Source of the DNA: a phage
Direction: 5' to 3' (one strand)
DNA: 64,000 bases
Sequence record: NC_100372.1
Part shown: positions 1-64,000 of the stretch, piece by piece
Layout of the letters: the number at the start of each line of letters is the position of its first letter
Position numbering within the stretch: position 1 is the stretch's first letter
Position numbers and translations under genes: made by a program
The notes under the pieces: generated by a model
What the model was told of the DNA's origin: nothing
Databases searched by the model: none
What the model saw: only the letters and a program-made list of their open reading frames with translations

Positions 1-32
1 AATACAAAGAGACGATCTGCACACCTAAGAAC

Positions 33-1163
33 GTGGGTCGTGCCAATGAAACTACAGCTGAGCAACAGGCTGAGCTGGAAGCGATCAGTAAGTGGGAAAA
101 ACAAGTCCGTCTGGGGTATGTTGAAAATATGGAAGATTGCGAGCAGGGTGTTGACCTTTTACCCATGCTGGTGCATGACTACCTGAAGCGTGGAAAGGCA
201 CTTAAATTACCTTGCTGGATCTTGCGTAAGTTAGATGGCCTTCGTCTACTGGTTGTTTTCCAAAACGGTGAGCCTAAATTTATTTCCCGTGGTAATAAGT
301 CCTACCCTATTCAAGGAAAGCTTCTGGAGCAACTTCGTTCTTTCCACTTCACCACCGGGATTAAACAGCTCGACGGAGAGATCTATATTCATGGTCTGCC
401 TCTGCAGAAAATAGTGTCTCTTGCTAAACGTTGGCGCACACAGGAAGAGATTCAGGCCGAGATCGATAAAGACTACGAGGCAGATAAAAAACGCCGTCAT
501 GCCGCAATTAAGGCAGGCTTATCAACATACAAAAACTTCAATAAGGTAGATATTCCTGTTGATGTTGAGCCTGTTCGTGATGATTTGCGTTACGGAGGGT
601 ACTGTAGCTATGACTTAGAGTATCATATTTTCGACATCCCTAGTGACAAGGTATGGTGGGATCCGGAAACAGAATCTGGACGATGCAAGGATCTTATGGA
701 TGCAGAAGATACCATTACCACTCTGATGCTTGACCATATCAAGGTTGTTGACGCAGAGCTTGCGTACACAGTTGATCATTGCGAAGAATCTGTTGGTGTA
801 TTCATGTCCGAAGGATATGAAGGTACTATCATGCGTAACTTCTGTGGTAAATACGAATACGGTCAGCGAACATCTGAAGCATTGAAATGGAAAAAGTTCA
901 ACGATGCTGAGGTGAAAGTTATTGACGTTGAGAAAGATAAGAATGATGAAGGTGTTCTTATCTGTGTTGACAAGGAAGGTATCGTTGTTAAAATGAAGAT
1001 GAAAGGTACGCACGAGGAGCGTAGCTATGACAGGATGCAGGAAATGATCGGCAAGTTTGTCACCTTCAAATATCAAGCAAGGACAGAAGACAACAACTAC
1101 CAATTCCCTGTCGGCATCTGCGTCCGAAATGTTAACCCAGACACTTGGGAGGTTCTGGAATGA
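33..1163 (+). CDS. ATP-dependent DNA ligase (possibly 5-prime partial)
   Basis: Motif I KLDGLR (adenylation lysine) and motif V-like LKWKK; reading frame stays open to the window start, so the true start may lie upstream. Confidence 0.75.
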   Translation: MGRANETTAEQQAELEAISKWEKQVRLGYVENMEDCEQGVDLLPMLVHDYLKRGKALKLPCWILRKLDGLRLLVVFQNGEPKFISRGNKSYPIQGKLLEQLRSFHFTTGIKQLDGEIYIHGLPLQKIVSLAKRWRTQEEIQAEIDKDYEADKKRRHAAIKAGLSTYKNFNKVDIPVDVEPVRDDLRYGGYCSYDLEYHIFDIPSDKVWWDPETESGRCKDLMDAEDTITTLMLDHIKVVDAELAYTVDHCEESVGVFMSEGYEGTIMRNFCGKYEYGQRTSEALKWKKFNDAEVKVIDVEKDKNDEGVLICVDKEGIVVKMKMKGTHEERSYDRMQEMIGKFVTFKYQARTEDNNYQFPVGICVRNVNPDTWEVLE

Positions 1164-1190
1164 TGTAGGAAGGTTTAGTAGGTAACGGTA

Positions 1191-1242
1191 GCCAATTGAA
1201 TGATGGTTTTTCAATTGGCACCTGCATAACCACATTATGCAG
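1191..1242 (+). other. Two adjacent perfect inverted repeats (GCCAATTGA..TCAATTGGC and CTGCATAA..TTATGCAG) upstream of the endolysin gene
   Basis: Read directly: 9-bp and 8-bp perfect stems with 11-nt and 5-nt loops; no T-run, so probably not a simple terminator. Confidence 0.5.
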
Positions 1243-1287
1243 TGTTGTTGATCGGGTTAGTTATGAGTAAATTGGAGAGTATGAAAA

Positions 1288-1758
1288 ATGAAACTTGATA
1301 AAAATGTTCAACGAAAAGCTTTCTTGGATATGATCGCATATTCAGAAGGTACAGATAACGGTAGACAACCTACCAAGGATCGGGGCTATGATGTCATAGT
1401 CGGTGGCAAGCTGTTTAGCGATTACAGCAAGCATCCGGGTGTGTACGTTAAGCTAAATGCTAAACTTACCTCCTCTGCTGCGGGGCGCTACCAAGTTTTG
1501 GAGAAGTTTGCTAAACACTATATGAAACAGTTAGGATTACCAGATTTTGGCCCTGCCAGTCAGGATAAGATCGCACTACAATTGATCCGTGAGTGCAAGG
1601 CGCTCGATGATATTGATGAAGGTCGTATTCATCAGGCCATCCATCTTTGCAGATCCCGATGGGCAAGCCTTCCTGGTGCAGGGTACGGTCAGCATGAACA
1701 GAAGATTGAGAAGTTGATCGAGGTGTTTAAAAAGGCAGGCGGCATTGTCCTAGATTAA
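1288..1758 (+). CDS. Endolysin, lambda R-like lytic transglycosylase
   Basis: N-terminus QRKAFLDMIAYSEGTDNGRQ...GYDVIVGG and C-terminal WASLPGAGYGQ closely match the phage lambda R protein as I recall it; catalytic Glu in the SEGT motif. Confidence 0.85.
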   Translation: MKLDKNVQRKAFLDMIAYSEGTDNGRQPTKDRGYDVIVGGKLFSDYSKHPGVYVKLNAKLTSSAAGRYQVLEKFAKHYMKQLGLPDFGPASQDKIALQLIRECKALDDIDEGRIHQAIHLCRSRWASLPGAGYGQHEQKIEKLIEVFKKAGGIVLD

Positions 1759-1761
1759 TCA

Positions 1762-1790
1762 TTGACATGACCACATGGACGTGGTATTGT
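1762..1790 (+). promoter_or_regulatory. Sigma70-like promoter candidate (TTGACA-17-TATTGT)
   Basis: Perfect -35 hexamer, 17 bp spacer, 4/6 -10; upstream of ORF 1822. Confidence 0.35.
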
Positions 1791-1821
1791 TACCTAGTAA
1801 AATGTTAAGAAGGGTTTAACC

Positions 1822-2028
1822 ATGAAAGATTTTCTGTTGGCAATTTTGTTCATGGCAGCATGTCTGGCCTGTGGTGTCGTGTTTGCAGGTGAAACAGCGT
1901 ATCTTGTCGATGTATATCGGGACAATGGTAAACGTATTTGCCTTTATGAAACAAGCCAAGGTGAGCTCTACGAGCTTGTTAAACAAGGCGAGGCTGGATC
2001 TTGTCCTCGGACTCACTTCTTCGAATAA
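1822..2028 (+). CDS. Small protein with N-terminal signal/membrane anchor (possible lysis accessory)
   Basis: Hydrophobic N-terminus LLAILFMAACLACGVVFA directly downstream of the endolysin; RBS-like GAAGGG upstream. Confidence 0.5.
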   Translation: MKDFLLAILFMAACLACGVVFAGETAYLVDVYRDNGKRICLYETSQGELYELVKQGEAGSCPRTHFFE

Positions 2029-2038
2029 GGTTGGTAGT

Positions 2039-2257
2039 ATGGCTTTAGAAGGCACTGATTATATTCACGATTACCGTGGGAGTGCAGTGTATGTGGGCGA
2101 TACTGTTGCAGTATACTACGGTTATGGTTCCCTAGAAACAGCGAAGGTCATACAGATCAAGAATGACCGTGCTAAGCTTGAAGTTTATTACTCTAATGGT
2201 GAAAGATCGATTTCTAAGTGGAAAGATGGTCATTGTATGGTCAAATTGGAGGGCTGA
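2039..2257 (+). CDS. Hypothetical protein
   Basis: ATG preceded by GGTTGGTAG; internal start of track ORF 1871..2257 chosen to avoid overlap. Confidence 0.45.
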   Translation: MALEGTDYIHDYRGSAVYVGDTVAVYYGYGSLETAKVIQIKNDRAKLEVYYSNGERSISKWKDGHCMVKLEG

Positions 2258-2721
2258 TGGAAGACGGACGTTTAATGAAGTCTGAACGCAGGCTTATTGT
2301 GCAGCTGATCCCAGAAACAGCTTGGTATAATAATCTCCGAAACGCTGTGAAGAAGAGTGAGTGGGATAAGATCCGTAAGAAGTGCTACAGAGAAGCCAAC
2401 TATACTTGTGAGGTGTGCGGCGGTAAAGGCAGCAAACATCCGGTGGAGTGTCATGAACTTTACACTTTCGAAGAGGGAGTGATCCGGCTTGTCGGACTGA
2501 TAGCGTTGTGCCCAGATTGTCACACATCGGTGCATCCTGGGTTAGCAAATATCCGTGGAAAGTATGCTCAGGCAGTTAATCAGTTGGCTAAGGTGAATAA
2601 GATCACCAAGGGTATGGCAGAGGCCTATTACCGAGACTGCTTTGCAGAATGGCGGGAGCTTAGCAAAGTTCCTGAATGGAGAACTGACTTTTCGTGGATA
2701 GAGGGTTACCTTGATGGCTAA
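2257..2721 (+). CDS. Cys/His zinc-binding protein, possibly HNH-like nuclease
   Basis: CEVCGG...HPVECHE...CPDCH motif; ATGA start/stop overlap with upstream gene and GGAGGG RBS. Confidence 0.45.
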   Translation: MEDGRLMKSERRLIVQLIPETAWYNNLRNAVKKSEWDKIRKKCYREANYTCEVCGGKGSKHPVECHELYTFEEGVIRLVGLIALCPDCHTSVHPGLANIRGKYAQAVNQLAKVNKITKGMAEAYYRDCFAEWRELSKVPEWRTDFSWIEGYLDG

Positions 2722-3004
2722 GAAACCTGTAAAAGAGAAATTTGATAAGACAGCTTTTGTATTCGATACACCTCTGGACGACATTATTAGAGGTATGCAA
2801 GCACTGTATCGAAAGGCTGAATCTGAGCAGTTGTCTGAATCAGAACTTTACTGGCTTGGTTGGTGGGAGTTAAACCTGCCTAAAGCTGAAAGTTCTTGTC
2901 TGAGAACTGTTAAAACGTGCGCCCAAGAAAACGCCGCACTTGGAATCTACCACAAAAGGAAAAGATCAACAAAAAGCTCTCCAAGAAAGACTAAAAAGTC
3001 TTGA
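2714..3004 (+). CDS. Hypothetical protein with basic C-terminus
   Basis: ATG with GAGGG RBS; lysine/arginine-rich tail. Confidence 0.5.
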   Translation: MAKKPVKEKFDKTAFVFDTPLDDIIRGMQALYRKAESEQLSESELYWLGWWELNLPKAESSCLRTVKTCAQENAALGIYHKRKRSTKSSPRKTKKS

Positions 3005-3030
3005 CAAAAGTGCTATTAATCTGATATTAT
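3001..3030 (+). promoter_or_regulatory. Sigma70-like promoter (TTGACA-18-TATTAT)
   Basis: Perfect -35, 5/6 -10, followed by AGGAGAA RBS and ATG at 3064. Confidence 0.5.
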
Positions 3031-3063
3031 CAGTCAGATATTTATAAACTAGGAGAACTAGAC

Positions 3064-3372
3064 ATGCTTAAAATTTTTATTGTTGAAGATAAAGATATTG
3101 TCCAGTTGTATGCAAACGAGAATCATAAAGGTATGATCCTGAAGAAGGCAAGCAACCTTCATGAAAACACCATTCAACCTGGCGATGTAATTAAGATCTG
3201 TGGCTATCTGATACCAGACTCCTTGATGAAAATAACCCACCACTGGGGGTCTAATCCGTTCCTTTTTGAAAAATATTGGGATGTTGAGTCGCTTATTGCA
3301 GAGAGTGATGATGCATTCCATTACAGCATCCAACCATCTTGCAGAGTAACTAACAGGAGGGTCTTTGAGTAG
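3064..3372 (+). CDS. Hypothetical protein
   Basis: ORF with AGGAGAA RBS downstream of promoter. Confidence 0.55.
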   Translation: MLKIFIVEDKDIVQLYANENHKGMILKKASNLHENTIQPGDVIKICGYLIPDSLMKITHHWGSNPFLFEKYWDVESLIAESDDAFHYSIQPSCRVTNRRVFE

Positions 3373-4504
3373 AGAATATCCGCTTATTGAGTCCATAGAT
3401 TGTCTAGCTGATCTTCTTGAACCTGACGCTATAGTTTATTATGACTTCGATCAGGTTGCATACCAAGCTGCAGCAAGCTGTGAAAAAAGGACAATTGAGG
3501 TAACACATAAAGCCTCCGGACGTAAGAAGGTGTTTAAAACACGAACAGAGTTTTGGGGGAGGCAGAAGAACGCAGTTGGCGGCTGGTTAAAGGCTGAGAA
3601 CACCAACCGTGAAGCTGCATGTAAAAAAGCTGGCAAGGAGTTTATTCCGTGGACACGAGAAGATTTCGATGTCTTGGATATCCAAACCCCTGATCCTGTA
3701 GAGAACTGCTTGCACACAATTAAGTGTAAAGCTAATGCAGTCCTTAACTATCTCGGTATTCCTGAAGATCGGTGCGTAGGGGTGCTTGGAGGAACAGGCA
3801 ATTTCAGACTAGATCTTCCCATGCCGGAACGATATAAAGCCAACCGTAACAATACTCTTCGACCACTGTTGCTTGAAGATGCAAGACAGTATCTACAAAA
3901 GCAATATAACGCTCAAGTGATCAACGGTATTGAAGCTGACGACTGGTTAGCTATCCAGCAATTTGAAGGTTGGAACCACTACCAGAAAACAGGAAAGTTC
4001 AACAAGTTTATTATCTCTATAGATAAGGACCAGCGAACACTTCCTGGGCTTGTATTCGATCCGATGAGGAACGATAAAGGTGATTTTGTAAGAGAGACAC
4101 CTATGCTCATTGATAACGGTATGGGTAACATATTCATGAAACCAAACGGCGATGTTGGTGGGTATGGAATGTTGTTCTTCGGTTATCAAATGCTGTGTGG
4201 TGACTCGGCTGACAATATTAAGCCTTACCAAGGGCTTATTGGTAAAGGAAAGTTTGGAGATGCATCTGCATTCTCCTTACTGTCTCAGTGCAGCACACCG
4301 AAAGAGATGTGGTTAGCAATTATTGATCAGTATAAAAAATGGTTTCCGAAAGGTGCCGTTAAGTATACTGATTTCAATGGTATCGACCGTAGGATTTCCG
4401 TAGGCCAGTGGATGAGTATAATTTTTGACTGTTTGTATATGAAGCGAACATTCAATGATCAAACAAAACTTGTTAACGTTCTTAGAAATGTTGGAGCAAT
4501 TTGA
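3365..4504 (+). CDS. Flap endonuclease / 5-prime to 3-prime exonuclease (T4 RNase H / T5 D15-like)
   Basis: GIEADDWLA motif typical of the FEN family active site, plus acidic clusters; AGGAGG RBS before TTG start. Confidence 0.65.
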   Translation: MSREYPLIESIDCLADLLEPDAIVYYDFDQVAYQAAASCEKRTIEVTHKASGRKKVFKTRTEFWGRQKNAVGGWLKAENTNREAACKKAGKEFIPWTREDFDVLDIQTPDPVENCLHTIKCKANAVLNYLGIPEDRCVGVLGGTGNFRLDLPMPERYKANRNNTLRPLLLEDARQYLQKQYNAQVINGIEADDWLAIQQFEGWNHYQKTGKFNKFIISIDKDQRTLPGLVFDPMRNDKGDFVRETPMLIDNGMGNIFMKPNGDVGGYGMLFFGYQMLCGDSADNIKPYQGLIGKGKFGDASAFSLLSQCSTPKEMWLAIIDQYKKWFPKGAVKYTDFNGIDRRISVGQWMSIIFDCLYMKRTFNDQTKLVNVLRNVGAI

Positions 4505-4827
4505 TGACTAAAAATTCTGTAGATAATGCAATTATGGAAGCTGTTTTTGAGGATGATCATACAACAGGGACCCTTAAAACAAAAAATACATTTATTGTTG
4601 CTACAGGTATGTGGCGGTTGTATGAAGATGACACTATTGCATACATCCTGTATACTGATGATTACGCAGATGATCGTGTATGGTCTGCTGTTTTAAAAGA
4701 AGATTGCGAGCTGATTGAGGGCGAGCGGTTATGCATGTTTACCAGCGTGGAAACAGACGTTAAGCTTTGCTCTCTTGTGCTATTCAAAGACAAAGCTTAT
4801 TCTCCAGATGAAGAGGAAACAGCATGA
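4504..4827 (+). CDS. Hypothetical protein
   Basis: ATGA overlap coupling with upstream gene. Confidence 0.5.
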   Translation: MTKNSVDNAIMEAVFEDDHTTGTLKTKNTFIVATGMWRLYEDDTIAYILYTDDYADDRVWSAVLKEDCELIEGERLCMFTSVETDVKLCSLVLFKDKAYSPDEEETA

Positions 4828-5453
4828 GAGAAAGACTGCTGTCTATAGACCAGTCTCTTACCCACACAGCCTGTGTTGTATGGGACGATGGTAAGCCTGT
4901 TCATAAGATTGTGTTACGCACACAAAGCTCATCTGCAAAAGAGAAGAAACCAGGGACGGTTTCTTTTGCAACAGCTGCTGAGCGTATTGACTGGATCTGC
5001 AAACAGGTTAGATATTATATCCACACGCACGGAGTCGATACTGTGGTTATGGAAGGGCTTTCCTTTGGATCGCGAGGTGATGCCACACGTGAGCTGGCTG
5101 GGTTGTTTTACGGTCTTGAAGTTATGCTTTGGGATGCTTTAGCAGATTGTGAAAATGACGGCCTGTTTAAGGTTCACACAGTGACACCAACAACTGCCAA
5201 AAAGTTTGCTCGTAGTCATCTTCCTGAAGAACTTGCTTTTGAGGAGAAGAAAAAGCTTGACAAAAGGACAGGTAAAGAGCATACTGTGAAGAAACCTGTT
5301 ACGATGGATAAAAAGTTGATGGTTAAGGCCTGCGAAGTATCTGAACCCGGGTTCCTGGATGGGATCAACTTGGTACAAGGTAAGGCCGATCTCGCAGATG
5401 CTTATTGGATAGGCAGGGCGCATCTGGAGGGATTATCGCAAAGCGTAAAATAA
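4824..5453 (+). CDS. RuvC-like Holliday junction resolvase (tentative)
   Basis: LSIDQSLTHTACVV and VMEGLSFGS resemble RuvC/YqgF-fold acidic catalytic motifs. Confidence 0.4.
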   Translation: MRERLLSIDQSLTHTACVVWDDGKPVHKIVLRTQSSSAKEKKPGTVSFATAAERIDWICKQVRYYIHTHGVDTVVMEGLSFGSRGDATRELAGLFYGLEVMLWDALADCENDGLFKVHTVTPTTAKKFARSHLPEELAFEEKKKLDKRTGKEHTVKKPVTMDKKLMVKACEVSEPGFLDGINLVQGKADLADAYWIGRAHLEGLSQSVK

Positions 5454-6010
5454 GAAAGAAAGCTGTCAAAGCCCCCGTTCATAGCGGGTGGCTAAAAGAT
5501 TCTAAGGACATAGCTAACTTTCGGAAAGAATTGTCAGAAGAGCAGGATGGTCTTGATCCGATCTTGTGCGAACCACTTCGTAAGCCTTGTTTAGATCATG
5601 ATCATCTGACTGGTCGTTGCAGGGGTGTTTTGTCCCAATGCACTAATACCTTTGAGGGGTATGTGCTTAAATACTGGATGAAATACTGTAACGAGTATAC
5701 AGATTGCAGTTTATCAGAGGCGTTACGCCGGATGGCTGACTATCTGGAGAAAGACTACAGCGACTTCCCGCTCCACAAAAACTACAGAGATGATATGACA
5801 AAGTTCTTGAGGAGATGCTCTAAAGCTACGATTATTGCACGTGCAGAATCAGATCTCGGTCTTGTCATTAATTCAGAGTATACCAAGCATGAGGCTATTG
5901 AGGCCTACATGCAGGAGTTTATAAAGAAAACTGAGGAGAGAGATTTCTATGGGGACGAAAAAGGTATTCAATCCTTGCGATTCAGTTCTGATCAGGATGA
6001 AATACCGTAA
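5405..6010 (+). CDS. Endonuclease VII-like recombination endonuclease
   Basis: CLDHDHLTGRCRGVLSQCTN matches the T4 gp49 zinc/active-site signature (HLDHDH...VRGLLC..CN); start position uncertain. Confidence 0.65.
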   Translation: MDRQGASGGIIAKRKIRKKAVKAPVHSGWLKDSKDIANFRKELSEEQDGLDPILCEPLRKPCLDHDHLTGRCRGVLSQCTNTFEGYVLKYWMKYCNEYTDCSLSEALRRMADYLEKDYSDFPLHKNYRDDMTKFLRRCSKATIIARAESDLGLVINSEYTKHEAIEAYMQEFIKKTEERDFYGDEKGIQSLRFSSDQDEIP

Positions 6011-6170
6011 CTGGAAAGGTGTTGTTGCAGATCGCTGCGTTACTGAGCCTAATTTATGGTTTGGCTCTACAGAGTATCATAAAGAAGAGCAGTGGTTGAT
6101 GCATGCATTTGACGTAGATAAGGGCGAATACCGTGACTTCGCTTTAAAAGACATTCTTCAGTTTTACTAA
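5997..6170 (+). CDS. Hypothetical small protein
   Basis: Short ORF, weak RBS. Confidence 0.3.
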   Translation: MKYRNWKGVVADRCVTEPNLWFGSTEYHKEEQWLMHAFDVDKGEYRDFALKDILQFY

Positions 6171-6182
6171 GGAATCTTAACG

Positions 6183-7166
6183 ATGATGACAAAGTTAACT
6201 CTTGAGCAAATTTTAACACTAAAGCAACAGGGATACACTAATAGACAAATTGCTCGTGAATTTTTAGGGCGTGAGTCGCGTGAGAGCTGGATCCGACTAC
6301 AGCTTAAACGTGCACAAGAGAATATGTCAGAGATTGTAGGAGAGGCAACGGAGCGCTTCCTTGAAGAACACAAAGGCGCTAAAGTTTGGGTGTATGATAC
6401 AGAGACATCCCCAACAAACGGCTGGTTCTTTGGGCACTATAAGACCAACATTCAAACCTGCGGTATTGAAATTATGCCTTATATGCTAACTTTCGCAGGT
6501 AAATGGTTAGACAGCCCTAGTGTGGTCGACTGTGCTCTTCCTGATTACAAAATGTGGGGCGAGGATATCCACAACGATCTTGAACTGATTCAAGATTTGT
6601 GGTATTATCTGGATAAATGTGATGTTGCAGTAGCGCACAACTCTGGTTTTGACTGTGGATGGGCCAACCAACGATTTGCATTTCACGGTTTACCACCAAC
6701 AAGTCCATACAAAGAGGTTGACACCCTCAAGATGATTAAAAAGGCATTCCGTTTGAATGCAAACACGTTAGAGTATGCATGTAAATACTTCCAACTGGCC
6801 CGACAGAAGCTGATTGACCACACATTTGAAATGTGGATCAAGTGTGTTCATGGTGATCTTGAGGCGTTTAAACAGATGCGGGAGTATAATGTTGGGGACA
6901 TCTTGTCTCTTGAAGGCCTGTATTTGCTGGCGCGTCCGTTTGCTAAGCAGCACCCTAACATGTCGTTGTACTACCAAGATGAGGAGTCAAAAGTTCGTTG
7001 CCCACGTTGTGGTGGAGAACACCTTCACGAGGAAGAAGCTTTGGCGTATACTCAGCTGAGTGCATTTAAAACATACCGCTGCGAAGGTTGTGGATCTGTT
7101 GTTCGTGATCGTAACAACATCCGTACTAGGGAAGAGATGAAAAACACCCTTATTCAGATAATCTAA
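6183..7166 (+). CDS. DnaQ-like 3-prime to 5-prime exonuclease with N-terminal HTH and C-terminal zinc ribbon
   Basis: VYDTETS (Exo I-like) and AHNSGFDCGW (Exo II-like) motifs; CPRCGG...CEGCG zinc ribbon. Confidence 0.5.
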   Translation: MMTKLTLEQILTLKQQGYTNRQIAREFLGRESRESWIRLQLKRAQENMSEIVGEATERFLEEHKGAKVWVYDTETSPTNGWFFGHYKTNIQTCGIEIMPYMLTFAGKWLDSPSVVDCALPDYKMWGEDIHNDLELIQDLWYYLDKCDVAVAHNSGFDCGWANQRFAFHGLPPTSPYKEVDTLKMIKKAFRLNANTLEYACKYFQLARQKLIDHTFEMWIKCVHGDLEAFKQMREYNVGDILSLEGLYLLARPFAKQHPNMSLYYQDEESKVRCPRCGGEHLHEEEALAYTQLSAFKTYRCEGCGSVVRDRNNIRTREEMKNTLIQII

Positions 7167-7174
7167 CAAATAGA

Positions 7175-7200
7175 GGGAGGCTTGCGCCTCCCTTTTCCTT
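7175..7200 (+). terminator. Intrinsic terminator (GGGAGGC-TTGC-GCCTCCC + T-run)
   Basis: 7-bp GC stem, tetraloop, TTTTCCTTTT tail immediately after the exonuclease gene. Confidence 0.6.
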
Positions 7201-7211
7201 TTGGAGGCACT

Positions 7212-8018
7212 TTGAGCAAGAAAGAGTCCAACGACAAATATTACACAGACCCCGAGTATGCAGAATATCTTGTTGGTAAAGTAAAAGGTAAGTATGGGAA
7301 TTGTGCATACGTTGAGCCTTCTGCTGGAAAGGGTTCTTTTTCAAAACTATTTTCAGAGATACTGTCGTATGATTTGGTACCAGATCCTGAATTTGAAGGC
7401 CCAACCCCGTGTATTAAGGCAAACTTCTTAGAGGTGTACCCCAAGGCCGATGTATTCATAGGTAATCCTCCATTCGGCAAAAATTCGTCTTTAGCTTGCA
7501 AGTTCTTTAACCACTGTGCATCATTGCTAGAGCCTGGTGGAGCTATAGCCTTCATCTTGCCACGGACTTTTGAAAAAATATTTTTTGCAAACAAACTGGA
7601 CATGTCGATGCACCTTATTTACAGCGAAAGGTGCCCCAAGAACTCGTTTTTACTTAACGGCAAACCTTATGACGTGCCATGTGTTTTCCAAATTTGGGAG
7701 AAAAAGGTGTGCAATAGGGACCCTGTAGAGATCGGGGAGAATAAGTTATTTTCTTTTAGCACACCGGACGATTACGACTTCTGTATAAGACGTGTTGGGT
7801 ATAATGCTGGGAAAGTATTGGGAGAGGATGACCCAAAATCTGAAGAATCAACATATTTCATAAAATCTTTAGTTGATGGTGTTGACAGAGTGTTTGCTGA
7901 GTGCTATTCTTCTTTTCAAGAAGAAGCAGGTAAGACTGCTGGAATGAAGAGTATAGGCAAGAAAGAACTACAATACATTTTGGAGACCAGGTATGATCAA
8001 AAGTATAGACTTGACTAA
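7212..8018 (+). CDS. DNA N6-adenine methyltransferase
   Basis: YYTDPEY, EPSAGKGSF (AdoMet motif I) and GNPPFG (motif IV); start placed at TTG after GGAGG RBS because the track start sits inside the terminator hairpin. Confidence 0.7.
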   Translation: MSKKESNDKYYTDPEYAEYLVGKVKGKYGNCAYVEPSAGKGSFSKLFSEILSYDLVPDPEFEGPTPCIKANFLEVYPKADVFIGNPPFGKNSSLACKFFNHCASLLEPGGAIAFILPRTFEKIFFANKLDMSMHLIYSERCPKNSFLLNGKPYDVPCVFQIWEKKVCNRDPVEIGENKLFSFSTPDDYDFCIRRVGYNAGKVLGEDDPKSEESTYFIKSLVDGVDRVFAECYSSFQEEAGKTAGMKSIGKKELQYILETRYDQKYRLD

Positions 8019-8451
8019 AGAGCTTACTGATGCAAAAGCTTTTGGTGAGACAGCTGTGCAAAGGGGGCAGGCTATGGGGCTGGCACTACCTTTTGTCTTA
8101 AAAGAGCATTTTACAGATTTTCAGCTTATCCGTGGTGAAAAGGGGATGCTTATTCTGGAGCATAAGCTGAGTAAGAAACGTTATAAAGTTGTTTTTAATT
8201 CTAAAGCTCCAACAAAACTTGGATTCAGAACTTACAATCTCAACCCTTCTTATACTAAGGGTGTTGGAAGAGTGGAACAGCAACATCTCAGTGCTAGAGC
8301 TTCTTTAGCCCCTTTGATGCTAAATTTCTCAGGTGTTGCTTTGGGATACCTGGATAAGAAAAGAGTTCTTCATGTTCGTTTTACAGACTTCGTAACGCTT
8401 TTAGCTAACAACGAAGTAGATGAAAAGGGACGTGTAAAAACAAACTTCTAA
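7993..8451 (+). CDS. Hypothetical protein
   Basis: ORF in operon context. Confidence 0.5.
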   Translation: MIKSIDLTKELTDAKAFGETAVQRGQAMGLALPFVLKEHFTDFQLIRGEKGMLILEHKLSKKRYKVVFNSKAPTKLGFRTYNLNPSYTKGVGRVEQQHLSARASLAPLMLNFSGVALGYLDKKRVLHVRFTDFVTLLANNEVDEKGRVKTNF

Positions 8452-8466
8452 TAACGTGCAGTATGA

Positions 8467-8670
8467 TTGGAGACCGCAATGACACCAGAGTTAACAATTC
8501 CAGACAGCTTTTCAGAAAGCTTTATCCCAGAAATGATGAAGAAGATGCAATCACTGCTTGATCAGATTGAGGAGGCTGTTTGGGAAGACGATGCTGTAGT
8601 AGCTAACGAGCTGGTAGATAAGTGTAAAAGTATTATTGATGCAATTGAAGAATACCACGGAGGTTTTTAA
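8467..8670 (+). CDS. Hypothetical small acidic protein
   Basis: ORF with GGAGACC RBS. Confidence 0.45.
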   Translation: METAMTPELTIPDSFSESFIPEMMKKMQSLLDQIEEAVWEDDAVVANELVDKCKSIIDAIEEYHGGF

Positions 8671-9272
8671 TGGATATTATTGTTCTTAATGCTCCACCAA
8701 GTTCTGGAAAAGACCATATCGCAGATCTTTTGTTGGAAGCCATTCCAAACTCGCATCACCGCGAGGTAAAGGAAATGCTATTCAGTGTGGCAATTAAGGC
8801 AGCGGGTATTTCACCACAGTTGTGGAATGCACTCTATGATCGCCGCTACAAAGAAGAACCGTGCCCGTTCTTAATGATAGACGGCAAGCATGTTTCTCCG
8901 CGAGAATGGATGATCCATTGTAGTGAAAATCTGATTAAACCTATCTTTGGTGAAGACGCTTTCGGTAAGGCCGCAGTCGCATCCTTGAAGAAAGATTTCC
9001 CTGAAGGTAAAGGGGTTGTTGTTTACTCCGATGGTGGCTTCAAAGAGGAGCTGGCATGCCTTGGCGAGTACGCATACAGCACAGGTGGCGATCTTCTACT
9101 GTTCCGTATCCACCGTGCAGGATATGATTGGGGAAATGATTCCAGAACTTACCTTAGCCTAGAGAAGAACGGGATAAAAGGTATCGAGTTTGATGTTGTT
9201 AACCCTGAGGGGTCTCCTTGGGAGTGCGCATCTGAGATTGTGTGCAAGTATATTGATGCTAAAGAGGTCTGA
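8670..9272 (+). CDS. Deoxynucleoside monophosphate kinase-like protein
   Basis: N-terminal VLNAPPSSGKD P-loop-like segment resembling T4 gp1 LSGVKRSGKDT. Confidence 0.5.
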   Translation: MDIIVLNAPPSSGKDHIADLLLEAIPNSHHREVKEMLFSVAIKAAGISPQLWNALYDRRYKEEPCPFLMIDGKHVSPREWMIHCSENLIKPIFGEDAFGKAAVASLKKDFPEGKGVVVYSDGGFKEELACLGEYAYSTGGDLLLFRIHRAGYDWGNDSRTYLSLEKNGIKGIEFDVVNPEGSPWECASEIVCKYIDAKEV

Positions 9273-9277
9273 GAACA

Positions 9278-9871
9278 ATGCTGATCGGAATTGATGTAGA
9301 TTTAACACTGGTAGACTCAGGAACAGCATGGTGGGAGTGGCTAGAGCGTTTATATGGTCCAGCCAGCAAGACAGTCGCTAAACCTTCTAACGGACTGATG
9401 TATTACGATCTGTCAAAGTATTGGCCTGATCGCCCCAAAGAAAACATCATAGGGCCTTTTGATTTCTGGAGTGACCCGTTCCTCTACGACTTTCTTAAGC
9501 CTGAAGAGGGGGCTATTGAGGTTATGAAAGATTTGGTGGCTCGTGGTCACAAGCTTGCATTTATCTCTGTATGCAAGAAAGGTCACCTTGCATCTAAATC
9601 AAGGTTCTTAAAGCGTTGGACCAGCGATTTTATGGATCTGGACGATCACACCCAGGGTCACGGCTTCTACGCCACACATTTCAAAGGTAATGTGGCTGTA
9701 GATGTTATAATTGACGACAGACATGAATACCTGAACCAATTCGCTTCACGCCCTGAAGTTATTAAAATCTTAAAAGACACTCCTTATGAGCAATTCGAGG
9801 AGTTGAAGGTCAGTGTTGACTATACCACCAATAGTTGGTATAAAATAGGAAAGTTTTTAGAAGGTATTTGA
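9278..9871 (+). CDS. HAD-superfamily phosphatase (5-prime deoxyribonucleotidase-like)
   Basis: N-terminal IGIDVDLT fits HAD motif I DxDxT. Confidence 0.5.
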   Translation: MLIGIDVDLTLVDSGTAWWEWLERLYGPASKTVAKPSNGLMYYDLSKYWPDRPKENIIGPFDFWSDPFLYDFLKPEEGAIEVMKDLVARGHKLAFISVCKKGHLASKSRFLKRWTSDFMDLDDHTQGHGFYATHFKGNVAVDVIIDDRHEYLNQFASRPEVIKILKDTPYEQFEELKVSVDYTTNSWYKIGKFLEGI

Positions 9872-9872
9872 A

Positions 9873-10073
9873 ATGGGCAGATGTTCTAAAGGTGGCGATC
9901 CTGTAGTCAGATACGGTGACTGGCTAGAGGTATATGATCTTGGAGGTAAGCTAGTGTATGCCTCCAGGATCACCCAAGACATGTGCTCTGATATGTTTAA
10001 CAGATACCTTGCATTTAAGGCCAACATAAACCCAGACGAAATTTCCAAAATTAAAACAAGGAGAGCTAAATAA
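9873..10073 (+). CDS. Hypothetical protein
   Basis: ORF, start/stop coupling. Confidence 0.45.
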   Translation: MGRCSKGGDPVVRYGDWLEVYDLGGKLVYASRITQDMCSDMFNRYLAFKANINPDEISKIKTRRAK

Positions 10074-11056
10074 TGCTAAAACTGTGCACTGCAAAGATTA
10101 TTGCCGACAGCATTTCCGAGAAAGGTAAGCGTATCACCACTTTTGAGCTAGAGTATCCTCGAATTATTCACTCAGAGCTTATGACACATCGAGTGTTCAG
10201 CCGAAACGCCATGTCTTCTCGTGCAGTTCCTGTCGGTAAGATGCTACAGCAGATCGTGGAGAATCCGGCAATGCCAGTTCGCTTCGGTGTAAATAAGCGA
10301 GGGATGGAAGATGGTGGGGAACACGATCAAAAGATCCGTGTAGAGTATACCGACATGGAGTTAACTCCTGAAGAGTTTTGGAAAGAAGCTGCAAAAAACG
10401 CCGCGTGGCATGCAGAGAAGTTCGCCCTTGCTGGTTACCATAAGCAAGTATGTAATCGCTTAGTGGAGCCGTTTCAGCGCATGAAAACAGTTGTAACAAG
10501 CACCGAGTGGAATAATTTTTTCCATCTGCGTTGCTGGCACGATGCTGATCCTACGATTCAGATGCTGGCTAATTGTATGTGGGATGCTCTTATGAATAGC
10601 ACTCCTGAAACCCTTAAACCAGGCCAATGGCACACCCCATATGTAGAGCACGTTTATTTGGACGGTGAGTTTAACTATGCCGTGCGTGACACAGAAGGGA
10701 AGCTATGCATTCTCGATACTGGAGAAGCTCTATCTATTAGTGCGAGCTGCTGTGCACAAGTATCTTATCGCAATATTGACAGCACGTTTGAAAAAGCAGA
10801 TAGTGTGGCTAAAAAATTGATTGGTGGGGATCGTATTCATGCAAGCCCTTACGAGCACCAGGCGACACCTATGGATCACGATAATGCAATGGAACGTTTA
10901 AACTACTACCTGTCTTCATGTGAAATCACACAAGATAGTTGTGTTTGGCAGGAAGGTGTAACCCATCAAGACCGTGATGGTAAATTCTGGTCTGCCAACT
11001 TTTGTGGGTGGGTTCAGCACAGACAGTTGCTTAATAACCACTTCATGAAAGGGTAA
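10073..11056 (+). CDS. Flavin-dependent thymidylate synthase (ThyX-like)
   Basis: THRVFSRNAMSSRA resembles the ThyX RHR-x7/8-S signature; longer than typical ThyX. Confidence 0.5.
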   Translation: MLKLCTAKIIADSISEKGKRITTFELEYPRIIHSELMTHRVFSRNAMSSRAVPVGKMLQQIVENPAMPVRFGVNKRGMEDGGEHDQKIRVEYTDMELTPEEFWKEAAKNAAWHAEKFALAGYHKQVCNRLVEPFQRMKTVVTSTEWNNFFHLRCWHDADPTIQMLANCMWDALMNSTPETLKPGQWHTPYVEHVYLDGEFNYAVRDTEGKLCILDTGEALSISASCCAQVSYRNIDSTFEKADSVAKKLIGGDRIHASPYEHQATPMDHDNAMERLNYYLSSCEITQDSCVWQEGVTHQDRDGKFWSANFCGWVQHRQLLNNHFMKG

Positions 11057-11085
11057 GCCTATCACAGCGATAGGTAACTTTTGTG

Positions 11086-11114
11086 TTGACTAATAGCATT
11101 AGATAATCTATAAT
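11086..11114 (+). promoter_or_regulatory. Sigma70-like promoter (TTGACT-17-TATAAT)
   Basis: 5/6 -35, perfect -10, 17 bp spacer. Confidence 0.55.
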
Positions 11115-11154
11115 AGTGGCTCACTTTGTTGGTGAGCCAGAAAGGGAGACAGAT

Positions 11155-11616
11155 ATGAGTGATGTTATGATTCCTAAAAAGACATTTATTTCAGTTACTT
11201 TAGATTTCCTATCTACCGTTCCTGGGTTTAACGTTCGCACACGAAACGGTCTTCGAGCTGCACTCTTTGCCGTAGGGTTTGATTTAAAAAATATTGATGT
11301 TCTTCGTGGAAAAAACGTTAGATGCAAAAATAAACCAACTCATTATCGAAAGGCCGATGTATTTGCTGGTGTCATGCGTGCAGACTTTAGATACCCACAA
11401 ATGTATAATGGTGTAGATATTCTAGATGTAGATAAAGCACCCGGTGAGACAATGCTTGTTCAAGATCTTCCGTATGATATCCCCGTAGAGGATCGTGTCA
11501 ATGTAAGAAAGTATACAAAACAATCTGAAAAGGCTGAAGATATTCATATTGTTGATGAACCTTTCAATTTTGAAGATCTGCATCGCCTGGAAAAATTATT
11601 CGGTATTGAAAGCTAA
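11155..11616 (+). CDS. Hypothetical protein
   Basis: ATG after AGGGAGAC RBS; track ORF start at 11116 would precede the predicted transcript start. Confidence 0.5.
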   Translation: MSDVMIPKKTFISVTLDFLSTVPGFNVRTRNGLRAALFAVGFDLKNIDVLRGKNVRCKNKPTHYRKADVFAGVMRADFRYPQMYNGVDILDVDKAPGETMLVQDLPYDIPVEDRVNVRKYTKQSEKAEDIHIVDEPFNFEDLHRLEKLFGIES

Positions 11617-11626
11617 GGTGGTGAAG

Positions 11627-11857
11627 ATGAGTCATAACTCCAAGTGGAAGGATCTTGGTTTTGCAAGTCGGGCAGAATATGTTGGTTGGCTTTGGTTCAA
11701 TGGCCTGACAAACGATATTAAAATGTATGATGATGTTTATTATGACGAGTATACAGGTAAAATTATAAATATCTCTGTAGAAGAGGATACCTTTACCCAA
11801 CAAGATACTGATACCTGCCTTGATAAATACGTTGATGAAGTGGAGGAAGCAAATTGA
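11627..11857 (+). CDS. Hypothetical protein
   Basis: ATG after AAGGTGGTG RBS. Confidence 0.45.
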   Translation: MSHNSKWKDLGFASRAEYVGWLWFNGLTNDIKMYDDVYYDEYTGKIINISVEEDTFTQQDTDTCLDKYVDEVEEAN

Positions 11858-14169
11858 TCACCAAGGTAATTAAAAGCAACGGATGTGAAGTAGCATTCGA
11901 TCCGGAACGTTTAAATAAGGCAGCTATTTTCGGTGACGACGGTAACGGCAATTGGTCACATATTGCACTTGATGCATACAAACGGCTGTATGATGGATGC
12001 ACAACCAAAGAAGTTAACCAAGCTATTATAGACTCCTGTGTTAGCCGTAAGGACGAAGCACATTCTCGTATGGCTGGTCGTGTTCTTATCGGTCAGATTT
12101 ATAAAGAGGCTTTTGGAGGATTCACAAAGATCCCTTCCTTACCATCATTTTACAATACCATGGTTGATAAAGGGTATTGGGAGGATATGGGCTATAGCTT
12201 TACCGAGTTAAACACTTTAGACACTGTTATTGATCACAGTAAAGACCTTGGTTATGGCTATGCAGTCCTTAAACAGTTTCGAGACAAATACGGGATCAAG
12301 GATACTCTTAAAGACACCCTGTTCGAATCTCCACAGATGATGTTTATGGGGATAGCGATGGCTGTCATGAAAAATATGCCGAAAGAACGCCGTATTGACG
12401 ATGTTGTAAAATTATACACTTATCTGTCAGACTTAAAGATCAATGCCCCGACACCGTACTTAAACGGTCTACGCACAGGCAAGACAGGGTATGCATCTTG
12501 TTGTGTAATAAAAGCTGACGATACAGCAAAATCTATTGGTGTGGCACGTGAAGTTGCATACACAATGACGGTTAACCAAGCAGGTATTGGCTACTATTTA
12601 TCATCAAGATCTGCAGGTGATGGTGTTCGTGGTAACACTATTAAACATATGGGCAAGATTCCATATTATCGAGGTATTGATGCTGGAGTTAAGGAGAACA
12701 GACAACAATCACGTGGCGGTTCTGCAACAGTATCATTCCTTGCACTGGACCCGCAGATTGATGAGCTAATCCGTTTGAGAAACCCTATGACTGTTGCTTC
12801 AAAAAGAATCAACACCATGGACTACTCTATAGGTATTAATAGGTCGTTTATCAACCGTGTGGCTAAGAATTTAGATTGGATGCTTGTTTCTTATAAGCAC
12901 GCTCCTCAACTGCATGAGGGTATCTTCACCATGTCTATGGAGGAGTTTGATGCAGAGGTTGATCGTATCGCTAAAGATGACAGTATTCCTAAAACATGGA
13001 TCCGAGCTAGAGATCTTGCTGTTGAGCTGATCACTCAGCGTACCGAGGTTGGAAGGCTGTACGTATACTGGACAGATGAGATGAATAGACATACACCTTT
13101 TAAAGATGTAATCTATTCAAGTAACCTGTGTGCAGAAATAGCCCTCCCGACAAAAGGCTATTCAGATATGCGTAATATCTTCAAGTACGATGTTGATGAT
13201 GGCGAAGTTGCATTGTGCTTCCTGTCATCTCTTGTAGCCGGAAGGGTTACCCCAGAGGAGTATGAGGATGTTGCATACTACACGGTGCTTATGATTGACA
13301 ATGTTATGGAAATCATGACATATCCGTATGAAAATATGGAGAGCACTGTTAAAAAACGCAGATCCATTGGGGTTGGCCTTACTAATGTTGCACATTTTAT
13401 TGCCAGCCACAAGGTTACTTACGGATCTCCTGAAAGTAAACAGCTTGTTCACGATCTTGCAGAACTTCACAGCTACAGCTTGCATAAGGCAAGTTTACGA
13501 TTGGCAAAAGAGCGTGGTGTCTGTGAGTGGATGCATAAAACAAAATACCCGGAGGGTTGGTTACCAATCGACACCTATAACAAAGAGGTCGATAGTGTGG
13601 TGAAAGATCCTTCTCTTAAGCAGGATTGGGAAGGGTTACGTAAAGAAATCATTGAAAATGGTGGGCTACGTAATAGCGTTCTTGAAGCATATATGCCTAA
13701 TGAAAGCTCTTCGCTGGCAACAAACACCACTAACGGGGTTTATCCTGTCCGTGAACACATTATCTTTAAAAAGTCACCACAAGGGCAGGTGCTGTTTATC
13801 GTTCCTGAATATGATGAACTGAAAGAGTATTATACCTCGGCTTGGGACGTTGATACTAGCGACATGATTGATATGTATGCTGTGATTCAAAAATTCACAG
13901 GACAGGCAATCAGTGCTGACCTATATATTGATTACACCAAGTTGAAAGATGGTAAAATTTCAATGAAAGAGCAGCTGGGGTATCTTATCCGTGCTACTAA
14001 ATTCGGGATGAAGACATGGTATTACTTAAACTCTCGGGTTGGTGCTGGTGACTCTTTGACAGAGGAGCTTCACGCGAAGAAACAGGCTGAAGATGAAACC
14101 AGAAAGAACTATCCTTTGATTGCAGATAGTTCAGTTGAAGATCCGTATTGCGAAAGTTGTGCACTGTAA
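11854..14169 (+). CDS. nrdA: Ribonucleoside-diphosphate reductase large subunit (class Ia)
   Basis: ATP-cone N-terminus (VIKSNGCEVAFD), active-site NLCAEIALP, C-terminal CxxC tail. Confidence 0.95.
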   Translation: MITKVIKSNGCEVAFDPERLNKAAIFGDDGNGNWSHIALDAYKRLYDGCTTKEVNQAIIDSCVSRKDEAHSRMAGRVLIGQIYKEAFGGFTKIPSLPSFYNTMVDKGYWEDMGYSFTELNTLDTVIDHSKDLGYGYAVLKQFRDKYGIKDTLKDTLFESPQMMFMGIAMAVMKNMPKERRIDDVVKLYTYLSDLKINAPTPYLNGLRTGKTGYASCCVIKADDTAKSIGVAREVAYTMTVNQAGIGYYLSSRSAGDGVRGNTIKHMGKIPYYRGIDAGVKENRQQSRGGSATVSFLALDPQIDELIRLRNPMTVASKRINTMDYSIGINRSFINRVAKNLDWMLVSYKHAPQLHEGIFTMSMEEFDAEVDRIAKDDSIPKTWIRARDLAVELITQRTEVGRLYVYWTDEMNRHTPFKDVIYSSNLCAEIALPTKGYSDMRNIFKYDVDDGEVALCFLSSLVAGRVTPEEYEDVAYYTVLMIDNVMEIMTYPYENMESTVKKRRSIGVGLTNVAHFIASHKVTYGSPESKQLVHDLAELHSYSLHKASLRLAKERGVCEWMHKTKYPEGWLPIDTYNKEVDSVVKDPSLKQDWEGLRKEIIENGGLRNSVLEAYMPNESSSLATNTTNGVYPVREHIIFKKSPQGQVLFIVPEYDELKEYYTSAWDVDTSDMIDMYAVIQKFTGQAISADLYIDYTKLKDGKISMKEQLGYLIRATKFGMKTWYYLNSRVGAGDSLTEELHAKKQAEDETRKNYPLIADSSVEDPYCESCAL

Positions 14170-14175
14170 TTTAAA

Positions 14176-14197
14176 AAGGGGCTTCGGCCCCATTTTA
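14176..14197 (+). terminator. Intrinsic terminator (GGGGC-TTCG-GCCCC + ATTTTA)
   Basis: GC stem with UUCG tetraloop right after nrdA stop. Confidence 0.55.
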
Positions 14198-14208
14198 GAG
14201 GTAGAATA

Positions 14209-15297
14209 ATGGCTGTATTTAATACTGAGAACACTGCTCATAAAACTGGTGATTATCCGCTGTTTTTAGGACAGCAGATGGGGATGTACGACTCTATTAA
14301 CAAAAAGTACCCACAGCTGTTTGAACTATACAAAAAACAAAAAGAACAAGATTGGGCAGAGGACGAAGTAGATTTGTCACAGTCTATTTCGGATTTCGTA
14401 ACATGCTCAAAGTCAACTTACGATGTAATGGTGCAGACACTGATGTGGCAATGGGAGGCAGACAGTGTTGCAGCAAGATCTATCATTTGTCTGTTTTCAC
14501 CATTTATCACTAATAGTGAACTTTTCACCTTGTTGATGAAGCAGTCTGAGATCGAGGTTCTTCATGCACTAACTTACTCAGAGATTGTTAGACAATGCCT
14601 TCCTAATGCTCGTGAGATTATAGAAGAGATTCAGGAAAACCAGAACGTGCTAAGCAGGTCTGGAGTTATTGTCAAATATATGCAAGAGCTTGAGGTTATT
14701 GGTGCAAAATACCGACTGGATCCTTCCAGTGTTGAAGAAGATGTTGTACGGAAATGTATCCTTAGAGCACTTTTTGCACTTTTAGCTCTAGAGAGTATTG
14801 AGTTTATTGCAAGTTTTGCATGTACGTTCGCAGTAGCTGAGCAAGGTATTTTTGTTCAAGTTGCACAACTCGTTCAAAAAATTATGCTTGATGAGATGCT
14901 GCATTCGAAAGGTGATTTTGCTATCATCGATATCCTGCTTGATGATCCTACATGGGAGCAAAGCTTTCTTGAGATTAAGGGAGAGTTAAAAGAGATTCTT
15001 GACGAAGTACGGATCAAGGAGTACGGTTGGAGTGACTATATTTTCAGCGAAGGAAGGGCGATTATAGGGCTTAACTCACCATTACTTAAAGAATGGGTTG
15101 ACTATAACTGTTCACCGATTTATGATTACTATAACATCGACAAAGACTTTGTGCCGCCAACAAAAGACCCGTTACCGTTTATGCAGGTGTGGATGAAACC
15201 TTCACTGCAACAGACGGCTAACCAGGAAATGTCTAACACCGACTATCGCGTCAACACAACTGTTAATGACGCTGAAGAAGAAATTTGGGAGTTTTAA
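14209..15297 (+). CDS. nrdB: Ribonucleoside-diphosphate reductase small subunit
   Basis: Ferritin-like diiron protein immediately downstream of nrdA, conserved E/H-containing helices, C-terminal acidic tail. Confidence 0.9.
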   Translation: MAVFNTENTAHKTGDYPLFLGQQMGMYDSINKKYPQLFELYKKQKEQDWAEDEVDLSQSISDFVTCSKSTYDVMVQTLMWQWEADSVAARSIICLFSPFITNSELFTLLMKQSEIEVLHALTYSEIVRQCLPNAREIIEEIQENQNVLSRSGVIVKYMQELEVIGAKYRLDPSSVEEDVVRKCILRALFALLALESIEFIASFACTFAVAEQGIFVQVAQLVQKIMLDEMLHSKGDFAIIDILLDDPTWEQSFLEIKGELKEILDEVRIKEYGWSDYIFSEGRAIIGLNSPLLKEWVDYNCSPIYDYYNIDKDFVPPTKDPLPFMQVWMKPSLQQTANQEMSNTDYRVNTTVNDAEEEIWEF

Positions 15298-15300
15298 TAT

Positions 15301-15579
15301 ATGAGCTGTGAAAAATCTTTTTTCATTATCATCTACGGTAAGGATAACTGCCCACATTGTGTAAGAGCAAAAGAATTTGCAGCAAGCAAAGGTATACCTT
15401 TCGTATACAAGACGCTCGGTGAAGGATACACAAAAGAAGAGCTTATTGAGAAGTGTAGTCCATTTGTTCCCAGAACGTTGCCTCAGATCTTCTTGGAAAG
15501 CAACCTTGATAGTGTCCACATAGGTGGTGCTGACGATTTCATCTCTTTTGTTAAGAATGGTTTTGGAGAGAAAAAGTGA
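15301..15579 (+). CDS. Glutaredoxin/thioredoxin-like redoxin (RNR reductant)
   Basis: CPHC active site in a small protein between nrdB and nrdD. Confidence 0.7.
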   Translation: MSCEKSFFIIIYGKDNCPHCVRAKEFAASKGIPFVYKTLGEGYTKEELIEKCSPFVPRTLPQIFLESNLDSVHIGGADDFISFVKNGFGEKK

Positions 15580-17699
15580 AAGTTGTAAAACGGGACGGTA
15601 GAGAAGAGGTCTATAACGGAGTTAAGGTAATCAAGGCGGCAGAGTCCGCCTTACTTGAGTCTGGGCATACTGAAGAAGAAGCTTACCGGATCGCTTGTGC
15701 GATTAATGAAGTTGTTGCCAACAATCTACCAACCGACCAGTGCACGATCTCTGTAAAAAATATCCATATCCTTGTTGAAGATGCTCTTATGGATATGGGT
15801 TTAAAATGTGCAGCCAGAGAATATATCCAGTATAGACAGACAAGAGATAATAACAGAGAGGCAGGTGGAAAACTGCTTGCAGATATTAGTGGCTTCTTGG
15901 ATCGAACTTGTGATGAATTTACAAAAGAAAACGCAAATAAGCCCACTAATCATGTACATACTCATCGTGACCTGCTTGCAGGTATCCTTAGCAAACACCT
16001 TGCATCAACACAGATACTGCCAGATCGTGTCTCCGAAGAGCACAACAAGGGATTCATCCATGTGCATGATCTTGACTATCTGATCAGTCCGTTAACAAAC
16101 TGCTGTTTGGTGAATTATCCGGATATGCTGGAAAACGGATTCAACATTGGCAACGCCCATGTCAGTAAGCCGAAGTCAATAGGGGTTGCAACAACAATCC
16201 TCAGCCAAATCTCTAGTGCAGTAGCTAGTGCTCAATATGGTGGTCAGACCATGAGCCATATTGATCATTATCTGGCGCAGTATGCTGAAGCAACCTATGA
16301 GAAGAATCTTAAATTTTGTCAGGAACATTGGTTGCCGGATGCTGAGACTGTTGCAATGCAAATGACGGATAAAGACGTGTTTGATAGTATGCAAACTTTG
16401 CTATACCAAATCAATACGTTAACTTCTGTCAACGGGCAAACCCCATTCATCACATTAAGTTTAGGACTGGATACCTCAATCTTTGGTAGAATGATTACCA
16501 AAAACTACCTGAAAGTCCACAAAATGGGTCTTGGTGAAGAACGTATCACACCTGTGTTCCCTAAGGTGCTGTTCTTCCTGGAGGAGGGTATCAACATGAA
16601 CCCCGGGGATCCTAACTATGATTTGAAACGATTAGCTCTGGAATGCTCTGCAGAGCGGATTTATCCTGACTTCGTATCTGTACCACTAAATAGAAAAGTG
16701 ACAGGTTCAACAGAAGGTAATGTCACAAGCATGGGTTGCCGGAGTTTTCTTAGCAAATACAATGACTTGGAAACAGGAGAGGAGAAATACCTTGGCAGAT
16801 TTAACTTAGGTGTTGTTAGCCTTAACCTACCAATGATTGCGGCAAAAGCTAAAACGGAAGGTGTTGATTTCTTTGCAGTTCTTGACGAGTACTTGGATCT
16901 GGCATACGAGGCTCATCTTGTAAGGGTTAACCGTCTAAAAGGAACAAAGGCAGGGCAGAACCCCATCATGTGGTGTGAAGGAGCTCTTGCTCGCCTGGAT
17001 CCTGAAGAGAGTATTGATAAACTCTTCTATGACGGGTATGCTTCCATAAGTATTGGATATATTGGTGTGTATGAAACCTGCCAGATTTTAGGCAGAGAGG
17101 GAGACAAGTCCTTAGCTCTTGGGATCCTTCAGCACATGAAAGACGCTTGTGATCGGTACAAAAAAGAAAGTGGTCTGGCATTCAGCTTGTACGGCACTCC
17201 TTCAGAGAGCTTGTGCTATAAGGCTGCAACATGTCTAGATCGTGAATATCCTGAAGTGTTGAAGCACGAGCACGAATACCTTACCAACAGTTTCCACCAG
17301 CCCGTGTGGATCAATAGCTCACCTTTTGACAAGTGGAAGTATGAGGAAGGTTTTGCTATGATCTCTTCTGGCGGTAACATTGGATACATAGAAACACCTA
17401 ACCTGAAAAACAACCTGGATGCTTTGGAATCCCTTGTCGATTTCGGGTATAAACACATTATGTATTTTGGTATTAACCAACCTGTGGATAAATGTCTTAA
17501 GTGCGGATTCTCTGGTGAGTTCAGTGCAACAGCTAAAGGCTTTGTATGCCCAGAGTGCGGAAACCATGAAGAGGGAACGATCAGTGTGATTAGACGTGTA
17601 TCTGGGTATCTGTCCAGTCCAAACTCCCGACCTTACAACAAAGGTAAGCAAGCGGAAGTTATAGAACGGGTTAAGCACTACGGCAGCTGTGGTTGCTGA
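15576..17699 (+). CDS. nrdD: Anaerobic ribonucleoside-triphosphate reductase (class III)
   Basis: C-terminal glycyl-radical motif RVSGYL preceded by a CxxC...CxxC zinc site. Confidence 0.9.
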   Translation: MKVVKRDGREEVYNGVKVIKAAESALLESGHTEEEAYRIACAINEVVANNLPTDQCTISVKNIHILVEDALMDMGLKCAAREYIQYRQTRDNNREAGGKLLADISGFLDRTCDEFTKENANKPTNHVHTHRDLLAGILSKHLASTQILPDRVSEEHNKGFIHVHDLDYLISPLTNCCLVNYPDMLENGFNIGNAHVSKPKSIGVATTILSQISSAVASAQYGGQTMSHIDHYLAQYAEATYEKNLKFCQEHWLPDAETVAMQMTDKDVFDSMQTLLYQINTLTSVNGQTPFITLSLGLDTSIFGRMITKNYLKVHKMGLGEERITPVFPKVLFFLEEGINMNPGDPNYDLKRLALECSAERIYPDFVSVPLNRKVTGSTEGNVTSMGCRSFLSKYNDLETGEEKYLGRFNLGVVSLNLPMIAAKAKTEGVDFFAVLDEYLDLAYEAHLVRVNRLKGTKAGQNPIMWCEGALARLDPEESIDKLFYDGYASISIGYIGVYETCQILGREGDKSLALGILQHMKDACDRYKKESGLAFSLYGTPSESLCYKAATCLDREYPEVLKHEHEYLTNSFHQPVWINSSPFDKWKYEEGFAMISSGGNIGYIETPNLKNNLDALESLVDFGYKHIMYFGINQPVDKCLKCGFSGEFSATAKGFVCPECGNHEEGTISVIRRVSGYLSSPNSRPYNKGKQAEVIERVKHYGSCGC

Positions 17700-17762
17700 T
17701 ACTTGACAAAAGCCACAAGGATGTGGCATATTGTTGTTACACAGTAAACTAGGAGGTGCAGT

Positions 17763-17879
17763 ATGTCGTCAGGTATTTATAAAATTTGCAAGTGTGGTTG
17801 TCATTGCAATCTTCGTTGGTGCAAGGCACTGGATGATTTTATTTGGCATTGTCCTAAATGTGATGCGGAGTACTTATGA
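17763..17879 (+). CDS. Small Cys-rich zinc-ribbon protein (38 aa)
   Basis: AGGAGGTG RBS; CKCGCHC...WHCPKCD; stop overlaps nrdG start (ATGA). Confidence 0.45.
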   Translation: MSSGIYKICKCGCHCNLRWCKALDDFIWHCPKCDAEYL

Positions 17880-18349
17880 ATATTGTCGGATACACAGAAA
17901 TATCCTACACCGAAGGGCCAGGTCTCAGGACGGCCTTGTGGGTATCTGGGTGCCCACACGCTTGTCCTGGTTGCTTTAATCAAGCATTTTGGTCCAAAGA
18001 TAAGGGAAGAGAATTCACCGAAGAAGATTTGCAGAGAATTTTGTCAGATTTGGACAATGAATCTATATGCGGTATTTCTTTGCTTGGTGGAGAGCCTTTG
18101 GCTACGTATAATGAGCCCGGTATTATTAAACTTATGAGGAGAATTAAGGAAAAGTTTGGTGACAAGAAAACTATTCTTGTGTATACTGGGTTCACATTTG
18201 AGCATATCTCTAGTGATGTTCTTGAGCTGGCTGATATCATCATTGATGGCAAGTATGTAAAAGATTTACCAACAAAGAAACCATTCCGAGGCAGCGATAA
18301 CCAAAGAATGTTTAAAAAGGTAGCAGGCGGTTGGGTTCAGGTTGACTAA
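17876..18349 (+). CDS. nrdG: Anaerobic RNR activating enzyme (radical SAM)
   Basis: GCPHACPGCFN radical-SAM cysteine cluster. Confidence 0.85.
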   Translation: MNIVGYTEISYTEGPGLRTALWVSGCPHACPGCFNQAFWSKDKGREFTEEDLQRILSDLDNESICGISLLGGEPLATYNEPGIIKLMRRIKEKFGDKKTILVYTGFTFEHISSDVLELADIIIDGKYVKDLPTKKPFRGSDNQRMFKKVAGGWVQVD

Positions 18350-18352
18350 TCG

Positions 18353-18382
18353 TTGACAAAGCTTTGGTAAGTTGGTTATAAT
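18353..18382 (+). promoter_or_regulatory. Sigma70-like promoter (TTGACA-18-TATAAT)
   Basis: Perfect -35 and -10 hexamers. Confidence 0.5.
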
Positions 18383-18411
18383 TATCGTAATGAAAGCAGA
18401 GGAGGTGCCAA

Positions 18412-18525
18412 ATGGCTAAAAAAGCCTTGAAGAAGGCGTACAAGAAAGAGATTGCGCTTGAGCTTAAGAAAAAACACAAGCGTGAAAAGAAATATCATGA
18501 AGATGAAGAGGGGGTGCAGCAGTGA
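18412..18525 (+). CDS. Small basic protein (37 aa)
   Basis: AGGAGGTG RBS, lysine-rich MAKKALKKAYKK. Confidence 0.4.
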   Translation: MAKKALKKAYKKEIALELKKKHKREKKYHEDEEGVQQ

Positions 18526-18872
18526 CACAAGAGCGTATTGATTTAGCCAGTAAGTTTGTAGATCTCATTTTGCCACGGTTGGTTACTCAACATGCAGACG
18601 CTATTTCTACCAATCTTGATGGCTTACGCCTAATGCTGAACCGAACAGATGACCCACGTATTCGGGCCGATTTAGAGGCCTCTGCCAACAAACTGGAAAA
18701 GTTCTTGCAAGTAGACACGCAAGAAGCCTTGCACAAGATTATGGTGGAAGGTTTCTCTAAAGAATTCACCGTTAAAGAGCTTAAGGAGCTGATCCGCCAA
18801 GAAGAGATGAATATCCGAGTTCAGGCTGTTGCAAGCAGCATGGAAGCGGCTATTGAAAAACTGTTGCAGTAA
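18522..18872 (+). CDS. Hypothetical protein
   Basis: GTG start overlapping upstream stop. Confidence 0.5.
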   Translation: MTQERIDLASKFVDLILPRLVTQHADAISTNLDGLRLMLNRTDDPRIRADLEASANKLEKFLQVDTQEALHKIMVEGFSKEFTVKELKELIRQEEMNIRVQAVASSMEAAIEKLLQ

Positions 18873-18910
18873 AAGTCCTTGACACATCTCAATCTGAAAG
18901 GAGTCCCAAC

Positions 18911-19699
18911 ATGGGTCGAGCTAAAGAAACAAAACGCATGCGTGATGAAGCCAGAGAGGCTCGCAAATCTGATCGCCTGCGTAAGGCTGCTGAGAAATTT
19001 GCTGACGAACGAGAGCACACAGCTCCAGCTCTCCGACCAATGAACAAAAAGCAGCAAAAGTATCTTGATTATCTAGGATCGCGTAAGATTATTATTGTAA
19101 ACGGTGTGTTTGGATCCGGTAAGACATTCATGGCATCCGCATATGCAGGTGATCTTTTGCGTAAGAACGAGATTGATAAGATCATTGTTGCACGCCCTTA
19201 CGTTCAGACAGGAAAGACTTCAGGGTTTAAACCTGGAAACGCAATGCAGAAACTGTGGCCCTATCTCCGAAGCATGATGGACACGATTTGTCGTCGTGTT
19301 GGCAAAGGTGCTTTTGCCGCAATGCTGGGAGATGGTCAGAACAGTCGTATCGAGATCTGTGAAGTTGAAAGCATTCGTGGTCGTAGTTTCGATGAGCGAT
19401 GCTTTGTCCTAATTGACGAGGCACAGCAAACTAACCCTGAAGAGATGTTGTCAATTATCACAAGGATCTCTGATCAGGCCACACTTGTAATCATGGGTGA
19501 TAATAGCCAACGTGACATCCCTGGTAAGTCTGGGCTTGCATGGGTAACGGATTTCTTTACTCGTCATCCAGATCCTGAGGTTGGGATGATTAGCTTTGAT
19601 AGCCCAGATGATGTTGTTCGTTCTGGATTGGGCCGTCAGATTGCACTCAATCTTATTAAGGATCGTGCAAATCATATTTGGACACCTGTTTCCGAGTAA
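18911..19699 (+). CDS. phoH: PhoH-like ATPase
   Basis: Walker A GVFGSGKTF and PhoH-family core; common phage auxiliary gene. Confidence 0.85.
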   Translation: MGRAKETKRMRDEAREARKSDRLRKAAEKFADEREHTAPALRPMNKKQQKYLDYLGSRKIIIVNGVFGSGKTFMASAYAGDLLRKNEIDKIIVARPYVQTGKTSGFKPGNAMQKLWPYLRSMMDTICRRVGKGAFAAMLGDGQNSRIEICEVESIRGRSFDERCFVLIDEAQQTNPEEMLSIITRISDQATLVIMGDNSQRDIPGKSGLAWVTDFFTRHPDPEVGMISFDSPDDVVRSGLGRQIALNLIKDRANHIWTPVSE

Positions 19700-19743
19700 T
19701 ACAAAAGGGTGGTTATTCCACCCTTAAATATCTAAAACAATTA

Positions 19744-19772
19744 TTGACAAACAGATAAGTTTTAGGTATTAT
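19744..19772 (+). promoter_or_regulatory. Sigma70-like promoter (TTGACA-17-TATTAT)
   Basis: Perfect -35, 5/6 -10, followed by AAGGAGAA RBS. Confidence 0.5.
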
Positions 19773-19797
19773 CGAACAAAACAAGGAGAATGACAGT

Positions 19798-20109
19798 ATG
19801 GCTACAATACAAGAGAGACTGAATAAGATATACTGCCTATTTGTCTATAACGGTGAGACAATTTTGGCAAACAAAGGATACAAGAATGTGTGGATTAAGG
19901 ACAGCGGTGGTAACATAATCAACTTGGCGCTACTACGTGAGCGAAGACACCGATTCTTCACTGAGTCCCGTGTTATTGAAAGCAACACATTTTACAGAAC
20001 AGGGGATAAAGTAATTGTTGACAATGACACGTGGTATGTGGTAGACTGGCAATCGTTGACCTGTGATGCTTCTGACAATTGTAAGTATTCCATGGTAATT
20101 GCTAAATAA
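19798..20109 (+). CDS. Hypothetical protein
   Basis: ORF with strong RBS after promoter. Confidence 0.5.
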   Translation: MATIQERLNKIYCLFVYNGETILANKGYKNVWIKDSGGNIINLALLRERRHRFFTESRVIESNTFYRTGDKVIVDNDTWYVVDWQSLTCDASDNCKYSMVIAK

Positions 20110-20170
20110 AGGCAAATGAGAATCAGGTTTAAATAGATCGCTTTTAACTTTCCAACATTAAGGACCTCAC

Positions 20171-21220
20171 ATGAATTTAACACCTCGCAGCACCATGGTA
20201 CACGGCATGAAAGAAAAACAGAACGGCTTCGAACCGATGAGTAATAAAATGTTTGGTATGCCTGGTGGTATTATGGAAACATACAGCTACCCAACGCCAG
20301 TTGTTGACCACGTGCTTTATATTGACGATCTTGATGATTTGCAGGATCATATGTCCCGTTTGCAAACAATTCGTATGGCACGGCCGGAAGAAAGTATCCG
20401 TGTAATTGTTAACAGCCCTGGTGGTTGCGTCCACATTGCTATGGCGTATTTGCAGGCATTCCGCGAGTCTCAGGCAAGCGTTGTTGTACACGCTGAAGGG
20501 ATGTGCTGCTCAGCAGGAACAATCTTATGGCTGGGTTGCAAAGAACGAACTGTGGCTCCGGACACAGAGTTTATGTTCCACTACTATCAAGGTGGCACCT
20601 ATGGCAACGGTGTGAACATGAATACTCAGGTCAACTACTGGAAGAAACGTTTTGAACGCCTGATCGAAAAATACTACGGTGGGGTTCTGACAGAAGATGA
20701 GATCGCATCCATCACGGCTGGTGGAGAAGTGTGGTTGGATGGAGAAGAGCTGGCAGCTCGAACTGGTGCTATCATTCTGGACGATGAAAACATTCAGCGC
20801 ATTCAGAATGGGCAGAAACCGAAAAAGCTTTTGGCAAAAAGTGATGAAGAAGGTGTGCTAGGCGAAGCAGGCCTGCCAGAGATTCACCAATGCACATCTC
20901 TGGACGAGCTGGTCCATGCTGTTGAGTCTGCAAAAGTAAATGGTATGAAAGGTGATGTTCACACTGTGTTCCTGAATCTGCAGATGGAGAGTGGTGAGAC
21001 CGTTAAGATTGCACTGGGTGAGATTACCTCGGAAGATCTGCAGCGATTCTCTGTGGTAGAGCTTCAGGACATTTTGTCCCAATTGAAAACCACCCTGAAC
21101 GGAGGTGAAGAAGTTCAGGTTAAAGATAAGACCCGCAAGCGTCTGGTGGACAATATTATTAAAACAGCAAAAGAGCTCAATGAAAAAATCCTGGGCGCAG
21201 GAATTGTCGAAGAAGCTTAA
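20171..21220 (+). CDS. ClpP-like serine peptidase (S14 fold) with about 150 aa C-terminal extension
   Basis: VIVNSPGG, GMCCSAGTIL (Ser region) and FMFHYYQGG (His region). Confidence 0.6.
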   Translation: MNLTPRSTMVHGMKEKQNGFEPMSNKMFGMPGGIMETYSYPTPVVDHVLYIDDLDDLQDHMSRLQTIRMARPEESIRVIVNSPGGCVHIAMAYLQAFRESQASVVVHAEGMCCSAGTILWLGCKERTVAPDTEFMFHYYQGGTYGNGVNMNTQVNYWKKRFERLIEKYYGGVLTEDEIASITAGGEVWLDGEELAARTGAIILDDENIQRIQNGQKPKKLLAKSDEEGVLGEAGLPEIHQCTSLDELVHAVESAKVNGMKGDVHTVFLNLQMESGETVKIALGEITSEDLQRFSVVELQDILSQLKTTLNGGEEVQVKDKTRKRLVDNIIKTAKELNEKILGAGIVEEA

Positions 21221-21231
21221 ACATTAATCTT

Positions 21232-21256
21232 AAAGCCCTCTTCGGAGGGCTTTTAT
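21232..21256 (+). terminator. Intrinsic terminator (AAGCCCTC-TTCG-GAGGGCTT + TTTTAT)
   Basis: 8-bp stem, UUCG loop, T-run after the ClpP-like gene. Confidence 0.6.
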
Positions 21257-21271
21257 GATCTGGAGATTTGC

Positions 21272-21805
21272 ATGACTTGTGCTAGAAAACCTGACGAACA
21301 ACGTAACGCCTATGATGAATATGTGACACCAGAGTGGTGTGCAGAAGGGTTGTATGACCTCATTCCGTTCCCAGAAGATTGGACCTATTTGGAGCCTTGC
21401 AGGAATAGCGCCTCAGGTGTGTTCTACTCCCGTATGCCGTTAGGATCTGCATGGGGAGAAATCCAAGAAGGTGTTGACTATCTGAATACGGAATACAACC
21501 ATGTTGACTGTATTATCACCAACCCGCCGTACAGCCTGGCTCGTGAGTTTGTGGACAAGGCGTTGAAAGATGCCGACGTAGTTATTATGCTTTTGCGTCT
21601 TAATTTTCTGGAAAGCAAGGCCAGATTTGAATGGTGGCTTGATAATGCCCCTACCACTGTGATCACAATATCTAAGCGTCCATCATTCCAATCGAATGGC
21701 AGAACTGACGGGCAAGCATATGCATATTTTGTGTGGGACAAGAAGAACCGTTTAGACCTACCACCATTTATGTGGTTGGCACCTCCGGAGGCAGACTTGA
21801 AATGA
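21272..21805 (+). CDS. DNA N6-adenine methyltransferase (phage Dam-like)
   Basis: DEYVTPEW and IITNPPY catalytic motif. Confidence 0.7.
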   Translation: MTCARKPDEQRNAYDEYVTPEWCAEGLYDLIPFPEDWTYLEPCRNSASGVFYSRMPLGSAWGEIQEGVDYLNTEYNHVDCIITNPPYSLAREFVDKALKDADVVIMLLRLNFLESKARFEWWLDNAPTTVITISKRPSFQSNGRTDGQAYAYFVWDKKNRLDLPPFMWLAPPEADLK

Positions 21806-22086
21806 AAATGAGTGCTAAGGACAAGTTGCACCAGTTAGCGCTAAAACGTCCTGTAACTCTCCCTGACGAGCTTAACTCCATTTATGATGCGATTGTAGGG
21901 GAGATACAAAATAAGGCGTTAGCAGGCTTTCTGGGATGCGGATTTTCGATAAATCTTCCATCACACCTCTCAGACTACTTCCCACACATCGTTGGGGATT
22001 TGAGGGCAGGAGGTCTGCAGGTGGATGTTGTTGGCATCTCCCCGGAGAAAAATAACACAGTTGCCTACTTGACAGTGACCTGGTAG
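21802..22086 (+). CDS. Hypothetical protein
   Basis: ATGA overlap with upstream gene. Confidence 0.45.
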   Translation: MKMSAKDKLHQLALKRPVTLPDELNSIYDAIVGEIQNKALAGFLGCGFSINLPSHLSDYFPHIVGDLRAGGLQVDVVGISPEKNNTVAYLTVTW

Positions 22087-22122
22087 TAGTGTATTTTGTT
22101 TTCAACAAGAGGGGGGTCATCT

Positions 22123-22362
22123 ATGTATAAGTCATTTTCAATTTACTCAAGACAGGCAAAACACTACACAGAGATTCTGATCACTCAGAAAAAATCTGTG
22201 GAAGGTGAGTGGGAATATCATCATAAAATGTTGCGTCCAGACTGGGTTTTTGATAGGCTTATTGCTATGATCCCTCTTGGAGAAGTATACCCTCTGACAG
22301 GTCATAGGGATGCTTGGGATTTAATTGACTATATAGATTCATTTAAGGAGCCTAGATTATGA
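22123..22362 (+). CDS. Hypothetical protein
   Basis: ATG after GAGGGGGG RBS. Confidence 0.45.
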   Translation: MYKSFSIYSRQAKHYTEILITQKKSVEGEWEYHHKMLRPDWVFDRLIAMIPLGEVYPLTGHRDAWDLIDYIDSFKEPRL

Positions 22363-22757
22363 AGATTGAGATTACTGAAGAAGGTAAGAAAGTCTCTGGT
22401 AACTATGCAACAGTTATCCGTGATGTAATGTTCGAAGTCACTAAGATTGGCACATCCAAGGTTGGTCAAACGGTGAGTGTGCAAGGTAATATCACCGCAG
22501 GAGAGAAGATATTCATCGTGATAAAAGGCCAGGATCCTGTAGAAGGGACAGTTGGACGTGGTGGATACTTGTGTATCTCTGAAGAGCCTCGCATGCTAGT
22601 TGCTGATAACTCCACAGGTAAAAAGCGAGTATGTAACACGGACGAGGTGATGATTATCTATCCAGTCAACCCGGATGATCCGGCAACATGGATTGTGGGA
22701 AATGAAATCTTCTCTTTAGAAGAGCTATCCTTCCCAGCTCCGCGATCTGTTCAGTAA
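22359..22757 (+). CDS. Hypothetical protein (MKIEIT N-terminus)
   Basis: ORF, start/stop coupling. Confidence 0.5.
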   Translation: MKIEITEEGKKVSGNYATVIRDVMFEVTKIGTSKVGQTVSVQGNITAGEKIFIVIKGQDPVEGTVGRGGYLCISEEPRMLVADNSTGKKRVCNTDEVMIIYPVNPDDPATWIVGNEIFSLEELSFPAPRSVQ

Positions 22758-22796
22758 TAATTTATCTTGCCAGGGACGGCAAAAGCAGGAGGTAGC

Positions 22797-23030
22797 ATGA
22801 AAGTTAAATTTCTTACAGATTTAGGGTACCCTTCCTTGGTTGACTGCGTTGGTAAAATTGTGGAAGCAAAACGGCTATCTGCAAACGATAATGTTGTCAT
22901 GGTTAAGGGAAAAGATTTACTAGCTGCAGGTGCAGAGTCTGGCAGGATCTCTCCTGACTATACGTATTACCTGTCTTTAAGTAATCTACCAGAACGAGGC
23001 GGCAAAGGCCTTGAAGTTGTGGAGGAGTGA
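22797..23030 (+). CDS. Small acidic paralog-family protein
   Basis: AGGAGG RBS; MKVKFL N-terminus, VKGKDLLAAGA motif, C-terminal EVVEE. Confidence 0.5.
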   Translation: MKVKFLTDLGYPSLVDCVGKIVEAKRLSANDNVVMVKGKDLLAAGAESGRISPDYTYYLSLSNLPERGGKGLEVVEE

Positions 23031-23572
23031 CAGGTATGCTTCTGATTAACTGGGAAGACCTCTATGGGGACAAAGACCCTGTTGCGTTTGTTGATCGTAG
23101 GTGGAGGTACACTGAAGAACAACTGGCTGCAAAAAATTTAACTGCAAAACGCAGAAAGATCATCCAGTGCAAGTACAAATACGCACAGTTTGCTGCAAAA
23201 GTGTCTCCACAAATCGAGAGTTTTGTACTTAAATTGTATGACGAGTACCTCAAATTCAAATTGGATTTTGTACAGGTATACCGTGCACAGGTACGTCCAG
23301 ATACCAACATCTGTAGATGGAAGGTTGTTTGTGATGGTAAAGATTTGCCGCTCAGTTTGACAATTGAGTGGCGTTGGGGGTATCATGAGTGCGGTTTGTA
23401 TGATATTTGGGATGTCATTGTAGATCCTGCTAAGTACCTGAACACAGAGGAGCTGGAATATATCAATAAGGTTATTCTAGATATGTTTTTCAGCTACACC
23501 CATGAAAACTCTGAGAAAGAACGGGATAATTTTCTTGACACCCTCGGCAACCACCTGCAGTGTACAATTTAA
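23027..23572 (+). CDS. Hypothetical protein
   Basis: ORF in operon. Confidence 0.5.
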   Translation: MTGMLLINWEDLYGDKDPVAFVDRRWRYTEEQLAAKNLTAKRRKIIQCKYKYAQFAAKVSPQIESFVLKLYDEYLKFKLDFVQVYRAQVRPDTNICRWKVVCDGKDLPLSLTIEWRWGYHECGLYDIWDVIVDPAKYLNTEELEYINKVILDMFFSYTHENSEKERDNFLDTLGNHLQCTI

Positions 23573-23590
23573 CCTACAAAGGAGGAGCCA

Positions 23591-23827
23591 ATGAGTATAG
23601 ATGCTGTGCTGATAGGTTACCTGGTAGTAGCTGTTATAACAGCAGTAATCTTGGCAGGTATATGCATCGTGTCTACACGAAGGGTGAAGTTTGATGATTT
23701 TATCACCATCATCACTGCTGCGCCCTTTTGGCCTGTTGTTATCTTCATCGTAATAATGTGCCTAGTTGATTACCACAAGAATATCCGTAAGGAGAAAAAG
23801 GAGAGTAGGGATGGATACCGCACCTAA
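23591..23827 (+). CDS. Small membrane protein
   Basis: Two hydrophobic helices; AAAGGAGGAGCC RBS. Confidence 0.5.
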   Translation: MSIDAVLIGYLVVAVITAVILAGICIVSTRRVKFDDFITIITAAPFWPVVIFIVIMCLVDYHKNIRKEKKESRDGYRT

Positions 23828-23940
23828 AACTGTTTATACTGTTCTTAAAGAGATTGCGTTCTACGCAGATCTTAGCCGGGCACCTTTATGGGAAAAGAAT
23901 ATGTATTTAAAATGGTGCGTGAAATTAGGGGGGCCTTCTA

Positions 23941-24069
23941 ATGTTTCAAGCCATGTTTATTGAAATGCTCTCTGGGGTATTACTGCTGGTAGCCATTTTG
24001 GGTGGCGCGGCACTGATGTATAATTATCTTGAAAAAGGGGACAGTAATGACAAAAAAATAAATCCTTAG
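23941..24069 (+). CDS. Small membrane peptide (42 aa)
   Basis: GGGGGG RBS; hydrophobic core; ends just after an A7 run. Confidence 0.35.
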   Translation: MFQAMFIEMLSGVLLLVAILGGAALMYNYLEKGDSNDKKINP

Positions 24070-24235
24070 AACAGGCTGAAAACCTTCTCCACGAGCTGGT
24101 AAAGGAGTGGAAAGTTGAATACTCAGATTTTAATGCAAGAGAGGGGGAAGATTATTGGCCTACAGAGCGCTCAGAGGGAGAGTGGTATCAAGATTTCATA
24201 GAATGGCTATATCAGACGTGCGATGAGGGGTGACG

Positions 24236-24691
24236 ATGTTTGTTAAATATGTAAAAACGTGCCTCAACAACCTTGGTAGAGAGCATTGGTACACACTGCT
24301 TGAAAAAGGAGAAATTTTAACAAAATCTGGAAAGATAACTTTGATACCTTTGGACGATAAAGACCCGTCACTACTTGTCATAGATGATTACGTTACAGGT
24401 GTGTCGTACGAGGTATCTGTGGAGAGGTTAATACGCAGATCTGGAGGTCCTTATGACCGAAGAGAGTATGTTTTCGATTCCGTTACAGAGAAGGAAGATC
24501 CGTCCCTAATGTTTAGAATGGTAATCAGGGATATGAAATCATCTATAAATAGGATCGTAAAGGACATTAAGGAGCCTTTTAGGGTAAAAGTTAATAAGTT
24601 TTTTGATTCTAAGATCAACATACTCACCGTTGTGCTAGGCGTAATTCAACTTCTGTTAATTTTGCACTATTTTGAACTGTTGTTTAAGTAA
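24236..24691 (+). CDS. Hypothetical protein with C-terminal hydrophobic helix
   Basis: ATG after GAGGGG RBS. Confidence 0.5.
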   Translation: MFVKYVKTCLNNLGREHWYTLLEKGEILTKSGKITLIPLDDKDPSLLVIDDYVTGVSYEVSVERLIRRSGGPYDRREYVFDSVTEKEDPSLMFRMVIRDMKSSINRIVKDIKEPFRVKVNKFFDSKINILTVVLGVIQLLLILHYFELLFK

Positions 24692-24751
24692 TGTGCATTA
24701 TGGCACAAAGGATGTGCCATAATTAAATAAACTAAGAAAGAGGTAGAGAGA

Positions 24752-25099
24752 ATGTCAAAGATTAAATCGATATTAATGTGGGTGGCTGTTGTAGCTTTTG
24801 TAGGATACTGGACTTGGGAAACTGAATTAAAAGATATTGGGTATACCAGCCTTGAGAGCAAGGCGTGCATTGGCATAACCGATGCATTCAGGCAGAATGC
24901 TATGGATCACGAATGTGTCGATGCAGATATAGATGAGAAACTGTCTAAGGACAAAGATTTTTACCATGGTCATGCCTTGCTTGATAGTGGTGACACTGTG
25001 GAATTCTGGTCGTGGTTCCGTGAAGATGGGACAATAAAGACAGCAGTAAAGATTTCCAACAAAGAGTTGATGCTGTTGCAGCAGAAGGAGGTGCAATGA
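24752..25099 (+). CDS. Hypothetical membrane-anchored protein
   Basis: N-terminal TM helix; GAAAGAGG RBS. Confidence 0.5.
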   Translation: MSKIKSILMWVAVVAFVGYWTWETELKDIGYTSLESKACIGITDAFRQNAMDHECVDADIDEKLSKDKDFYHGHALLDSGDTVEFWSWFREDGTIKTAVKISNKELMLLQQKEVQ

Positions 25100-25383
25100 T
25101 CTGGATATCCTACGCTGATGGCACCATGCTGTATACTGCAGGTACTAGATATGAAGTTAAGGAGGACGATAAAAAATTTATCGTAAAAACATTTGACAAG
25201 GACGACAACCTTTTGCTAGAATTGACTTACAAGGTTGGGGATGTATCTAGCATCCAATTAGATTGCGGTCATAAAGATAACCCGCTCAAGAAACCTGGGG
25301 TAGGTAAAGCTTCAGAAGAACGCCTGTCTCGTATTGCAGAAAGCGTTTCTGCACAAAAATCTAAAAAGGGGACTAGAAAATGA
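25096..25383 (+). CDS. Hypothetical protein
   Basis: Coupled ORF. Confidence 0.5.
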   Translation: MIWISYADGTMLYTAGTRYEVKEDDKKFIVKTFDKDDNLLLELTYKVGDVSSIQLDCGHKDNPLKKPGVGKASEERLSRIAESVSAQKSKKGTRK

Positions 25384-25574
25384 AAAACTTACATTTTAAC
25401 ACTTATTACTACAACACTTTGAATGATTTGTATTATATTGTTCGAAGTAAAAATCCTGAAACAGTCCTATTCTGCCGCGAACCTTTCAAAGGAGAGGAAG
25501 TGGAGTCTGAGATGAATGTTAGCCAGATTACCTCTTTGTTGCTCTCAGGTGCAATGGAAGAAGCAATATTCTAA
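25380..25574 (+). CDS. Hypothetical protein
   Basis: Coupled ORF. Confidence 0.45.
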   Translation: MKNLHFNTYYYNTLNDLYYIVRSKNPETVLFCREPFKGEEVESEMNVSQITSLLLSGAMEEAIF

Positions 25575-25592
25575 ACCAGGCGGGAGGGTTTT

Positions 25593-25778
25593 ATGAAGCA
25601 CTATTGTCTGTCTGGTAGGATGGGGGTGGATTGTGATTGGGTTTTCTTAAAACTTGTCAGCGTTCGAGAGTCCATCCCAGAGGAAGAGCAAGAAAGTGAG
25701 CTGATGTCATGGATCAACTATTACGGCAACACTTTCCGGCATGTCAAAATGGAAGAGCTGCCAAACGAGGCTGATTGA
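25593..25778 (+). CDS. Hypothetical protein
   Basis: ORF with GGGAGGG RBS. Confidence 0.4.
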   Translation: MKHYCLSGRMGVDCDWVFLKLVSVRESIPEEEQESELMSWINYYGNTFRHVKMEELPNEAD

Positions 25779-25873
25779 TTATGGTCGCATCAATATTAAC
25801 GTTTATGGGTGGCGTGGCATTCGGATTCATTCTTTGTCTGTTTATAGTTATCATGGCTATGCGAGGCTGAATT

Positions 25874-26158
25874 ATGAAACTGTTCGAGTGGTTTAAAAAG
25901 TTTAAATACCAGGCTGTTGCTGTATCGAAATGGACCGTCCGCTGGGTGGACGATGATGGAACACAAATTCCCGGTGATCAGGATACCGGATACTGGGTTA
26001 TGATGGAGAACGGATTTGGGAAAAGGAAGTTTAAATGTGTTGGTGCTCCTACTCTTTTAAATGTTAGAAGTGTGCCAGGGTACAGCACTATGGTTGTTTG
26101 GGAGCTATCCGGTGTTCCTCCTGCTAATGTGCAATATCTGCCAAACCCAGAAAAATAA
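25874..26158 (+). CDS. Hypothetical protein
   Basis: ORF. Confidence 0.5.
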   Translation: MKLFEWFKKFKYQAVAVSKWTVRWVDDDGTQIPGDQDTGYWVMMENGFGKRKFKCVGAPTLLNVRSVPGYSTMVVWELSGVPPANVQYLPNPEK

Positions 26159-26170
26159 AAGGAGAAGATA

Positions 26171-26455
26171 ATGAGCAATGGTGTTAGCAATAGTGCTGCA
26201 GAGTTTAAAGTGATCTGTAAAGGAACTTATTGGATAGTGAAACAGAAAGTGTACCTATTCGGTTTCATACCGTTTTGGCAGAGATTTTGCTGGGGAGCTA
26301 ACGAGCTTAAGAGATACGCAACCAAGGCTATGGCACTTATTGGTATAGCTGAATACATTGCTGCCAGGGACAGAGAGGGTAAAACTTGTTACTACACTGC
26401 TGACGAGATTCGTAACAGTGTTTACGTTCCACAACCGCCCGATGGAGACCGCTGA
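26171..26455 (+). CDS. Hypothetical protein
   Basis: AAGGAGAAG RBS. Confidence 0.5.
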   Translation: MSNGVSNSAAEFKVICKGTYWIVKQKVYLFGFIPFWQRFCWGANELKRYATKAMALIGIAEYIAARDREGKTCYYTADEIRNSVYVPQPPDGDR

Positions 26456-26679
26456 TGAAAGTTAAAGTTTTAGATTCAAGCTTCTATATTGGTCAGGAGC
26501 CCTTAGTGGGGAAAGTGTTTACCGCTATCCCTAACGAAGATTATCCTGACCTTCTAAAAATAAAAGGTGCAGATCTTATTGCCGCTGGTGCATCCCAGGA
26601 ATGCTTTGACAGTCAGTGGACCTACAACTTTGCCCTAGGAGAGGATGTGGAGATAGTGGAGGACGATCATGAAGGTTAA
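26455..26679 (+). CDS. Small acidic paralog-family protein
   Basis: MKVKVLDS N-terminus, KIKGADLIAAGA motif, acidic C-terminus. Confidence 0.55.
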   Translation: MKVKVLDSSFYIGQEPLVGKVFTAIPNEDYPDLLKIKGADLIAAGASQECFDSQWTYNFALGEDVEIVEDDHEG

Positions 26680-26923
26680 AATTCTTGACTCTAACGTCTA
26701 CTTGGGACAATCCTTCCTGAAAGGAAAGGTAGTACCTGCTGTATACTTCGAAGGGTTGCCGTGGGACGATCCTGTGCGGCAAAATCACAGCCATGTAGGC
26801 CACAATGTGGTGTTCATCTTGGGATCAGACCTGATCGCGGCTGGTGCCCCGGAATATTATTTCGGAGAGGACTCGTATTATGCCTTTGGGGCAGGGTCAG
26901 ATGCAGATATTTTAGAGCTGTGA
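26669..26923 (+). CDS. Small acidic paralog-family protein
   Basis: MKVKILDS N-terminus, ILGSDLIAAGA motif. Confidence 0.55.
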   Translation: MKVKILDSNVYLGQSFLKGKVVPAVYFEGLPWDDPVRQNHSHVGHNVVFILGSDLIAAGAPEYYFGEDSYYAFGAGSDADILEL

Positions 26924-26935
26924 TGGGGAACTGTT

Positions 26936-27334
26936 GTGAAAAATAAACTGTTCAAAGTTACAATGAAAATTCGCGGAGCTTGGAGCGTAAAGCAAGGGCG
27001 TATCCCCGAATTTGAGAAAGACTTCTACGTAGTCTCCACCTCGGAGGAGGCTGCATGCTGGCAGGCTGGCTATGCCTATGCAAGAACCTGGTACGAAGGA
27101 TACCAGACTGGAGGCTATGACGGAGAAATTGTCAGTAAGGGTGTGGAAGAAATTAATGTGTTGACAAGTGAAAAAGTTTTTGTTATAGTGCATCCAGATT
27201 CCAGAGTGAAGCATTACTGGAATGCCAGAACAAAAACCTGGACACCGTTTGCAGATTCTGCTACACCACTTTTAAACCAGAAAGCTCTTGACTCTGCCCC
27301 AAGCTATGGGGTTGTTGAAGAAAAGATAAGCTGA
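26936..27334 (+). CDS. Hypothetical protein (paralog of 29141..29536)
   Basis: Shared VHPDSRVKHYWNARTKTWTP / RHPHSNIAYYWDVLNNEWTP segment. Confidence 0.5.
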   Translation: MKNKLFKVTMKIRGAWSVKQGRIPEFEKDFYVVSTSEEAACWQAGYAYARTWYEGYQTGGYDGEIVSKGVEEINVLTSEKVFVIVHPDSRVKHYWNARTKTWTPFADSATPLLNQKALDSAPSYGVVEEKIS

Positions 27335-27351
27335 AATAGTGGGGTGCTTAC

Positions 27352-27642
27352 ATGATGGATTTAGTTTTGGACGCTGATAACACCGGATCGTTTAAAAAAG
27401 ATGGTGTAATAAGCATGGACCAATCCTGCGATGTCAAGATTGACTCAAAATGGACCTACAAGTTTGACGGTGAGATCTTCGCAAATGATGAGAAGGTCGT
27501 GGATGCTGTAGCCATTTTAAACGCTTTAGGGTATGACCCTGTGAACTCATTGATCAAGGATCCTGTTGAGTTTGCAGAGTATGTTCGTAAAATGGCAGAT
27601 CTTGCAGTAGATATTTTAAAAACTATCGACAACAAGTTGTAA
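27352..27642 (+). CDS. Hypothetical protein
   Basis: ORF. Confidence 0.5.
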   Translation: MMDLVLDADNTGSFKKDGVISMDQSCDVKIDSKWTYKFDGEIFANDEKVVDAVAILNALGYDPVNSLIKDPVEFAEYVRKMADLAVDILKTIDNKL

Positions 27643-27648
27643 AAACTG

Positions 27649-27677
27649 TTGACACAACGCTTCAGATTTAGTATCAT
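27649..27677 (+). promoter_or_regulatory. Sigma70-like promoter (TTGACA-17-TATCAT)
   Basis: Perfect -35, 5/6 -10, directly upstream of the HPF-like gene. Confidence 0.45.
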
Positions 27678-27723
27678 TGTTTTCAAAGAGGGGTTGGTCC
27701 CTCTTCTTTAAAAGGAACACATT

Positions 27724-28041
27724 ATGCAAATTGAAATCACTGGCAACGTAGAGATCACTGAAGGTATGGTGTCTTTCATTTCCAACAAAATGTCCAAGCT
27801 GGAGCGTTTGCACCCCTCTGCCAACTATGCACGTGTGAGTGTAAAAGTTGAAAATGATCACCAGGAAGTTATGGCTTTCATTTTTGACACTTCTGGAAAA
27901 GAAGTTATCGCCAAAGCTAAAGGTAGTGATGCTTACGAGGCAACTGACCGTATGGTAGATGTTGCAGCACGCCAGTTGGCTAAGTGTGGTGGAAAGAAAG
28001 GTAAGGGAAAAGGCAAAGTAAAGATTGACTTTTTAGATTAA
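27724..28041 (+). CDS. Ribosome hibernation promoting factor / RaiA (YfiA) family protein
   Basis: MQIEITGNVEITEGM...KLERL...VSVKVE...ARQLAK aligns along its length with E. coli HPF as I recall it (MQLNITGNNVEITEAL...KLEQY...VVLKVE...ARQLTK); lysine/glycine tail. Confidence 0.8.
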   Translation: MQIEITGNVEITEGMVSFISNKMSKLERLHPSANYARVSVKVENDHQEVMAFIFDTSGKEVIAKAKGSDAYEATDRMVDVAARQLAKCGGKKGKGKGKVKIDFLD

Positions 28042-28178
28042 GGTGCTACAATGGGCACGATTAAGAAATTAATCCCAAATGTAGAGATTGCATGCTTTGA
28101 AATTATGTTTGCAATCGCAGTTGTAGTTAATGTGTTAGGTTACGGCTATTAATATCAAATAATTGAGGAGACCTCTAA

Positions 28179-28448
28179 ATGAAAATTAAATTATTCCAAA
28201 CTGAGCTGGCAGACAAAAACTGTGGACTGGTTGAAGGCATGATCGTTGAAGCACAACCAGTTGACTACATGAAGGTGGTTCGTGATGCCCTGGGTGAAGG
28301 TTTTGATCTGATGGAGCCAGCTCTGCGAGAAGATGTCATCGAAATGGCTAAAAAGCACACACCGGAAGGTTTGGTAGTGTTTGTTGCTCCAGGTAATGGA
28401 GAGGAGTTGATTGTAACTCCGGATGTGTATGAGGTTGTAGAAGAGTAA
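28179..28448 (+). CDS. Small acidic paralog-family protein
   Basis: MKIKLF N-terminus, C-terminal YEVVEE. Confidence 0.55.
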   Translation: MKIKLFQTELADKNCGLVEGMIVEAQPVDYMKVVRDALGEGFDLMEPALREDVIEMAKKHTPEGLVVFVAPGNGEELIVTPDVYEVVEE

Positions 28449-28540
28449 TCCTGCTTGGGTTGGAATACTTTCCTCGACAAGAAAGGTTTATAATTATTTG
28501 TGGGAAAGGAATCCCCATCTCTTACCAGAGGTGATACTAT

Positions 28541-28804
28541 ATGATTGTTTATTTTAAAACTTCAGGTGGATACCCTGATTCTCAAAGCTTGATTGGAAAA
28601 ACGTGCACAGCATACTCACCTCTTGATGAGGAGGTAAGTGGTATCCTACGAGATATGTATCGGATTGATCCACAAGAAGCTTTTGATCAAAACCTTGTAT
28701 TTGTCAAGGGATCAGACATAAAGTCTTTGGGGGCATTCCCTGAAGCAGATGATGATGCTGTTTATTCGTTTATGACACCTTTTGAAGCTATGGTTGTGGG
28801 GTAA
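28541..28804 (+). CDS. Small acidic paralog-family protein
   Basis: FVKGSDIKSLGA motif. Confidence 0.5.
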   Translation: MIVYFKTSGGYPDSQSLIGKTCTAYSPLDEEVSGILRDMYRIDPQEAFDQNLVFVKGSDIKSLGAFPEADDDAVYSFMTPFEAMVVG

Positions 28805-28808
28805 GAAT

Positions 28809-29141
28809 ATGAAAGTACGCTTTATTGGTGAAACAATTCCTGTGCATCTCCGGTCTCCTGAAGACTCTGCAGATCTTGCATCTCAAAAGGCGAGAGGGTA
28901 TGATAAGAAAGTGATCTCAAGCAATGTAGAGCTTGAGGCCACCAGTCTGCCTGACCCAGCTGCATTCTTCAATCATTATGGCTACTATTTTAGCAATCTG
29001 ATGAATATTGGTGAGCTTGTGTTTATTAGTGGTGGAGAGATAGTTAGCAAGCTTGGTGGAGATCCGGATATCTTTCATGAAACCTGTCCTTTTGCATTTG
29101 TGGTGGGTTCAGATGTGGAAGTTATTGAGGAGGTTCGGTAA
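28809..29141 (+). CDS. Small acidic paralog-family protein
   Basis: MKVRFIG start, VVGSDVEVIEE C-terminus. Confidence 0.5.
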   Translation: MKVRFIGETIPVHLRSPEDSADLASQKARGYDKKVISSNVELEATSLPDPAAFFNHYGYYFSNLMNIGELVFISGGEIVSKLGGDPDIFHETCPFAFVVGSDVEVIEEVR

Positions 29142-29536
29142 TGGTAAGTCTATACCGTGTTGAGTATAGCTCGGATACTGTATACAACGTAAGAAGCAAA
29201 GATCGCAGTGATAGAGTGCAAGAAATGTATGTTCTTGCAGATAGTCCGTTATCTGCAGCGTTCAAGGCAGGAGCTCTTGCATCTCGTTGGAAATTTGAGG
29301 GTGGATCTTTCTATGAAGAAACCCTCGAAGATTCTGTTGTTATTTCTTCTGTAGAGGTTTCAACCGACTACGAAGGGAAAAAGTTCGTAATGCGGCACCC
29401 ACACAGCAACATTGCGTACTACTGGGATGTTCTGAACAATGAGTGGACCCCTGATCTTCAGAAGGCCACTGTTCTAACCCCATTCCTGGCAGATAAGTTC
29501 CCACCAGAAGGTAATTTATCTGCACTGTTTCAGTAA
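29141..29536 (+). CDS. Hypothetical protein (paralog of 26936..27334)
   Basis: Shared HP.S..YW....WTP segment. Confidence 0.5.
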   Translation: MVSLYRVEYSSDTVYNVRSKDRSDRVQEMYVLADSPLSAAFKAGALASRWKFEGGSFYEETLEDSVVISSVEVSTDYEGKKFVMRHPHSNIAYYWDVLNNEWTPDLQKATVLTPFLADKFPPEGNLSALFQ

Positions 29537-29554
29537 TTTTATGCCACACAGGTG

Positions 29555-29583
29555 TTGACAACACCAACCCTGTGTGCAATAAT
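29555..29583 (+). promoter_or_regulatory. Sigma70-like promoter (TTGACA-17-AATAAT)
   Basis: Perfect -35, 5/6 -10. Confidence 0.45.
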
Positions 29584-29615
29584 ACCTTCATCTTAACAAG
29601 ATAGGAGACCGACTG

Positions 29616-29873
29616 ATGAAGATTAAATTGAAAAACCTTGAAACGGCAGAGATTCAGGAAGGTGTTGATTTCCGTTCTAAAGATGGAGACATCCTAGAGG
29701 CGAATGTCCCGACATATAAGTTGATTAAAGGTTTTGGCAACGTTCCGGAGGAGGATATTACAGACATTCTTATGATGTTGATCCTTGACGGGACTGTGTT
29801 TGTAGGTGAAGGTGAGAACGCTATTGCAATCCCGAGCCATTTTTATGAAGTAGTTGACGAAGAGGTGCTGTAA
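29616..29873 (+). CDS. Small acidic paralog-family protein
   Basis: MKIKLKNL start, C-terminal YEVVDEEVL. Confidence 0.55.
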   Translation: MKIKLKNLETAEIQEGVDFRSKDGDILEANVPTYKLIKGFGNVPEEDITDILMMLILDGTVFVGEGENAIAIPSHFYEVVDEEVL

Positions 29874-30224
29874 ATGAAAGTAGAGATCACAGGTTTTGAT
29901 ATGAATGCGGTTCCGGAAGATATTTTAGCTAAACTCCCGGAAGGTTTTAGTAACGGTGTTGTGGTGGATGCTGTCCCTCCTACCAAAGACATTCTGCTGC
30001 AGTATGGTGTAGCAGAGGAGGATGTCGATAAAGTTCTTACAATGATGGCAATCGACCGTGTTGTCGTTGTTAAAGGTCTTGAAGGTTTTGATGACGATCC
30101 TCTGATTATTCGTGGTGATGACTATCGCATCATCGACAACGAAGGCCAAGAGTTCTACGAACCTTCTGCTGAAGATGTTCTTAACTTACTACTGGAAGCA
30201 GGCACCGAAGAGGAGGAAGAATAA
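29874..30224 (+). CDS. Small acidic paralog-family protein
   Basis: MKVEITG start, poly-Glu tail. Confidence 0.55.
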   Translation: MKVEITGFDMNAVPEDILAKLPEGFSNGVVVDAVPPTKDILLQYGVAEEDVDKVLTMMAIDRVVVVKGLEGFDDDPLIIRGDDYRIIDNEGQEFYEPSAEDVLNLLLEAGTEEEEE

Positions 30225-30553
30225 TGAAAATTGATCCGTTACTGAAGGCTCGTGCAGAAAAAGCATACACTATCAAGCTGACCTCTCTGGTCCCTACTTG
30301 TCATCCGGATGTAGGTTGGCCTGAAGGCCTGGTAGAGGGGACTGTAACAGCTGCATACCTTCCTAACATCAAATACCTCATGGAGATCTTGGAGATGGAT
30401 GAGGAAACTGCAGAACAGTTCCAGTTAGACATGAAACAAAGTGGGACTCTGGTTATTCACGGGTGGTATAATACTAAAGATGCAGAAGATCCTCTGGTAA
30501 CTTCTAATCTGGCATATGAAATCTTAGGACCTTTGAACTTGGGGGAAGATTAA
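30224..30553 (+). CDS. Hypothetical acidic protein
   Basis: Coupled ORF. Confidence 0.5.
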   Translation: MKIDPLLKARAEKAYTIKLTSLVPTCHPDVGWPEGLVEGTVTAAYLPNIKYLMEILEMDEETAEQFQLDMKQSGTLVIHGWYNTKDAEDPLVTSNLAYEILGPLNLGED

Positions 30554-30840
30554 TGAAAGATTTGGTCAAGATCAAGATTAAAGATACCAATGGAGAACTC
30601 AGCCATTTTGGAATTAACGATGGTGACGAGCTGGTCGCCCACCTGCCTACCAAGGAAGTTGTAAGCAAGGCTGTTGCCGGAGAAGAAGATGCAATGCAGG
30701 CTGCTGGTGTGGATGAAAACTATGTAGCCATGTGCATGTGCCGAGATCAGGTTGTTCTGTATAAAGCGTATCGACCAAATGGAGCACCTGAGTGGCTTGT
30801 TTTCCGACCCGAAGGGTATGAAATTTTAGAGACACTATGA
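30553..30840 (+). CDS. Hypothetical acidic protein
   Basis: Coupled ORF. Confidence 0.5.
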   Translation: MKDLVKIKIKDTNGELSHFGINDGDELVAHLPTKEVVSKAVAGEEDAMQAAGVDENYVAMCMCRDQVVLYKAYRPNGAPEWLVFRPEGYEILETL

Positions 30841-30929
30841 TAAATCTTGCCAAGGTTGCAATGGCACTGCTAATTATTTGCTGGATAGTGACCTTGGCAC
30901 TATGTCTTGTATTTCATTAAGGGGGCTGT

Positions 30930-31193
30930 ATGAACATCTTGGTGTGGGTTGTGGCAGTGGCGTTTGTTGCGTGCCTCTCTTGTTGGGTTGCTGTGAGGAT
31001 TTCTATAGCCACTCTTCGGAAATTAGGGTTCTCAGAGTGGGATATTAATATCCTTTCTTTTCGCAATGAGACAATCTCAGCCGCCCTGCTGTGCAAGAGG
31101 TTTAAGTGGGAACCTTGTGAGGTCATGAACTATCTAAGAACAGGGGATATTCCTGAGAGATTTAAAAAAGTTCTTGACGGCAAAGACAAATGA
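30930..31193 (+). CDS. Small membrane protein
   Basis: N-terminal TM helix; GGGGG RBS. Confidence 0.5.
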   Translation: MNILVWVVAVAFVACLSCWVAVRISIATLRKLGFSEWDINILSFRNETISAALLCKRFKWEPCEVMNYLRTGDIPERFKKVLDGKDK

Positions 31194-31202
31194 TAGTATA
31201 GT
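31174..31202 (+). promoter_or_regulatory. Sigma70-like promoter (TTGACG-17-TATAGT)
   Basis: 5/6 hexamers, followed by AAGAGGTGAGG RBS. Confidence 0.4.
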
Positions 31203-31222
31203 GACTAACAAGAGGTGAGGAA

Positions 31223-31362
31223 TGACTGATTTTACTGAAGCTTTAATGATGGCCTTATCTGTTTTAGCGCTATCGGTGTGTTTTGGAGCGTTATTCACAT
31301 CTCTGGTTAGAGTTTTACATACCATATTATCACCCAAGGAGCACAGTAATGACGAAGATTGA
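31223..31362 (+). CDS. Small membrane peptide (46 aa)
   Basis: Strong RBS, hydrophobic helix. Confidence 0.35.
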
Positions 31363-31627
31363 CTTAAATGCTGGCGACCATTTGTTGTCAAATGCATCGG
31401 GGATTATCTTGGATTCACAATCGGCAACACTTACGAGGCGGTAGTGGCGAAGGTTTATCATGATAAAGTCCTCAGCCTTGTGTTTGACTGTGATGATGAC
31501 GGAGATGACCGTTACGTCTGTGAGGTGCTGGCACGTGACGATAGTGAAGACCAGAAATTCCTGGTTATTGAACTGAACGGTATTTTTGTAGAACGTTAAT
31601 TTAAAACAATATAAGGAGACTCTTACT

Positions 31628-31933
31628 ATGGCTAAATCTAAAGTTGAACTGTTCACCTCTCTGCCTTCTGACACTGCAGAGCGTGATCGCCTCCGTAAAA
31701 CAATTGAAGAGCTGGTGGAACTTCAGCTTCAGATTAAAGATCTGAAAGACGCTATCAAGGATATTATTCTTGTCGAGAAACAGGATCATCTGTATTCTCC
31801 TAAGTTTATCAAGTCATTGGTGGCTACCGAATTCGATATCCGCTACGAAGCTGAAAAACGTCGAGCTAAAATCGAAGAAGAGGTTGAGCACATGTCTGAA
31901 GCAGACATTCTGTTCAAACGCTCTGCAGAATAA
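31628..31933 (+). CDS. Hypothetical coiled-coil-like protein
   Basis: AAGGAGAC RBS. Confidence 0.55.
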   Translation: MAKSKVELFTSLPSDTAERDRLRKTIEELVELQLQIKDLKDAIKDIILVEKQDHLYSPKFIKSLVATEFDIRYEAEKRRAKIEEEVEHMSEADILFKRSAE

Positions 31934-31986
31934 CAACGAGGAGGGGTCTTGGCCCCTATTTTTACTATCTATGGAGAAGATCAGAA

Positions 31987-32313
31987 ATGCTAATGCCGAT
32001 TACTGTAAAAGAGCTAAATGAACGTGATGCAGGGGGCCTGTGGCCTGCACGGAAAATACGCTGCGTTTATATGAAAGAGAATCTTGAGCACCTTGATCAG
32101 CAGATTGCGGTTGGTGATATTTTCGAAGTTCTCTATTCTAATCGTCGCAACTGGGAAACCATTCAACCTTCCGGTTTTGTTCTTGCCAGACTTGATACTG
32201 GAGAAGTGATTATCCCCGGGCTGGATATTGTCTTCGAAATTATCCAGGAGTGGGATCCTGATAAGATTAAATATGAAGAGTTATTCGGTGAAGGTATTAT
32301 CAAGCCTGTGTGA
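31987..32313 (+). CDS. Hypothetical protein
   Basis: ORF. Confidence 0.5.
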   Translation: MLMPITVKELNERDAGGLWPARKIRCVYMKENLEHLDQQIAVGDIFEVLYSNRRNWETIQPSGFVLARLDTGEVIIPGLDIVFEIIQEWDPDKIKYEELFGEGIIKPV

Positions 32314-32621
32314 GGTGGATTATGTCTACAACGACAGCTAAATACTCCTATATGCCAGCAACCTCAGCAGAAATAGACTTCAGTTTCGATGTGTTTCCAT
32401 TGTTTGAGATAGTCCTGGCATACCCAACAATTCTATCTACTCCTGAATCACTTGTACCTGTTAAGTTGCAGAACGCTATGCATTCCATGCACTACAACAA
32501 TAAATGTAGGCACAGATGGTGTCAAGACGAGGAAAAAGATCTGGAGAGTTTGAAAGATTTTGACAGTCACCTTTTGACACCTTTTAGTTACTCAAACCTA
32601 GACAAACCCTCATGGGTATAG
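32310..32621 (+). CDS. Hypothetical protein
   Basis: Coupled ORF. Confidence 0.5.
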   Translation: MRWIMSTTTAKYSYMPATSAEIDFSFDVFPLFEIVLAYPTILSTPESLVPVKLQNAMHSMHYNNKCRHRWCQDEEKDLESLKDFDSHLLTPFSYSNLDKPSWV

Positions 32622-32645
32622 CAAAATATCAAATTTAAGGCACCT

Positions 32646-32672
32646 AGGACGCTCTGTGGCGTCCTTTTCTTT
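32646..32672 (+). terminator. Intrinsic terminator (AGGACGC-loop-GCGTCCT + TTTTCTTT)
   Basis: Hairpin plus T-run after 32621. Confidence 0.55.
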
Positions 32673-32834
32673 ATCTGGTGCACGATTCCATACCTTAGAC
32701 AATTAATCTCCTTACAGAGCGTTTAAAGGCATCCTACAAACAACTCTCTATTTCGAGCGTAGCGAGAACGCACGCCCGTTTTGACCCAAATCACCATACG
32801 CTCGGATTTTAACCAAACCCTCGCGGTGTTTCTG

Positions 32835-32863
32835 TTGACACATTACCGCTCCTGTGATAATAT
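32835..32863 (+). promoter_or_regulatory. Sigma70-like promoter (TTGACA-17-TAATAT)
   Basis: Perfect -35, 5/6 -10. Confidence 0.45.
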
Positions 32864-32895
32864 CCACACATCGTTTGAAGAATATGGGATACACA

Positions 32896-32976
32896 ATGAA
32901 AACATTGTCAGAGGTTTTAGTGGTGATCCTGATGATCATTGCGTCCATAGCGGCTGTTGCCGGAATATGCTTATAG
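32896..32976 (+). CDS. Very small hydrophobic peptide (26 aa, MKTLSEVLVVILMIIASIAAVAGICL)
   Basis: Single TM helix ORF 30 bp downstream of a promoter; weak RBS. Confidence 0.35.
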   Translation: MKTLSEVLVVILMIIASIAAVAGICL

Positions 32977-33051
32977 CATCGACACGTTCCAGCCATATGT
33001 CGATAAAGTCTTATTTTTTAAACATGTTGCCGGAATACTCACGGGTGGAAC

Positions 33052-33237
33052 ATGACCAACACACATGCATCTACAGAAACATCTGAAGGAGTGACAGAGG
33101 AAAACTTCAATTCTGAGGATTCTCTATCTCCGTCCCAGGTGGACCCTGAGGCTGATGACCTAACGTGGGAGGATATCATAGCCATCTGGTTCTCTATTAT
33201 GCCTGAGCACGAAGAGTTCAGAGGTGGGAGACTATGA
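33052..33237 (+). CDS. Hypothetical acidic protein
   Basis: ORF only. Confidence 0.35.
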   Translation: MTNTHASTETSEGVTEENFNSEDSLSPSQVDPEADDLTWEDIIAIWFSIMPEHEEFRGGRL

Positions 33238-33357
33238 AGCACCGAGCCCACATAAGTTTATCATGCTAAAGCATGGCCTGAAGGGGCAAACGTGCATAAT
33301 TCCATCGTATTGGAACGTATAAACCCCGTTCACACTCTCATTTCCAGAGGAGATTTC

Positions 33358-33573
33358 ATGAAAATAGAAATATTTGGTGGGGCTGACAACACTCGTGGCC
33401 TGATTTACCTTGAATTCGATGAATCTTACCTGCCAGAGGTGTTAAATATAGATGCTGTTGCGGAAGCCCTTGATGTAGACCCTAAAGATCTCTACTCCCG
33501 TGCTGAGATTGATGGTTGGGAAGAGACTCTGAACATTGATTTCAGTGAAGTAGTAGATGAACCTTTGGACTGA
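33358..33573 (+). CDS. Hypothetical small acidic protein (MKIEIFGG start)
   Basis: ATG after AGAGGAG RBS. Confidence 0.45.
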   Translation: MKIEIFGGADNTRGLIYLEFDESYLPEVLNIDAVAEALDVDPKDLYSRAEIDGWEETLNIDFSEVVDEPLD

Positions 33574-33936
33574 CACACAAGTCTGCTTTGCAGGTTTAGC
33601 TGCTCAGCTAAGGTTCTGGAGTCACCTATAACATCTTCCAACTAAATTTCCTACCAACACAGTTACTTACCCACCACACATGACTGTTTGCTTGTTTAGT
33701 GAGCAGTCATCCCTTGACATTCTTGCCTATCTTGATAAAATTAAGTTCTTCTCTTTTCTTTTACCGAGTAATTCGGGTTTTCTGTTCTCTTCGGTTTGAA
33801 GGGGTATGGAGATACACCTGAGTGAACAGGGTGAACAACCGAACCTTTAGCTATGGCATTAGCATGGCGAAGCGGACGGGTGACGAAAGAGGGGCCGGAG
33901 GACACCAGTCACTGCCATATAGTATATGGGTGATAA

Positions 33937-34476
33937 CCTGAAGAGTCTGAATAAGTGTTTAAGTACCAGTCAGAGGAAAAGGTGAATGGTAGCCGAAGGG
34001 GGAGGGGGGTTTCTTATATCTTTAATTTGTATACTTTATATACACTTGTAAACCAATTCAATTAGGATCTGTTTACCACACAAAGTGGATGGAGACAAAT
34101 ATCACCTATTAAACTTGAATTATTTATAGAAAATACCACAACACCGCTTAAGTCTTTGATTTTACACACAAATCTTACAAATATCCTACCTCCATATTTA
34201 ACATACTTGTAACATATTCCATATCCTACCTGCCTGATCAATTTACTCCCACCACATTCCCACATTTTCCCTGTCTGTACTACCCCACCCCCGCCGGGAG
34301 TCCCGTCATATCTGGCTTTCCAGCAAATATCACACCCACAAATATCATCACCTGAAGAGGGTTTCATCCCATAATACCTGCCTTACCTGAAGAGCGCTTC
34401 ATACACCACCTAAATTTTTTAATTGACCCCTCCCCGCCGCCGGAGAGGTTGGCTTTTCCCACACAGGCCTGAAGAG
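33937..34476. repeat. Four dispersed copies of CCTGAAGAG (about 33937, 34351, 34386, 34468)
   Basis: Read directly from the sequence. Confidence 0.6.
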
Positions 34477-34491
34477 TCAGCCAGAAATATC
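34097..34491. repeat. Five copies of AAATATC(A/C) in a CA-rich stretch
   Basis: Copies near 34097, 34179, 34325, 34340, 34485. Confidence 0.5.
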
Positions 34492-35023
34492 TGAACAGGT
34501 CCAGTTATGCCCCGATTTTGTGCTTGTCCTACAGGAGTGCTGCCCTGTCAGGAGCCGGTAGCGACTGGAGTGCTGCCAGGCGGACGGAATGGGAATACTT
34601 CTCATTTTTATAATAATTCTCAAATATCGAGGCAGTGAGGCAAATTAATAGGCCAGGCCGTTCACACAGTGGCACAACATTTGCAATCTATCTTGTGGGA
34701 GTGAATGAGAATACCTATCATTGTGAGAATGGTTATCATTACGGGCAATTTAACATAATACCTATTATGCGCACCACTGGCGATACATACAGGGATTGAT
34801 AACATGGGTTACTGTTTACGCACATAACAATTATATTTATTACTATTTGTGTGGGATATAGTTAGCAACCAATAGATTAGATATTGACCTGCAGACTTCT
34901 GACCGTCCAGACGTCTAAACGCCCACACAACAAGGATTATACATACATTCCTGAATGTAAACAGGGCCGCAAAAAATGCTACCATACCAGTTTGTAAATT
35001 TTTCATGCAGCACTTGACAAAGA

Positions 35024-35107
35024 GGAGAAAAACTTGTCTGACACAATGTGACAAAATTGCCACTTTTGACACTTTTACCTTTGACACAATATGACACAAT
35101 AACGGCT
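35024..35107. repeat. Array of TTGACA/TGACAC hexamers including three TGACACAAT
   Basis: Six TGACA(A/C) within 85 bp. Confidence 0.6.
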
Positions 35108-35136
35108 GTTACTATTCCATATCTCACTGTTTACGT

Positions 35137-35190
35137 ATAGACTGTTTACGCCTGAATAGTTTACGCCCAAACTGTTTACACAGAGATGAT
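35137..35190. repeat. Tandem CTGTTTAC(G/A) iteron-like repeats x4 (further copies near 34812 and 35583)
   Basis: actgtttacg, actgtttacg, tagtttacg, actgtttaca in series. Confidence 0.6.
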
Positions 35191-35202
35191 AAGCCATGAC
35201 AT

Positions 35203-35432
35203 TCGTTTGCATGAAAACAATTAACAAGTTAATAATATATGACATAATATAAAAGCAGGGCAACTATTAGAAGATCTATAGTTGCCTTGCTTGTTATGTC
35301 ATGATTAACTAAATACAAGGCAACTATGATCTGAATAATAGATTGCAGAAAAACTATCACGGGGGTGATTGTTACTGCTTTTATATTATGTCGCGACTCC
35401 GTCGCGCCATGCCATTCGTTTGCATAGTTGCC
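35203..35432. repeat. Nested symmetry block: 20-bp direct repeat, 15-bp perfect inverted repeat, four GGCAACTAT copies
   Basis: Direct repeat GCCATGNCATTCGTTTGCAT at 35203 and 35406; inverted arms GACATAATATAAAAG at 35251-35265 and 35378-35392; GGCAACTAT at 35269 and 35329 with reverse complements at 35288 and 35424. Confidence 0.65.
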
Positions 35433-36039
35433 TTATTGTTACAGGTAAAACAATTACATTATTAATTATTTCTTATCTTTCTCTTAGTCATCTAATGATT
35501 CCAGTCAGTATAGTAATGTACAGTAAACATTAGACGACTAAAGATTTCTCTGTGTATAATAACTTATCGTGACAATTTCGAACTGTTTACGAAAAATGTT
35601 GACACCTGAGCTGATTTATGTTATGCAGTTTACACGAATAATTATTTTATGCAGGTATTGACTATTCCGTTATTCTGTGGTTGGAATAAATACTTTGCAG
35701 ACTATAGAATGGCGTGCGTACGTGAATTCTGAGATCTGGCGGCTATAGTTATACTCGATTTTTCGCGTAGAACACGCTTTCGATGCTGTGTAAGTGTATG
35801 ACTTATAAAGATTTTTAGTTGTTGACAAGATATTGGAGATGTGCATCAGGTTAAAATTTGTGCAATAGCGGCATTACGTGCACTTTTGGGAGAGAAAACG
35901 GGTAAAAATGGCCCTGCTACCACACAATGAAAGATTATGCAATGGTTATTTTCCATGTATATTTGTACAGTATGTGGGATTGATGGCTAGTCAATTATTC
36001 CACTTGCCAGGTAGGGCCGTTTATGGTAGGAGAAGAGCA

Positions 36040-36068
36040 GACAAAAAGAAAGGGGCCTTTAAGCCCCT
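36040..36068 (-). terminator. Intrinsic terminator for the leftward block (AAGGGGC-loop-GCCCCTT with U-run on the minus strand)
   Basis: Hairpin followed on the minus strand by TTTCTTTTT, just downstream of gene 36088..36507. Confidence 0.5.
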
Positions 36069-36087
36069 TGATAATTCAGTTAAGAAA

Positions 36088-36507
36088 TTATAATGATTCG
36101 TATATTTCAAAAATCCGATTTGCCAGGTCGTTACGGTAGCGGAATTTTTCATCGCGCTTGATCATTAAATCCTTATAGCCGTACTCTTTAAGCACTTCAT
36201 TAACTTTATAGCGGCATACCTGCATATTATCTTGAGCGTCACCAATAAACTTGTTGCTGTGGTGCATTGCTTTAATTTCTTCTTCCAGGACCAGGGCAAC
36301 TACCCGGACCGGATCAAGCTGGTAGGCGGTAACATCTATGCGGCATTGTAGACGGCTTTTAACGTCTGCCACCGGATATACTGCAACCTCTTCCCCGTCA
36401 ACATTGACAATAATTAGTTTACCATCGATTTCGAATCCTTTCGCCGCCGGACCGTGACAAAAAGCGTTATCAAAGCTATATGCCGGATTATCAGATTTAA
36501 TGTTCAT
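36088..36507 (-). CDS. Hypothetical protein
   Basis: ORF with upstream promoter. Confidence 0.5.
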   Translation of the reverse strand: MNIKSDNPAYSFDNAFCHGPAAKGFEIDGKLIIVNVDGEEVAVYPVADVKSRLQCRIDVTAYQLDPVRVVALVLEEEIKAMHHSNKFIGDAQDNMQVCRYKVNEVLKEYGYKDLMIKRDEKFRYRNDLANRIFEIYESL

Positions 36508-36556
36508 GGTGTTTTTACCTCTTAGTTAATTTTCTTACAACTTCCCTTCAAAAAAG

Positions 36557-36585
36557 AATATAGCAAAACTGCCGATCCCTGTCAA
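36557..36585 (-). promoter_or_regulatory. Sigma70-like promoter on minus strand (TTGACA-17-TATATT)
   Basis: Reverse complement of 36557-36585. Confidence 0.45.
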
Positions 36586-36651
36586 CAAGGGATAGCATAA
36601 TTTTTATGTGATCAAGGGGCTTTATCGCCCCTGACCATGCAACCTGTTGTA

Positions 36652-36915
36652 TTATTTGTTGCTCATCCAGTTTTCCCAAGCTGCCTGATAATCTGCCTCA
36701 CTACGGCGGATCTCTTCTTGTTCTTCAAGCCGGATCTCTTCTTCCAGGTACCCCAAGATATCGGCTTTTTTGGTCTGGCGTAACATCCAATCGTCTTTTT
36801 TGCGAGTAAAGATCTTGTACGCTTTCTCGCAAACTTCTTTTTTGCTACCTTTTTGGACTTCAAGAATTCTGTAAGCCATGTACTGAACTAGTTTGAGCTG
36901 GTCAAGACGTTTCAT
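36652..36915 (-). CDS. Hypothetical protein
   Basis: ORF. Confidence 0.5.
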   Translation of the reverse strand: MKRLDQLKLVQYMAYRILEVQKGSKKEVCEKAYKIFTRKKDDWMLRQTKKADILGYLEEEIRLEEQEEIRRSEADYQAAWENWMSNK

Positions 36916-36971
36916 GATGTTTTCCTCTTTATGTGGTTCGTTTCGATTAGTTGATAATATAGCATGAATTG

Positions 36972-37190
36972 CTATTTACTCACAACAATATCGAAAACAA
37001 ATTTTTCTTTGTTGTCAAAACTCACGTATCCGATTCGACCACGCAATCCCCGAGTAGTGCCGTATTCGTAACCATCAAGGCCTTTAACCTTCCAATCCGT
37101 ACCCATTAAAACCGCATTATATTTCTGACCAACTACAAAAGCGCTACCAGTTGATTCAATGCAAACAACTTTAATTTTACGGGTTGCCAT
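36972..37190 (-). CDS. Hypothetical protein
   Basis: ORF. Confidence 0.45.
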   Translation of the reverse strand: MATRKIKVVCIESTGSAFVVGQKYNAVLMGTDWKVKGLDGYEYGTTRGLRGRIGYVSFDNKEKFVFDIVVSK

Positions 37191-37252
37191 TTTCTTTCTC
37201 TCTTTTTGTGCGGTTCTGATTAGTGGGCCTTTTGGCCCGTGTCATTATCTTA

Positions 37253-37525
37253 TTACTTACGGCGGCAGAATTCAAGCGTTTTTAATTGATAATCTTCCTC
37301 AGCCTGAAGTACAACCGCCTCGATCATTTCGTTGGCATTGTTGAAGCCATACCCTTTAGCGAACTCGTCCGCACCACCTTCGTGATCATGTTCTGCGTTC
37401 ATCGCTTCCACGAAATGGAATTCAAGATTATTGAGATAAGGGCTTGATGTTCCGTCCTCTTTTTCGATGAGATCCCAAATAGTATTAAAACGTGATTCGA
37501 CTTCTTGGTTAATCCAGCTTAACAT
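37253..37525 (-). CDS. Hypothetical acidic protein
   Basis: ORF. Confidence 0.5.
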   Translation of the reverse strand: MLSWINQEVESRFNTIWDLIEKEDGTSSPYLNNLEFHFVEAMNAEHDHEGGADEFAKGYGFNNANEMIEAVVLQAEEDYQLKTLEFCRRK

Positions 37526-37632
37526 GGCGTTTTCCTCTCTTCTGGTTGTTGTGTGGGCACTTTTGCCCCTTCAAGATAAATGTTACCCCACCGCCTGGCA
37601 GGTGTCAACGGTTTTTATAGTTTTTTATATGA

Positions 37633-37676
37633 CAGGCACCCCCGGTGATTGTCTCCCCCCGTCGCCAGGTGCCTGC
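37633..37676 (-). repeat. Conserved GC-rich element, reverse-orientation copy (core GGGAGACAATCACCGGGGGTGCC)
   Basis: Reverse complement matches the elements at 45328 and 45461. Confidence 0.6.
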
Positions 37677-37737
37677 CGTGAAACAAGTATAACAAAAAAC
37701 AGGACCATTACAAGCCCTGTTTTATGGTTTATAAAGA

Positions 37738-37929
37738 TTATATTTTTTCGCCTATATAGTCCGGTCGGTTTTTCTCTGTCATACGCTTAAGCAATTCTTG
37801 CATGTTGCTTATGGCTTGCAGTGTATCCTCTTCAAGGGATGAATCGAGATAATCAGGATCATTCTTCACCTTGCAATGGTTATGGTAACGTAGTACTGCC
37901 AGTACTTTTTTAACTTCTTCTGCTGTCAT
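37738..37929 (-). CDS. Hypothetical protein
   Basis: ORF. Confidence 0.4.
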   Translation of the reverse strand: MTAEEVKKVLAVLRYHNHCKVKNDPDYLDSSLEEDTLQAISNMQELLKRMTEKNRPDYIGEKI

Positions 37930-37937
37930 TATTCCAC

Positions 37938-38072
37938 CTAAAACAATGAGTTAATATATAACATTAGATCGCTGACTACCAGGACAACACTGATCAGCAC
38001 ATACCTAACCATAAGGGGAAAGATCGCCAACATTGCCACCACGATCCCCATGGTAATAATTATCTTTCTCAT
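37938..38072 (-). CDS. Small membrane peptide (44 aa)
   Basis: Hydrophobic ORF tightly coupled to the upstream stop; weak RBS. Confidence 0.3.
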   Translation of the reverse strand: MRKIIITMGIVVAMLAIFPLMVRYVLISVVLVVSDLMLYINSLF

Positions 38073-38074
38073 GG

Positions 38075-38359
38075 TTAACGGTTCACGTAAGTTTTCCCGT
38101 TTACGGTTATCGGCAGATCCTCCAGGTCTGGATCTTCTTTAAGGTCGCGAGCAAGTTCACCGCACCGGACGCCCTCGAATCCGTAGTACTCTGTAGTGCC
38201 GTCCTTAAAAGTTTTTGCGGCAAGGCATAGGCGATAAGTAACCCCGATTTGATTGACGGCATGGATATCAGTTAGATCTACCTCTTTTGCCAACTCTTTA
38301 GCCATTACAGGCGCATTAAGTCCAACAACCAGGGCAACCACTGCGATCATCTTTTTCAT
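38075..38359 (-). CDS. Small secreted protein
   Basis: N-terminal signal peptide MKKMIAVVALVVGLNAPVMA. Confidence 0.5.
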   Translation of the reverse strand: MKKMIAVVALVVGLNAPVMAKELAKEVDLTDIHAVNQIGVTYRLCLAAKTFKDGTTEYYGFEGVRCGELARDLKEDPDLEDLPITVNGKTYVNR

Positions 38360-38450
38360 TGTGTCTATCCTCTTTCTGCTACGTTTAAGGCGGCAGTAAC
38401 CGCCTGTTTATGCTTTGTTGGTTAATTTTCGGGTATCTGTATAAATTAAA

Positions 38451-38666
38451 CTATGCTGTACGCTCAACTATAACAACGGCTTGAGGGATCTCACCTTCAA
38501 CCACTATCAAGGCTTTTTTCTGCGTGATAGATATCTTTACCCGCTTCAGCGTGGCGGTAAAATCTTTCATTTCGTCACGTGGTGTTTTAGTGCAATACCA
38601 GATCTCAGGCTTGCCGATCTGCAAGTTGCGTAAAAATTCTGTTTTGCCTGTTTTGTTGGTGATCAT
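38451..38666 (-). CDS. Hypothetical protein
   Basis: ORF. Confidence 0.45.
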   Translation of the reverse strand: MITNKTGKTEFLRNLQIGKPEIWYCTKTPRDEMKDFTATLKRVKISITQKKALIVVEGEIPQAVVIVERTA

Positions 38667-38722
38667 TTGCCCCTCTTTATTTTTTCATAATTTCAGGAGG
38701 GGCCTTTTCGGCCCCGCCAGGC

Positions 38723-39007
38723 TTATTTATTGATGGCGTGCAACGGGAAAGGTACGCCAGGTTGATAGATAACTTTTACAACCTCATCAGGGCAAAAGAA
38801 GTTGCAAAATTCACCGCAATAGGCTTCGTCTTCTTTTAGCTCTTCATCAACATACTCAAAAAAGTAGTCGATGCTTGGATAATCCTGGCCGGGATTATAG
38901 TCGACCATTGTCAGGACTAGCTCAAGATCGTTGCGTAGGATATGCATACCAGCTTTTAAGTATTTGGCTTCCATTTCTACTACATCGCCAACGGTAACAA
39001 TAGCCAT
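38723..39007 (-). CDS. Hypothetical acidic protein
   Basis: ORF. Confidence 0.5.
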   Translation of the reverse strand: MAIVTVGDVVEMEAKYLKAGMHILRNDLELVLTMVDYNPGQDYPSIDYFFEYVDEELKEDEAYCGEFCNFFCPDEVVKVIYQPGVPFPLHAINK

Positions 39008-39215
39008 GGTTTTAACTCCTATCTATCCGGTTAATGATTGGAGGCCTCACCGCCCCCCCCGACACCCTTTATTATCCATATTGTAGGACTTGATGCAAGT
39101 ACTTCTTTAAAAAATTTTTAAGCGCCTTGGGGCCGCTGTAACGCCAAAATAATAAAGGCCATGCGGGTTGCATAGCCTTTAGATGATTATATCGCTGTAG
39201 GCCCTGCTGGGGGCC

Positions 39216-39566
39216 TTATTTTGCATTATTTCCTATATTGCCGCTACGGTACCAGCGTTTACGGTGAAAATGGTAATAATCGCCATCGGCATTGAACATC
39301 AGATGGTTTTCAATAACCAGCTTACGAAGGTGGGCCGGATCTTGTTCCATTCTTGCCAGACTCTGGCGGCTGTTACGTAAGCGGATAAATTCCATATTCA
39401 GGCCGTTGATTGCAGCATGGATGTCAAAGTAACCACCTTTGAGACGTTCACGCATGGCGTTAATCTCAACACAATATACAGATTTCTCACAAATCAAGGT
39501 ATTAGCCAGGGCGCGGACCTGGGCAAGGGGGTTAAGCTCATTAAGGTAATATAGTTTTACTTTCAT
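39216..39566 (-). CDS. Hypothetical protein
   Basis: ORF. Confidence 0.5.
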   Translation of the reverse strand: MKVKLYYLNELNPLAQVRALANTLICEKSVYCVEINAMRERLKGGYFDIHAAINGLNMEFIRLRNSRQSLARMEQDPAHLRKLVIENHLMFNADGDYYHFHRKRWYRSGNIGNNAK

Positions 39567-39583
39567 AAAATAACCTGCTGAAA

Positions 39584-39883
39584 CTAGTTTGAGAAAACAT
39601 CGTTCACAATAGCGATCACAATGCCGTTCACCTTGTCACGGTCAACAATGCACAAATCGCCATAGATCATGTGGTAGTCTGGATGATCTTTCACGGAATA
39701 ATCAATGAGTGTTTTCTTATCGTCCAGCTTACTAACTTCCATTCTCATAACGATATGAGAATCATCAAAGGCATTATTCCGAAAAGTCATAACCTGACCG
39801 CCAGGGCACCCGGTGATCTCTACTTCCACGCCGTCTACGATCTGACCATCAAAGAAATAAAGATTATTAGCCTGGATAAACAT
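39584..39883 (-). CDS. Hypothetical protein
   Basis: Start moved to the ATG 8 nt after AAGGAG. Confidence 0.5.
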   Translation of the reverse strand: MFIQANNLYFFDGQIVDGVEVEITGCPGGQVMTFRNNAFDDSHIVMRMEVSKLDDKKTLIDYSVKDHPDYHMIYGDLCIVDRDKVNGIVIAIVNDVFSN

Positions 39884-39974
39884 GATCATTACTCCTTTTT
39901 GCACTGATTATTTTAACAGGGTTTAAATTTACTTTATTGATGGCCCTGGAGTCAAGGCCATCTAAAAATAAATT

Positions 39975-40175
39975 TTACAGGCCTACAATCTCTTTAATTC
40001 GTTTTACTGCTGCCTCAGCGCCTTGAGGGTAAAAATTATGGTAACCAATCACGCGGGTAATACTGATCGCCACTTGATGATCTTCATAATCGCCTTTGAA
40101 GATTTCTTGACCGTCAATCAGCACGGCAATTTTTTCTTCTTTTTTGAAGTTAATAACGCGGATATTGTTGCTCAT
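39975..40175 (-). CDS. Hypothetical protein
   Basis: Start at MSNNIRV after AAAGGAGAAACAAA RBS. Confidence 0.45.
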   Translation of the reverse strand: MSNNIRVINFKKEEKIAVLIDGQEIFKGDYEDHQVAISITRVIGYHNFYPQGAEAAVKRIKEIVGL

Positions 40176-40289
40176 TTTGTTTCTCCTTTCTGGTCTTTGT
40201 GTTGGTGGGGATTGCTCCCCGTTGATTGTTATTATCCATATTTCCGGACCGGATTGCAACACCCTAGAAGAAAAATTTTTGAAAAAGTT

Positions 40290-40312
40290 AAGCCCCCAGG
40301 GATTGGGGGCCG
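40290..40312 (-). terminator. Intrinsic terminator candidate (GCCCCCA-loop-TGGGGGC, U-rich tail on minus strand)
   Basis: Hairpin downstream of the small gene 40316..40435. Confidence 0.4.
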
Positions 40313-40315
40313 TTA

Positions 40316-40435
40316 TCAGTTACTTACAGCGATAAAGTACATCCCTACGCCTAACAATATTTCAAGGGCGATGATCTCAAGCCATACCGTAACACGGCGC
40401 ACCTTATCGGTGCGGGGCTTATCCTTGGGTGTCAT
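40316..40435 (-). CDS. Small membrane peptide (39 aa)
   Basis: AGGAGG...GGGGGAG RBS; hydrophobic C-terminal half. Confidence 0.35.
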   Translation of the reverse strand: MTPKDKPRTDKVRRVTVWLEIIALEILLGVGMYFIAVSN

Positions 40436-40601
40436 CGTCTCCCCCTTTCCTCCTGTTAGCAGTGACGTGGTTTGCAATGGCCCCCAGGAGTATTATCACC
40501 ACGCACATTACAAGAAAAATTATCTCTGTCGTTGTTCGATCCATTGTTATAAAATTCCTTAAGATCAGGCCTGAAAATAAAGCTTTCGTTATTGAATCCA
40601 T
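40419..40601 (-). CDS. Small membrane protein
   Basis: ORF with TM helix. Confidence 0.35.
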   Translation of the reverse strand: MDSITKALFSGLILRNFITMDRTTTEIIFLVMCVVIILLGAIANHVTANRRKGGDDDTQG

Positions 40602-40654
40602 CCCGCCAGGCGGCTGGCTTCAAATCTTCACTAAATGGATTAATTAACGTGGTA

Positions 40655-41026
40655 TTATTTAAACGGCTGGCCCACATATTTTCTATTCCTCTCAAATAAG
40701 CGATCCGCCTCAGTTAAACAAATCTCATGGGCGTGATCTCTGGTTTTAGCTTCATCGAAAACCTGTTGTGCAAGGCTGCAACGTAGGGAGACTGGAAGAT
40801 CACTATAATAGGCGTTGACAAACGTTTGAGCGTCGTACAGGTCTGAAAATACTTTACCCTTTCTATTATTCCCCTTGTCAACAATTGCAAGGATAACCAA
40901 TACAATAGTTGCAACCACTCCCAGGAAGATAGATATAATAAACCATAAAAAGGCGGATCTACCCATCTTGCCAGCGATCCAGGCGTTAAACAAGGCAACT
41001 AATATAGCCAAAATAATAAATTCCAT
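40655..41026 (-). CDS. Membrane protein (two TM helices)
   Basis: Start at MEFIIL after AAAGAGG RBS. Confidence 0.5.
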   Translation of the reverse strand: MEFIILAILVALFNAWIAGKMGRSAFLWFIISIFLGVVATIVLVILAIVDKGNNRKGKVFSDLYDAQTFVNAYYSDLPVSLRCSLAQQVFDEAKTRDHAHEICLTEADRLFERNRKYVGQPFK

Positions 41027-41093
41027 TCTATGTACCTCTTTTACAGTTCTGATTAACAATAAGGCGGCAAATATGCCGCCGCCTGTTACCTGA

Positions 41094-41474
41094 TTAAAAA
41101 TTATCGCCGTAAATCTTTCCGCTTTCTACCCATACCACCACGCGGGGCATACTATCCCACACATCTTGTTTTAGATTGAGCGAGTGCAGTTCTTCGGTGG
41201 TGCTCATACCGGGCACGGGCTGATTGTATACTGCAAAACGACCGCCTGCATAATCATAGGCCAGGGTTAAATCACACTGGATCATCTTTTTGATCATGGC
41301 ATTAAGCATAGCGTTAGCCGCGTACTGATCTCGTTTTAATGGCAACTCTTTAATCAGTTTGCGATAGTTTTCGATATGGTCGCACACTGTTTCACGCGGA
41401 AGATCTTTCATATCTTCACGGAATGTAACCAGGTTAAACATAACGGTGTCAATAGCTTTAGTAGTGTTTTTCAT
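41094..41474 (-). CDS. Hypothetical protein
   Basis: Start at MKNTTK after AAGAGGAAAAC RBS. Confidence 0.5.
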   Translation of the reverse strand: MKNTTKAIDTVMFNLVTFREDMKDLPRETVCDHIENYRKLIKELPLKRDQYAANAMLNAMIKKMIQCDLTLAYDYAGGRFAVYNQPVPGMSTTEELHSLNLKQDVWDSMPRVVVWVESGKIYGDNF

Positions 41475-41565
41475 GATGTTTTCCTCTTTGTTTTGTGGGA
41501 GGCAAGTCATCTCGCCCCCTTGAGTTTTAAATATAGCAGGTTTTTAGATTATTGCAACACTTTAT

Positions 41566-42189
41566 TTATGAAAAACTCATCTCACCATATTCATCCACAT
41601 CAAACCGCCAATCATTGGCTTCAATAAGGCCGATCAGGTTTTCGGTAGTAAACTGTTCAAGATAGGCCTCCTCCAGGTCTACATAAACCTTGCGGGATAG
41701 CTCCCGTACCGTCTCGGTGATCAGCTCTTCCAGGTCTTCCACTTTGTTTTCTTGTTTGGCGGTCAGATCTAGCCAGGTGGTATCAATGTATCCGCTTACA
41801 GTGTTTTCATGGCTGTAATGGCTGTACTTGTCGCGTTCAACACTGGCTGATAACTCGCCATCGTGCATTGTGCCGAACAAGTGACGAATTGATCGGAACT
41901 TGGTCAGGGCCTTTACTTTACGCAAGAATTTTTCTAAATCCACGTTTTCAGCACTGATTGACGCGCCGTCACCCTGGCACCAAAAGCCGGACCAATGTAC
42001 TTCGGTATCTTCAAGGCCGTACTCTGGAAAAACTTGTTCTTTATAATATTCAATTACACTTTCTGCGAAAAAATCCTCTCCGCTGTGTTCTTCTCTTTCG
42101 CGGACCATTTCAATAGCTTTTTCTTTTTGTTCGTCGGTCAGCACGTCGAAAGATAAATTGCAACCTGTGGTAATGTTAACGGTGGTCAT
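41566..42189 (-). CDS. Hypothetical acidic protein (207 aa)
   Basis: Glu/Asp-rich, HWSGFWCQGDGASI segment; no confident family assignment. Confidence 0.55.
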   Translation of the reverse strand: MTTVNITTGCNLSFDVLTDEQKEKAIEMVREREEHSGEDFFAESVIEYYKEQVFPEYGLEDTEVHWSGFWCQGDGASISAENVDLEKFLRKVKALTKFRSIRHLFGTMHDGELSASVERDKYSHYSHENTVSGYIDTTWLDLTAKQENKVEDLEELITETVRELSRKVYVDLEEAYLEQFTTENLIGLIEANDWRFDVDEYGEMSFS

Positions 42190-42263
42190 GATATTTTCTC
42201 CTGTTTTCTTTATTAGTGGCGGGAAGTTTTCCCGCCTGTGTGTTTAATTATACTTATTGAGAT

Positions 42264-42524
42264 TTACTTGTCAACACTATTTTTTAAATTATTGTGGCGT
42301 AAAATGTTCAAGATCTCTTCAACGTCATCAACACGGCGGTAATTTTTAAACGCTACCAATTGCCCCATGATTTTAATCACTGGGCGGCCTTGCCAGTGCC
42401 CCTGGAGAAAGCGCGCCTTGACTTTATCGGTGGAGCTATCACGCCACCAAATGGCCTTGTTGTTGCAGTAGTAAAAATTATTCAGGACAACATCAACCTT
42501 ATCAAAATTTTTTAATTTACGCAT
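42264..42524 (-). CDS. Hypothetical protein
   Basis: ORF with upstream promoter. Confidence 0.5.
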   Translation of the reverse strand: MRKLKNFDKVDVVLNNFYYCNNKAIWWRDSSTDKVKARFLQGHWQGRPVIKIMGQLVAFKNYRRVDDVEEILNILRHNNLKNSVDK

Positions 42525-42556
42525 GGCGTTTACTCCTTTCTCTCTTTGATGTGGTT

Positions 42557-42584
42557 AGTATAGCTAACCTGTTTAAGATGTCAA
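42557..42584 (-). promoter_or_regulatory. Sigma70-like promoter on minus strand (TTGACA-16-TATACT)
   Basis: Reverse complement of 42557-42584. Confidence 0.45.
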
Positions 42585-42730
42585 GCTTTAAATAAAATCA
42601 CTGTCAATAATATTTTTAACGCCATAAAACGGCCCTGGGCGATGTTTTCAGGTTAAGAAAGGCGATTGCATAGGTGGGGGCCTTTTCGGCGCTTACAGGG
42701 CCAACCAGGGGCGCTATTCGTAGGATAGAA

Positions 42731-42757
42731 ATAAAAAGCCCCGCACAATGGCGGGGC
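42731..42757 (-). terminator. Intrinsic terminator (GCCCCGC-loop-GCGGGGC with TTTTTATTT on minus strand)
   Basis: Strong hairpin plus U-run immediately after gene 42766..42963. Confidence 0.65.
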
Positions 42758-42765
42758 GTTGGTTG

Positions 42766-42963
42766 TTATTTGTCTTTATGGCGGTATCGTTCTGCCTGTC
42801 GTTCACGTTCCAAAAGTAGGCCAGGCAATTTACGATCATAATGATTTCGCCAGATCTTTCCAAATCTTTTTGGCTTATTTAGTTTATTGTTACGCTGGCG
42901 GCGTTCCGGCAGCTCTTCGGAATCATGAGATCGCTTTACAATCTTCTCAAAATTAATCTTCAT
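42766..42963 (-). CDS. Hypothetical basic protein
   Basis: Start at MKINFEK after AGGGGG RBS. Confidence 0.45.
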   Translation of the reverse strand: MKINFEKIVKRSHDSEELPERRQRNNKLNKPKRFGKIWRNHYDRKLPGLLLERERQAERYRHKDK

Positions 42964-43306
42964 ATATTCCCCCCTTGCTAACTTCAATATTTGCCTGAAT
43001 AGCCCGGATACGGCGCTTTATAACTTCCTGGTCTGTGTGATCGTATCCCCAAAAGTCTACAATTTTTGCGCCCCCCGCCTCCAGGCGGTATAGTGTTTCC
43101 TGCATCTTGTAAGCCGGGACCGGTCGCGGTGTTACTTGGTCACCTTCTTTATTTTTATACTTTATAATATAATCTTCGTTATCGTTGAATGCCCAAAATG
43201 GATATTTTGCAAGGGCGTTGCTTTCTTTTTCGTTCTTAGATTGGATCTTGTTTACAATTAAAGCCGTAGCAATAGCGCCGATAATAAAACTTGCACCGCT
43301 GATCAT
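42953..43306 (-). CDS. Membrane-anchored protein
   Basis: Start at MISGAS after GAAAGGAGAA RBS; N-terminal TM helix. Confidence 0.5.
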   Translation of the reverse strand: MISGASFIIGAIATALIVNKIQSKNEKESNALAKYPFWAFNDNEDYIIKYKNKEGDQVTPRPVPAYKMQETLYRLEAGGAKIVDFWGYDHTDQEVIKRRIRAIQANIEVSKGGIYED

Positions 43307-43381
43307 GTTACTTTCTCCTTTCATGGTGTTAATAAATTATCTTTATAGATGGCCCTGCAGCCAGGACCACCGAAAAAATAA

Positions 43382-43627
43382 CTATTTCACAATGCCCACA
43401 AAACAGATCCCGCCTTCCCCGACGTAGGCAATATCGGTCACTTTGTAGTCGGTTAAGATCTGTTTATTCAGATCATTAATAAAATCGGTCATTGCGTTGG
43501 TGTAGTTGTCTTCCATGTCTAGGGAATAATCCCAGGTGTAAACCTTTTTACGTCCGAAGCCTTTAACAACAACACGGGCACCTTTGGTGTTGGTTGGTGC
43601 ATAGTATTTAGTGATTAGTGCTGCCAT
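43382..43627 (-). CDS. Hypothetical protein
   Basis: ORF. Confidence 0.5.
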   Translation of the reverse strand: MAALITKYYAPTNTKGARVVVKGFGRKKVYTWDYSLDMEDNYTNAMTDFINDLNKQILTDYKVTDIAYVGEGGICFVGIVK

Positions 43628-43716
43628 GGTTTTAACTCCTCTGTATTAGTTCAGTGTTAACAGTGTAAAGTTTACTTTATTGATGGCCCTGGAGTCAAGG
43701 CCATCTAAAAATAAAC

Positions 43717-44121
43717 TTAGTAAGTTTTCAGTACTTTACCGTCCAACCTGTCAAGCTGGATCTCGATAGCTGCAGAAAACCTATTGTACACCACGTCGCC
43801 CATGGAATCCAACCAGTCTATGACGTTATACACCTGCTCTTTGTTCTTGCAGGTCCGGATCCGTTTCATGATGTAAGCCGGATCAATATTGGTACTTTCG
43901 TTGGTGTTCCCCTGTACCTGATTTGCCGTATTAGTTACATCTTTAATGGCCTTTACCACCACCTGGAAGGGCTTTAAGGTGCCTTTTGCGTTCATCTCAC
44001 GCGCTTTTGCGGCGCGGTTGTTATATGTTACACAACGGCGGCAAATGTTCACCAAATGCATGTCAATAATTTTTTCATCGTTTGCCAGTTCGTTCATGAT
44101 GCGGCGTACGTTCTTATTCAT
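43717..44121 (-). CDS. Hypothetical protein
   Basis: ORF. Confidence 0.5.
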   Translation of the reverse strand: MNKNVRRIMNELANDEKIIDMHLVNICRRCVTYNNRAAKAREMNAKGTLKPFQVVVKAIKDVTNTANQVQGNTNESTNIDPAYIMKRIRTCKNKEQVYNVIDWLDSMGDVVYNRFSAAIEIQLDRLDGKVLKTY

Positions 44122-44140
44122 GATCTTTTTCCTTTGTGTT

Positions 44141-44165
44141 GGCGGGAAACATTCCCGCCTTTTGT
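44141..44165 (+). other. Hairpin GGCGGGAA-ACAT-TTCCCGCC with T-run on the plus strand only
   Basis: Sits in the 5-prime leader of a minus-strand gene; near-identical hairpin at about 42203-42222. Confidence 0.4.
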
Positions 44166-44203
44166 GACTAGTTTACTTGAATTTTGCAGCGTGTCAACAA
44201 TTT

Positions 44204-44602
44204 TTATTCGTGGGCGCATGTTACAATGTGCTTTTTATAGCCCAGGTGGTTAGCAAGTGCCGACAAAAACTCTTCTTCATAGATCCAGCCGTTGGCAGTG
44301 ATCCCCATAGCATTTAATGCGCTCTCAAGTGCTGCATTAGCTTTATCGTAACCGTGACCGCTCGCCTTCCCGCCAGTATAACCGTACTTATTGTTCTTGT
44401 TGTCGTGAATCCAAAAAACGCAGTATTGAGTGTTCCCGCTGGCGGCGGCATAATACCGGATCTCAGCTACTTCGTGCAAATTATTGTCATCGTCCAGGCC
44501 CACCAGATTATAAGCCTTGTAAAATCCACGATCACGGCGGCAGTTCTTGACATCAGAAAAAGAAAAGTCCGCATTATCAAAATTAAAGGTAGTGGTTTTC
44601 AT
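44204..44602 (-). CDS. Hypothetical protein
   Basis: ORF. Confidence 0.5.
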   Translation of the reverse strand: MKTTTFNFDNADFSFSDVKNCRRDRGFYKAYNLVGLDDDNNLHEVAEIRYYAAASGNTQYCVFWIHDNKNNKYGYTGGKASGHGYDKANAALESALNAMGITANGWIYEEEFLSALANHLGYKKHIVTCAHE

Positions 44603-44666
44603 GATTTTATCCTCTTAGTGTCTTTTGTGCTTTTAGTGTATTTGGTGTCGGACTGTATGTCAATAC

Positions 44667-44864
44667 TTATTTTTTATTAAACCAGTGGTTGATCTGGCCT
44701 TTTGTCAGGGCGCAACGATTAAGCTGTTGCCGGGTATAGCTCTGACCGCGACGGAATTTATAAAGGCCTTGCCCGTTGTTGATGGTTACGTCCACCTGGC
44801 AAATCATTTGATCGGTGACGGCCTGGCGAGTGTTGCGACGTACTTTAATTCCGTAGGCGTTCAT
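44667..44864 (-). CDS. Hypothetical basic protein
   Basis: ORF. Confidence 0.45.
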   Translation of the reverse strand: MNAYGIKVRRNTRQAVTDQMICQVDVTINNGQGLYKFRRGQSYTRQQLNRCALTKGQINHWFNKK

Positions 44865-44947
44865 GATTTTTATCCTCTCTGTTAATTAGTGTGGTGTTGT
44901 TCACCTTGCGAGGATAAGAATAACAGAACTATCCGAGCTGTCAACCA

Positions 44948-45121
44948 TTAGTTAGAATTATTTTTTGGGCAGAATTCTCCAGCCGCCGCCCCTGCCAGGT
45001 TAACCATCATTTTTTCGTACTCTTCTTTATGTTCCAACGCTCCCGCCATAGCCTTTTCAACCAGGGCGATAGCCTCAGCGTCATTAATCGCTACATTTCC
45101 AGGGATCCTATTACCTTTCAT
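44948..45121 (-). CDS. Small protein (57 aa), below the ORF-track size cutoff
   Basis: Hand-translated MKGNRIPGNVAINDAEAIALVEKAMAGALEHKEEYEKMMVNLAGAAAGEFCPKNNSN with GAGGAGG RBS. Confidence 0.4.
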   Translation of the reverse strand: MKGNRIPGNVAINDAEAIALVEKAMAGALEHKEEYEKMMVNLAGAAAGEFCPKNNSN

Positions 45122-45327
45122 TTTTGTACCTCCTCTTCAATTGTTACCTGCCCTGTAGCATAGGCCTACCAGGTTTGCAAGCTTTCACTCTCTCCTACCT
45201 GGTCAGTCAGGTCCTGCCAGGCTGGCCCCGCCAGGTTGCAGCGGTTGGTGTATTATGTTAGAAAAAATTTTTGAAGAAGTGTTGACAGCGGCCCCGCCAG
45301 GTGGCACAATATACCTATCGAAAGGAC

Positions 45328-45398
45328 GGCAGGCACCGGTGACGGGGGAGACAACCACCGGGGATGGGCGCTGCATAAAATGAGAACGGTTATCATTA
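45328..45398 (+). repeat. Conserved module copy 1: GC-rich element (GGCAGGCACC..GGGAGACAACCACCGGGG) followed by GAGAACGGTTATCATT
   Basis: Read directly; a second copy lies 135 bp downstream and a third element in reverse orientation at 37633. Confidence 0.6.
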
Positions 45399-45460
45399 TC
45401 ATTTAAAAATTTATGCAAAAAATCCTTGCTTTCTTTGTCCTGTGTGATACTATAATAACA

Positions 45461-45533
45461 AGCCGGGGCAACAGGGGCCGGGAGACAATCACCGGGGGTG
45501 CCCGTTATTCTGCAAACGAGAATGATTATCATT
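45461..45533 (+). repeat. Conserved module copy 2: GGGAGACAATCACCGGGGGTGCC followed by GAGAATGATTATCATT
   Basis: 21-bp core identical to the reverse complement of 37641-37661. Confidence 0.6.
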
Positions 45534-45663
45534 CAAAATTCTAAATGAGAACTTTTCGCATTTCATAAATTTAGTTAGCATGCTAATTACCTACCGTGAC
45601 AATTCTATATAAAATAATACCTCCTTAAATATTTCCATATACAAATTTTAAAAATCCATTTCC

Positions 45664-45830
45664 GAAAACGAAAAATCGATTTCGTCCCCAAAAATTTCAG
45701 GTCGAGCTCCGGAACGATTTCCAGAAAATCTGATTCAGAAAACGAAAAACAGATCGAGTACTAAGAAATTTATCGAGAAAAATTTTCAGAAAATTCAATC
45801 TTTGAAACGAAAAACAGATCGAGTACTGAG
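45664..45830. repeat. Three degenerate tandem repeats (about 70 bp) with core GAAAACGAAAAACAGATCGAGTACT
   Basis: Cores at about 45664, 45738, 45804. Confidence 0.55.
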
Positions 45831-46138
45831 AGAGATGTATCAAAACCTGCTGAGAATAATGGGTTTATTGTTATAAAGGGTCAAAGGTAAGCTGGGAAAG
45901 TTCCGGTAGAAGGGTGAGAGTATGTGCGGAAAATCTGGAATAGTAACTTAAAGTACGGTGCGAACGATAGAATGAGCAGCACATCTTATCGCGCCTGTCT
46001 TGAAAAATCCATTTTAGTTTTCGATCCATTTTCTGATTTTCTAAGAATTTTAAAATATCCGGCTAGGTAAAATATCAAAAGGAGGAAATCCATTTTAGAA
46101 ATCCTCCTTATACTTGATGTGCCAGGGATTTTCAAGTA

Positions 46139-46468
46139 TCAACTGTCTTTGTTTTTAGGCTTGTGCATACGTAGAGGTATGGTCTTTATAACATTCCATC
46201 TGCCCAACCCCTCCCAGTTCCAATTGTGAGCGTGATACCCAGTTATGCATGCACTGCTGGCGTGATCATAAGCATAAGAGAACGCTATGCGAACCAGGTG
46301 GGGCCAGTCCCTCCACGGCTGTGGACCGTAAGCCTTTCTCCAACACCGACACAAACTAATTGTCTCAAGAATAGGTAGAATAACAAATCCATATACCGCC
46401 ACCAAAATGGTAAGAGCAATGATTGTCAGGAATACATACCCTGCAGTTGAAATAATGATCTCTGTCAT
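46139..46468 (-). CDS. Membrane protein
   Basis: N-terminal TM helices. Confidence 0.5.
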   Translation of the reverse strand: MTEIIISTAGYVFLTIIALTILVAVYGFVILPILETISLCRCWRKAYGPQPWRDWPHLVRIAFSYAYDHASSACITGYHAHNWNWEGLGRWNVIKTIPLRMHKPKNKDS

Positions 46469-46668
46469 TTGTCATCCCCTTTCTTACGGATATAGATGTG
46501 AGAGCCTGCTTGTACATAAATTTCCCGACCATCTTCTGCAAAGATGTGGAATACACGGTCGCCTTCGTATTCAATACGGGATATCTTCATAACGGTCTTC
46601 CCACCCGGAATGCGGATCTCATCACCCACAGCAATGTTCCATGCAGATTTAAGCTTAAACATCTGCAC
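46465..46668 (-). CDS. Hypothetical protein
   Basis: Coupled ORF. Confidence 0.45.
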   Translation of the reverse strand: MQMFKLKSAWNIAVGDEIRIPGGKTVMKISRIEYEGDRVFHIFAEDGREIYVQAGSHIYIRKKGDDK

Positions 46669-46900
46669 CCCCCTTTGGGAGCTCTAACTCTGGCATAGCC
46701 ATATACGCCACGACAGGGTTGTAATCAAAGTAGAAATGACCGTTAATTATCCCAGTTTTGTGGGCATAGTCACCAGATCCTGCAAGAACAATCTCGCAAA
46801 CTCCGAAATCCACCTCGCCATTCTCATCTGCCATGGCTACAATATACTTTCCTAGAGGCATGTTTTTAACGCCGTCTACAAATGTCCACCCTTTGTTCAT
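46655..46900 (-). CDS. Hypothetical protein
   Basis: ORF. Confidence 0.5.
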   Translation of the reverse strand: MNKGWTFVDGVKNMPLGKYIVAMADENGEVDFGVCEIVLAGSGDYAHKTGIINGHFYFDYNPVVAYMAMPELELPKGGADV

Positions 46901-46920
46901 ACTTTATCTCCTGCACTTTC

Positions 46921-47253
46921 TTAAGGTAACCAGTAAACAATTTCGCCTTTCAGTTCCATGTCGTTACCGACATAGATTTTCCAGCCATCCATTTTAGCCA
47001 CTGCAGGAGTGAAGCCCGTAGAACCACTAACCTCTTTCCAAGTCCCGTAGTCAGGTTGCCAGATATAGAATCCACCTCCCTTGTCCCATGCTCCATATAC
47101 CACATCGAGCAGGTTGCCCATTGCAACAATAGTAGGCCGTGGGAATAATACATCTACAGATGCGCCACAATTTCGGGTAGATTTTAAATTACAATCCCAA
47201 AAGATGTCTGCCAGTGTGGCGGCGATAGCTTTACGTCTTTCTAATGTTACCAT
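46921..47253 (-). CDS. Hypothetical protein
   Basis: ORF. Confidence 0.5.
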   Translation of the reverse strand: MVTLERRKAIAATLADIFWDCNLKSTRNCGASVDVLFPRPTIVAMGNLLDVVYGAWDKGGGFYIWQPDYGTWKEVSGSTGFTPAVAKMDGWKIYVGNDMELKGEIVYWLP

Positions 47254-47263
47254 GGCACGATAC

Positions 47264-47455
47264 TCACTTGTTGTTAAGAAGTTCTAAAACTTTCTGTTTT
47301 ACTTTATCAAGGTCTGTTGATTCAAAAATTGTGCGATATCCCCAACTTTGCCCATAGGAATAACTGCAATCCCCGTAACACCATTGCTCAACTTGATAGT
47401 ATTCAAGGAATGGGTGCTGTCTGACTATGATACCGTCTCGATTAAAAATTACCAT
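47264..47455 (-). CDS. Hypothetical protein
   Basis: ORF. Confidence 0.45.
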   Translation of the reverse strand: MVIFNRDGIIVRQHPFLEYYQVEQWCYGDCSYSYGQSWGYRTIFESTDLDKVKQKVLELLNNK

Positions 47456-47518
47456 AATTTATCCCTCTCTGCTAGTCTATGTTTGTATTATATACTGCAG
47501 TTTTCAGATGTCAACCTT

Positions 47519-47713
47519 TTACAGGTTACTCCAGTATAATCGGCATTTACACTTCGGGCAATGAGGTTCTTTTATGTAATAACCATCAGTCTTTGGAACA
47601 CTTTTTGGTGCAGTTTTAAGATTGTACCGAGTAAAGCACCGGAAGCAGGTTACCTCTCCTACCTGTTGATCGTTTATCCACTCACCAGAGTAAAGCTCTT
47701 TCTTGTTTCTCAT
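47519..47713 (-). CDS. Small zinc-ribbon protein
   Basis: CFRCF...CPKCKC; start at MRNKK after GGGGAGAG RBS. Confidence 0.45.
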   Translation of the reverse strand: MRNKKELYSGEWINDQQVGEVTCFRCFTRYNLKTAPKSVPKTDGYYIKEPHCPKCKCRLYWSNL

Positions 47714-47738
47714 AATTCTCTCCCCAATCCTCTGCAAT

Positions 47739-47910
47739 CTTATACCAGAATCTCCAGCCAGAAAGCACACGGGAACACTTTGAGGATTGAATCTTTACTA
47801 GGCTCGGAAGTTCTTTTTCCGTAGGGCAGGTAGAAATACCCTCCTGCAGATTCAAACATGGCTCCTTCTGTTGTATCTATCACAGCTAGAATTAAGATTT
47901 TAGTCTCCAT
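47739..47910 (-). CDS. Small protein (56 aa), below the ORF-track cutoff
   Basis: Hand-translated METKILILAVIDTTEGAMFESAGGYFYLPYGKRTSEPSKDSILKVFPCAFWLEILV with AGGGGAG RBS. Confidence 0.35.
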
Positions 47911-47964
47911 AGTGCTCCCCTGTCTTAATCGTTGTGGTGACTATACCACCTTAAAATATAGCTG

Positions 47965-48423
47965 TCAACACTCTTTGTACTCCACCACGATAATATCTAT
48001 ATCAAAAGTGGCAAGGTTAATAATGTCCTCTACATGTTCCCACTTCAAACCGCCTATGCCGCACCCGATCTTAGGGATGTAGAATGGTAAAATCGACCCC
48101 TCAAATACTTCATTGACTCGCTCAAAGCCTTTCAGTATTGAGAAATATTCAGCATTAGGCCCTGGGTAGAACTGAGTATACAGATTTATTCCGTAGACAA
48201 TACCTCTCGGAGATAAGTGCTCCCAGCGGGAGAACGCGCCCAGTTTACTTAGGCAACCGTGCATAGTCATTTTATCAGCTTCCAATGCTTGAGGGAACTC
48301 ACGGGCAATCTGTTTTGCTACACCCTTACCCATTGTGTGGAAGCAGTTACAACCGTGGATCAGGTGACCATCACCGCTCTTAAAAAGGGAGATTAAATCT
48401 CCCTCTACAGTATCAATAATCAC
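47965..48423 (-). CDS. Macro-domain protein (ADP-ribose binding/hydrolase-like)
   Basis: HGCNCFHTMGKGVAKQI resembles the macro-domain glycine-rich ADP-ribose pocket; C-terminal IPKIGCGIGGL resembles the second conserved loop; start placed at GTG after GAGGAG RBS. Confidence 0.5.
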   Translation of the reverse strand: MIIDTVEGDLISLFKSGDGHLIHGCNCFHTMGKGVAKQIAREFPQALEADKMTMHGCLSKLGAFSRWEHLSPRGIVYGINLYTQFYPGPNAEYFSILKGFERVNEVFEGSILPFYIPKIGCGIGGLKWEHVEDIINLATFDIDIIVVEYKEC

Positions 48424-48838
48424 GATATTCCAGCTCCTCTTCCACAATTTCAAAAAACTCAGTCCAGCACTGTGGCATATTGGAGTTACCGAAGTGGCTT
48501 TCATAGTAAAGGTTTTTACCGCTCGGAAGATAGAAATCTGTTACCTCATAAAATCCACAATCGTCGCACTCTCCCTCTTCAAACTTGGCCTTAACCTTAA
48601 TGCCGAGGAAGGTGAAAAGTTTATGGATATCTTCGGTCTCGAACTCCCAATTAATGTTGTTTTCCGCATCGGTGTAAAACTGGATCAGTAGGCCATCATC
48701 CATTTTTCCAAAATATTCTGTGAAGTAGCTTCCTTCCCAGAAGTCTTTGTGACAAATAATATCCATGCGCTTGCCCATAATAAAGGTGTGGGCGTTTCGT
48801 GCATCGTCACGAATCAGTTTTGGCATTTCATAAATCAT
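48413..48838 (-). CDS. Hypothetical acidic protein
   Basis: ORF. Confidence 0.5.
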   Translation of the reverse strand: MIYEMPKLIRDDARNAHTFIMGKRMDIICHKDFWEGSYFTEYFGKMDDGLLIQFYTDAENNINWEFETEDIHKLFTFLGIKVKAKFEEGECDDCGFYEVTDFYLPSGKNLYYESHFGNSNMPQCWTEFFEIVEEELEYRDY

Positions 48839-48903
48839 CGTAGTTCTCCAGGATCAATAGGTGGTGCTACAGGAAGATCATAAAACATGGCGATCACATT
48901 CTC

Positions 48904-49101
48904 TTACGCAGGAATTGCTTCAAACAGGCCGTTATCGATACCATCCTTCAAGTAAAGATTATACTCTATGTCAGTATCTGTGTAAAGGGCAGCATCTAGC
49001 ATTCTATCTGTGAGTCCATCCATTGGGTGGAGAAACCACCACCCACGCCAGTCAAAGTAACAACCTGGTGCATCTTCTCTCACACGGATTCGATAAATCA
49101 T
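48904..49101 (-). CDS. Hypothetical protein
   Basis: AGGAGG RBS. Confidence 0.45.
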   Translation of the reverse strand: MIYRIRVREDAPGCYFDWRGWWFLHPMDGLTDRMLDAALYTDTDIEYNLYLKDGIDNGLFEAIPA

Positions 49102-49170
49102 GGGCAGTGGCCTCCTGTTAGTTACACATCCCAGTTTTCTTCGTTCATCACATCCTCCAGCTCAACAAGG

Positions 49171-49202
49171 TTATAATTGCACACCTTACAACCCGTGTCA
49201 AC
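49171..49202 (-). promoter_or_regulatory. Sigma70-like promoter on minus strand (TTGACA-17-AATTAT)
   Basis: Perfect -35, 4/6 -10. Confidence 0.35.
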
Positions 49203-49614
49203 AGAAAACTTCAACAAATTCTTCCACAGTTTTAATGTCATGGGAAAAAGGTTTGCGGCTATAACGGGCAATAGCACTGTCAACCACCGCCCGGTACTCC
49301 AAATCTTCAGAATATTTCATGAAGCATTGCAACGTCTCTGGACAGATAGCCAGATAGCTCCACCACCCCTCTTCAGATTGGTAGTCAAATCCCATACTCT
49401 CTAGCCACGAAGCGTATACACCTGCACCTTCCAGCCAGTGAGTATTTTCATCAAGAAACTTGTTCACAGTCATGTGAGCTTCTAAGCATTTATCCAGCTC
49501 TTTTCCGTTAACCAGCCACGCACTGACAGTGGCGCATCCAAGATCCACAGATTGAGCTGATAGATTGTATTGGTCATAGTTCTCAGGTTTAACAATGATA
49601 TCTTCTAATGTCAT
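49198..49614 (-). CDS. Hypothetical protein
   Basis: ORF. Confidence 0.5.
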   Translation of the reverse strand: MTLEDIIVKPENYDQYNLSAQSVDLGCATVSAWLVNGKELDKCLEAHMTVNKFLDENTHWLEGAGVYASWLESMGFDYQSEEGWWSYLAICPETLQCFMKYSEDLEYRAVVDSAIARYSRKPFSHDIKTVEEFVEVFC

Positions 49615-49631
49615 TTTTCAGTCCTCTATAT

Positions 49632-49660
49632 ACAAAAATGCCCCACCCTTTCGGGTAGGG
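49632..49660 (-). terminator. Intrinsic terminator with GAAA tetraloop (GCCCUACCC-GAAA-GGGUGGGGC + U-run)
   Basis: 9-bp stem with one G-U pair, followed on the minus strand by ATTTTT; downstream of the SSB-like gene. Confidence 0.65.
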
Positions 49661-49676
49661 CTATGTTAACTAGATG

Positions 49677-50903
49677 TTAAAAAGGTATGTCATCATCAAA
49701 GGCGTACTGTGCCGGATTCTGATCCATCGGGTCGTCTTCCGCATCATCTACAGGAGGAGCGTCTACAGTGTTTTGCTGTGGGGCGGCTTCCTGTTTGGCA
49801 GCTTGAGGCTCTTGATGGTCAGTGGCTCCAGCACCGTTCTTGATCCAATCATACAACGGTTCAGCAAGATTAGTCAAGACATCTTTTGCCTCTGCAGTAA
49901 TTGCTACTGCAAAATCATCAACTTTCGTTTTCTTGTCAATACGGCGACAAGCGTTCAATACCGCATTACCAACACTGGCACCTACTTCATCTTCAGTTCG
50001 GTTAGTGGCTTGAGCGTACTCTTTCTTAAGCTCGATGGTGACCACGTGCAGTGTTTTAGCCACATCTAAAGGGCTGTCAATCTTAAACCCGCGATCCAGG
50101 ATGATCTGCAATGCATTGATACTGTGCCCTGTCTCTACACCGATGGGGTCGTAAGAGGATTTACGCTTACCACCAGAACCTTGTGTACCGTTCTCTGCTT
50201 TAGGCGGGTAGGCCTTGAAGCCGCTGATAATATTCCCGGTGTCTTTGTCAACAATAGCTGCAACACGACCACCTACCACCAGGTCTTTAAGCTGCTCATC
50301 AGAGACAACCATAGCACCTTCACCAATCTTGTGATCATTGACAGTAACCACGTTGCCAACAATCTGAGTCACATCGCCATAGATGCGTAAAACGTCCTGA
50401 TTGGCATTCTGCTGAGGTTTCTGCTTCTGGCCTTGTGATTGTGCACCTTGTTGCTGTTTTTGCTGCTGAGTCGCTGCTGGAGCCTCTCCTGCACCCAGCT
50501 TGACCATCTTAGCCAGGGAGCCTTTGTAATAGGTCTTACCGTTATGCTCGTTTGCCTTCAAAGGGATATTTACGATCCATCCTGGCGTTACAGTTTCCCA
50601 CTTGTCATCAATTTTAACAGAGACAGAGTCTTGATGACCCGGTTTAAGCAGCTTATCACCCATACTGATCCAAACTTCTTCACCACCTTGAAGCAGGTTA
50701 TCAGAGGAATCCAGTTCAGAAATCAGTAAAGAGATGGTGTGGCTGGATTCAATTTTCTTACCTTGCCACACAGTGGTTTTAATACCTGTTGTAGGATCAG
50801 CACCTTTGATAGGCTTGATGCTGACACGTTTAATCATGCCGTGAGCCAGTAAAACAGTTTCACGCGGATTCATCGGGTTAGCGAATTGTTGAATAACGCT
50901 CAT
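49677..50903 (-). CDS. Single-stranded DNA-binding protein-like (long form)
   Basis: C-terminal acidic tail ending DDDIPF, as in bacterial SSB; Gln/Gly-rich linker. Confidence 0.55.
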   Translation of the reverse strand: MSVIQQFANPMNPRETVLLAHGMIKRVSIKPIKGADPTTGIKTTVWQGKKIESSHTISLLISELDSSDNLLQGGEEVWISMGDKLLKPGHQDSVSVKIDDKWETVTPGWIVNIPLKANEHNGKTYYKGSLAKMVKLGAGEAPAATQQQKQQQGAQSQGQKQKPQQNANQDVLRIYGDVTQIVGNVVTVNDHKIGEGAMVVSDEQLKDLVVGGRVAAIVDKDTGNIISGFKAYPPKAENGTQGSGGKRKSSYDPIGVETGHSINALQIILDRGFKIDSPLDVAKTLHVVTIELKKEYAQATNRTEDEVGASVGNAVLNACRRIDKKTKVDDFAVAITAEAKDVLTNLAEPLYDWIKNGAGATDHQEPQAAKQEAAPQQNTVDAPPVDDAEDDPMDQNPAQYAFDDDIPF

Positions 50904-51379
50904 TATTTATCTCCTTGTTCTTCGTTAGTGTTTGCCGTGTGTGCAAACCCTGCTTGAATTAATTTGTCCTGAACTTGAGCCAACAGGCCCATTGCAAAAC
51001 TTGTGGTCCCAGAGAGGGCCATCAGCATATCTCGTTGTTGAGCTACCCAACCTAAGGCATAGTCCAAACGACGATATTTTTCTTCTTCACGCAGAGCCTG
51101 GAATAATTGTTCAGCCTCTGGCTGTTGTGTAAGCTCCTGAAGTCTTCCCATGAAAGAAGAAAGCACTAGCAGAAGAGACACTTGATCTTTACTTAACCCT
51201 AAGAAAAATTCTTGAGGTTGTTCTTGCTCGTTCATCGCAACCGACGCTTGATCGTTCATTTGTTCCATTATGGAATCTCCGATTTTATTTGAACAACATA
51301 GAAGGAGACACCATTTTAGCATCTCCTTCTGCAAATTACAACAGGTATTTGTTAGCCAATTACTTCGAAAGTACCCCAA
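50903..51379 (-). CDS. Hypothetical protein
   Basis: Coupled ORF. Confidence 0.5.
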   Translation of the reverse strand: MGYFRSNWLTNTCCNLQKEMLKWCLLLCCSNKIGDSIMEQMNDQASVAMNEQEQPQEFFLGLSKDQVSLLLVLSSFMGRLQELTQQPEAEQLFQALREEEKYRRLDYALGWVAQQRDMLMALSGTTSFAMGLLAQVQDKLIQAGFAHTANTNEEQGDK

Positions 51380-51597
51380 CTCCCGTTCAGCAGGCAGGTG
51401 ATCGGATCACCATCATCGTCAATTATTTCAAAGTTTTCAACATCCAGAATATGGTCATCGAACACAATGCTCTTATCGCCACCACCAGAAATAACAGCGT
51501 ATTCCTTACCTTGTGTTAGGTTCTGGCAACCTTTGCCGCCGAAACCAACTTCAACACAACGTACTTTCTGTCCTGCGCGAGCAACTACTCCAGCCAT
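51352..51597 (-). CDS. Hypothetical protein
   Basis: ORF. Confidence 0.45.
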   Translation of the reverse strand: MAGVVARAGQKVRCVEVGFGGKGCQNLTQGKEYAVISGGGDKSIVFDDHILDVENFEIIDDDGDPITCLLNGSWGTFEVIG

Positions 51598-51614
51598 CTT
51601 AAGGTCTCCTGATA

Positions 51615-51935
51615 TTAATCGTCAAGTTCAAAATAGATTTTAACAGCTTCATCAAAGATTGGAATCCCGATGTTGTTGATAAGCTGCCAAACTACCATAT
51701 CTTTTCCTGGATCTGGGAGAATGTCAACCTTTCTCCATGCGCTGTATATCCAGTTCGGACCGCCTTCTGCACTAACTGGTAGATTTTCACCAGCTTCTTG
51801 TAAATACTTATACAGCAAAAGGTATTCTGGGTACTCTAGAACACTGTCCTCTGTAGTATATAGCAGTTCACGGTATACTTTCAAGAATCCTGTTGGGTTG
51901 ATGTTTTCAGTCTTCATTTGCTGCTTCTCCTGCAT
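51615..51935 (-). CDS. Hypothetical protein
   Basis: ORF. Confidence 0.5.
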   Translation of the reverse strand: MQEKQQMKTENINPTGFLKVYRELLYTTEDSVLEYPEYLLLYKYLQEAGENLPVSAEGGPNWIYSAWRKVDILPDPGKDMVVWQLINNIGIPIFDEAVKIYFELDD

Positions 51936-52311
51936 TCATCAGATCTGCCATAGCGTCACCAACGAAGAGGACAACCACGTCGTTGACAGCGTCAGCATCA
52001 TCTTTATTGATGTTGCTGAATTTGGGGCACACTGCAATGACCATATAGACCCCGTTGCCCAACTGAACAGTGCGTGTAGTGCACATTAGTGTGGTGCTTG
52101 TGCCTTCTTTAAAGGCAAATCCTTGCAGACGTTCTTCCAGAGAGTCACCTGTGGATTTCAACAAGGCAAGATCGCCCAATGCGTAGGTAGTGTCCTCATA
52201 GGTCAGTCCAGAGGTCAATGTTGCCTTTCCATCAGAAACTATAATAACCCCATCGGCACCGTCAAGCTCAGAGGCTTCAAAGATATTAATATCCCAAATG
52301 TTTTTCATCAC
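51907..52311 (-). CDS. Hypothetical acidic protein
   Basis: ORF. Confidence 0.5.
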   Translation of the reverse strand: MMKNIWDINIFEASELDGADGVIIVSDGKATLTSGLTYEDTTYALGDLALLKSTGDSLEERLQGFAFKEGTSTTLMCTTRTVQLGNGVYMVIAVCPKFSNINKDDADAVNDVVVLFVGDAMADLMNAGEAANED

Positions 52312-52628
52312 GCTTCCTCGTCATCTAATGAGTTGAAGATTTCACCGAAGTATTCTAAGACTTCCAGCTCACGGGTGGTGCAGAAAACACAGTCCCCGTT
52401 GTCATCTTCGATAACGGCCTCTTTACCAAGAACATCCACTTCAAATTCGTCGTTTAACAGAACGGAACCTGTGTAAACTTTATCTGCCGTGCAGTCCCGA
52501 AAAGCAGAGTCCTTCTCCAAGTAGTCTGGCTTAACCTTGGCTTTAATTCGTTGATATTGTTTGGTCATTGCTGTGGTCCCCTTTCGTTTTGATAGGGCCA
52601 TTATATTAGGCCCTATCGCTATTGTCAA
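52308..52628 (-). CDS. Hypothetical Cys-containing protein (paralog of 52632..52886)
   Basis: Shared AFRDCT/AFKDCT and DDNGDCVFCT/DDEGDSVWCT segments. Confidence 0.5.
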   Translation of the reverse strand: MTIAIGPNIMALSKRKGTTAMTKQYQRIKAKVKPDYLEKDSAFRDCTADKVYTGSVLLNDEFEVDVLGKEAVIEDDNGDCVFCTTRELEVLEYFGEIFNSLDDEEA

Positions 52629-52631
52629 GTA

Positions 52632-52886
52632 TTAATGCTCAGGTTTTACAAAAACTACTTCGTTAACAGTGCACCAGACAGAATCTCCTTCATCATCTTT
52701 AAAGGTAAGACACTGGGCTGAGTTTTCCAACTCATCGAGCTCTTCTTGTGATAAATAGGTCCCTTCTTCCAGAAGAGCTTTTACCAGAGGGTTCTCACAA
52801 AACTCTGCTTCATAAACTGTACCGATTGTGCAATCTTTAAAAGCTCGGTCATTTGCAACGCACTCTGGCTTCAAAGTGATTTTCAT
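52632..52886 (-). CDS. Hypothetical Cys-containing protein (paralog of 52308..52628)
   Basis: See paralog. Confidence 0.5.
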   Translation of the reverse strand: MKITLKPECVANDRAFKDCTIGTVYEAEFCENPLVKALLEEGTYLSQEELDELENSAQCLTFKDDEGDSVWCTVNEVVFVKPEH

Positions 52887-52962
52887 TTTAGCAGTCTCCT
52901 CAATTATTTAAAAATCAACTCTCTGTTTGTGTGGAGCATCTTATATCCAATCTTACTTCTTG

Positions 52963-53334
52963 TCAATGACTATTTTCAATCATCCACACAGGGTCGAGGT
53001 AAATTTGTTGGCGTTTTGCCCAATGACAAACTTCATTGTACATCTGAATCTCTTTGTCTGTCAATTCACGAATAGGCTCATCTATACCCTCATTTTTGTG
53101 GTAATCCCAGTCGGCATCGATTTCCCACAACCATGACTTACGATCTTCACGCTTACGCACACAAAAGTCCCCAGGACGGCCTGCCAGTGCATTTAAGAAC
53201 TCGTTCTCCGCTCGCTCCTGAAGAATACTAAGGAGCAAAACGTTGGAGCATGACCGTAAAATATGCTTCAGCTCACAATCATCAATCTCAACTTCAATAC
53301 GTTGCTTGACTGTGTGGGTACCTTTTACTAACAT
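52963..53334 (-). CDS. Hypothetical protein
   Basis: Start at MLVKGTH after AGAGGAGG RBS. Confidence 0.5.
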   Translation of the reverse strand: MLVKGTHTVKQRIEVEIDDCELKHILRSCSNVLLLSILQERAENEFLNALAGRPGDFCVRKREDRKSWLWEIDADWDYHKNEGIDEPIRELTDKEIQMYNEVCHWAKRQQIYLDPVWMIENSH

Positions 53335-53344
53335 TCTACCTCCT

Positions 53345-53539
53345 CTATACAAACTCTGCAAGGGTTGTGTTGTTCACCGCACCACAGTAGATGGAATATC
53401 CCAACCCATTATGGTGCAGAAACCACGGCACACCTTGGTCATCCTTCACGTATACATCTCCATTTTCCGTGAAGGGCCAATACTCTTCCCCAAGGGTAAA
53501 ATACCTACTCATACCTTCAGCCAGATACTTTACTTTCAT
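53345..53539 (-). CDS. Small paralog-family protein (WF/WY motif)
   Basis: DDQGVPWFLHHNGLGYSIY resembles the next two genes. Confidence 0.45.
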   Translation of the reverse strand: MKVKYLAEGMSRYFTLGEEYWPFTENGDVYVKDDQGVPWFLHHNGLGYSIYCGAVNNTTLAEFV

Positions 53540-53763
53540 AGATCCTCTTCAACAACTACAAACTTGGCAAGTAGGGTGGTCCCATAGATATGATACTCAC
53601 CATTTGCCAGATGGGAGATATACCAGGAGATACCGTCCTCGTCTTCGATCATATTGTTCCTGCGATCCTTATCGTAATAAACCTTGTAGACCTTACCTTC
53701 TTCAAAGAATGACAGGTCTGTCATCTTTTCTTCTACAAATGTAGCTTTAACCAAAGTTGTCAT
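53536..53763 (-). CDS. Small paralog-family protein
   Basis: DEDGISWYISHLANGEYHIY. Confidence 0.45.
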   Translation of the reverse strand: MTTLVKATFVEEKMTDLSFFEEGKVYKVYYDKDRRNNMIEDEDGISWYISHLANGEYHIYGTTLLAKFVVVEEDL

Positions 53764-54044
53764 TGATCTGTCTCCTTCTTGTTGAGCCGGAACACTGCAA
53801 TAATAGCATTTCCAAGATGCAGTGTCAAATCATTCCCCAGATACCATAACATTCCACGGTCATCTTTGATGAAAGGATAACAATCCGGTGCTTTCCAGAC
53901 ATTATACACTTTGCCGACCTGAAAGAAATCAGGCCCTGTTGGAATTTTAGTACCGGGCCACACTTGAGACACCTGAACGCACTCTACCTGCATAATGACA
54001 GGGATAGTCATAGAAGTAAATGTTTTTGTTGGTTCTACTACCAT
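53760..54044 (-). CDS. Small paralog-family protein
   Basis: DDRGMLWYLGNDLTLHLG; start at MVVEPT after AGAGGAGAC RBS. Confidence 0.45.
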   Translation of the reverse strand: MVVEPTKTFTSMTIPVIMQVECVQVSQVWPGTKIPTGPDFFQVGKVYNVWKAPDCYPFIKDDRGMLWYLGNDLTLHLGNAIIAVFRLNKKETDQ

Positions 54045-54093
54045 AAAAGTCTCCTCTCTGTCTAACAACACTTCCGTGTGTTGATAGTTTACA

Positions 54094-56871
54094 TTAGTGA
54101 CAATCGCCCCAGTTACGACCGCACAAGTATTCACCTGTGATCTGGAACGGAACGCCCATCATTTTAGAAGCCTGCCAGAAGCAATGCACCACCATTTCGC
54201 CCACAGGGCTCCAGATAAGTTCAAGCTTTCCGTCATCGTTCAAGATAGGATCGTATACCGTATTTCCGTCCTTGTCAACCACTTCGTTTCCGTCCTCATT
54301 TTTGCGTGCCTTTTTGTACTTATGACCGTCGAACACATGAAGTTTAGCCTCTTGTTGGGCTTTAAATGTTTCCAGCTCTTCAATTGTGTCGAAGGTGTAT
54401 ACAGTTTTATACTTAGGGGTGTCAGGCACTTGAAGCTGATATTCGTCATGGTAATAAATAATACGACGAACACCTTCATCATACCATCCACGCTTCACCA
54501 TTTGGTGGTGCATGAGGATTCCGACCAAGTCGCACAACGATGCACCGCCATTTTGCTGATATGCATTAAGCAAAGAGTGTTTAGAGCGGGTCCAAATGGC
54601 ATGCCCGTCAAAAGAGTAGATAAATTTCTTACCTGTTGCTTCCCAGAATTTCTCCAGATCCTCTTTGCGCCCCTTAAGACCTGGGTTGGCATCCCAGAGA
54701 GCATCAATTACTCTCTGCCCCAGTTCTGGAGAGATATCCAGCATATCTGCAACTTTATCTTTTTGTGCCCCATACATAACCCCATACGTGATAGGTTTAC
54801 CATCGTTACGAGACACCTCTCTACCTGCTACTTTTGTATATGCCTCAGCATTGTTTTGGTGCGCGTCCCCGTTACTTACAACATCATAATACAGACCGTT
54901 GTCAAACTCAAAGGCACCCCAGGCCCCGATGAGCTGCTCTAAGTTGGACCCGTCAATACCGATCTCAAAGTATCCAGGAGGAACACCCCACAGACTACGC
55001 ATCTCTTTACCCATAACCACTTTAGGAGATGGTTTAGGCATGTTTGCACAAATACTATGTTTCTGTCTGGAAGTGTTTGTTAATCCAGAACTTTTAGCAG
55101 GAAGCTTGTGGTCAATCTTCAAACGTGGATGATTAAGAAGACCAGTATCTACCTTATCTTCCTTGATTGGATCAAGGACCGATCTGCGGTTTCGCAATGA
55201 TAACCACAAAACGATATCTTTAGCCATCTCTCCGTTCAATTTTTCAAGATTCGGGCACAGGTGTCCAAACGTATCTTTCAGTTGCGGAGAAGTAATAAGC
55301 GCTCTGGCTTTTCTACGTATCTTCCCAAACACTTCCTTTTTAATCCTTTCTGAGTTAGGGAAGCTTCGGAACTTGTGCACGGTTGTCTGGAACTTAGCAT
55401 CGGTTTTGTTCCAGAAGTTGATAATCAGGTCACAATACTCTGACTCTAAAAGCTCGTCCATATATGCATATACTCGTGCATCAACATCTGCATCAGGTAG
55501 AGCTTTCTTCTTGCTGTCTTTAGTTACATCCTTAGTTCTCCACATTGTCGGAAGCCAACCAGCACTGATCAGGTATCGCTTAATGTCGTCCTGGTTGCTG
55601 ATTTTCATAGGTATCTTGCAGTCCGGCATTCGCTTCTGCTGTAGATCACTTATTGCCTGATCCATTAGCTCTTTAGGTAAAGGTTGTGGTGTGGAGGTGC
55701 CCTTAATATAGCCTCTCAAGAAATCAGCCATCTTATCGGGGTCTTTGCAGCCCATCTCTTCACACCATTTTATCCCCATCTTGCTGACATCTCCTGTGGA
55801 GGTAAATGCTCGCTTAGGCGGGGCTTTGAACTCTAAAGCGCTCATGTCCACAGGATAGCCAAGCTTATCTTTTAACCATTTCCAACCATTATTGGAGATT
55901 GTCCCATCTTGGTTAAACGGCTTTTCAGGGAACTTGGGCCGCTGAGACATTGACAACTCTTTTAAAGGAAGTTGAGGTTCAACACGATCAGCGATCTCTT
56001 TCATCCACGCATCGCAACGGTCCCGTAAAGCAATAGCCCCATCTATGTCGAAATACACCCCCTGTCGAGCCTGCAGCTCCATCAGAAAGTGCTGTAACAT
56101 GCCTCGGCGTAATGCGTTCTTCCAGGTGATTTTCTTGAAGCCTTTCGGCTTCTCTTTGGCAGGATCGTACATAAAGTTCTGCATGTCAGATTTGCCGTAG
56201 AATACACCTTTTGATTCCGCTACCAACTCCTTCCAGAGCAACTCCTGGATGATAACGTCCTCGAACACACGATCCACATACTTCCACAGAGGAAGCTCAC
56301 GCCAGTCATCGATTTGAACTTTCTGGTTACCAAGGGCATAGCCCCATGCCATAAGGCCATGAGGTCCAACAGGTTGCATTTTCTTGGTAACTGGATTAAA
56401 TACTGCGTCCGGACAACCTTTTGGCAAAGGGCGGTCAGGCCACAAGATTCGACTCATTGCTAACGTATCGAACAGATTAACCTGGTGGTCGTTGATAGTC
56501 CCCATGCATTTAGGATCACGGAACATATCAAAATGAATACCGGATAATCTCTCCATCAGCATAAAGTCGTAGCTGTAGCAGTTATGACAGTTCAAAGCTG
56601 TAGGTGACCAGTCTGAGTTGCCTGTAAGCCAGCCTTCCAACTCTGAAAAATCTGCTATGCGAGCCTCAAAATCTGTATAAAGGGTCTTCTTTGCCAGAAT
56701 GAAGTTCTTAGCTTTCTCCACATCCTCTTCAGAGTAGTGTGTGCGGTCATTTAGAGGAAGGAACAGCATAAAACGGTTCTTATTCAGCTCTTTAAACAAA
56801 CCGCAGTGATAATAAAGATCTGGGTCTTCCAGCAGGCCAGAGGCCTCAAAATCGAACGACCACATGCTCAT
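54094..56871 (-). CDS. Family A DNA polymerase with N-terminal 3-prime to 5-prime exonuclease domain
   Basis: Exo I FDFEASG; motif B KPITYGVMYGAQ; motif C YYHDEYQLQV. Confidence 0.85.
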   Translation of the reverse strand: MSMWSFDFEASGLLEDPDLYYHCGLFKELNKNRFMLFLPLNDRTHYSEEDVEKAKNFILAKKTLYTDFEARIADFSELEGWLTGNSDWSPTALNCHNCYSYDFMLMERLSGIHFDMFRDPKCMGTINDHQVNLFDTLAMSRILWPDRPLPKGCPDAVFNPVTKKMQPVGPHGLMAWGYALGNQKVQIDDWRELPLWKYVDRVFEDVIIQELLWKELVAESKGVFYGKSDMQNFMYDPAKEKPKGFKKITWKNALRRGMLQHFLMELQARQGVYFDIDGAIALRDRCDAWMKEIADRVEPQLPLKELSMSQRPKFPEKPFNQDGTISNNGWKWLKDKLGYPVDMSALEFKAPPKRAFTSTGDVSKMGIKWCEEMGCKDPDKMADFLRGYIKGTSTPQPLPKELMDQAISDLQQKRMPDCKIPMKISNQDDIKRYLISAGWLPTMWRTKDVTKDSKKKALPDADVDARVYAYMDELLESEYCDLIINFWNKTDAKFQTTVHKFRSFPNSERIKKEVFGKIRRKARALITSPQLKDTFGHLCPNLEKLNGEMAKDIVLWLSLRNRRSVLDPIKEDKVDTGLLNHPRLKIDHKLPAKSSGLTNTSRQKHSICANMPKPSPKVVMGKEMRSLWGVPPGYFEIGIDGSNLEQLIGAWGAFEFDNGLYYDVVSNGDAHQNNAEAYTKVAGREVSRNDGKPITYGVMYGAQKDKVADMLDISPELGQRVIDALWDANPGLKGRKEDLEKFWEATGKKFIYSFDGHAIWTRSKHSLLNAYQQNGGASLCDLVGILMHHQMVKRGWYDEGVRRIIYYHDEYQLQVPDTPKYKTVYTFDTIEELETFKAQQEAKLHVFDGHKYKKARKNEDGNEVVDKDGNTVYDPILNDDGKLELIWSPVGEMVVHCFWQASKMMGVPFQITGEYLCGRNWGDCH

Positions 56872-56929
56872 ATACAGTTCTCCTTAAAGGGGAGGCGGTT
56901 GTACTACCCCTCCCACTCTTGGTTAAACA

Positions 56930-59008
56930 TTAAAAAGGTGTTTCGTCGTCTTCAAAACCAGGAACGTGGTTAGAGGACGGATCATCATACTGAAGATCTT
57001 CCTGTGTGTCAACAGGGTTAACAGCAGGGGTTATAACCTTATCAGCCACAACCTTGCCCACAGGTGTTTCTACAACTGCATGCTCCTGATCCTCAAACAT
57101 AGCCTGAGGTCTCCAAACAACCTCCCCACCTTCCCCATCTGTAAACATCTGCATTTCTTTGTCCCAGTACCAGTTGCTGGCATCATGGAACTTGCCTGTG
57201 TGGGGATCCATAACTAGAGTGTCTGCAATACCTAAGGTTTTTGCTGGGCGGTTTTTAAGACCTACCAGTCGGACACGTCCACGGGAACGATCCACCATCT
57301 CCTCTGCCTCTACCCCGACAACCACCCAGCTAAGTTGCTCCAATCCGGCACTACCGCGAAGGTTCTCTTTTCGTACAGGGTACCAGAAAGGTAACGGATT
57401 TCCATCCTTATCCTTCGGAGGTACAATCTCTGTGCGCTTCAGGTGAGCAATCACCAAGATAAACACATTAAACTGCTTACAGAACGCGGCTAGTTGAGTC
57501 ATAGCCATGTCAAGTTCTTTGCGCTCATCCTTAACATTAAGCCCTGAAATCACCATAGACAAGTGATCCAGCACAATGTAACGGCAGTGATACAGGCACA
57601 CCATTTGTTTAAGCTTAGTGATCAGCTCATCTACAGGAATGGAGCCGAAATGCTTGAACACTTTGATTTTTCCGGCCTTGGCCCAAGATTGATGAATCTC
57701 AGCGTGCTCCTGATCGGTCAGGAACTGACTGGGGTCTTCAACAAACTCTTTAACATCAAACCCCAGCTGGTTAGCGTACAGAGAGTTGATTGCTTCCTCA
57801 GGATCCTCTTCAAGGTGAATCAGGCACAGGCGATCATCCTCTTCATAATCATCAGCTTTAGGGCATGTTGGATCCATCAAGTATCTTGCAATGCAATGTT
57901 CCAGCTTCTTGGCTACAGTTGTTTTACCACCGCCAGACGGGCCTGTCAGCATCATCAAGGTGCCTTTGTGGAGTCCTTTCAGCATCTTCTGCAGTTTAGG
58001 GAACTCTGCACTAATATCCACGCCATTGGAAGTCTTCTTACGAAGAGATTCAATGGAGAAGTCTTCTAAATCAGATACAGCATCAGGCACATATTTGACT
58101 GGGTGACGGAACATGTTGACAATATCTTCCAGCTTTTTAGCCTTCAGCATGTCACGAATATCTTTTACACCATCAGGGTCGTTTACCTCACCTGGGTATT
58201 CCACGTGGTAAACGTTGTCAGCCATCAAAAATGCTGCGATATTATGCGTAGCTTCAACACCTTTGATAACGTGTTTTTGCTTCTCTACCTCGTTAGCTGC
58301 ATCGTTGTCCATTGCAAGGACTACTGTTCCGTAGCTACGGATAAATTTCTCATTGTTCGCAAAAGTGTCTACGGCGTTTGCACACCCGCAGTTAATTCCG
58401 ACAAAAGGCAGGCATGGTTTTCCTGCCAGATCACCGCCGTTGATAACTGCATCAATCCCATCCTGGACTTCTTTAGCCCACTGCTTCACCTTCGCCGGGG
58501 CTTTAGCATTGGTGAGAATTCCTTTTACTTGTACCTGATATGCAGCCTGCCACGCTGCAATAACATCTCCTTCCCCCTCACAAACGTTAATCTGCTTGCG
58601 GTTGTTGGAGGATGCACACAGCTTTTGACCAAACATCTGGGAGTTGGCCTTTACTATGCCGACAACCGAGAAATGGCCCCTTTGCTCTTTAGGGATTGTC
58701 CAGTCACGCTTTTTAAAGCCAGATAGATTACCGTAGCGGTCATAATACGGAAAGTAGGTGGCAGTAACAGTTACGCCATCCTCTTGGGATAGCGATGATC
58801 GTACACCAAAATATTGTGCAGCCATCAGTCCAATATTTTGTTGTGGAACAGGGACAATTTTAGTGTTTTCTAAAACAGTCTCCACAGTTTCAACTTCTTT
58901 TTCATCACGATAGTCTCGTTTCACACTTCCCCCACTTTTATACTTAGTTGCTTTCGGGTTTGGCTCACCGAAACGGTTGTATGCAGATGCCATGAATTTA
59001 CTGCCCAT
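56930..59008 (-). CDS. DNA primase/helicase fusion (TOPRIM primase + DnaB-like helicase, T7 gp4-like)
   Basis: TOPRIM VCEGEGD and VLAMDNDAANE; Walker A TGPSGGGKTT; Walker B VLDHLS; start at ATG after AAGGAGAAG RBS. Confidence 0.8.
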   Translation of the reverse strand: MGSKFMASAYNRFGEPNPKATKYKSGGSVKRDYRDEKEVETVETVLENTKIVPVPQQNIGLMAAQYFGVRSSLSQEDGVTVTATYFPYYDRYGNLSGFKKRDWTIPKEQRGHFSVVGIVKANSQMFGQKLCASSNNRKQINVCEGEGDVIAAWQAAYQVQVKGILTNAKAPAKVKQWAKEVQDGIDAVINGGDLAGKPCLPFVGINCGCANAVDTFANNEKFIRSYGTVVLAMDNDAANEVEKQKHVIKGVEATHNIAAFLMADNVYHVEYPGEVNDPDGVKDIRDMLKAKKLEDIVNMFRHPVKYVPDAVSDLEDFSIESLRKKTSNGVDISAEFPKLQKMLKGLHKGTLMMLTGPSGGGKTTVAKKLEHCIARYLMDPTCPKADDYEEDDRLCLIHLEEDPEEAINSLYANQLGFDVKEFVEDPSQFLTDQEHAEIHQSWAKAGKIKVFKHFGSIPVDELITKLKQMVCLYHCRYIVLDHLSMVISGLNVKDERKELDMAMTQLAAFCKQFNVFILVIAHLKRTEIVPPKDKDGNPLPFWYPVRKENLRGSAGLEQLSWVVVGVEAEEMVDRSRGRVRLVGLKNRPAKTLGIADTLVMDPHTGKFHDASNWYWDKEMQMFTDGEGGEVVWRPQAMFEDQEHAVVETPVGKVVADKVITPAVNPVDTQEDLQYDDPSSNHVPGFEDDETPF

Positions 59009-59792
59009 CAATTCTTCTCCTTACTACAGGCTCGTTTGCTAAGAATACAGCTCTTGCCCAGCCACGTGGTGTAAGGCTTCGAATCATCTTCGTCCTTGCA
59101 CTCTTTCCACCTAGCTTAGCGTGTTGCATGGAATAACCACTAACCACATCAACTATTTGCGGGACAGGTTTTGTGGCGGGGATTATAAATCCATTTCCTA
59201 TCCAACCGCAAGTTATTTTTGGGTAGGCATCACGTGGAGCTATAAATTCAGGAAACCATGGGTTTACATCATCCTCTGGTAAATACCCACCATAATCCGA
59301 AGGATGAAAACGGTAATCAGGTTTTCGCCACAGTGTTGACATAACTCCTACAGGGTTCTCTACATGCCACGGGCAATCGTAAATCTCTCCCAACTCTTCT
59401 GCAACCCGAGCATCTTTCACAGCATTAATTTGGATCAGAGGATCCTTAGCCAGCTTTTTCTTAAAGTGTGCAGCTCCGGATACTGCTAAATGCGTGCACG
59501 GAGGAAATGCAAGAATAAAGTCTGGAGCTGGATACATGCAAAAAGTTTCTTGAGGGAACCATGGATCAATCCAATAATCCACATAGTGAATGTTAGGATG
59601 ATCTGTTATCACCTCTGCATAACTACCGTGGTCAGCACCTTCTGCATTAAAGCACAGGCACAGGTACCCAGCTTTTGCCCAGTCAATAACTGCACCACCA
59701 GACCCGTCAAATAGACTCCACACAACACCTTTGTGGTAGTGTTCTTTGTAGATAAATTTCAATTTGCTGTCTCCTAATGCAAAAAGCCCCAC
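58998..59792 (-). CDS. DNA cytosine-5 methyltransferase-like protein (tentative)
   Basis: SLFDGSGG (motif I-like), AFPPCTHLAVSG (PC motif-like), HVENPVG (ENV-like); only 264 aa, so assignment is tentative. Confidence 0.4.
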   Translation of the reverse strand: MGLFALGDSKLKFIYKEHYHKGVVWSLFDGSGGAVIDWAKAGYLCLCFNAEGADHGSYAEVITDHPNIHYVDYWIDPWFPQETFCMYPAPDFILAFPPCTHLAVSGAAHFKKKLAKDPLIQINAVKDARVAEELGEIYDCPWHVENPVGVMSTLWRKPDYRFHPSDYGGYLPEDDVNPWFPEFIAPRDAYPKITCGWIGNGFIIPATKPVPQIVDVVSGYSMQHAKLGGKSARTKMIRSLTPRGWARAVFLANEPVVRRRIDGQ

Positions 59793-59808
59793 CCTTTCGG
59801 GCAGGGCC
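59781..59808 (-). terminator. Intrinsic terminator with GAAA tetraloop, near-identical to the one at 49632
   Basis: GCCCUGCCC-GAAA-GGGUGGGGC + UUUUU on the minus strand; coordinates may be off by 1. Confidence 0.6.
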
Positions 59809-59813
59809 TAGTG

Positions 59814-60296
59814 TTAAACCCGGATACCTATTGTATACTCGGTGGATACCAATGTCAAATCTAAATTTAAAATTTCTTGCATCTCATAGTATGCATCCAG
59901 AGTGAGATACATTTCCCCATCCTCTTCTACATACTTGTCGAGATGTTTGAGGCACTTTGGATAACTATCAAGGGCAGCTTTTAAGCACTCAAACTCCGTG
60001 CTGTTGATGAATCCTTCCATCTTAGCTACCCGTTCTGGAGTAACAATAGCACTGTAGTGAGATTTAGCTTCCTGAATGCAATGGGTCCAAGCATCAACTT
60101 TCTCTTCAAAAAGCCCGAAGAATTTCTTTTTGGTGAGTTTCAGATTTTTTAAGTGCTTAAGCACTCGGTTGCCGATTACAGCCACATCACGAAACTTAAA
60201 GATAACTTTGTCGATATCCTCGCGGCCTATTTTCACAAAGCAGGCCTTGCACATCTCGGGAGCAGCGTAGCCTACCTTCCACATAAAATCTGACAT
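59814..60296 (-). CDS. Hypothetical protein
   Basis: ORF; start verified as ATG. Confidence 0.5.
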   Translation of the reverse strand: MSDFMWKVGYAAPEMCKACFVKIGREDIDKVIFKFRDVAVIGNRVLKHLKNLKLTKKKFFGLFEEKVDAWTHCIQEAKSHYSAIVTPERVAKMEGFINSTEFECLKAALDSYPKCLKHLDKYVEEDGEMYLTLDAYYEMQEILNLDLTLVSTEYTIGIRV

Positions 60297-60308
60297 AACA
60301 CTCTCTCC

Positions 60309-60704
60309 TTATTCCTGAAAAGCAACAATATCATATGCACTTGCAGATGATCCTGGTGAAGAGTGACTCCAGTCTAGGTCATCAGAGTAGTCAGCATACT
60401 GTGCACCGCTACGTAGTTTGTATTTTACCCACTTACCTGGTGCAGGGTTTTCACCACCTTCCCATGCTTCCCAGCCTTCTGGTAGGCCATCCTGAGAGTA
60501 GTCGTCCACCTCACTAATAATCTTAGGGTTTGGCACCAAGATTCCGGCTGGTTCTTCCTTCTTAGCAAGTGTCCACACAATGTATGTGTCTGAACAGGAG
60601 CATGTCAGTAAAGTATACCCACTGTTCAGAACTTCTGAAAGCTCTTTTTCAGCATCTTCTAATTTGGTTAGGTGGTATTGGATAATCTTCACATCTGTAA
60701 TCAT
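60309..60704 (-). CDS. Hypothetical protein
   Basis: ORF. Confidence 0.5.
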   Translation of the reverse strand: MITDVKIIQYHLTKLEDAEKELSEVLNSGYTLLTCSCSDTYIVWTLAKKEEPAGILVPNPKIISEVDDYSQDGLPEGWEAWEGGENPAPGKWVKYKLRSGAQYADYSDDLDWSHSSPGSSASAYDIVAFQE

Positions 60705-61006
60705 TAGAAACCTCCTGTCTCTTCAGCAAATGCAGCCGCTGTCGTCGCTGCATCCAGATAGGACTCTAGTTCACGTGCTGCACGTTTGTAAATCGAGTGG
60801 CGCAGATCATTTGGTAACTGGTGAAAATCAACCTCTTCTCCGTTGTGGTAAACATGCACATCAGTAATCTGTCTAAATCCATAATAATCAACATCAGAAT
60901 CACGGCACTCCGGATCTGGCAACTGGACAACTGCCTGAGCTTCTACAGTGAGCATATCGTCAAGTTCGAAATCGATTTCAAAAGTGTATGGTTTATAACG
61001 CTTCAT
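60704..61006 (-). CDS. Hypothetical acidic protein
   Basis: Coupled ORF. Confidence 0.5.
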   Translation of the reverse strand: MKRYKPYTFEIDFELDDMLTVEAQAVVQLPDPECRDSDVDYYGFRQITDVHVYHNGEEVDFHQLPNDLRHSIYKRAARELESYLDAATTAAAFAEETGGF

Positions 61007-61031
61007 CGTTTGGTGCTCTCCTCAGTTTTGT

Positions 61032-61062
61032 GGGGAGGAGTTCCTCCCCCTTTTTTTTTTTT
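61032..61062 (+). terminator. Plus-strand intrinsic terminator (GGGGAGG-AGTT-CCTCCCC + T12) inside the minus-strand block
   Basis: 7-bp stem followed by 12 T on the plus strand; the minus strand has the A-run before the hairpin. Confidence 0.55.
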
Positions 61063-61076
61063 ATACTCACATCTTA

Positions 61077-61418
61077 CTACTCAAGGTCTTCAGAGTCAAG
61101 CTCAAAAAGAATCAAACTGTGCATGCCTGCAGAGAGATCAACACACCCTGCAACAATAAGGGTTTGATAGTAAGGTTCAGCACCCTCAATATCTTCGTTA
61201 AAATCCACAACAAGGTAGTCACCTTTGTTAAAGGTGTATTTGTCCGATGTAAACGCAAAACCTGCCCAGTCCCCTACTGCAGGATCTTTATCAGTCACCT
61301 TTGTTAGCAGTAGATCTTTTTCACGGGATCTTTTAGTAAAATCGTGAATCACAACATCCTTCTCTTCAGGAGTCGGATTGCCACACACGTAGTTAACGAT
61401 ATTTCTCCACAAACTCAT
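61077..61418 (-). CDS. Hypothetical protein
   Basis: ORF. Confidence 0.5.
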   Translation of the reverse strand: MSLWRNIVNYVCGNPTPEEKDVVIHDFTKRSREKDLLLTKVTDKDPAVGDWAGFAFTSDKYTFNKGDYLVVDFNEDIEGAEPYYQTLIVAGCVDLSAGMHSLILFELDSEDLE

Positions 61419-62785
61419 ACGTCCCCCTTTTCTGCTCTAGTTTCAAAATCTTTCCTGACTTTCTCGTCTAAGCCAGGGAAAGTTGTATTATAAAACTCTA
61501 CGACTCTCGGGTCAACAATAATATCCACCTCTCTTAATGGACGCAACAAGTTTATTCCTTGTATCGTCTTAACCCGACTCAAGGCAACATACGTCATTCC
61601 GGGAGAGAAAGCTCCGTTCTTTCCGAGGTCTAGGTTGTAACAATCTAACGTAAGTCCTTGACTTTTGTGCGATGTTACTGCGTACCCAGATTTCAAAGGA
61701 AGTTGCTCATAAGACCCGATCACAACCCTCTCTATGAACTTCTCCATCTTCCTTTCGGCAATATTGTACCTCTGGGAAGGTTTGTACTCGTTATTCTCCC
61801 ACAATCTCGGCTCAATTTCAACCTGTGTCCCGTCTTCCAGCTCAACCACCACAGACTTGGTCTTGAATTTTACCACTGTGGCGCGTGTCCCGTTGACATA
61901 GTACGGAACTTTGTGTGTCGGGTCAACATCGTTTGAGGTTATCATAACCTTCATCCCTATCTTCAGCCTCATTTCCTGCTCCACAGGCAGTGTGGAGGGG
62001 AACTTACCTTTCATTTTACCAATGTAGGTCTTCTCTGGGGCCTTGATGGCATCATAGAAACGTCTGTTCACCTCCTCTGCTTGCTTATTGGTGGCACAGA
62101 TGGTCAAGGCATCTGTTGGGACACCACCATGATAGCAACGAGTGTTAAGCTCTGCTACAACCTCTTTTATGCGACGACCTTCACGAACACAGTTCAACAT
62201 TGTGGCGAAGCGAACAGATTCCTGACGGAACTGGTCTACTAATGCTATATTGTGAAGATTAAGATCCTCCCAAGATTTTGTATAGCAACACAGGTCTGTG
62301 TGGTAGAAGTTGAAGTAGGCTTCTTTCTCCATAGAAGAGACAACTGGGGGTGCTTGGTAGAAATCTCCAAACAATAACACCTGAATGCCTCCGAAAGGTT
62401 TGTCATTTTTCCGAAGAAAGCGGAGTTTTCTATCCATCTCTATGAACTTGTCAGCACGGATCATAGAGATTTCATCGATAATTAGGATGGTAAATGCCTT
62501 GCTTTTCAGAGGCTTTGCTGTTTTTGCCCTTATTGCTGTCCAGTCTGACTCCATGCTCACACCTGCGGCAAGATCGAAAGTTCGGTGCGCTGTTGCTCCA
62601 TTAACGTTTAAAGCGGCTACCCCTGTCGGGGCAACCGTTATGCAAGAGTCTCCATACATGGACTGGATCATGTTGATAAGATATGTCTTCCCGGTTCCAC
62701 CAGGTCCACTTACGAAGACATTCTCACCGCTCATGATTGCAACAAGGGCAGCATCTGTGCCTACATCGTACTGCCCTTTTTCCAT
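61415..62785 (-). CDS. SF1 DNA helicase, Dda/Pif1/RecD-like
   Basis: Walker A VSGPGGTGKTY, motif Ia VAPTGVAA, Walker B IIDEISMI. Confidence 0.75.
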   Translation of the reverse strand: MEKGQYDVGTDAALVAIMSGENVFVSGPGGTGKTYLINMIQSMYGDSCITVAPTGVAALNVNGATAHRTFDLAAGVSMESDWTAIRAKTAKPLKSKAFTILIIDEISMIRADKFIEMDRKLRFLRKNDKPFGGIQVLLFGDFYQAPPVVSSMEKEAYFNFYHTDLCCYTKSWEDLNLHNIALVDQFRQESVRFATMLNCVREGRRIKEVVAELNTRCYHGGVPTDALTICATNKQAEEVNRRFYDAIKAPEKTYIGKMKGKFPSTLPVEQEMRLKIGMKVMITSNDVDPTHKVPYYVNGTRATVVKFKTKSVVVELEDGTQVEIEPRLWENNEYKPSQRYNIAERKMEKFIERVVIGSYEQLPLKSGYAVTSHKSQGLTLDCYNLDLGKNGAFSPGMTYVALSRVKTIQGINLLRPLREVDIIVDPRVVEFYNTTFPGLDEKVRKDFETRAEKGDV

Positions 62786-63990
62786 TACGCCTCCTCGTAG
62801 ATAATGTCGATAGTATTACCGTCGCGGTCAACCACGTACTCAATTGGGTCGCCATCTTTGCGCGATTCTGGAGCTACTACGATTTCGTAGCGGCATGCAC
62901 GGCACTTGGCGCTGTTGTGTTGGTAAGGTACACTAACTACATCGGCAGGGTCAACCATAACCGTCATCACAGTTCCGTAGCTCTTTGCATACTCTTTGCT
63001 GGCACAGTGCAGGCCATAAGAGCATGCAGCTTCCGGATCATCCTCTACAAAGTTACGAGGCATGGATACAAAAGCCCCCTGGTATTGTGGGACTTTACCA
63101 CTGTGCCAATCCACCCACTTGTCGCCGTTAAACTGAACCCCTTTGTAGCAAATGATTCGACCATCTTCTGCAATCTGAATGTCGTTTGCCTGCATAAAAT
63201 CGTAGAGCATGTTTACAGATTTTGCAGAAGGATTGCGTAGCAGGCGAACGAGGAATTTCACATAGCGGTCATCCAGTGTTCCGTCTGCATAATCTTTCTC
63301 AATTTTCTTTGCAATGGTGGATCGCATCTCTACACCGTAGTAGTAGAGCTTACCGTCTTTCATGATCAGGTTGTCTGCAAGTGTGGTGAACTCATTCTTG
63401 CGTTCCAGCCAGACAAGGATTTCACCAATTGCCTCGTCATATTCCTGAACAGAGATATGGTCGAAAACTTTCTGGTAAACTTCCTCACTTTCACTGCGGC
63501 GAATTTCAAAAATACCTTCGTTGCAGGTGATCTGGAGGAGTTCCCCGCAAATAACCACCAAAGGCTCGATGCTTCGGGTCTGTTGCTGAGACACACTGCT
63601 CACCACCTCCAGCACCGGGTCTTTTACTTCTACTAAAGGTTCTTCTGACTTGATTGCTACCCCAGTGAACCCTACACCGTGAACAACACACAGTGGATAT
63701 ACCACACCCCAACGTTTAACGGAACCTTCTCCTAAATCTAAGATCATGGCGTACTTACCGTTATCTTCCAGCCCATATCGAAATAAACGGGCCTCTTCAC
63801 GGGTTTCAAAATCCTCACGGGTGTAGCAGACGCTGTCACGGTCAGGATCGAACAACTCTGGGGCACCTACTGCCAGTGTCCAGGTTGTGTTACCTTTCTC
63901 AATAGCGCATGTGAAACCCTTCTTCTCAAGCTCTGCACGGCGGTCACGTGCTTCTTTACGAGTTTTGAAATGTTCGTAGATGAAAATCAT
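62785..63990 (-). CDS. Hypothetical protein with duplicated N-terminal segment
   Basis: 401 aa; two similar N-terminal segments (FKTRKEARDRRAELEKKGF / FETREEARLFRYGLEDNGKY); no family recognised. Confidence 0.55.
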   Translation of the reverse strand: MIFIYEHFKTRKEARDRRAELEKKGFTCAIEKGNTTWTLAVGAPELFDPDRDSVCYTREDFETREEARLFRYGLEDNGKYAMILDLGEGSVKRWGVVYPLCVVHGVGFTGVAIKSEEPLVEVKDPVLEVVSSVSQQQTRSIEPLVVICGELLQITCNEGIFEIRRSESEEVYQKVFDHISVQEYDEAIGEILVWLERKNEFTTLADNLIMKDGKLYYYGVEMRSTIAKKIEKDYADGTLDDRYVKFLVRLLRNPSAKSVNMLYDFMQANDIQIAEDGRIICYKGVQFNGDKWVDWHSGKVPQYQGAFVSMPRNFVEDDPEAACSYGLHCASKEYAKSYGTVMTVMVDPADVVSVPYQHNSAKCRACRYEIVVAPESRKDGDPIEYVVDRDGNTIDIIYEEA

Positions 63991-64000
63991 CTTGGTCTCC

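Follow-up and report, generated by a model that had tools for sequence, protein, structure and literature searches.

Host Dam of E. coli is an alpha-class DNA methyltransferase (MTase) of about 278 aa, host Dcm a PF00145 enzyme of 472 aa that has a complete target-recognition domain. No GTAC methylase is known from E. coli K-12. A phage counterpart of one of the genes described here is bas51_0176 of phage WalterGehring (Bas51). This MTase is the trigger of the retrons Asa1 and Squ1 (PLoS Biol 2025, PMC12548924). Mutation of D69, D79 or T83 (D69G, D79G, T83P) abolishes retron triggering (PMC12548924). Nanopore sequencing yielded 1405 m6A positions at GATC in wild-type Bas51 and 35 in the T83P mutant, whereas m6A at GTAC is independent of this enzyme (509 vs. 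511 positions; PMC12548924). Another phage enzyme, Dcm of the Drexlerviridae phages K42 and KarlJaspers, triggers retron Ec86, and K42 Dcm generates 5mC at CCWGG on the msDNA of this retron (bioRxiv 10.1101/2023.08.16.553469). In Helicobacter pylori, the small gamma-class enzyme M.HpyAXII is able to make GTm6AC (PMC2588503).

The window, as the whole 64,000-nt stretch analysed here is called, is a segment of the genome of a Vequintavirus (rV5-like) E. coli phage, a myovirus. Over 6 kb it is 99.8% identical to phage ECP26, and there are 122 related records. It contains three stand-alone MTase genes, designated P1, P2 and P3 (Table 1). They lie where an earlier note on this DNA had placed them and carry the NPPF and NPPY motifs that it had read in P1 and P2. 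Among all 129 six-frame window ORFs of at least 100 aa, the pattern [DNS]PP[YFW] occurs only twice, in P1 and P2, which means that these motifs are not due to chance. In Pfam and NCBIfam scans, all three proteins stay below the curated cut-offs. Therefore, their classification rests on PHROGs, PADLOC, profiles, folds and the literature. The HMM classification that had been proposed as a check assigned P1 to phrog_5172 and PADLOC MTase_II, P2 to phrog_799 and P3 to phrog_757. The division into two N6-adenine and one C5-cytosine DNA MTase was borne out by PHROG, PADLOC, Foldseek and the similarity of P3 to KarlJaspers Dcm. Overall, the three stand-alone SAM-dependent MTases probably modify the phage's own DNA at short sites. 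As GenBank annotations for the three genes exist in more than 100 related phages and part of their biology has been characterised, the finding is real but ordinary.

Table 1. Positions of the three MTase genes and of two further features in the window
Feature	Position	Strand	Description
P1	7212-8018	+	predicted gamma-class (TaqI/Eco57I-like) N6-adenine DNA MTase, NPPF motif, orphan; alternative upstream TTG start at 7182
P2	21272-21805	+	177-aa mini Dam-like N6-adenine DNA MTase, NPPY motif, GATC specificity, orphan
P3	58998-59792	-	predicted short Dcm-like C5-cytosine DNA MTase, minimal target-recognition region, orphan; probable site CCWGG
Empty site of fourth MTase gene	61007-61076		70 nt between window genes 60704-61006 and 61077-61418
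152-aa ORF (phrog_9938)	7993-8451	+	26-nt overlap with the 3' end of P1

The NPPY motif of the 177-aa protein P2 occupies residues 84-87; T83, N84, P85 and P86 are invariant in 34 homologues. P2 matches phrog_799 (DNA methyltransferase) at 5.1e-67 and is only weakly similar to PF05869 (19.2 vs. a cut-off of 28.1 bits) and TIGR01712 (16.1 vs. 97 bits). Motif I is atypical, with EPCRNSASG instead of EPxxGxG. P2 is the same protein as bas51_0176 (177 of 177 residues identical) and is encoded at the same place, after the gene for a ClpP-like protease. D69, D79 and T83 are present in P2 and absent from P1, P3 and the fourth MTase that Bas51, in contrast to the phage of the window, encodes in addition (see below). 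The Bas51 genome has 703 GATC sites with 1406 adenines, 1405 of which are methylated in the wild type, so that the Bas51 enzyme accounts for practically all GATC m6A of the virion DNA. Going by its identity to this enzyme with published activity, P2 makes m6A at GATC. With the phage mini-Dam family (PF05869 Dam; TIGR01712 phage_N6A_met) it has in common the length of about 170 aa, the (N/D)PPY motif and the lack of a separate target-recognition domain; one P2 relative is recorded with PF05869. E. coli Dam has the same GATC target, but lineage and architecture are unrelated. Kinship to the T1-type Dam of KarlJaspers was considered and rejected, as there is no useful similarity.

P3 is 264 aa long when translated from its GTG start, relatives being annotated about 10 residues shorter, and its gene shares 14 nt with the start of the primase/helicase gene. 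The C5-MTase motifs are found in the expected form: FDGSGG at 27-32 (motif I), PPC at 97-99 with Cys99, ENP at 145-147 with Glu145, R156 and IRSLTPRG at 237-244 (motif IX). A homologue search returned 4176 proteins; residues C99, E145, N146, P147, R156 and K192 are invariant, with C99, E145 and R156 checked in 29 homologues. P3 matches phrog_757 (DNA methyltransferase) at 6.3e-87. The Pfam scan gave no PF00145 match for P3 itself; two relatives, P0053 with 24.7 bits and P0066 with 28.5 bits, exceed the 22-bit PF00145 cut-off, with the N-terminal 100 residues only. In a Foldseek search of the PDB with the AF2 model (pLDDT 88.1), the best 50 of 59 matches (E <= 0.001) are all DNA methyltransferases, namely 49 DNMT3A/3B and one putative prophage DNA modification methyltransferase; the best E is 9e-7 at a TM-score of only about 0.5. 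The predicted fold is that of a DNMT3-like C5-MTase. A large target-recognition domain is absent from P3 (about 80 residues separate R156 from motif IX), as is the GNAV motif (motif X), and Asn instead of Glu/Asp occupies the usual motif II position.

P3 is 97.6% identical to bas51_0074 and, over the full length, 54% identical to Dcm of KarlJaspers (Bas06; bas06_0055; E 2e-86). The catalytic residues C82, E128 and K175 of K42 Dcm align with C99, E145 and K192 of P3. K42/KarlJaspers Dcm and P3 have the same short C5-MTase layout (about 236-264 aa), a DNMT3-like fold and the same minimal target-recognition region. They differ in that P3 is longer at its N-terminus by about 17-20 residues, originates from a different phage family and carries Ile193 where K42 Dcm has K176. 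By analogy to these enzymes, P3 most likely makes 5mC at CCWGG. This probable target would be shared with E. coli Dcm, to which P3 is unrelated in lineage and architecture. At 54% identity, the specificity of P3 may differ from that of KarlJaspers Dcm.

Are all three enzymes functional? It could be argued that one or more of the genes are catalytically dead or unexpressed and mere relics: all three proteins score below the curated Pfam/NCBIfam cut-offs, motif I of P2 reads EPCRNSASG and not EPxxGxG, and P3 has Asn in motif II and lacks the normal target-recognition domain. This is very improbable, since a protein identical to P2 is demonstrably active and so is a 54%-identical homologue of P3 that shares its short layout. 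In addition, P1 and P3 have catalytic residues that do not vary among hundreds to thousands of homologues, and all three proteins are 95-100% identical across more than 100 phage genomes.

The P1 ORF extends from a TTG at 7182 to 8018. The downstream start at 7212 is a second TTG in the same frame, with GGAGG ahead of it; this start agrees with the N-termini of homologues (MSKK..DQYYT), and the AF2 model (pLDDT 90) is disordered before about residue 16. In the 278-aa form, NPPF occupies residues 95-98. P1 is 96.3% identical to bas51_0200 of Bas51. Its family matches are phrog_5172 (2.6e-125) and PADLOC MTase_II (PDLC03255; 6.8e-33), the latter with residues 18-263 aligned to model positions 2-249 of 269. 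The conserved motifs appear in the order DxYYT, EPSAGxG, D-x-x-P, GNPPFG and VPCVFQIW. In P1, the gamma-class motifs are DKYYT at residue 18, EPSAGKG at 45-51, D64 and GNPPFG at 94-99, and they are invariant in 30 homologues. The score for PF07669 Eco57I is below the cut-off (17.6 vs. 25.3 bits) and the NCBIfam scan gave no match; PF26055 is precomputed on many P1 homologues. In cellular genomes, a restriction-enzyme-like gene is located directly downstream of the P1 homologue in 21 of 80 loci, and this partner matches PADLOC REase_II at 5e-10. In phages, the homologues are located in replication modules. Judged by its motifs and family matches, P1 is a predicted gamma-class adenine MTase from a type II restriction-modification lineage.

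Like M.TaqI and the Eco57I-like gamma class, P1 has an N-terminal x-x-T-P, EPxxGxG and, about 50 residues on, (N)PP(F/Y), and its catalytic domain is similar to that of M.TaqI by profile and fold. P1 is shorter than these enzymes and M.HpyAXII (268-278 vs. 331-421 aa), and its C-terminal domain is unmatched in solved structures. Since no H. pylori locus was found among the genomic relatives of P1, it is not an orthologue of M.HpyAXII. A Foldseek search of viral models with P1 yielded no named enzyme with a known site. The same holds for the partner restriction-enzyme family, which has no significant match in the PDB and thus no link to a solved enzyme with a known site.

The structure searches also raised the idea that P1 is an RNA (rRNA/tRNA) amino-methyltransferase of the METTL5/Ta1320/TrmN kind and that the GTAC m6A of its relatives is made by the fourth MTase, which is present in Bas51, the source of the GTAC data. 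The family profile of P1 finds Ta1320 (1ne2) as best PDB match (5e-5), ahead of TaqI (0.045) and METTL5 (0.17). With the P1 model, Foldseek retrieved TrmN, M.TaqI, M.BseCI and CamA from the PDB at E of about 1e-7 to 1e-8, with TrmN, a tRNA methyltransferase, on top. Furthermore, the name 'predicted RNA methylase' is given to some homologues from metagenomes, and one homologue passes Pfam RrnaAD. But the matches to RNA enzymes are limited to the Rossmann core, some 180 residues common to both kinds of enzyme, whereas the REBASE-style type II DNA MTase model is matched over its full length, including a C-terminal domain missing in RNA enzymes. The restriction-enzyme-like gene downstream of cellular homologues in 21 of 80 loci points to DNA as substrate, too. 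Together with the type III Mod-like character of the fourth MTase, this makes the RNA-enzyme proposal improbable.

A DNA-modifying P1 leads to the question of its target. In the Bas51 genome, there are 258 GTAC sites with 516 adenines, 509-511 of which (about 99%) are methylated. Hence, in the published nanopore data, methylation of virion DNA from the near-identical phage Bas51 reaches about 99-100% at both GATC and GTAC, as expected from the heavy self-methylation that the earlier note had predicted. Besides P1 and P2, the single adenine-MTase candidate in Bas51 is the fourth MTase. To our knowledge, all characterised members of the type III Mod family use asymmetric sites and not palindromes like GTAC, which argues against this enzyme. 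P1 is the best candidate, and somewhat favoured by us, for the GTAC m6A of Bas51 that the published study tied to no gene. Avoidance of GTAC was also analysed. Of all 4-bp palindromes, GTAC shows the strongest depletion in loci with the restriction-enzyme partner (observed/expected 0.62); as the same is true of partner-free loci (0.76), this is only a weak hint to the specificity of P1. Nothing usable on RsaI or KpnI digests of rV5-like DNA turned up in the literature. We consider it rather likely that P1 is the GTAC enzyme, an orphan captured from a type II lineage whose cellular members keep their nuclease, and that it contributes to a three-motif methylome together with the Dam-like and the Dcm-like enzyme.

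The fourth MTase gene of most relatives (1.3 kb, 447 aa, PF01555, type III Mod-like) is situated at the site that is empty in the window; at this junction it is annotated in NHEP1 and ECP26. The protein matches Pfam N6_N4_Mtase at 6e-43, and its closest solved relatives are H. pylori Mod and EcoP15I Mod. The gene was found in 87 phage records, and 28 of 116 records have a contiguous junction like that of the window, where the sequence read directly places the flanking genes 70 nt apart. Bas56-59 of the BASEL collection are further Vequintaviruses without this gene. The fourth MTase, present in Bas51 and missing from the window, could make m6A at GTAC instead of P1.

The MTases of the window are orphans, and the window contains no complete type II restriction-modification system. 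When the profile of the P1 partner restriction-enzyme family was run against all six-frame ORFs of the window (64 kb of the roughly 137-kb genome), the best match had an E of 2, and in the relatives no restriction enzyme is annotated. The MTase genes of the window are surrounded by replication and nucleotide-metabolism genes; neighbours of P2 and P3 are the ClpP-like protease, small ORFs of no named function and the primase/helicase. With these neighbours and the failure to match the partner family, the orphan status claimed earlier stands. The idea that the ORF overlapping the end of P1 is its cognate nuclease was rejected as unsupported: hhalign against the partner restriction-enzyme family returned a probability of 0.1%, neither Pfam nor PADLOC matches this ORF, its sequence has no significant hit in the PDB, and in BLASTP against a similarly placed ORF, E was only 0.022.

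What do these enzymes do for the phage? Acting on newly replicated phage DNA, the MTases would each modify a short specific site. P2 would methylate the adenine of GATC, as experimentally demonstrated for the identical protein. P3, using its catalytic Cys-Glu pair, would most likely generate 5mC at CCWGG like its 54%-identical homologue, and P1 would most likely generate m6A at GTAC. The outcome would be near-complete methylation at few motifs, which may block only nucleases of the MboI/DpnII, RsaI/HpyAXII/PabI and EcoRII type and would be no shield against EcoRI, EcoRV, type I or type III systems. Vequintavirinae were found to be 'exceptionally susceptible' to EcoKI, EcoCFT_I, EcoRI, EcoRV, EcoCFT_II and EcoP1_I (Maffei et al., 2021). 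Because of this sensitivity to all six tested restriction-modification systems, any restriction evasion can only be narrow, and the evasion suggested by the earlier note is not supported in a broad form. Protection can cover only enzymes that cut at GATC, GTAC and probably CCWGG. Moreover, some retrons detect such enzymes as infection signals. Since retrons sense them, the MTases carry a cost.

The same susceptibility to all six systems can be read as a sign that the MTases are kept mainly for roles other than restriction, e.g. full Dam-/Dcm-like methylation of the rapidly replicating phage DNA, so that it is handled correctly by the host's MutH-dependent mismatch repair or by those steps of replication, packaging and gene expression that depend on methylation. 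GATC (shown) and CCWGG (probable) copy the sites of host Dam and Dcm. T83P phage retains methylation at only 35 of the 1406 GATC adenines, which means that host Dam has hardly any effect on phage DNA. Conserved copies of the genes occur in about 116-120 Vequintavirus records, inside replication/nucleotide-metabolism modules. Furthermore, the three engineered MTase mutants reached only about 0.2-0.5 times the wild-type titre on a retron-free host (P 0.0006, 0.0011 and <0.0001). By contrast, mutants with inactive P2 are viable and grow to 1-4 x 10^10 PFU/ml in the laboratory. P1 is of restriction-modification ancestry, and GTAC is, as far as we know, not a host methylation site. The role classically ascribed to orphan MTases of phages is anti-restriction (reviewed by Murphy et al., 2013). 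On balance, a mainly non-restriction role is unlikely, though it is to be taken more seriously than an RNA substrate of P1. Methylation of the phage's own DNA, with at most narrow protection, remains the preferred reading.

All three belong to the core genes of a phage genus that has been well sampled, and for one of them genetics and a methylome have been published. If P1 is the GTAC enzyme, the three-motif methylome would shield the phage from a few 4-5-bp cutters and expose it to methylation-sensing retrons. Such a methylome explains why common restriction-modification systems still kill these therapy-candidate phages: it masks no sites other than GATC, GTAC and probably CCWGG. At the same time, the MTases make the phages visible to retrons.

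The three DNA methyltransferase (MTase) ORFs claimed in an earlier note, here designated P1 to P3, are all found in the window (see table), and their assignment to two N6-adenine and one C5-cytosine DNA MTases holds according to profiles, motifs and characterised relatives. Phage-family profiles, not Pfam and NCBIfam, are decisive for the predicted classes: In Pfam and NCBIfam, P1 matches Eco57I/MTS and P2 EcoRI_methylase/Dam at sub-threshold level only, and P3 is without any match. Of the 129 six-frame window ORFs of at least 100 aa, only P1 and P2 contain the motif (D/N/S)PP(Y/F/W), each once. The P1 ORF extends from 7182 (TTG) to 8018. An in-frame TTG at 7212, four bases past GGAGG, is probably the true start because the homologue N-termini (MSKK..DQYYT) agree and the first 16 model residues are disordered.

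Methyltransferase genes and neighbouring features of the window
Feature	Coordinates	Strand	Product	Profile (E-value)
P1	7212-8018	+		phrog_5172 (2.6e-125); phrog_799 (7.8e-14)
ORF of unknown function	7993-8451	+	152 aa	phrog_9938
P2	21272-21805	+	177 aa	phrog_799 'DNA methyltransferase' (5.1e-67)
ORF related to bas51_0171	23027-23572	+		
DNA polymerase	54094-56871	-	925 aa	
P3	58998-59792	-	264 aa, GTG start; relatives' annotation ~10 residues shorter	phrog_757 'DNA methyltransferase' (6.3e-87)
Empty site of fourth MTase, between genes 60704-61006 and 61077-61418	61007-61076	-		
Nucleotide-metabolism and replication block		+		
DNA polymerase, primase/helicase, helicase, rIIB	right end	-		

In a phage database search, the segment 6000-12000 has 122 matching phage records, nearly all Vequintavirus (rV5-like myoviruses); its identity to Escherichia phage vB_EcoM-ECP26 is 99.8%. 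The gene order is that of Vequintavirus genomes. Matches to 6000-12000 and 54000-64000 include 16-20 'Campylobacter phage' records (e.g. MG065654-MG065674) with 90-95% identity; their host labels are probably wrong, or the preparations were contaminated. The DNA polymerase gene is a single unbroken ORF in the window, longer in NHEP1 (3747 nt) and split by a homing-endonuclease insertion in the related phage Bas51 (joined CDS). Therefore, the selfish-element content of the replication genes is variable.

P2 is a Dam-like GATC methyltransferase. In 2025, escape mutants of the BASEL phage Bas51 (Vequintavirinae) against the retrons Asa1 and Squ1 were isolated, all in an 'N6 adenine methyltransferase' that is toxic when expressed alone. 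The engineered substitutions D69G, D79G and T83P abolished defence (PMC12548924). Bas51 is phage WalterGehring (MZ501111), and its protein bas51_0176 is identical to P2 at 177/177 positions. Among the four MTase-like proteins of this phage group, only P2 has Asp69, Asp79 and Thr83, the latter directly before NPPY. According to the source data, wild-type Bas51 carries 1405 methylated adenines at GATC, 509 at GTAC and 576 elsewhere; for T83P, the numbers are 35, 511 and 349 (PMC12548924). By our count, the Bas51 genome has 703 GATC sites with 1406 target adenines and 258 GTAC sites with 516. In wild-type DNA, methylation thus covers 99.9% of the GATC and 98.6% of the GTAC adenines. This bears out the heavy self-methylation proposed in the earlier note. 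T83P almost fully removes GATC methylation and leaves GTAC unaffected, which, with the identity of the two proteins, defines the activity of P2. Since only 35 of 1406 GATC adenines are methylated in T83P, host Dam hardly methylates replicating phage DNA. The ~350 'other' m6A calls that remain in T83P (published S4 Table) could represent the motif of a fourth, type III Mod-like MTase. A second Bas51 escape mutation against Asa1 in the 2025 study is a premature stop in the 'putative glycosidase' bas51_0171, to which an ORF 1.2 kb downstream of P2 is 97% identical.

For P1, neither sequence nor fold of the catalytic core tells DNA from RNA enzymes: The profile search yields Ta1320/METTL5-like proteins (5e-5) and M.TaqI (0.045), and the best matches in the fold search are TrmN, M.TaqI, M.BseCI and CamA. 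The family (832 matches) has the invariant blocks DxYYT, EPSAGxG, GNPPFG and VPCVFQIW in gamma order. The PADLOC model for type II methyltransferases matches along the full length of P1 (6.8e-33). Among 277 confirmed relatives, 80 bacterial and archaeal loci were inspected; in 21 of them, a conserved gene of ~218 aa follows directly downstream (median distance 22 nt) and matches the type II restriction-enzyme model PADLOC REase_II (5e-10). The full-length match and this downstream gene settle the question in favour of a predicted DNA methyltransferase of restriction-modification (RM) descent. The ~218-aa family, with the conserved blocks HGK.FE, FD, PTSIK and LNPKIDS..QRRLQCS, has no Pfam or PDB match, REase_II being its sole match, and probably represents type II restriction enzymes for which there is neither a Pfam model nor a solved structure. 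Phage relatives of P1 are located within replication modules. A profile search found no match to the partner family anywhere in the window. The 152-aa ORF shares 26 nt with the P1 end, an overlap suggestive of coupled translation, and has a loose D42...E55-x-K57 pattern; it was considered as a nuclease and rejected, as no relation to nuclease families or to the partner of cellular P1 homologues was detectable. Therefore, P1 is an orphan here, and the orphan status ascribed earlier to all three MTases is correct.

We know of no GTAC methylase in E. coli K-12, so m6A at GTAC must come from a phage enzyme. Two candidates are left in Bas51: the P1 orthologue (96.3% identity to P1) and the fourth MTase, bas51_0070. 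The latter is a PF01555 protein (6e-43) of 447 aa with DPPF at residue 74, and among solved structures, type III Mod subunits come closest to it (H. pylori Mod, 1e-28; EcoP15I Mod, 1e-23). All characterised members of this family known to us recognise asymmetric sites. P1 stems from a small type II lineage. Near cellular P1 relatives with a restriction-enzyme partner, no 4-bp palindrome is as depleted as GTAC (observed/expected 0.62; 0.76 without partner), a weak signal. Therefore, we lean towards P1 as the enzyme that methylates GTAC. The 1.3 kb gene of the fourth MTase is present in most relatives (87 records) and absent from the window; 28 of 116 records, BASEL Bas56-59 included, have a contiguous junction like that of the window. 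This natural presence or absence could serve to assign methylation motifs.

P3 has more than 4000 homologues of ~230 aa, found in 1503 phage records, among them many Drexlerviridae and Klebsiella siphoviruses. The alignment conserves motif I, the Pro-Cys nucleophile (Cys99), Glu145-Asn-Pro, Arg156 and motif IX, with only ~80 residues where the target-recognition domain would be. Two relatives pass PF00145. The AF2 model (pLDDT 88.1) yields 59 PDB matches at E<=0.001 in Foldseek. Each of the best 50 is a DNA methyltransferase structure: 49 are catalytic domains of DNMT3A/3B, and the other is a putative prophage DNA modification methyltransferase. The top match reaches E 9e-7, with a moderate TM-score (~0.5). 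The BASEL annotation reads 'Dcm-like C5 cytosine methyltransferase'. Dcm of phage K42, a KarlJaspers relative, is encoded by a 711 bp gene, has a DNMT3A-like fold with the key residues C82, E128, K175 and K176, introduces 5mC at CCWGG on retron Ec86 msDNA and triggers Ec86 (2023 preprint). Over the full length, P3 has 54% identity to KarlJaspers Bas06 Dcm (E 2e-86). Its Cys99, Glu145 and Lys192 align with C82, E128 and K175, whereas the second lysine is replaced by Ile193. P3 belongs to this characterised family as a predicted Dcm-like enzyme, and by analogy its site would be CCWGG.

Evasion of host restriction, considered probable in the earlier note, stands only in part. Vequintavirinae are exceptionally susceptible to the six tested RM systems EcoKI, EcoCFT_I, EcoRI, EcoRV, EcoCFT_II and EcoP1_I (Maffei et al., 2021). 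This susceptibility would fit site-specific masking restricted to GATC, GTAC and CCWGG. Neither GATC (359 sites in the window) nor CCWGG (130) is avoided. GTAC is depleted (123 observed, 196 expected), as are several 6-bp palindromes (CGATCG 0 vs 8.5 and TGGCCA 0 vs 7.6 expected), which looks like passive restriction-site avoidance beside methylation. Zero copies, with 5-9 expected, are likewise found for GGGCCC and GGCGCC, and GTAC, CTAG and ACGT reach 0.6-0.76 of the Markov expectation. The MTases also come at a cost, since retrons respond to them: Asa1 and Squ1 to P2, Ec86 to the P3 family. Conceivably, they have a non-defensive role and stand in for host Dam and Dcm on fast-replicating phage DNA; the three engineered MTase mutants reach titres of only ~0.2-0.5 of wild type on a host without retron.

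Neither the earlier observation nor the classification or orphan status is new. Many related genomes list the P1-P3 genes as methyltransferases, and the activity of P2 is already published. The sole additions are that the published retron-trigger enzyme is P2 and the reasoned proposal that P1 may account for GTAC methylation.

Follow-up and report, generated by a model that had tools for sequence, protein, structure and literature searches.

What does a run of seven adenines mean when it lies near the end of a small membrane ORF and is followed immediately by a long open frame that has no start codon? The locus belongs to a 64,000-nucleotide stretch of phage DNA (record NC_100372.1), referred to here as the window, which comes from a Vequintavirus, an rV5-like myophage of E. 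coli. A sequence-only reading had offered two kinds of answer: the run might direct a programmed −1 frameshift or transcriptional slippage that produces a fusion protein, or its length might be a homopolymer sequencing error. Related phages point to a plainer solution. We are highly confident that the pattern reflects a one-base change in homopolymer length at the 5′ end of a separate, already annotated gene, whether that change is real or an artefact. What the site shows is ordinary: a known hypothetical gene carries a frameshift, or its homopolymer has been miscalled, and no recoding device is involved.

Anatomy of the locus

The upstream ORF (23941-24069) encodes a 42-residue product, MFQAMFIEMLSGVLLLVAILGGAALMYNYLEKGDSNDKKINP, with a single hydrophobic span. 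Its length in the window results from the extra A, which shifts the stop codon: the version in relatives has 39 residues and ends ...DKK, and the three additional C-terminal residues in the window are INP (...DKKINP). The two features that had drawn attention to the site are indeed present, namely the A7 run at 24052-24058 inside this ORF and, after it, a −1 frame of about 60 codons that lacks ATG, GTG, and TTG and ends in a TGA near the next gene start. Bounded by a TGA at 24048-24050 and another at 24231-24233, the frame opens at 24051 and holds 60 sense codons. The ribosome-binding site of the next gene, GAGGGG, falls within the 3′ end of the open frame, and the ATG of that gene (24236) comes two bases after the TGA.

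Table 1. Features of the A-run locus, with positions in the window
Feature	Position	Strand	Basis
Small single-span membrane ORF, rv5_gp126 orthologue (phrog_15251)	23941..24069	+	phrog_15251, E=1.4e-30
Shine-Dalgarno AAGGGGA for ATG 24047	24034..24040	+	Window sequence; Murica record annotates a ribosome_binding_site at the equivalent place
Orphaned gp127-family start, ATG ACA AAA AAA TAA (MTKK and stop), 4-codon remnant	24047..24061	+	Extra A
A7 homopolymer	24052..24058		Six A's in nearly every relative; diverged ones lack the run or have it interrupted
gp127-family gene body, 58 codons and TGA	24057..24233	+	phrog_8789, E=9.8e-33; same protein in ECP26, rV5, and others
Next gene, intact, rv5_gp128 orthologue, virion structural protein (phrog_7821)	24236..24691	+	E=2.6e-65

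Absent from the sequence-only reading was a start codon in the third frame. This ATG, at 24047-24049, sits seven bases past AAGGGG (24034-24039), and in the Murica record an annotated ribosome_binding_site lies 7 nt before the orthologous ATG. The body of the open frame, which encodes NKSLEQAENLLHELVKEWKVEYSDFNAREGEDYWPTERSEGEWYQDFIEWLYQTCDEG, is in the +1 frame relative to this ATG and in the −1 frame relative to the membrane ORF. Consequently, no intact ORF runs from the ATG in the window, which yields MTKK and then a stop. Deleting one A in silico joins ATG 24047 to the start-less frame and regains an intact gene for a 61-residue protein, MTKNKSLEQAENLLHELVKEWKVEYSDFNAREGEDYWPTERSEGEWYQDFIEWLYQTCDEG, and the upstream ORF again ends ...DKK. 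Other ways of starting the body were considered and rejected. In-frame ATG, GTG, and TTG codons are absent, and no ribosome-binding site accompanies the CTG found in frame at 24094. Re-initiation past the MTKK mini-ORF fails because the window sequence lacks a start codon for it.

Is such an arrangement likely to occur by chance? The 64-kb window has one A-run of at least seven, the A7 described here, and one T-run of that length, compared with a first-order Markov expectation of about 10 and about 12, respectively; that is, 2 were seen against about 22 expected. Runs of at least seven A or T are thus strongly avoided in the window, and the A7 stands out for that reason. The only other homopolymer of at least seven is an intergenic T12 (61051-61062) where the ECP26 phage has T3. 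It comes after a GGGGAG...CTCCCC inverted repeat and looks like an intrinsic terminator with a T-tract of variable length. Start-less open stretches of at least 50 codons number 19 in the window, so they are not rare in themselves; the one at 24051-24233 occupies a gap free of other genes and shows protein-level constraint. A start-less stretch alone, common in off-frames, becomes meaningful only with comparative evidence.

The gp127-type gene and its A-run in related phages

In the region around the site, the window matches 119 related records, the closest being ECP26 (99.8% identity over 2.4 kb). The body of the open frame matches the full profile of phrog_8789, a family of unknown function (E=9.8e-33), and its 58 residues are 100% identical to the ECP26 and rV5 proteins. 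Genes of this family, which we call gp127-type, begin within the 3′ end of the gp126-type membrane ORF and are followed by the gp128-type structural gene, a placement also found in the window. The rV5 gp127 (YP_002003629.1, ORF 132), ECP26DNA_00154 (QDB73566.1), and Murica gp120 genes occupy the same position between the same flanking genes. In the window, by contrast, A7 replaces A6, and the ATG and first three codons no longer share a frame with the body.

The protein encoded by this frame has been maintained. In comparisons with rV5, Aya, and two diverged relatives, pN/pS of the body frame is 0.00, 0.00, 0.16, and 0.20, respectively, whereas the two other frames give 1.2-2.8. Judged from these sequences, the body is evidently under strong purifying selection. 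All 13 clusters recovered from a search of 5.8 billion proteins have lengths of 50-68 aa, and the intact ones begin M[TAVS][KT]NK. A profile search of 1.84 billion representatives returned one credible remote homologue (P0014, 88 aa), which has no membrane segment; the remaining matches were short stretches in long proteins with many matched stretches and were judged spurious. AlphaFold models the 61-aa protein as a two-helix hairpin (pLDDT 83.5). Searched against Pfam, the 61-aa protein gave only a sub-threshold match to DUF7167 (16.2 bits, cut-off 24.4), and a Foldseek search with the model had no PDB match and, in BFVD, none that was significant (best E=0.93).

What distinguishes the window from its relatives is the length of the run. 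ECP26, NHEP1, VB-EcoM-WM, rV5, nimi, and Murica all have A6, with a 186-nt CDS annotated from the ATG equivalent to 24047, and in the ECP26, rV5, and Murica annotations the upstream CDS is 120 nt long. Over 880 nt around the site, one A is the sole difference between the window and ECP26. We surveyed run length in about 110 distinct records listed of about 117 matches, judging it from the span of each match, and direct reading of nine loci agrees with these span-based lengths. Among the records listed, the A7 length occurs only in APCEc02 (GenBank and RefSeq copies) and in C7, C9, and A112b. Aya is longer by 3 nt, in frame, and all the others have the A6 length; A5 and A8 alleles are absent from the records listed, all of which fit A6, A7, or the +3 length.

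Other collections gave the same picture. With a length-tolerant pattern, all four metagenome contigs that contain the site have A6, and genome contigs gave no match. The Logan/ENA loci that have the run also carry A6, three of them (L016-18) included. The exact A7 allele on the window's background was found in none of the matching phage records listed, the metagenome contigs, or the genome contigs, and exact look-ups found neither the A7-specific 42-aa product nor the neighbouring 151-aa protein on record. The E. coli complete genomes searched had no match. Pattern scans of IMG/VR returned 0 matches for the A7 version and 0 for the A6 version; this collection is without the site. Diverged relatives without an intact run have ATGAGCACCAAT or ATGACGACAGAAAAT in its place. 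Three loci with 75% protein identity (L013-15) read ATGAGCACCAATAAA at the run position, Aya reads ATGACGACAGAAAAT, and in both cases the two overlapping genes are kept. Across orthologous loci, a comparison that the sequence-only reading had proposed as a check, the downstream frame is conserved at the protein level, has its own ATG, and normally carries A6.

One A7 record to set beside the window is Escherichia phage APCEc02 (KR698074 / NC_041869). Like the window, it has the A7 length, an annotated 129-nt upstream ORF, and an unannotated gp127-type gene. Its surroundings are different, with ATGGT-A7 in place of ATGAC-A7 and 70 substitutions over 880 nt, and this difference in background implies an independent A7 event. 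Among the related records there are also 18 labelled "Campylobacter phage" (MG065635-MG065690; for example, L006), one of them C7. They share about 94% identity with rV5-like Vequintaviruses of E. coli and are probably the result of mislabelling or contamination. Looking up their accession numbers in the literature gave no sequencing platform.

These comparisons suggest a simple course of events. In the normal state, the gene for a 39-aa rv5_gp126-type membrane peptide overlaps that for a 61-aa soluble, two-helix rv5_gp127-type protein, with the gp127-type ATG 11 nt before the gp126-type stop and the A6 run forming gp127-type codons 3-4. Lengthening of A6 to A7, for which replication slippage in the homopolymer is the most likely cause, would leave ATG 24047 reading only the four codons of MTKK, strand the 58-codon body in the +1 frame with no usable start, and extend the membrane ORF by INP. 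A dispensable accessory gene would thereby be left with a null, or at best very leaky, allele. Whatever expression persisted would depend on unprogrammed slippage: if tRNA-Lys slipped by +1 on AAA AAA A, or if a transcript lost one A, the exact wild-type MTKNKS... protein would result.

Mutation or miscalled base

Is the extra A in the phage DNA, or was it introduced by sequencing? We infer that it is in the DNA and that the allele is non-functional. A real loss-of-function mutation is slightly favoured over an assembly error because A7 is seen on two other backgrounds and the same gene is broken in other assemblies. Overall, we hold it somewhat more probable than its negation that a real A6 to A7 mutation frameshifted the gp127-type gene and left a null or very leaky allele.

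The three A7 backgrounds are distinct: the window is ECP26-like, and C7 has 2 differences from Murica (which has A6) and 11 from APCEc02. APCEc02 was sequenced on an Illumina HiSeq (2x100), which counts in favour of a real A7. The gp127-type gene also carries lesions of other kinds. One locus (L019, 1501-1653) has G5 shortened to G4, two loci from two sequencing runs (L020 and L021, 1501-1674) have a 5-nt deletion, and one protein (P0009) has an in-frame deletion of 11 aa. The recurrence of lesions despite strong conservation suggests that the gene can be dispensed with at times, for instance during propagation in the laboratory or on particular hosts.

The disruptions found in independent public assemblies (proteins P0002 and P0009-P0013) further include a C-terminal frameshift, and the gene is broken unusually often for one under strong purifying selection.

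The quality of the assembly can be gauged from its indels. The window and ECP26 differ by 47 indels, and those that are not multiples of three are intergenic save for four exceptions: the A7 site, position 31382, a compensated +1/−1 pair in a lysozyme gene, and two N sites in ECP26. That the non-3n indels are nearly all intergenic indicates real variation filtered by selection rather than an assembly riddled with errors. Within the lysozyme gene (window 1665-1672), the two indels relative to ECP26 are 7 nt apart, alter few residues, and keep the frame. A thymidylate synthase ORF (about 10073-11056, 327 aa) and a 456-aa adenine methyltransferase ORF (about 61415-62785) are intact in the window; both are split or shortened at N's in ECP26, so ECP26 is the lower-quality sequence at those sites.

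The chief rival to a real mutation is that the phage truly has A6 and the consensus over-counts by one, leaving both genes intact and no biology to explain. We give this account a substantial minority share of the probability. Indel miscalls classically arise in homopolymers. The A7 allele is a singleton on the ECP26-like background, the added base is all that separates the two sequences around the site, and the run is the only one of at least seven A's in a genome that otherwise avoids them. The C7, C9, and A112b records that share the A7 are UNVERIFIED (the flag was read on C7). Family-wide purifying selection adds a further argument against a real mutation: it suggests that the gene matters in nature, so that its loss would have to be recent or linked to laboratory propagation. 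One more single-base frameshift private to the window, at 31382, affects a different small conserved gene and may signal residual assembly errors, but it lies outside any homopolymer. Also telling against a miscall, homopolymer-length differences from ECP26 are few and all others are intergenic, the same A7 appears in the Illumina-sequenced APCEc02, and clearly non-artefactual lesions such as the 5-nt deletion strike the same gene.

The lesion near 31382 (within 31349-31600) consists of a missing G, CGACCATTTGTTGTC compared with CGACCATGTTGTTGTC in ECP26. It is private to the window, with 40 of the 40 relatives listed being one base longer, and it splits the orthologue of ECP26DNA_00177 (83 aa, MTKIDLNAGDHVVVKCIGDYLGF...).

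The homopolymer error raised by the sequence-only reading thus survives in part. The run is one A over the A6 norm, but the extra A may be a real mutation, and correcting it gives a stand-alone 61-aa gene from 24047 rather than a fusion. If the mutation is real, the gp127-type protein would not be made except by unprogrammed slippage, and the membrane peptide would carry three more C-terminal residues. For annotation, the gap at 24070-24235 is best labelled as a frameshifted rV5 gp127-type gene (start 24047, extra A within 24052-58) and not as a recoding site or fusion, and the APCEc02 record calls for the same relabelling. Beyond annotation, the value is modest: repeated breakage together with purifying selection marks the gp127-type gene as a conditionally dispensable accessory gene.

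Unlikely readings: switching or recoding at the A-run

Could variation in the run itself be selected? The A6/A7 run might toggle the gp127-type gene by replication slippage, or the A7 form might stay leaky, with the variability favoured because it evades, for example, a host defence that senses the protein. We consider this improbable. We also doubt strongly that the A6 tract is a mutational on/off switch of Vequintaviruses in which loss is selected when the protein becomes a liability, such as a trigger of abortive infection, and we extend the same doubt to its corollary, that A7 alleles still yield a little wild-type protein because tRNA-Lys slips by +1 or transcripts lose one A. Runs of A or T are hypermutable and prone to slippage (PMC1088944), A7 recurs on three backgrounds among about 115 genomes, and the gp127-type gene has been inactivated repeatedly by other routes. 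Read from the sequence, a +1 slip in AAA AAA A would remake the exact wild-type protein. However, diverged relatives have lost the run and still keep the gene, and the window contains 34 A6 runs along with 23 T6 runs, so A6 is nothing special. A7 occurs in only about 4-5 of about 115 genomes, with no A5 or A8 among the records listed, and it is shorter than the approximately 8-9 nt reported for appreciable transcriptional slippage in bacteria (PMC1088944). Nor was a 97-aa fused product returned by the protein search.

Least probable of all, and very unlikely in our judgement, is that −1 ribosomal frameshifting or +1A transcriptional slippage on the run makes a membrane-anchored fusion of about 97 aa (junction DSNDKKNKSLEQ; ...DSNDKK/NKSLEQ...). 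The idea has some initial appeal, as the body occupies the −1 frame of the membrane ORF and a tRNA-Lys on AAA 24055-57 could re-pair perfectly at 24054-56. About 12 nt separate the SD-like AAGGGG from the run downstream of it, a spacing like that of the stimulatory SD of dnaX; in this locus, however, AAGGGG just serves the downstream gene as its ribosome-binding site. Only A7 alleles, which are rare, show the −1 relation; where the run is A6, the body falls in the +1 frame of the membrane ORF, and in relatives the downstream gene has an ATG and a ribosome-binding site of its own. Read in register with the membrane ORF, the heptamer is C AAA AAA and not X XXY YYZ; its A-site codon can re-pair, and re-pairing at the P site would be with CAA. 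Folding of the 96 nt that begin at the run gives a minimum free energy of −10.2 kcal/mol (z=+1.21), with 180 of 200 shuffles folding at least as well, and an Rfam search found no frameshift element and nothing at E<=1. The run is not conserved, being missing in L013-15 and Aya, and no homologue that is fused or carries an N-terminal membrane segment was among the matches of two large protein searches. Given separate genes in relatives, an unconserved run, no fused homologue, and no RNA element, the programmed fusion suggested by the sequence-only reading is not supported.

The contrast with established recoding systems is instructive. The −1 frameshift of E. coli dnaX uses A AAA AAG, an upstream SD, and a downstream hairpin. 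The window resembles it in having an A-rich run of lysine codons with an SD-like sequence about 12 nt upstream. It differs from dnaX in that the in-frame heptamer is C AAA AAA rather than X XXY YYZ, no hairpin follows, and the site is not conserved; in relatives, the downstream frame belongs to a separate gene that starts at its own codon.

Transcriptional slippage offers the other precedent. In bacteria, productive slippage is documented at runs of about 8-9 nt, and IS elements and Thermus dnaX use conserved runs of 8-9 A's for this purpose (PMC1088944). The window shares with these systems a homopolymeric A-run where two overlapping frames join. In contrast to their conserved runs of about 8-9 nt or more, there are 7 A's here, 6 in most relatives, and none in some; the run is conserved neither in length nor in presence, and the frame arrangement that a fusion would need is missing in nearly all relatives.

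Follow-up and report, generated by a model that had tools for sequence, protein, structure and literature searches.

Vequintavirus phages encode a conserved protein of the HPF/YfiA ribosome hibernation factor family with an apparently remodelled ribosome-contact surface

The stretch of phage DNA analysed here (the window; 64,000 nucleotides of record NC_100372.1) carries a gene whose 105-residue product belongs to the HPF/YfiA family, is predicted to adopt the HPF fold, is preceded by a σ70-type promoter and is conserved under purifying selection across the genus Vequintavirus (Table 1). 'Hibernation factor' is to be read here as the name of a family and not as a demonstrated activity. The gene itself is already known, since it is annotated in phage rV5 (DQ832317) and in more than 100 other records and was published by Mizuno et al. 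2019; having been catalogued, published and tested once, it is of low novelty. What we report as new is that the core of the phage protein is under strong purifying selection, that the protein forms an isolated clade with a syntenic copy in an uncultured sister lineage, that its ribosome-contact surface is remodelled, that a disordered Lys/Gly tail peculiar to the clade stands in place of the HPF C terminus, and that a search run without a positive control found no RMF partner in the phage.

Table 1 Features of the hpf-like locus in the window
Feature	Position	Strand	Remarks
σ70-type promoter TTGACA-N17-TATCAT	27649..27677	+	11/12 match; equals rV5 P144
Leader hairpin AAGAGGG / CCCUCUU, 6-nt loop	27686..27705	+	weak feature, promoter-to-start-codon interval
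Shine-Dalgarno AGGA	27713..27716	+	7 nt before ATG; invariant in 8 phages
hpf-like gene (rV5 ORF144 orthologue)	27724..28041	+	ATG start, 105 aa plus stop
Folded HPF/YfiA core, residues 1-89	27724..27990	+	AlphaFold2 model, Foldseek, dN/dS
Clade-specific disordered Lys/Gly-rich tail, residues 90-105 (GKKGKGKGKVKIDFLD)	27991..28038	+	pLDDT below 50

A first-pass annotation of the window, made without database searches, had proposed a phage-encoded HPF/RaiA homologue of 105 residues at this position. The frame is present exactly as described, and its phage origin is borne out by the surrounding DNA, which over the 1.2-kb hpf region shares 99.9% identity with Escherichia phage vB_EcoM-ECP26 and so identifies the source as a Vequintavirus. 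The protein is 100% identical to that of ECP26 (QDB73578). In the rV5 record the gene is annotated as ORF144, 'sigma 54 modulation factor', together with a 29-nt promoter, P144, while in other phage records the orthologue goes by the names hpf, RaiA or ribosome hibernation factor. The rV5 protein (ABI79209), called HPF by Mizuno et al. 2019, is 98% identical to the protein of the window and has the same promoter and the same neighbours; differences between the two are confined to N21/H21, T56/N56 and the C-terminal pair of residues (LD versus GE). The orthologue in MT884008.2, MT884010.2 and OR062528.1 is annotated as 'ATP-dependent protease La type I', plainly an error in the case of a 105-residue protein with an S30AE domain. 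No tRNA genes were found in the window.

Profile searches place the protein in the family with scores above the curated cut-offs. Pfam profile PF02482 (Ribosomal_S30AE) matches residues 3-88 over profile positions 1-83 of 88, with an E-value of 1.2e-12 and 48.8 bits, where the gathering score is 23.7, and TIGR00741 ('HPF/YfiA family') gives 47.0 bits against a cut-off of 40.9. Both of the more specific equivalog models score below their cut-offs, with 55.4 bits against 125 for the enterobacterial short HPF (NF007780) and 19.3 bits against 158 for RaiA/YfiA (NF007654), and on this comparison the core is HPF-like, not RaiA-like. A sequence search of the Protein Data Bank returned E. coli HPF as the best match (chains 2rql, 4v8h and 6h4n; E ~1e-11) over residues 1-89, and no domain or motif other than S30AE was detected in the phage protein by profile searches.

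The predicted structure agrees with this assignment. An AlphaFold2 model built on 31 sequences has a mean pLDDT of 85, with 88-96 in the core, and shows the beta-alpha-beta-beta-beta-alpha topology, with strands at residues 2-7, 33-42, 47-55 and 60-67 and helices at 13-29 and 70-89, in agreement with the family fold, in which two helices pack against the same side of a four-stranded sheet. The top 35 matches in a Foldseek comparison to the Protein Data Bank are all HPF, YfiA or pY proteins; the model superposes on Vibrio HPF (4hei_A) with a TM-score of 0.93 and an rmsd of 1.1 Å, and on ribosome-bound E. coli HPF (6h4n_x), to which it is 42% identical, likewise with an rmsd of 1.1 Å. Because the family match and the HPF fold were both recovered, with neither an absent profile match nor a foreign fold to set against them, the HPF homology proposed in the first-pass annotation stands. 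The proposed alignment to bacterial HPF/YfiA along the whole length holds for residues 1-89, but for the last 16 residues neither bacterial HPF nor RaiA offers an equivalent.

Among cellular proteins, the phage protein is closest to the enterobacterial short HPF (E. coli YhbH/HPF, 2rql, 4v8h and 6h4n; Vibrio cholerae, 4hei), with which it shares a single-domain fold and about 40-42% identity over residues 1-89. A second, C-terminal dimerisation domain behind a linker, as in long HPFs of the Firmicutes/Thermus type, is absent, the 105 residues containing one domain match followed by disorder from residue 90 to 105. RaiA/YfiA/protein Y (4v8i, 1n3g) resembles the phage protein in fold, in binding-site family and in carrying a C-terminal extension beyond helix α2, yet its core is only 20-24% identical. 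HPF-like proteins of the same fold family also occur in the jumbo phages Cronobacter phage GAP32 (K4F6Q6) and Escherichia phage PBECO4 (L7TII8), the former also included in the list of Mizuno et al. 2019 (PMC6375957). These are only 20-22% identical to the window protein and were not recovered by tblastn at E<=1e-5 or E<=1e-3; to judge from their sequences, the jumbo-phage genes are probably independent acquisitions.

The C-terminal tail departs from the cellular proteins. The 18 residues that follow K87 (CGGKKGKGKGKVKIDFLD) carry a net charge of +4, and they stand in place of only 8 residues in E. coli HPF, whose C-terminal KDKLKQH is replaced in the phage by the 16-residue Lys/Gly tail. The RaiA tail, in contrast, is acidic (-4) and unrelated in sequence to that of the phage. 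The phage protein as a whole is basic, with a pI of 8.7, whereas enterobacterial HPF is near-neutral (~6.5 for E. coli HPF). Alignment revealed no counterpart of the tail in bacterial HPFs. Among the phages, the Lys/Gly repeat is preserved through synonymous changes, with variation confined to the final one or two residues (LD, GE, WD or E). The purine-rich tract that encodes the tail (27988-28020, +) bears single-base indels in APCEc02 and Murica, which frameshift or truncate it, and a 6-nt deletion in YN3; these changes may be real variation at a slippage-prone tract or sequencing error.

The gene is a constant feature of its genus. A search with the 1.2-kb locus matched 117 phage records, almost all of them Vequintavirus (rV5-like), each with at least 80% query coverage, and since this holds for 117 of 117 there is no record with the neighbouring genes that lacks hpf. 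In a tblastn search, 116 records encode a protein 95-100% identical to that of the window, and one more encodes a protein at 90-95%. Eighteen of the deposited genomes (within MG065635-MG065684) are labelled 'Campylobacter phage', with Campylobacter jejuni as the stated host; their protein is 95-98% identical to that of rV5-like coliphages, and in two records the DNA is ~94% identical over the locus. The Campylobacter host label looks doubtful, and contamination or mislabelling may account for it.

Pairwise dN/dS over core codons 1-89 of eight Vequintavirus copies is mostly 0.01-0.09, at dS values of up to 0.6, which shows strong purifying selection on the core. Beyond the genus, a sister-lineage protein (P0004; 103 aa) is about 64-65% identical to that of the window and is encoded on uncultured contigs that show the same gene order around hpf and the same -35 element upstream, with synonymous sites saturated between the two lineages. 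Three such contigs from Logan (ERR6997038_58, ERR4623478_391 and SRR25571739_58736) reach up to 126 kb, and records of the P0004 protein cluster include contigs as long as 137 kb. The sister lineage is absent from a collection of 50,697 phage records, and only 2 contigs in IMG/VR carry close relatives; the Logan contigs, with their rV5-like gene order around hpf, probably represent an undescribed relative of the genus Vequintavirus. The low dN/dS, the presence of the gene in all 117 records and the syntenic copy in the sister lineage together argue that the gene is functional.

The wider family contributes few close relatives. When 1.84 billion representative proteins were scanned exhaustively with HMMER, only 31 matched at E<=1e-3, the highest identity outside the phage lineage being 44%, and a word-index homologue search returned only 5 clusters, all of them phage. 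The phage protein forms an isolated clade that is narrow but old. Descent from an enterobacterial hpf is plausible on the same comparisons, because the closest cellular sequences are of that type; the idea, put forward in PMC6375957, that the gene was transferred recently from the host is not supported, the best cellular relative among these representatives being only 44% identical.

The comparison of ribosome-contact residues draws on the list compiled for Gram-negative HPF and YfiA from cryo-EM structures (bioRxiv 10.1101/2025.10.07.680626). In those structures K80, R83, K87 and K91 of helix α2 are the basic residues strictly common to HPF and YfiA, R83 partners m4Cm1402, T53 contacts m2G966, strand β4 contacts 16S rRNA and position 64 touches 16S rRNA in a YfiA structure (bioRxiv 10.1101/2025.10.07.680626). 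Like the enterobacterial proteins, the phage protein retains K22, K25 (E. coli K26), E60, the hydrophobic I62, R83, K87 and K91, and all seven nearly invariant family columns (G7, T12, K22, G58, D69, Y71 and D75) are kept. Unlike them, it has lost K80 (V in the phage, T in the sister lineage), T53 (F and R, respectively) and K89 (G and S), and both phage lineages have gained K64 and K66 on strand β4 and R28 on helix α1. K22, K25, R28, K64, K66, R83 and K87 are invariant between the two lineages, which are 64% identical overall, and both share changes at conserved family positions (R17 to V16, DMY to DAY, AID to ATD, K80 to V/T and E66 to K66). Taken as a set, these substitutions indicate a contact surface that has been remodelled.

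The first-pass annotation had also credited the gene with its own σ70-like promoter, and this sequence feature is real: it matches the consensus at 11 of 12 positions, is conserved and belongs to an enriched set. It lies 47 nt upstream of the open reading frame, and a transcription start is inferred at ~27684. P144 of rV5 is annotated at the homologous position, 8 related phages carry the hexamers unchanged, almost unchanged or improved, and the -35 element is kept in the sister lineage, where the protein is 64% identical. The window holds 24 sites with at least 11 of 12 consensus positions, 11 on the + strand and 13 on the - strand, where shuffled sequences gave ~0.9 per strand, an enrichment of roughly 12-fold. 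Since all 11 of the + strand sites lie between 1 and 34 kb and 12 of the 13 on the - strand between 36 and 62 kb, the window holds two convergent blocks of host-polymerase-dependent transcription units. Possession of a σ70 phage promoter also sets the gene apart from enterobacterial hpf, which sits in the rpoN operon. With a conserved near-consensus promoter of this kind, early expression of the phage gene is plausible; a literature search found no transcript or proteomic timing data for the phage protein.

Between promoter and start codon lies a hairpin with a folding energy of -10.4 kcal/mol and a z-score of only -0.49. In the Murica/V18/nomo/YN3 group a mismatch in its stem is left uncompensated, and the hairpin is absent in the sister lineage; as it was also not called in a terminator scan, a role as attenuator or terminator is not supported. 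A further site that resembles a promoter (TTGACT-N16-TACAAT with a TG extension) falls within the final codons of hpf (region 28025-28152, +) and is followed there by a conserved 33-residue hydrophobic open reading frame (MGTIKKLIPNVEIACFEIMFAIAVVVNVLGYGY, rV5 ORF145).

The genes around hpf include several that are related to one another. Small proteins encoded at 22797, 26455, 26669 and 28809 (+) share 27-40% identity, and a 132-residue protein at 26936 is 31% identical to a 131-residue protein at 29141 (+), so that paralogous genes flank hpf at 26455-27334 and 28782-29536 (+), with a further one at 22797-23030. This points to a two-gene unit that was duplicated long ago, with copies now on both sides of hpf. 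A Pfam scan of the proteins at 26936, 28179, 28541 and 29141 gave no match. Among these, the 89-residue open reading frame at 28179-28448 (+) is labelled 'sigma 54 modulation factor' and was considered as a second HPF copy, which the lack of a Pfam match led us to reject. The mislabel is found in ECP26, nomo, pangalan and others, and originates from an off-by-one annotation in APCEc02, where the gene adjoins the real hpf, and has spread by similarity.

The only functional work on a phage protein of this lineage is that of Mizuno et al. 2019 (Nat Commun, PMC6375957), who included the rV5 protein in their catalogue of ribosomal proteins encoded by viruses and produced it in E. coli from pBAD. 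Mass spectrometry detected it in the crude extract and not in 70S and 100S ribosomes purified under high-stringency salt, and the 100S fraction neither rose nor fell from its small peak (PMC6375957), a difference from enterobacterial HPF. The authors named growth phase, stripping by salt and a true loss of binding as possible reasons, and speculated that a viral HPF competes with the host factor and so prevents ribosome dimerisation (PMC6375957). The copy they tested differs from that of the window at 2 core residues. A 2020 paper repeats the annotation, and our literature search found nothing later on the function of phage HPF. This sole experiment was negative under conditions able to strip the protein, and is not decisive for or against binding.

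With an RMF query run without a positive control, no RMF homologue was found in the window, nor any among 50,697 phage records, and on the result of that same query we set aside a phage-encoded RMF partner. The host encodes RMF.

We tentatively propose the following mechanism, in which the phage protein would silence and shield idle host ribosomes through the 30S channel, and which we judge to have about an even chance of being right. Host RNA polymerase would transcribe hpf early from the near-consensus σ70 promoter, and the product would load on host ribosomes vacated during the shutdown of host expression. There it would bind the head-body channel of the 30S subunit, overlapping the positions of A- and P-site tRNA and of mRNA, through helix α2 (R83 to m4Cm1402, K87 and K91), strand β4 (I62, K64 and K66) and helix α1 (K22, K25 and R28). 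All structurally studied members of the family bind this channel (bioRxiv 10.1101/2025.10.07.680626), and with the fold and most contact residues conserved under purifying selection, binding at the same site is the best-supported reading. Ribosomes occupied in this way would stay silent and protected from ribonuclease until phage messages need them; a cellular HPF homologue has been found to protect ribosomes from RNase R (PMC8406268).

The Lys-rich disordered tail would probably add non-specific affinity for rRNA and, like the tail of RaiA, may extend towards the RMF/anti-Shine-Dalgarno site. The long basic tail and the lack of a phage RMF make it likelier that the protein would act on 70S ribosomes, as RaiA does and possibly without RMF, than that it would promote 100S dimers, and action on 70S would fit the unchanged 100S peak in PMC6375957. 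Ribosome binding, its timing and the benefit to the phage are all inferred in this mechanism, and the benefit is not obvious, because an early, non-selective silencer of ribosomes would slow phage translation too. Counted against the proposal are the negative result on salt-washed ribosomes, the losses at K80, T53 and K89, and the failure to reach the HPF equivalog cut-off.

Both of the main alternatives start from the remodelled interface and the Lys/Gly tail, which might make the protein a transient ligand of the HPF/RaiA site that blocks RMF and counters dormancy imposed by the host or by a defence system, or might direct it to a new RNA target off the ribosome; we consider this pair of outcomes rather unlikely. 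The first is in essence what Mizuno et al. 2019 (PMC6375957) had proposed: a binder weaker or more reversible than the host factors, whose tail would occupy or occlude the RMF site, so that 100S dormancy set off by starvation or by defence could not withhold ribosomes from phage messages. We rate it an improbable reading that nevertheless has several observations on its side. With 18 residues beyond K87, where E. coli HPF has 8, the tail is closer in length to that of RaiA, whose own tail runs toward the RMF site (bioRxiv 10.1101/2025.10.07.680626); without K80 the affinity could be lower, at least one defence response, that of DRT2, includes a rise in RMF (reviewed in PMC13434031), 100S was not increased on expression (PMC6375957), and the search with the RMF query, run without a positive control, returned nothing from the window or the phage records. 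However, only in large excess could a weaker binder displace the stronger host factors, and any occupant of the A/P-site channel would itself be inhibitory. The phage tail, moreover, has no similarity to that of RaiA, is predicted to be disordered and has suffered frameshift or truncation in two of the deposited genomes, and the small 100S peak was not decreased on expression either (PMC6375957).

The second alternative, that ribosome binding has been lost and a dsRBD-like scaffold with a Lys tail binds another nucleic acid or protein, strikes us as similarly doubtful; phage or host mRNA or a host factor would be examples of such a target. It would account for the absence of the protein from salt-washed ribosomes despite good expression (PMC6375957), and is in keeping with a clade so isolated that, among 1.84 billion representative proteins, none from outside the phage lineage exceeds 44% identity, with substitutions at conserved family positions that both phage lineages share, with the failed HPF equivalog threshold and with the shift in pI from ~6.5 to 8.7. 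Yet most residues documented to contact rRNA are kept and are conserved from one phage lineage to the other, and the new K64 and K66 sit on rRNA-contacting β4; because this strand contacts 16S rRNA in cellular homologues, they look like remodelling of the interface and not its abandonment. The high-salt wash is known to strip peripheral factors, as the authors acknowledged (PMC6375957), and no other domain or motif was detected to which a new function could be assigned. A neutral, host-derived hitchhiker with no role in infection is very improbable: although this is a small gene among many small accessory open reading frames and has no known phenotype, the dN/dS of 0.01-0.09 at dS up to 0.6, the presence in 117 of 117 matching records and the retention of gene and promoter at a syntenic site, at 64% protein identity with saturated synonymous sites, effectively exclude it as far as selection and conservation data can.

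Phage-carried parts of the translation machinery reveal which host processes limit infection. If the silencing and shielding of idle ribosomes proposed here is true, a phage-encoded silencer or protector would be a compact tool with which to study the management of idle ribosomes during host takeover, and possibly also during the infection of slow-growing cells. Targets for mutation, single residues as well as the tail, follow from the purifying selection, the remodelled surface and the conserved basic tail.

Follow-up and report, generated by a model that had tools for sequence, protein, structure and literature searches.

A conserved, promoter-driven membrane peptide gene of rV5-like coliphages carries a host-derived 70-bp insertion at its 3' end

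Overview of the locus

The promoter described here and the gene that follows it, which encodes a 26-residue membrane peptide, come from a 64,000-nucleotide stretch of phage DNA (record NC_100372.1; hereafter the window); both are confirmed as real and are kept in rV5-like coliphages. Both are already catalogued, and the novel part of the locus is the 3' end of the peptide gene, which carries host-derived DNA in the form of a 70-bp insertion corresponding to one unit of a tandem repeat located upstream of SoFic genes in Escherichia coli. The insertion and its host source are established at the level of sequence comparison. The peptide gene opens the last small early operon of a Vequintavirus, and its product is probably a small early accessory membrane peptide; we infer its transcription, translation, membrane insertion and function, as well as any role of the inserted unit.

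The window belongs to a Vequintavirus (rV5-like) phage. The region matches 117 Vequintavirus records at 80–99% identity, mostly 90–95%, the nearest being ECP26 (96.6%), and searches for more distant phage relatives of the operon, using both a 'distant' DNA search and tblastn with its last gene, returned only the approximately 117 Vequintavirus records. The peptide ORF is carried as a hypothetical gene in Murica, JES2013 and the BASEL phages and is also annotated in EPFV3-03/2025, whilst the rV5 GenBank record instead annotates ORF162, which has a GTG start, is 101 residues long, lies in another frame and is continuous with the acidic protein encoded downstream. The literature yielded neither a transcriptome nor a ribosome-profiling study for any Vequintavirus. 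The features of the locus are collected in Table 1.

Table 1. Features of the peptide locus, in window coordinates
Feature	Coordinates	Strand	Details
Intrinsic terminator	32646–32673	+	AGGACGC-tctgt-GGCGTCCT followed by TTTTCTTT; conserved in 21/21 aligned genomes
Nearly invariant non-coding block	32750–32834		abuts the −35 element on its upstream side; inverted repeat CGAGCGTA...TACGCTCG
σ70-type promoter	32835–32863	+	TTGACA-17-TAATAT with a TG extended −10; homologue of rV5 P162
Shine-Dalgarno-like purine run	32886–32889	+	GGGA, 6 nt before the ATG
CDS, predicted 26-aa single-helix membrane peptide	32896–32976	+	MKTLSEVLVVILMIIASIAAVAGICL; allele of PHROG 34195; ATG 32896, TAG 32974–32976
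70-bp insertion	32968–33037	+	one unit of the SoFic-upstream tandem repeat
Second cistron	33052–33237	+	61-aa very acidic protein, PHROG 16356; 62–70 aa in most relatives
Final gene, closing both the operon and the plus block	33358–33573	+	71-aa protein, PHROG 12108, equivalent to rV5 ORF163

Promoter and upstream region

The terminator closes the upstream early operon, 3' of the gene at 32310–32621, and is also annotated in Gotham and Murica. The non-coding block that follows has a nucleotide diversity of approximately 0.02, compared with 0.10–0.17 in its flanks, and is retained in the divergent relative L004. ORFs have been annotated across this block (rV5 ORF161 and others), and stop codons interrupt them in the window and in several relatives. 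The 85-bp block is not repeated elsewhere within the window and has no significant fold (z −0.9 on the plus strand and −2.1 on the minus strand); it shows no variation, so covariation cannot be assessed.

The promoter consists of a perfect −35 hexamer (32835–32840), a 17-nt spacer that includes the TG of the extended −10 (32855–32856) and a −10 hexamer at 32858–32863, with the two hexamers matching consensus at 10 of 12 positions. A lone match at this level is not significant, since 26 such sites are found in 7 kb where 18.9 are expected. Promoters with a perfect TTGACA number 39 in the window, compared with 3.9 ± 2.1 in shuffled sequences; they point with the gene blocks, and the promoter considered here is on the correct strand. 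Across 21 related genomes the −35 does not vary and the −10 hardly does, in contrast to the spacer between them. Gotham annotates a promoter at the equivalent position, and Table S4 of the rV5 paper lists the predicted P162 as TTGACA-CATTACCGCTCCAGTGA-TAGTAT. Both the resemblance to consensus and the conservation of the promoter are thus observed directly, and the consensus-like promoter claimed in the preliminary description is borne out, with its extended −10, its retained hexamers and its place among 39 co-oriented promoters. That description also put the ORF within 30 bp of the promoter, which is about right, the exact distance from the end of the −10 to the ATG being 32 nt. As a strong σ70 host-type promoter, it would start transcription at approximately 32870, giving a 5' untranslated region of about 26 nt with a predicted fold no better than that of shuffled sequences (z −1.16).

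The peptide gene and its family

Codons 1–24 of the peptide gene (32896–32967) are ancestral, whilst codons 25–26 and the stop (32968–32976) are supplied by the insertion. An in-frame alternative start at 32884 would give 30 residues. At the position of the purine run relatives have GGAA, GGAG, GAGG or GAGGAG, variation therefore being confined to purine-rich strings that resemble a Shine-Dalgarno (SD) sequence, and Murica annotates a ribosome-binding site at the equivalent position.

The pattern of substitution is that of a coding sequence. Over codons 1–24 in 20 genomes, the 16 variable sites are distributed as 1, 4 and 11 over codon positions 1, 2 and 3 (P = 0.004), changes at 10 of the 11 variable third positions are synonymous, and the replacements are conservative (K/R, M/I, A/T/M and A/V); this measure of selection on the amino acids covers 24 codons in closely related genomes. 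The divergent IMG/VR relative L004 encodes MKTSSEVLIVILMIIVAIAAVAEILYTL, with seven synonymous and five replacement codon differences, behind a strong GAGGAG ribosome-binding site. The maximum Kyte-Doolittle hydropathy of the peptide over 19 residues is 3.02, the highest among the 369 ATG-initiated ORFs of 20–60 aa in the window, of which five have a 19-residue stretch of at least 2.5; no clear positive-inside signal fixes its topology. The earlier claim of an ORF for a peptide with a single transmembrane helix is upheld by this conservation, by the coding-type substitutions and by the hydropathy. Conservation in related phages had been proposed as a check on the ORF, and the objection that it might not be conserved falls away.

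Compared with the PHROG 34195 profile, the peptide scores an E value of 8.1e-16 over residues 1–24 of the 29-position profile. Members of this family include CPT_Murica147, JES2013 gp152 and BASEL bas57_0135, hypothetical Vequintavirus proteins of 29–33 aa. In an alignment of 21 genomes and in existing annotations the locus is the same, past the terminator and a P162-type promoter and before the gene for the PHROG 16356 acidic protein, and residues 1–24 of the window peptide are 92–96% identical to theirs. The usual form differs in being 29 aa long, ending in LTGGT and overlapping the next gene through ATGA, whereas the window allele is 26 aa long and ends in CL. The window gene is an altered allele of PHROG 34195 and not a separate gene, the altered 26-residue form being common to ECP26 only. 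Taken together, the substitutions and the profile match demonstrate selection at the protein level and membership of this family.

Outside the genus, a word-index search with a 40-aa extended form of the peptide retrieved only the Vequintavirus cluster, an HMMER search against 1.84 billion representatives matched the query itself and nothing else, and the 26-residue form had no Pfam match at E < 1. With no detectable relatives outside the genus, a function cannot be transferred by homology. In NHEP1, B9-1 and S127 BCL3 a deletion of 108 bp takes out the −10 and most of the ORF; the existence of three natural genomes without the gene indicates that it is dispensable, and the replacement of the C-terminus in the window indicates that the tail is not strictly required. 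Both the natural deletions and the tail replacement fit a weak or conditional function.

Operon context

In approximately 110 relatives the stop codon of the peptide gene overlaps the ATG of the acidic-protein gene in the sequence ATGA. The SD of the acidic-protein gene in the window is weak and closely spaced (GGTGGA-AC-ATG). L004 lacks the overlap, and there the gene that follows the peptide gene has its own GAGGT site. In the window the overlap is also lost: 75 nt separate the peptide stop from the downstream ATG as a result of the insertion, and the coupling of the two genes is thereby broken.

The peptide gene had been placed at the edge of the plus-strand block, which holds in that it lies near the end, in the last small operon, but not at the very edge: three further plus-strand ORFs (33052–33573) lie between it and the start of the ORF-free region, making it the first gene of that operon. 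No tRNA genes are found in the window, and the non-coding hub beyond the operon is therefore not a tRNA cluster. Nor does any Rfam family reach its gathering score across the window or an E value of 1 or below in 32600–33400.

The 70-bp insertion and its host source

The insertion is flanked by a 13-bp direct repeat, TGTTGCCGGAATA, at 32955–32967 and 33025–33037. It contains the inverted half-sites ATCGACA (32978–32984) and TGTCGAT (32998–33004), followed by a run of T and AAACAT. The pair, ATCGACA-N13-TGTCGAT, occurs once in the window, where 0.03 occurrences are expected.

The source of this DNA is apparent in E. coli 55989, which contains an array of 7.4 copies of a 70-bp unit that ends at the start codon of a SoFic gene (2e-122 against the PADLOC SoFic model). 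The insertion is 96.8% identical to units of the array over 62 nt and 97.1% identical over 35 nt, and the phage unit is a chimera of two unit subtypes that alternate in the array; against 215 E. coli genomes it is 93.2% identical over 73 contiguous nt. The unit query matched over at least 80% of its length in 233 genomes, and the SoFic allele is found at 99% identity or more in 233, the two sets having been counted separately. Natural carriers in E. coli include 55989, SE15 and ST131. The same element lies directly against SoFic-type start codons in two E. coli alleles, in Pantoea, on a Salmonella megaplasmid and on a Pseudomonas plasmid, and the inverted half-sites are present at every SoFic-type locus compared. 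By analogy with related regulators, the host array upstream of SoFic is probably the SoFic operator. Neither a description of this 70-bp array nor any link between SoFic and Vequintavirinae was found in the literature.

The unit is present in five of about 118 known genomes, as one copy each and in one clade; ECP26, NHEP1, B9-1 and S127 BCL3 have it, and rV5, the Bas phages and FV3 do not. No fic gene is present in the phage, and what follows the unit is the acidic-protein gene. In the NHEP1-type phages a promoter has been rebuilt right before the unit (TTGACA-17-TATGCT, again matching at 10 of 12 positions).

As a side observation, Seunavirus phages contain a unit-like sequence in an ORF-free region of their own, although the match in PVP-SE1 is weak (76% identity, E 0.02); this copy hints that capture by phages may be recurrent.

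Two other readings of these repeats were considered and set aside. The insertion was not called as an intrinsic terminator by the terminator scan, its stem being 7 bp long with a 13-nt loop, and its predicted RNA fold is no better than that of shuffled sequences (z −1.3). Two units of the host array do fold better than shuffled sequences (z −3.8), which may only reflect the palindromes in the DNA, and the array has only a chance miRNA match in Rfam. A type III, ToxI-like RNA antitoxin is not the leading idea for the host array, since Fic-wHTH proteins bind upstream DNA and the toxin here is an AMPylase and not an RNase.

Proposed role of the peptide and effect of the insertion

Transcription from the promoter would yield an mRNA whose first ORF encodes a 26-residue peptide, essentially one predicted transmembrane helix (residues ~7–25). 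The peptide would be produced early in infection and enter the inner membrane, where it may act as a small accessory factor that binds or modulates a host membrane protein; the membrane regulator suggested in the preliminary description is possible. Alternatively, it could tether the acidic protein, with which it is usually co-translated through the ATGA overlap. In either case the peptide would be accessory and not essential.

One 70-bp unit of the array upstream of the E. coli SoFic gene has entered the peptide gene at the 13-nt microhomology, likely through two template switches or crossovers with the host array. Its effects are a change of the tail from ...GI-LTGGT to ...GI-CL with the helix itself left intact, a frame shift of +1 and a gap of 75 nt before the downstream gene, with translational coupling lost.

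Alternative explanations

The weak, closely spaced downstream SD and the ATGA overlap of most relatives, together with a peptide that lacks homologues outside the genus and a gene that is dispensable, could mean that the ORF is a leader whose translation opens the mRNA and feeds ribosomes to the acidic-protein gene, its product being functionless. This is doubtful given the purifying selection on the peptide, with 10 of 11 variable third-position sites synonymous and conservative replacements. It is also at odds with L004, which keeps the hydrophobic helix despite having no overlap and a GAGGT site downstream, something needless for a pure leader, and with the window, in which the ORF stays intact despite the 75-nt break in coupling. 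The small size (26–29 aa) and extreme hydrophobicity are like those of the toxins TisB, ShoB, Ibs and Zor, and the preliminary description had raised a type I toxin, whose translation would be checked by an antisense RNA. This is very unlikely here: a scan for consensus sites found no minus-strand promoter-like site within approximately 100 nt (those closest to the gene lie at 32525 and 33389), the leader is short (~26 nt) with no significant structure, Pfam yields no toxin family at E < 1, addiction would have no obvious use in a strictly lytic phage, and the gene heads a polycistronic early operon and, in most relatives, is coupled to the one that follows. Much the same can be said of a lysis protein (holin, antiholin or pinholin-like peptide), as the holin-like option in that description would have it. 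The peptide is phage-encoded and has one hydrophobic helix, but the idea is highly improbable for a gene that is driven by a consensus σ70 host promoter within an early block, far from the lysin (gp89 in rV5, compared with gene ~162 at this locus), that encodes no charged C-terminal domain (the peptide ends in CL here and in LTGGT in relatives), that has no match to a lysis family in PHROGs or Pfam and that has been naturally deleted in three viable phages. Finally, the rV5 record annotates ORF162, and its frame is open in the window (32781–33086), which could make that frame the real gene and the small ORF an artefact. This is scarcely credible. Position 3 of the small ORF is position 1 of the rV5 frame, and the observed variation would mostly change the amino acids of the latter; moreover, the insertion shifts the rV5 frame in the window, so that it ends at 33086 and is not joined to the acidic protein, and the majority of later annotations give two separate genes here. 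With the small ORF established as coding, the rV5 reference annotation, in which ORF162 has the wrong frame, stands corrected.

A different kind of explanation takes the captured SoFic-type unit, and not the peptide, as the key element, with the operator copy acting as a decoy or regulator against SoFic. Replication of the phage DNA would multiply the unit, or P162 would drive its transcription, and it would counter SoFic as an abortive-infection protein. The 93–97% identity to the E. coli repeat and the recurrence of the element, always with its inverted half-sites, next to SoFic-type start codons in several hosts are consistent with this, as is the report that dimeric SoFic of S. oneidensis binds the 100 bp that immediately precede its start codon (bioRxiv 10.64898/2026.07.09.737422). 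CccR, a related Fic-wHTH protein, uses spaced inverted repeats to repress its own promoter (PMC9755527). In the NHEP1-type phages the peptide gene was lost in a second event that spared the unit, with the rebuilt promoter standing right before it, and the unit-like sequence in the ORF-free region of Seunavirus and the precedent of the PhiTE pseudo-ToxI, in which host repeat units were captured to escape a toxin system (PMC3475682), point the same way. Against this, the presence of one copy per genome in a single clade suggests one event, which the phages may do no more than tolerate, and 13 nt of microhomology would suffice for accidental capture. [quoted passage not shown] A central role for the captured unit is accordingly regarded as unlikely. 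The specific proposal that the rV5-like clade captured one SoFic operator unit and retained it behind a strong early promoter as an anti-defence decoy is improbable; in that event replicating DNA could soak up SoFic dimers, or an RNA could mimic the SoFic leader, and this would be the first case of a phage that carries the operator of a defence protein and uses it against that protein. An early accessory membrane peptide, with the unit captured within its gene, is the reading preferred here.

Significance and comparison with known systems

Taken alone, the peptide gene is ordinary: large lytic phages have many small early membrane proteins that are restricted to one genus. The natural knockouts of the NHEP1 type can serve as controls, which makes it a clean candidate for studies of small proteins. 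The insertion shows that DNA has recently passed into a lytic phage from the region that controls an anti-phage gene, and it brings to light a 70-bp tandem array before E. coli SoFic that is apparently undescribed. Sister phages with and without the unit exist in collections and offer a simple test of whether an operator can be turned against its own defence gene.

In E. coli, small membrane proteins with a single helix, such as AcrZ, MgtS, MgrB and KdpF, exert their effect by binding to larger proteins of the membrane. The phage peptide is like them in size, in having one hydrophobic helix and in having almost no soluble part, a likeness in how it may work; it has no sequence similarity to them and differs in being phage-encoded, early and coupled to an acidic partner. 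TisB, ShoB, Ibs, ZorO and Hok resemble the peptide in length and hydrophobicity, whereas the peptide lacks an antisense RNA signal, a long structured leader and a family match, and is a member of a lytic-phage operon.

Compared with the SoFic-upstream arrays of Enterobacterales, the phage insert is one unit and keeps the order of the host units, with both half-sites and then the T-run and AAACAT at its end; it differs in being a single unit within a coding region, downstream of a phage promoter and with no fic gene behind it. The closest parallel for such a capture is the pseudo-ToxI of PhiTE, also a lytic phage that contains a unit of a repeat found upstream of a host toxin or defence gene, apparently acquired by recombination. 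PhiTE gains or expands copies of the host ToxI antitoxin RNA repeat and thereby escapes ToxIN abortive infection (PMC3475682). The two cases differ in that ToxI is a proven RNA antitoxin, whereas the SoFic array is, by analogy, more likely a DNA operator.

Genomic setting and promoter

The region around the peptide gene matches 117 phage records in a nucleotide search, at 80-99% and mostly 90-95% identity; wherever taxonomy is given these are Vequintavirus, rV5-like Escherichia coli myoviruses of ~137 kb, and the nearest record is vB_EcoM-ECP26 (96.6%). Plus- and minus-strand gene blocks converge on an ORF-free stretch, a possible site of the replication origin. The rV5 map has the same layout, genes 163 and 164 being separated by a 'non-coding' box, and a skew change was noted there (PMC3606486). 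The stretch also contains a strong promoter-like site at 33714 (TTGACA-16-TAAAAT with TG), iteron-like direct repeats at 35039-35180 (TGACACAAT; ACTGTTTACG-type, 3.6 copies) and inverted repeats at 35241-35441, one of them an 18-nt perfect pair; neither tRNA genes nor Rfam families were found in it.

A strong, conserved host-type promoter precedes the peptide ORF. On its own a promoter-like match carries little weight (26 in 7 kb versus 19 expected), whereas a perfect TTGACA with an acceptable −10 occurs 39 times in the window versus 3.9 ± 2.1 in shuffled sequence. Their orientation follows that of the genes: of the 20 plus-strand sites, 19 lie no further along than 33714, and of the 19 minus-strand sites, 17 lie no earlier than 36585. 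When 21 related genomes are aligned, the −35 never changes and the −10 alternates only between TAATAT and TAGTAT; the spacer, by contrast, varies freely. The site was already listed as promoter P162 by the rV5 authors (Table S4, PMC3606486), and a promoter is also annotated there in the Gotham record. The promoter excess, the hexamer conservation and the P162 listing together place it beyond chance. The early regions on both sides of the ORF-free stretch are unusually dense in consensus host-type promoters.

Directly upstream lies a near-invariant block with a diversity of ~0.02 versus 0.10-0.17 in its flanks (20 genomes), which is retained in a divergent IMG/VR relative with changes only in the loop of the inverted repeat CGAGCGTA...TACGCTCG. 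Stop codons in the window and several relatives break up the ORFs that the rV5, FV3 and BASEL records annotate over it; no Rfam family matches the block, it is not repeated elsewhere in the window, and its fold is not significant.

Features of the locus and of related replicons
Feature	Position	Strand	Remarks
Near-invariant non-coding block, ~85 bp	32750-32834		directly upstream of −35
−35 TTGACA	32835-32840	+	17-nt spacer, then −10
−10 TAATAT	32858-32863	+	TG two bases before −10
GGGA purine run	6 nt before ATG 32896	+	
Peptide ORF, 26 codons	ATG 32896, TAG 32974-32976	+	product MKTLSEVLVVILMIIASIAAVAGICL
13-bp direct repeat TGTTGCCGGAATA	32955-32967 and 33025-33037		flanks insert
Long block of small genes	ends 33573	+	
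ORF-free stretch, 2.5 kb	33574-36087		between converging gene blocks
First gene of minus-strand block	36088-36507	−	
Short hydrophobic-helix ORF, 27 aa	30837-30920	+	
Short hydrophobic-helix ORF, 29 aa	25781-25870	+	
Short hydrophobic-helix ORF, 44 aa	38072-37938	−	
Short hydrophobic-helix ORF, 60 aa	40601-40419	−	
70-bp tandem array, E. coli 55989	L023 4002-4521 = NC_011748 5012341-5012860		fills gap from small Xre-type HTH gene to fic gene
Unit before SoFic-type gene	second E. coli SoFic allele, in integrative element		
Unit before SoFic-type gene	Pantoea plasmid		
Unit before SoFic-type gene	Salmonella Infantis megaplasmid		
Unit before SoFic-type gene	Pseudomonas plasmid		
Unit-like sequence, phage PVP-SE1	L028 1501-1566 = NC_016071 ~117006-117071		76% over 65 nt; weak, E 0.02

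The peptide gene

The peptide ORF is not a chance ORF. It ranks first in 19-residue hydropathy (3.02) among the window's 369 ATG ORFs of 20-60 codons, five of which reach at least 2.5. The 16 variable sites over the 24 shared codons fall 1, 4 and 11 times on codon positions 1, 2 and 3 (binomial P = 0.004), 10 of the 11 third-position changes are synonymous, and the replacements among relatives are K/R, M/I, A/T/M and A/V. The more distant IMG/VR relative (L004), despite many nucleotide differences, still encodes MKTSSEVLIVILMIIVAIAAVAEILYTL, with 7 synonymous and 5 replacement codon changes and a strong GAGGAG ribosome-binding site upstream. In this short operon, selection acts on the first ORF at the protein level, and the product of that ORF can only be a membrane helix. 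The preliminary description had proposed a promoter and a 26-codon ORF with a membrane helix; the sequence is as described and exceeds chance, and the conservation in related phages that it put forward as a check is borne out by the coding-type substitutions and by the presence of the ORF in 20 of 21 aligned genomes.

The start at 32896 is favoured because the four codons that separate it from the in-frame ATG at 32884 vary like a Shine-Dalgarno site and unlike a coding segment, being freely variable and always purine-rich (GGGA, GGAA, GGAG, GAGG, GAAA). The Murica annotation makes the same choice, and the BASEL records take the upstream ATG, giving 33 aa. The peptide matches PHROG 34195, a 29-position profile (E 8e-16); a search of a 5.8-billion-protein index yielded its own cluster and nothing else, the query was the sole HMMER hit among 1.84 billion representatives, and Pfam gave no match. 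The entire small operon is restricted to the genus Vequintavirus. Promoter and ORF were thus already known as predictions, from rV5 Table S4, the Murica, JES2013 and BASEL annotations and PHROG 34195, so that the peptide itself is a real but ordinary finding. Four other short ORFs with a strongly hydrophobic helix lie on the coding strand of their own blocks, and this phage group may encode several unannotated small membrane proteins.

A 70-bp insert and its source

What is new is the allele: the end of the peptide gene is built from a unit of the array upstream of a defence gene, an arrangement found only in this clade. In ~110 of the 117 records the ORF has 29 codons, ends in ...AVAGILTGGT and overlaps through its stop the start of the next gene (ACATGA), which encodes a very acidic protein (62-70 residues in relatives, PHROG 16356). 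Such a stop/start overlap is a hallmark of translationally coupled genes. The window and ECP26 carry a 70-bp insertion behind codon 24 that shifts the frame by one, alters the tail to ...AVAGICL and places 75 nt between the peptide stop and the next ATG, with the hydrophobic helix left intact. Phages NHEP1, B9-1 and S127 BCL3 carry the same insert together with a 108-bp deletion between two AATAT pentamers, which takes out the −10, the leader and codons 1-23 and recreates a promoter (TTGACA-17-TATGCT) directly before the inserted 70 bp. In these sister phages the second rearrangement discards the peptide and retains the unit; since they are viable and independently isolated, the peptide is dispensable.

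Of 5,426 complete E. coli genomes, 312 contain a repeated sequence that matches the insert, always on the chromosome and at a median of 6 sites; further matches lie on 135 large plasmids of Salmonella and on one plasmid each from Pantoea, Cedecea and Pseudomonas. In E. coli strain 55989, 7.4 copies of it, of two alternating subtypes, are arrayed head to tail up to the start codon of a 358-codon fic gene that matches the PADLOC model of the single-gene anti-phage defence SoFic (2e-122) and encodes Fic_N, Fic and SoFic-like C-terminal (winged-helix) domains; its neighbours include IS1 copies and a DNA phosphorothioation-dependent restriction endonuclease. Identity of the insert is 96.8% to one subtype (62 nt) and 97.1% to the other (35 nt); in 215 genomes, 73 contiguous nt match it at 93.2%. 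The number of genomes with a match to at least 80% of the unit query is 233, as is the number that carry this SoFic allele at ≥99% identity, totals that are consistent with a one-to-one association of unit and allele. No description of a 70-bp array upstream of SoFic appears in the literature searched.

The same element, in one to three copies, stands directly before the start codons of SoFic-type genes in other replicons. All copies have in common a pair of inverted half-sites (ATCGACA / TGTCGAT) separated by ~13 nt, a T-run and, immediately ahead of the ATG, AAACAT; the half-site pair occurs once in the whole window, within the insert, versus 0.03 expected. The host array matches and the half-sites show that transfer went from host to phage. 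The simplest route would be two template switches or crossovers, through the 13 nt that codons 21-24 of the ancestral phage gene share with the beginning of a unit; by a rough estimate, such a 13-mer match is not improbable in a 137-kb genome.

In the sister genus Seunavirus, PVP-SE1 and seven other Salmonella phage records carry one unit-like sequence in their own large ORF-free region; the match has one intact half-site (ATCGACA), a near-match to the other (TGTCGAA) and AAACATG. This weak match raises the possibility that unit capture by phages recurs. A scan for CATCGACA-N10-16-TGTCGA-N15-28-AAACAT gave 37 viral IMG/VR contigs, about twice a rough chance estimate, among them a family of eight in which a nearly identical element ends in AAACATG.

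Function of the peptide and the unit

The peptide would be produced early in infection and inserted in the inner membrane, where it may serve as an accessory factor, acting on a host membrane protein or anchoring its acidic co-translated partner to the membrane. In these general terms, a real, translated, membrane-acting accessory peptide is the probable explanation; any particular target is held with much lower confidence. That the ORF is purely a coupling or leader ORF is unlikely, as its helix is conserved. The rV5 reference record reads another frame (ORF162, GTG start, 101 aa; DQ832317 103372-103677, L007 910-1215), which is extremely unlikely to be the true gene: it is contradicted by the substitution pattern and no longer joins the downstream gene in the window. 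The ORF162 frame appears wrong over its first ~30 codons, and the pattern supports two genes, a 29-aa peptide and a 70-aa acidic protein.

Two of the functional classes first suggested for the peptide fare poorly. A type I toxin is very improbable given that no antisense promoter was found, the leader is short and unstructured, there is no family match and the phage is lytic; a holin-like or other lysis protein is, if anything, harder still to credit, with the wrong genomic place and promoter type, no charged tail, and natural deletion of the gene in some phages. As to the captured unit, it is unlikely to be what matters functionally in this clade, and a role as a decoy is a long shot that would be of high interest if true.

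Comparison with known Fic regulators

The SoFic dimer of Shewanella oneidensis uses its winged-helix domain to bind specifically to the 100 bp immediately preceding its own start codon (bioRxiv 10.64898/2026.07.09.737422), and E. coli SoFic is toxic on expression and works in abortive infection (PMC12249575). By inference, each 70-bp unit would be a copy of the SoFic promoter-proximal operator. CccR of Yersinia pseudotuberculosis, a related protein that like SoFic belongs to the Fic-wHTH proteins, represses its own promoter by binding to two spaced inverted repeats (PMC9755527).
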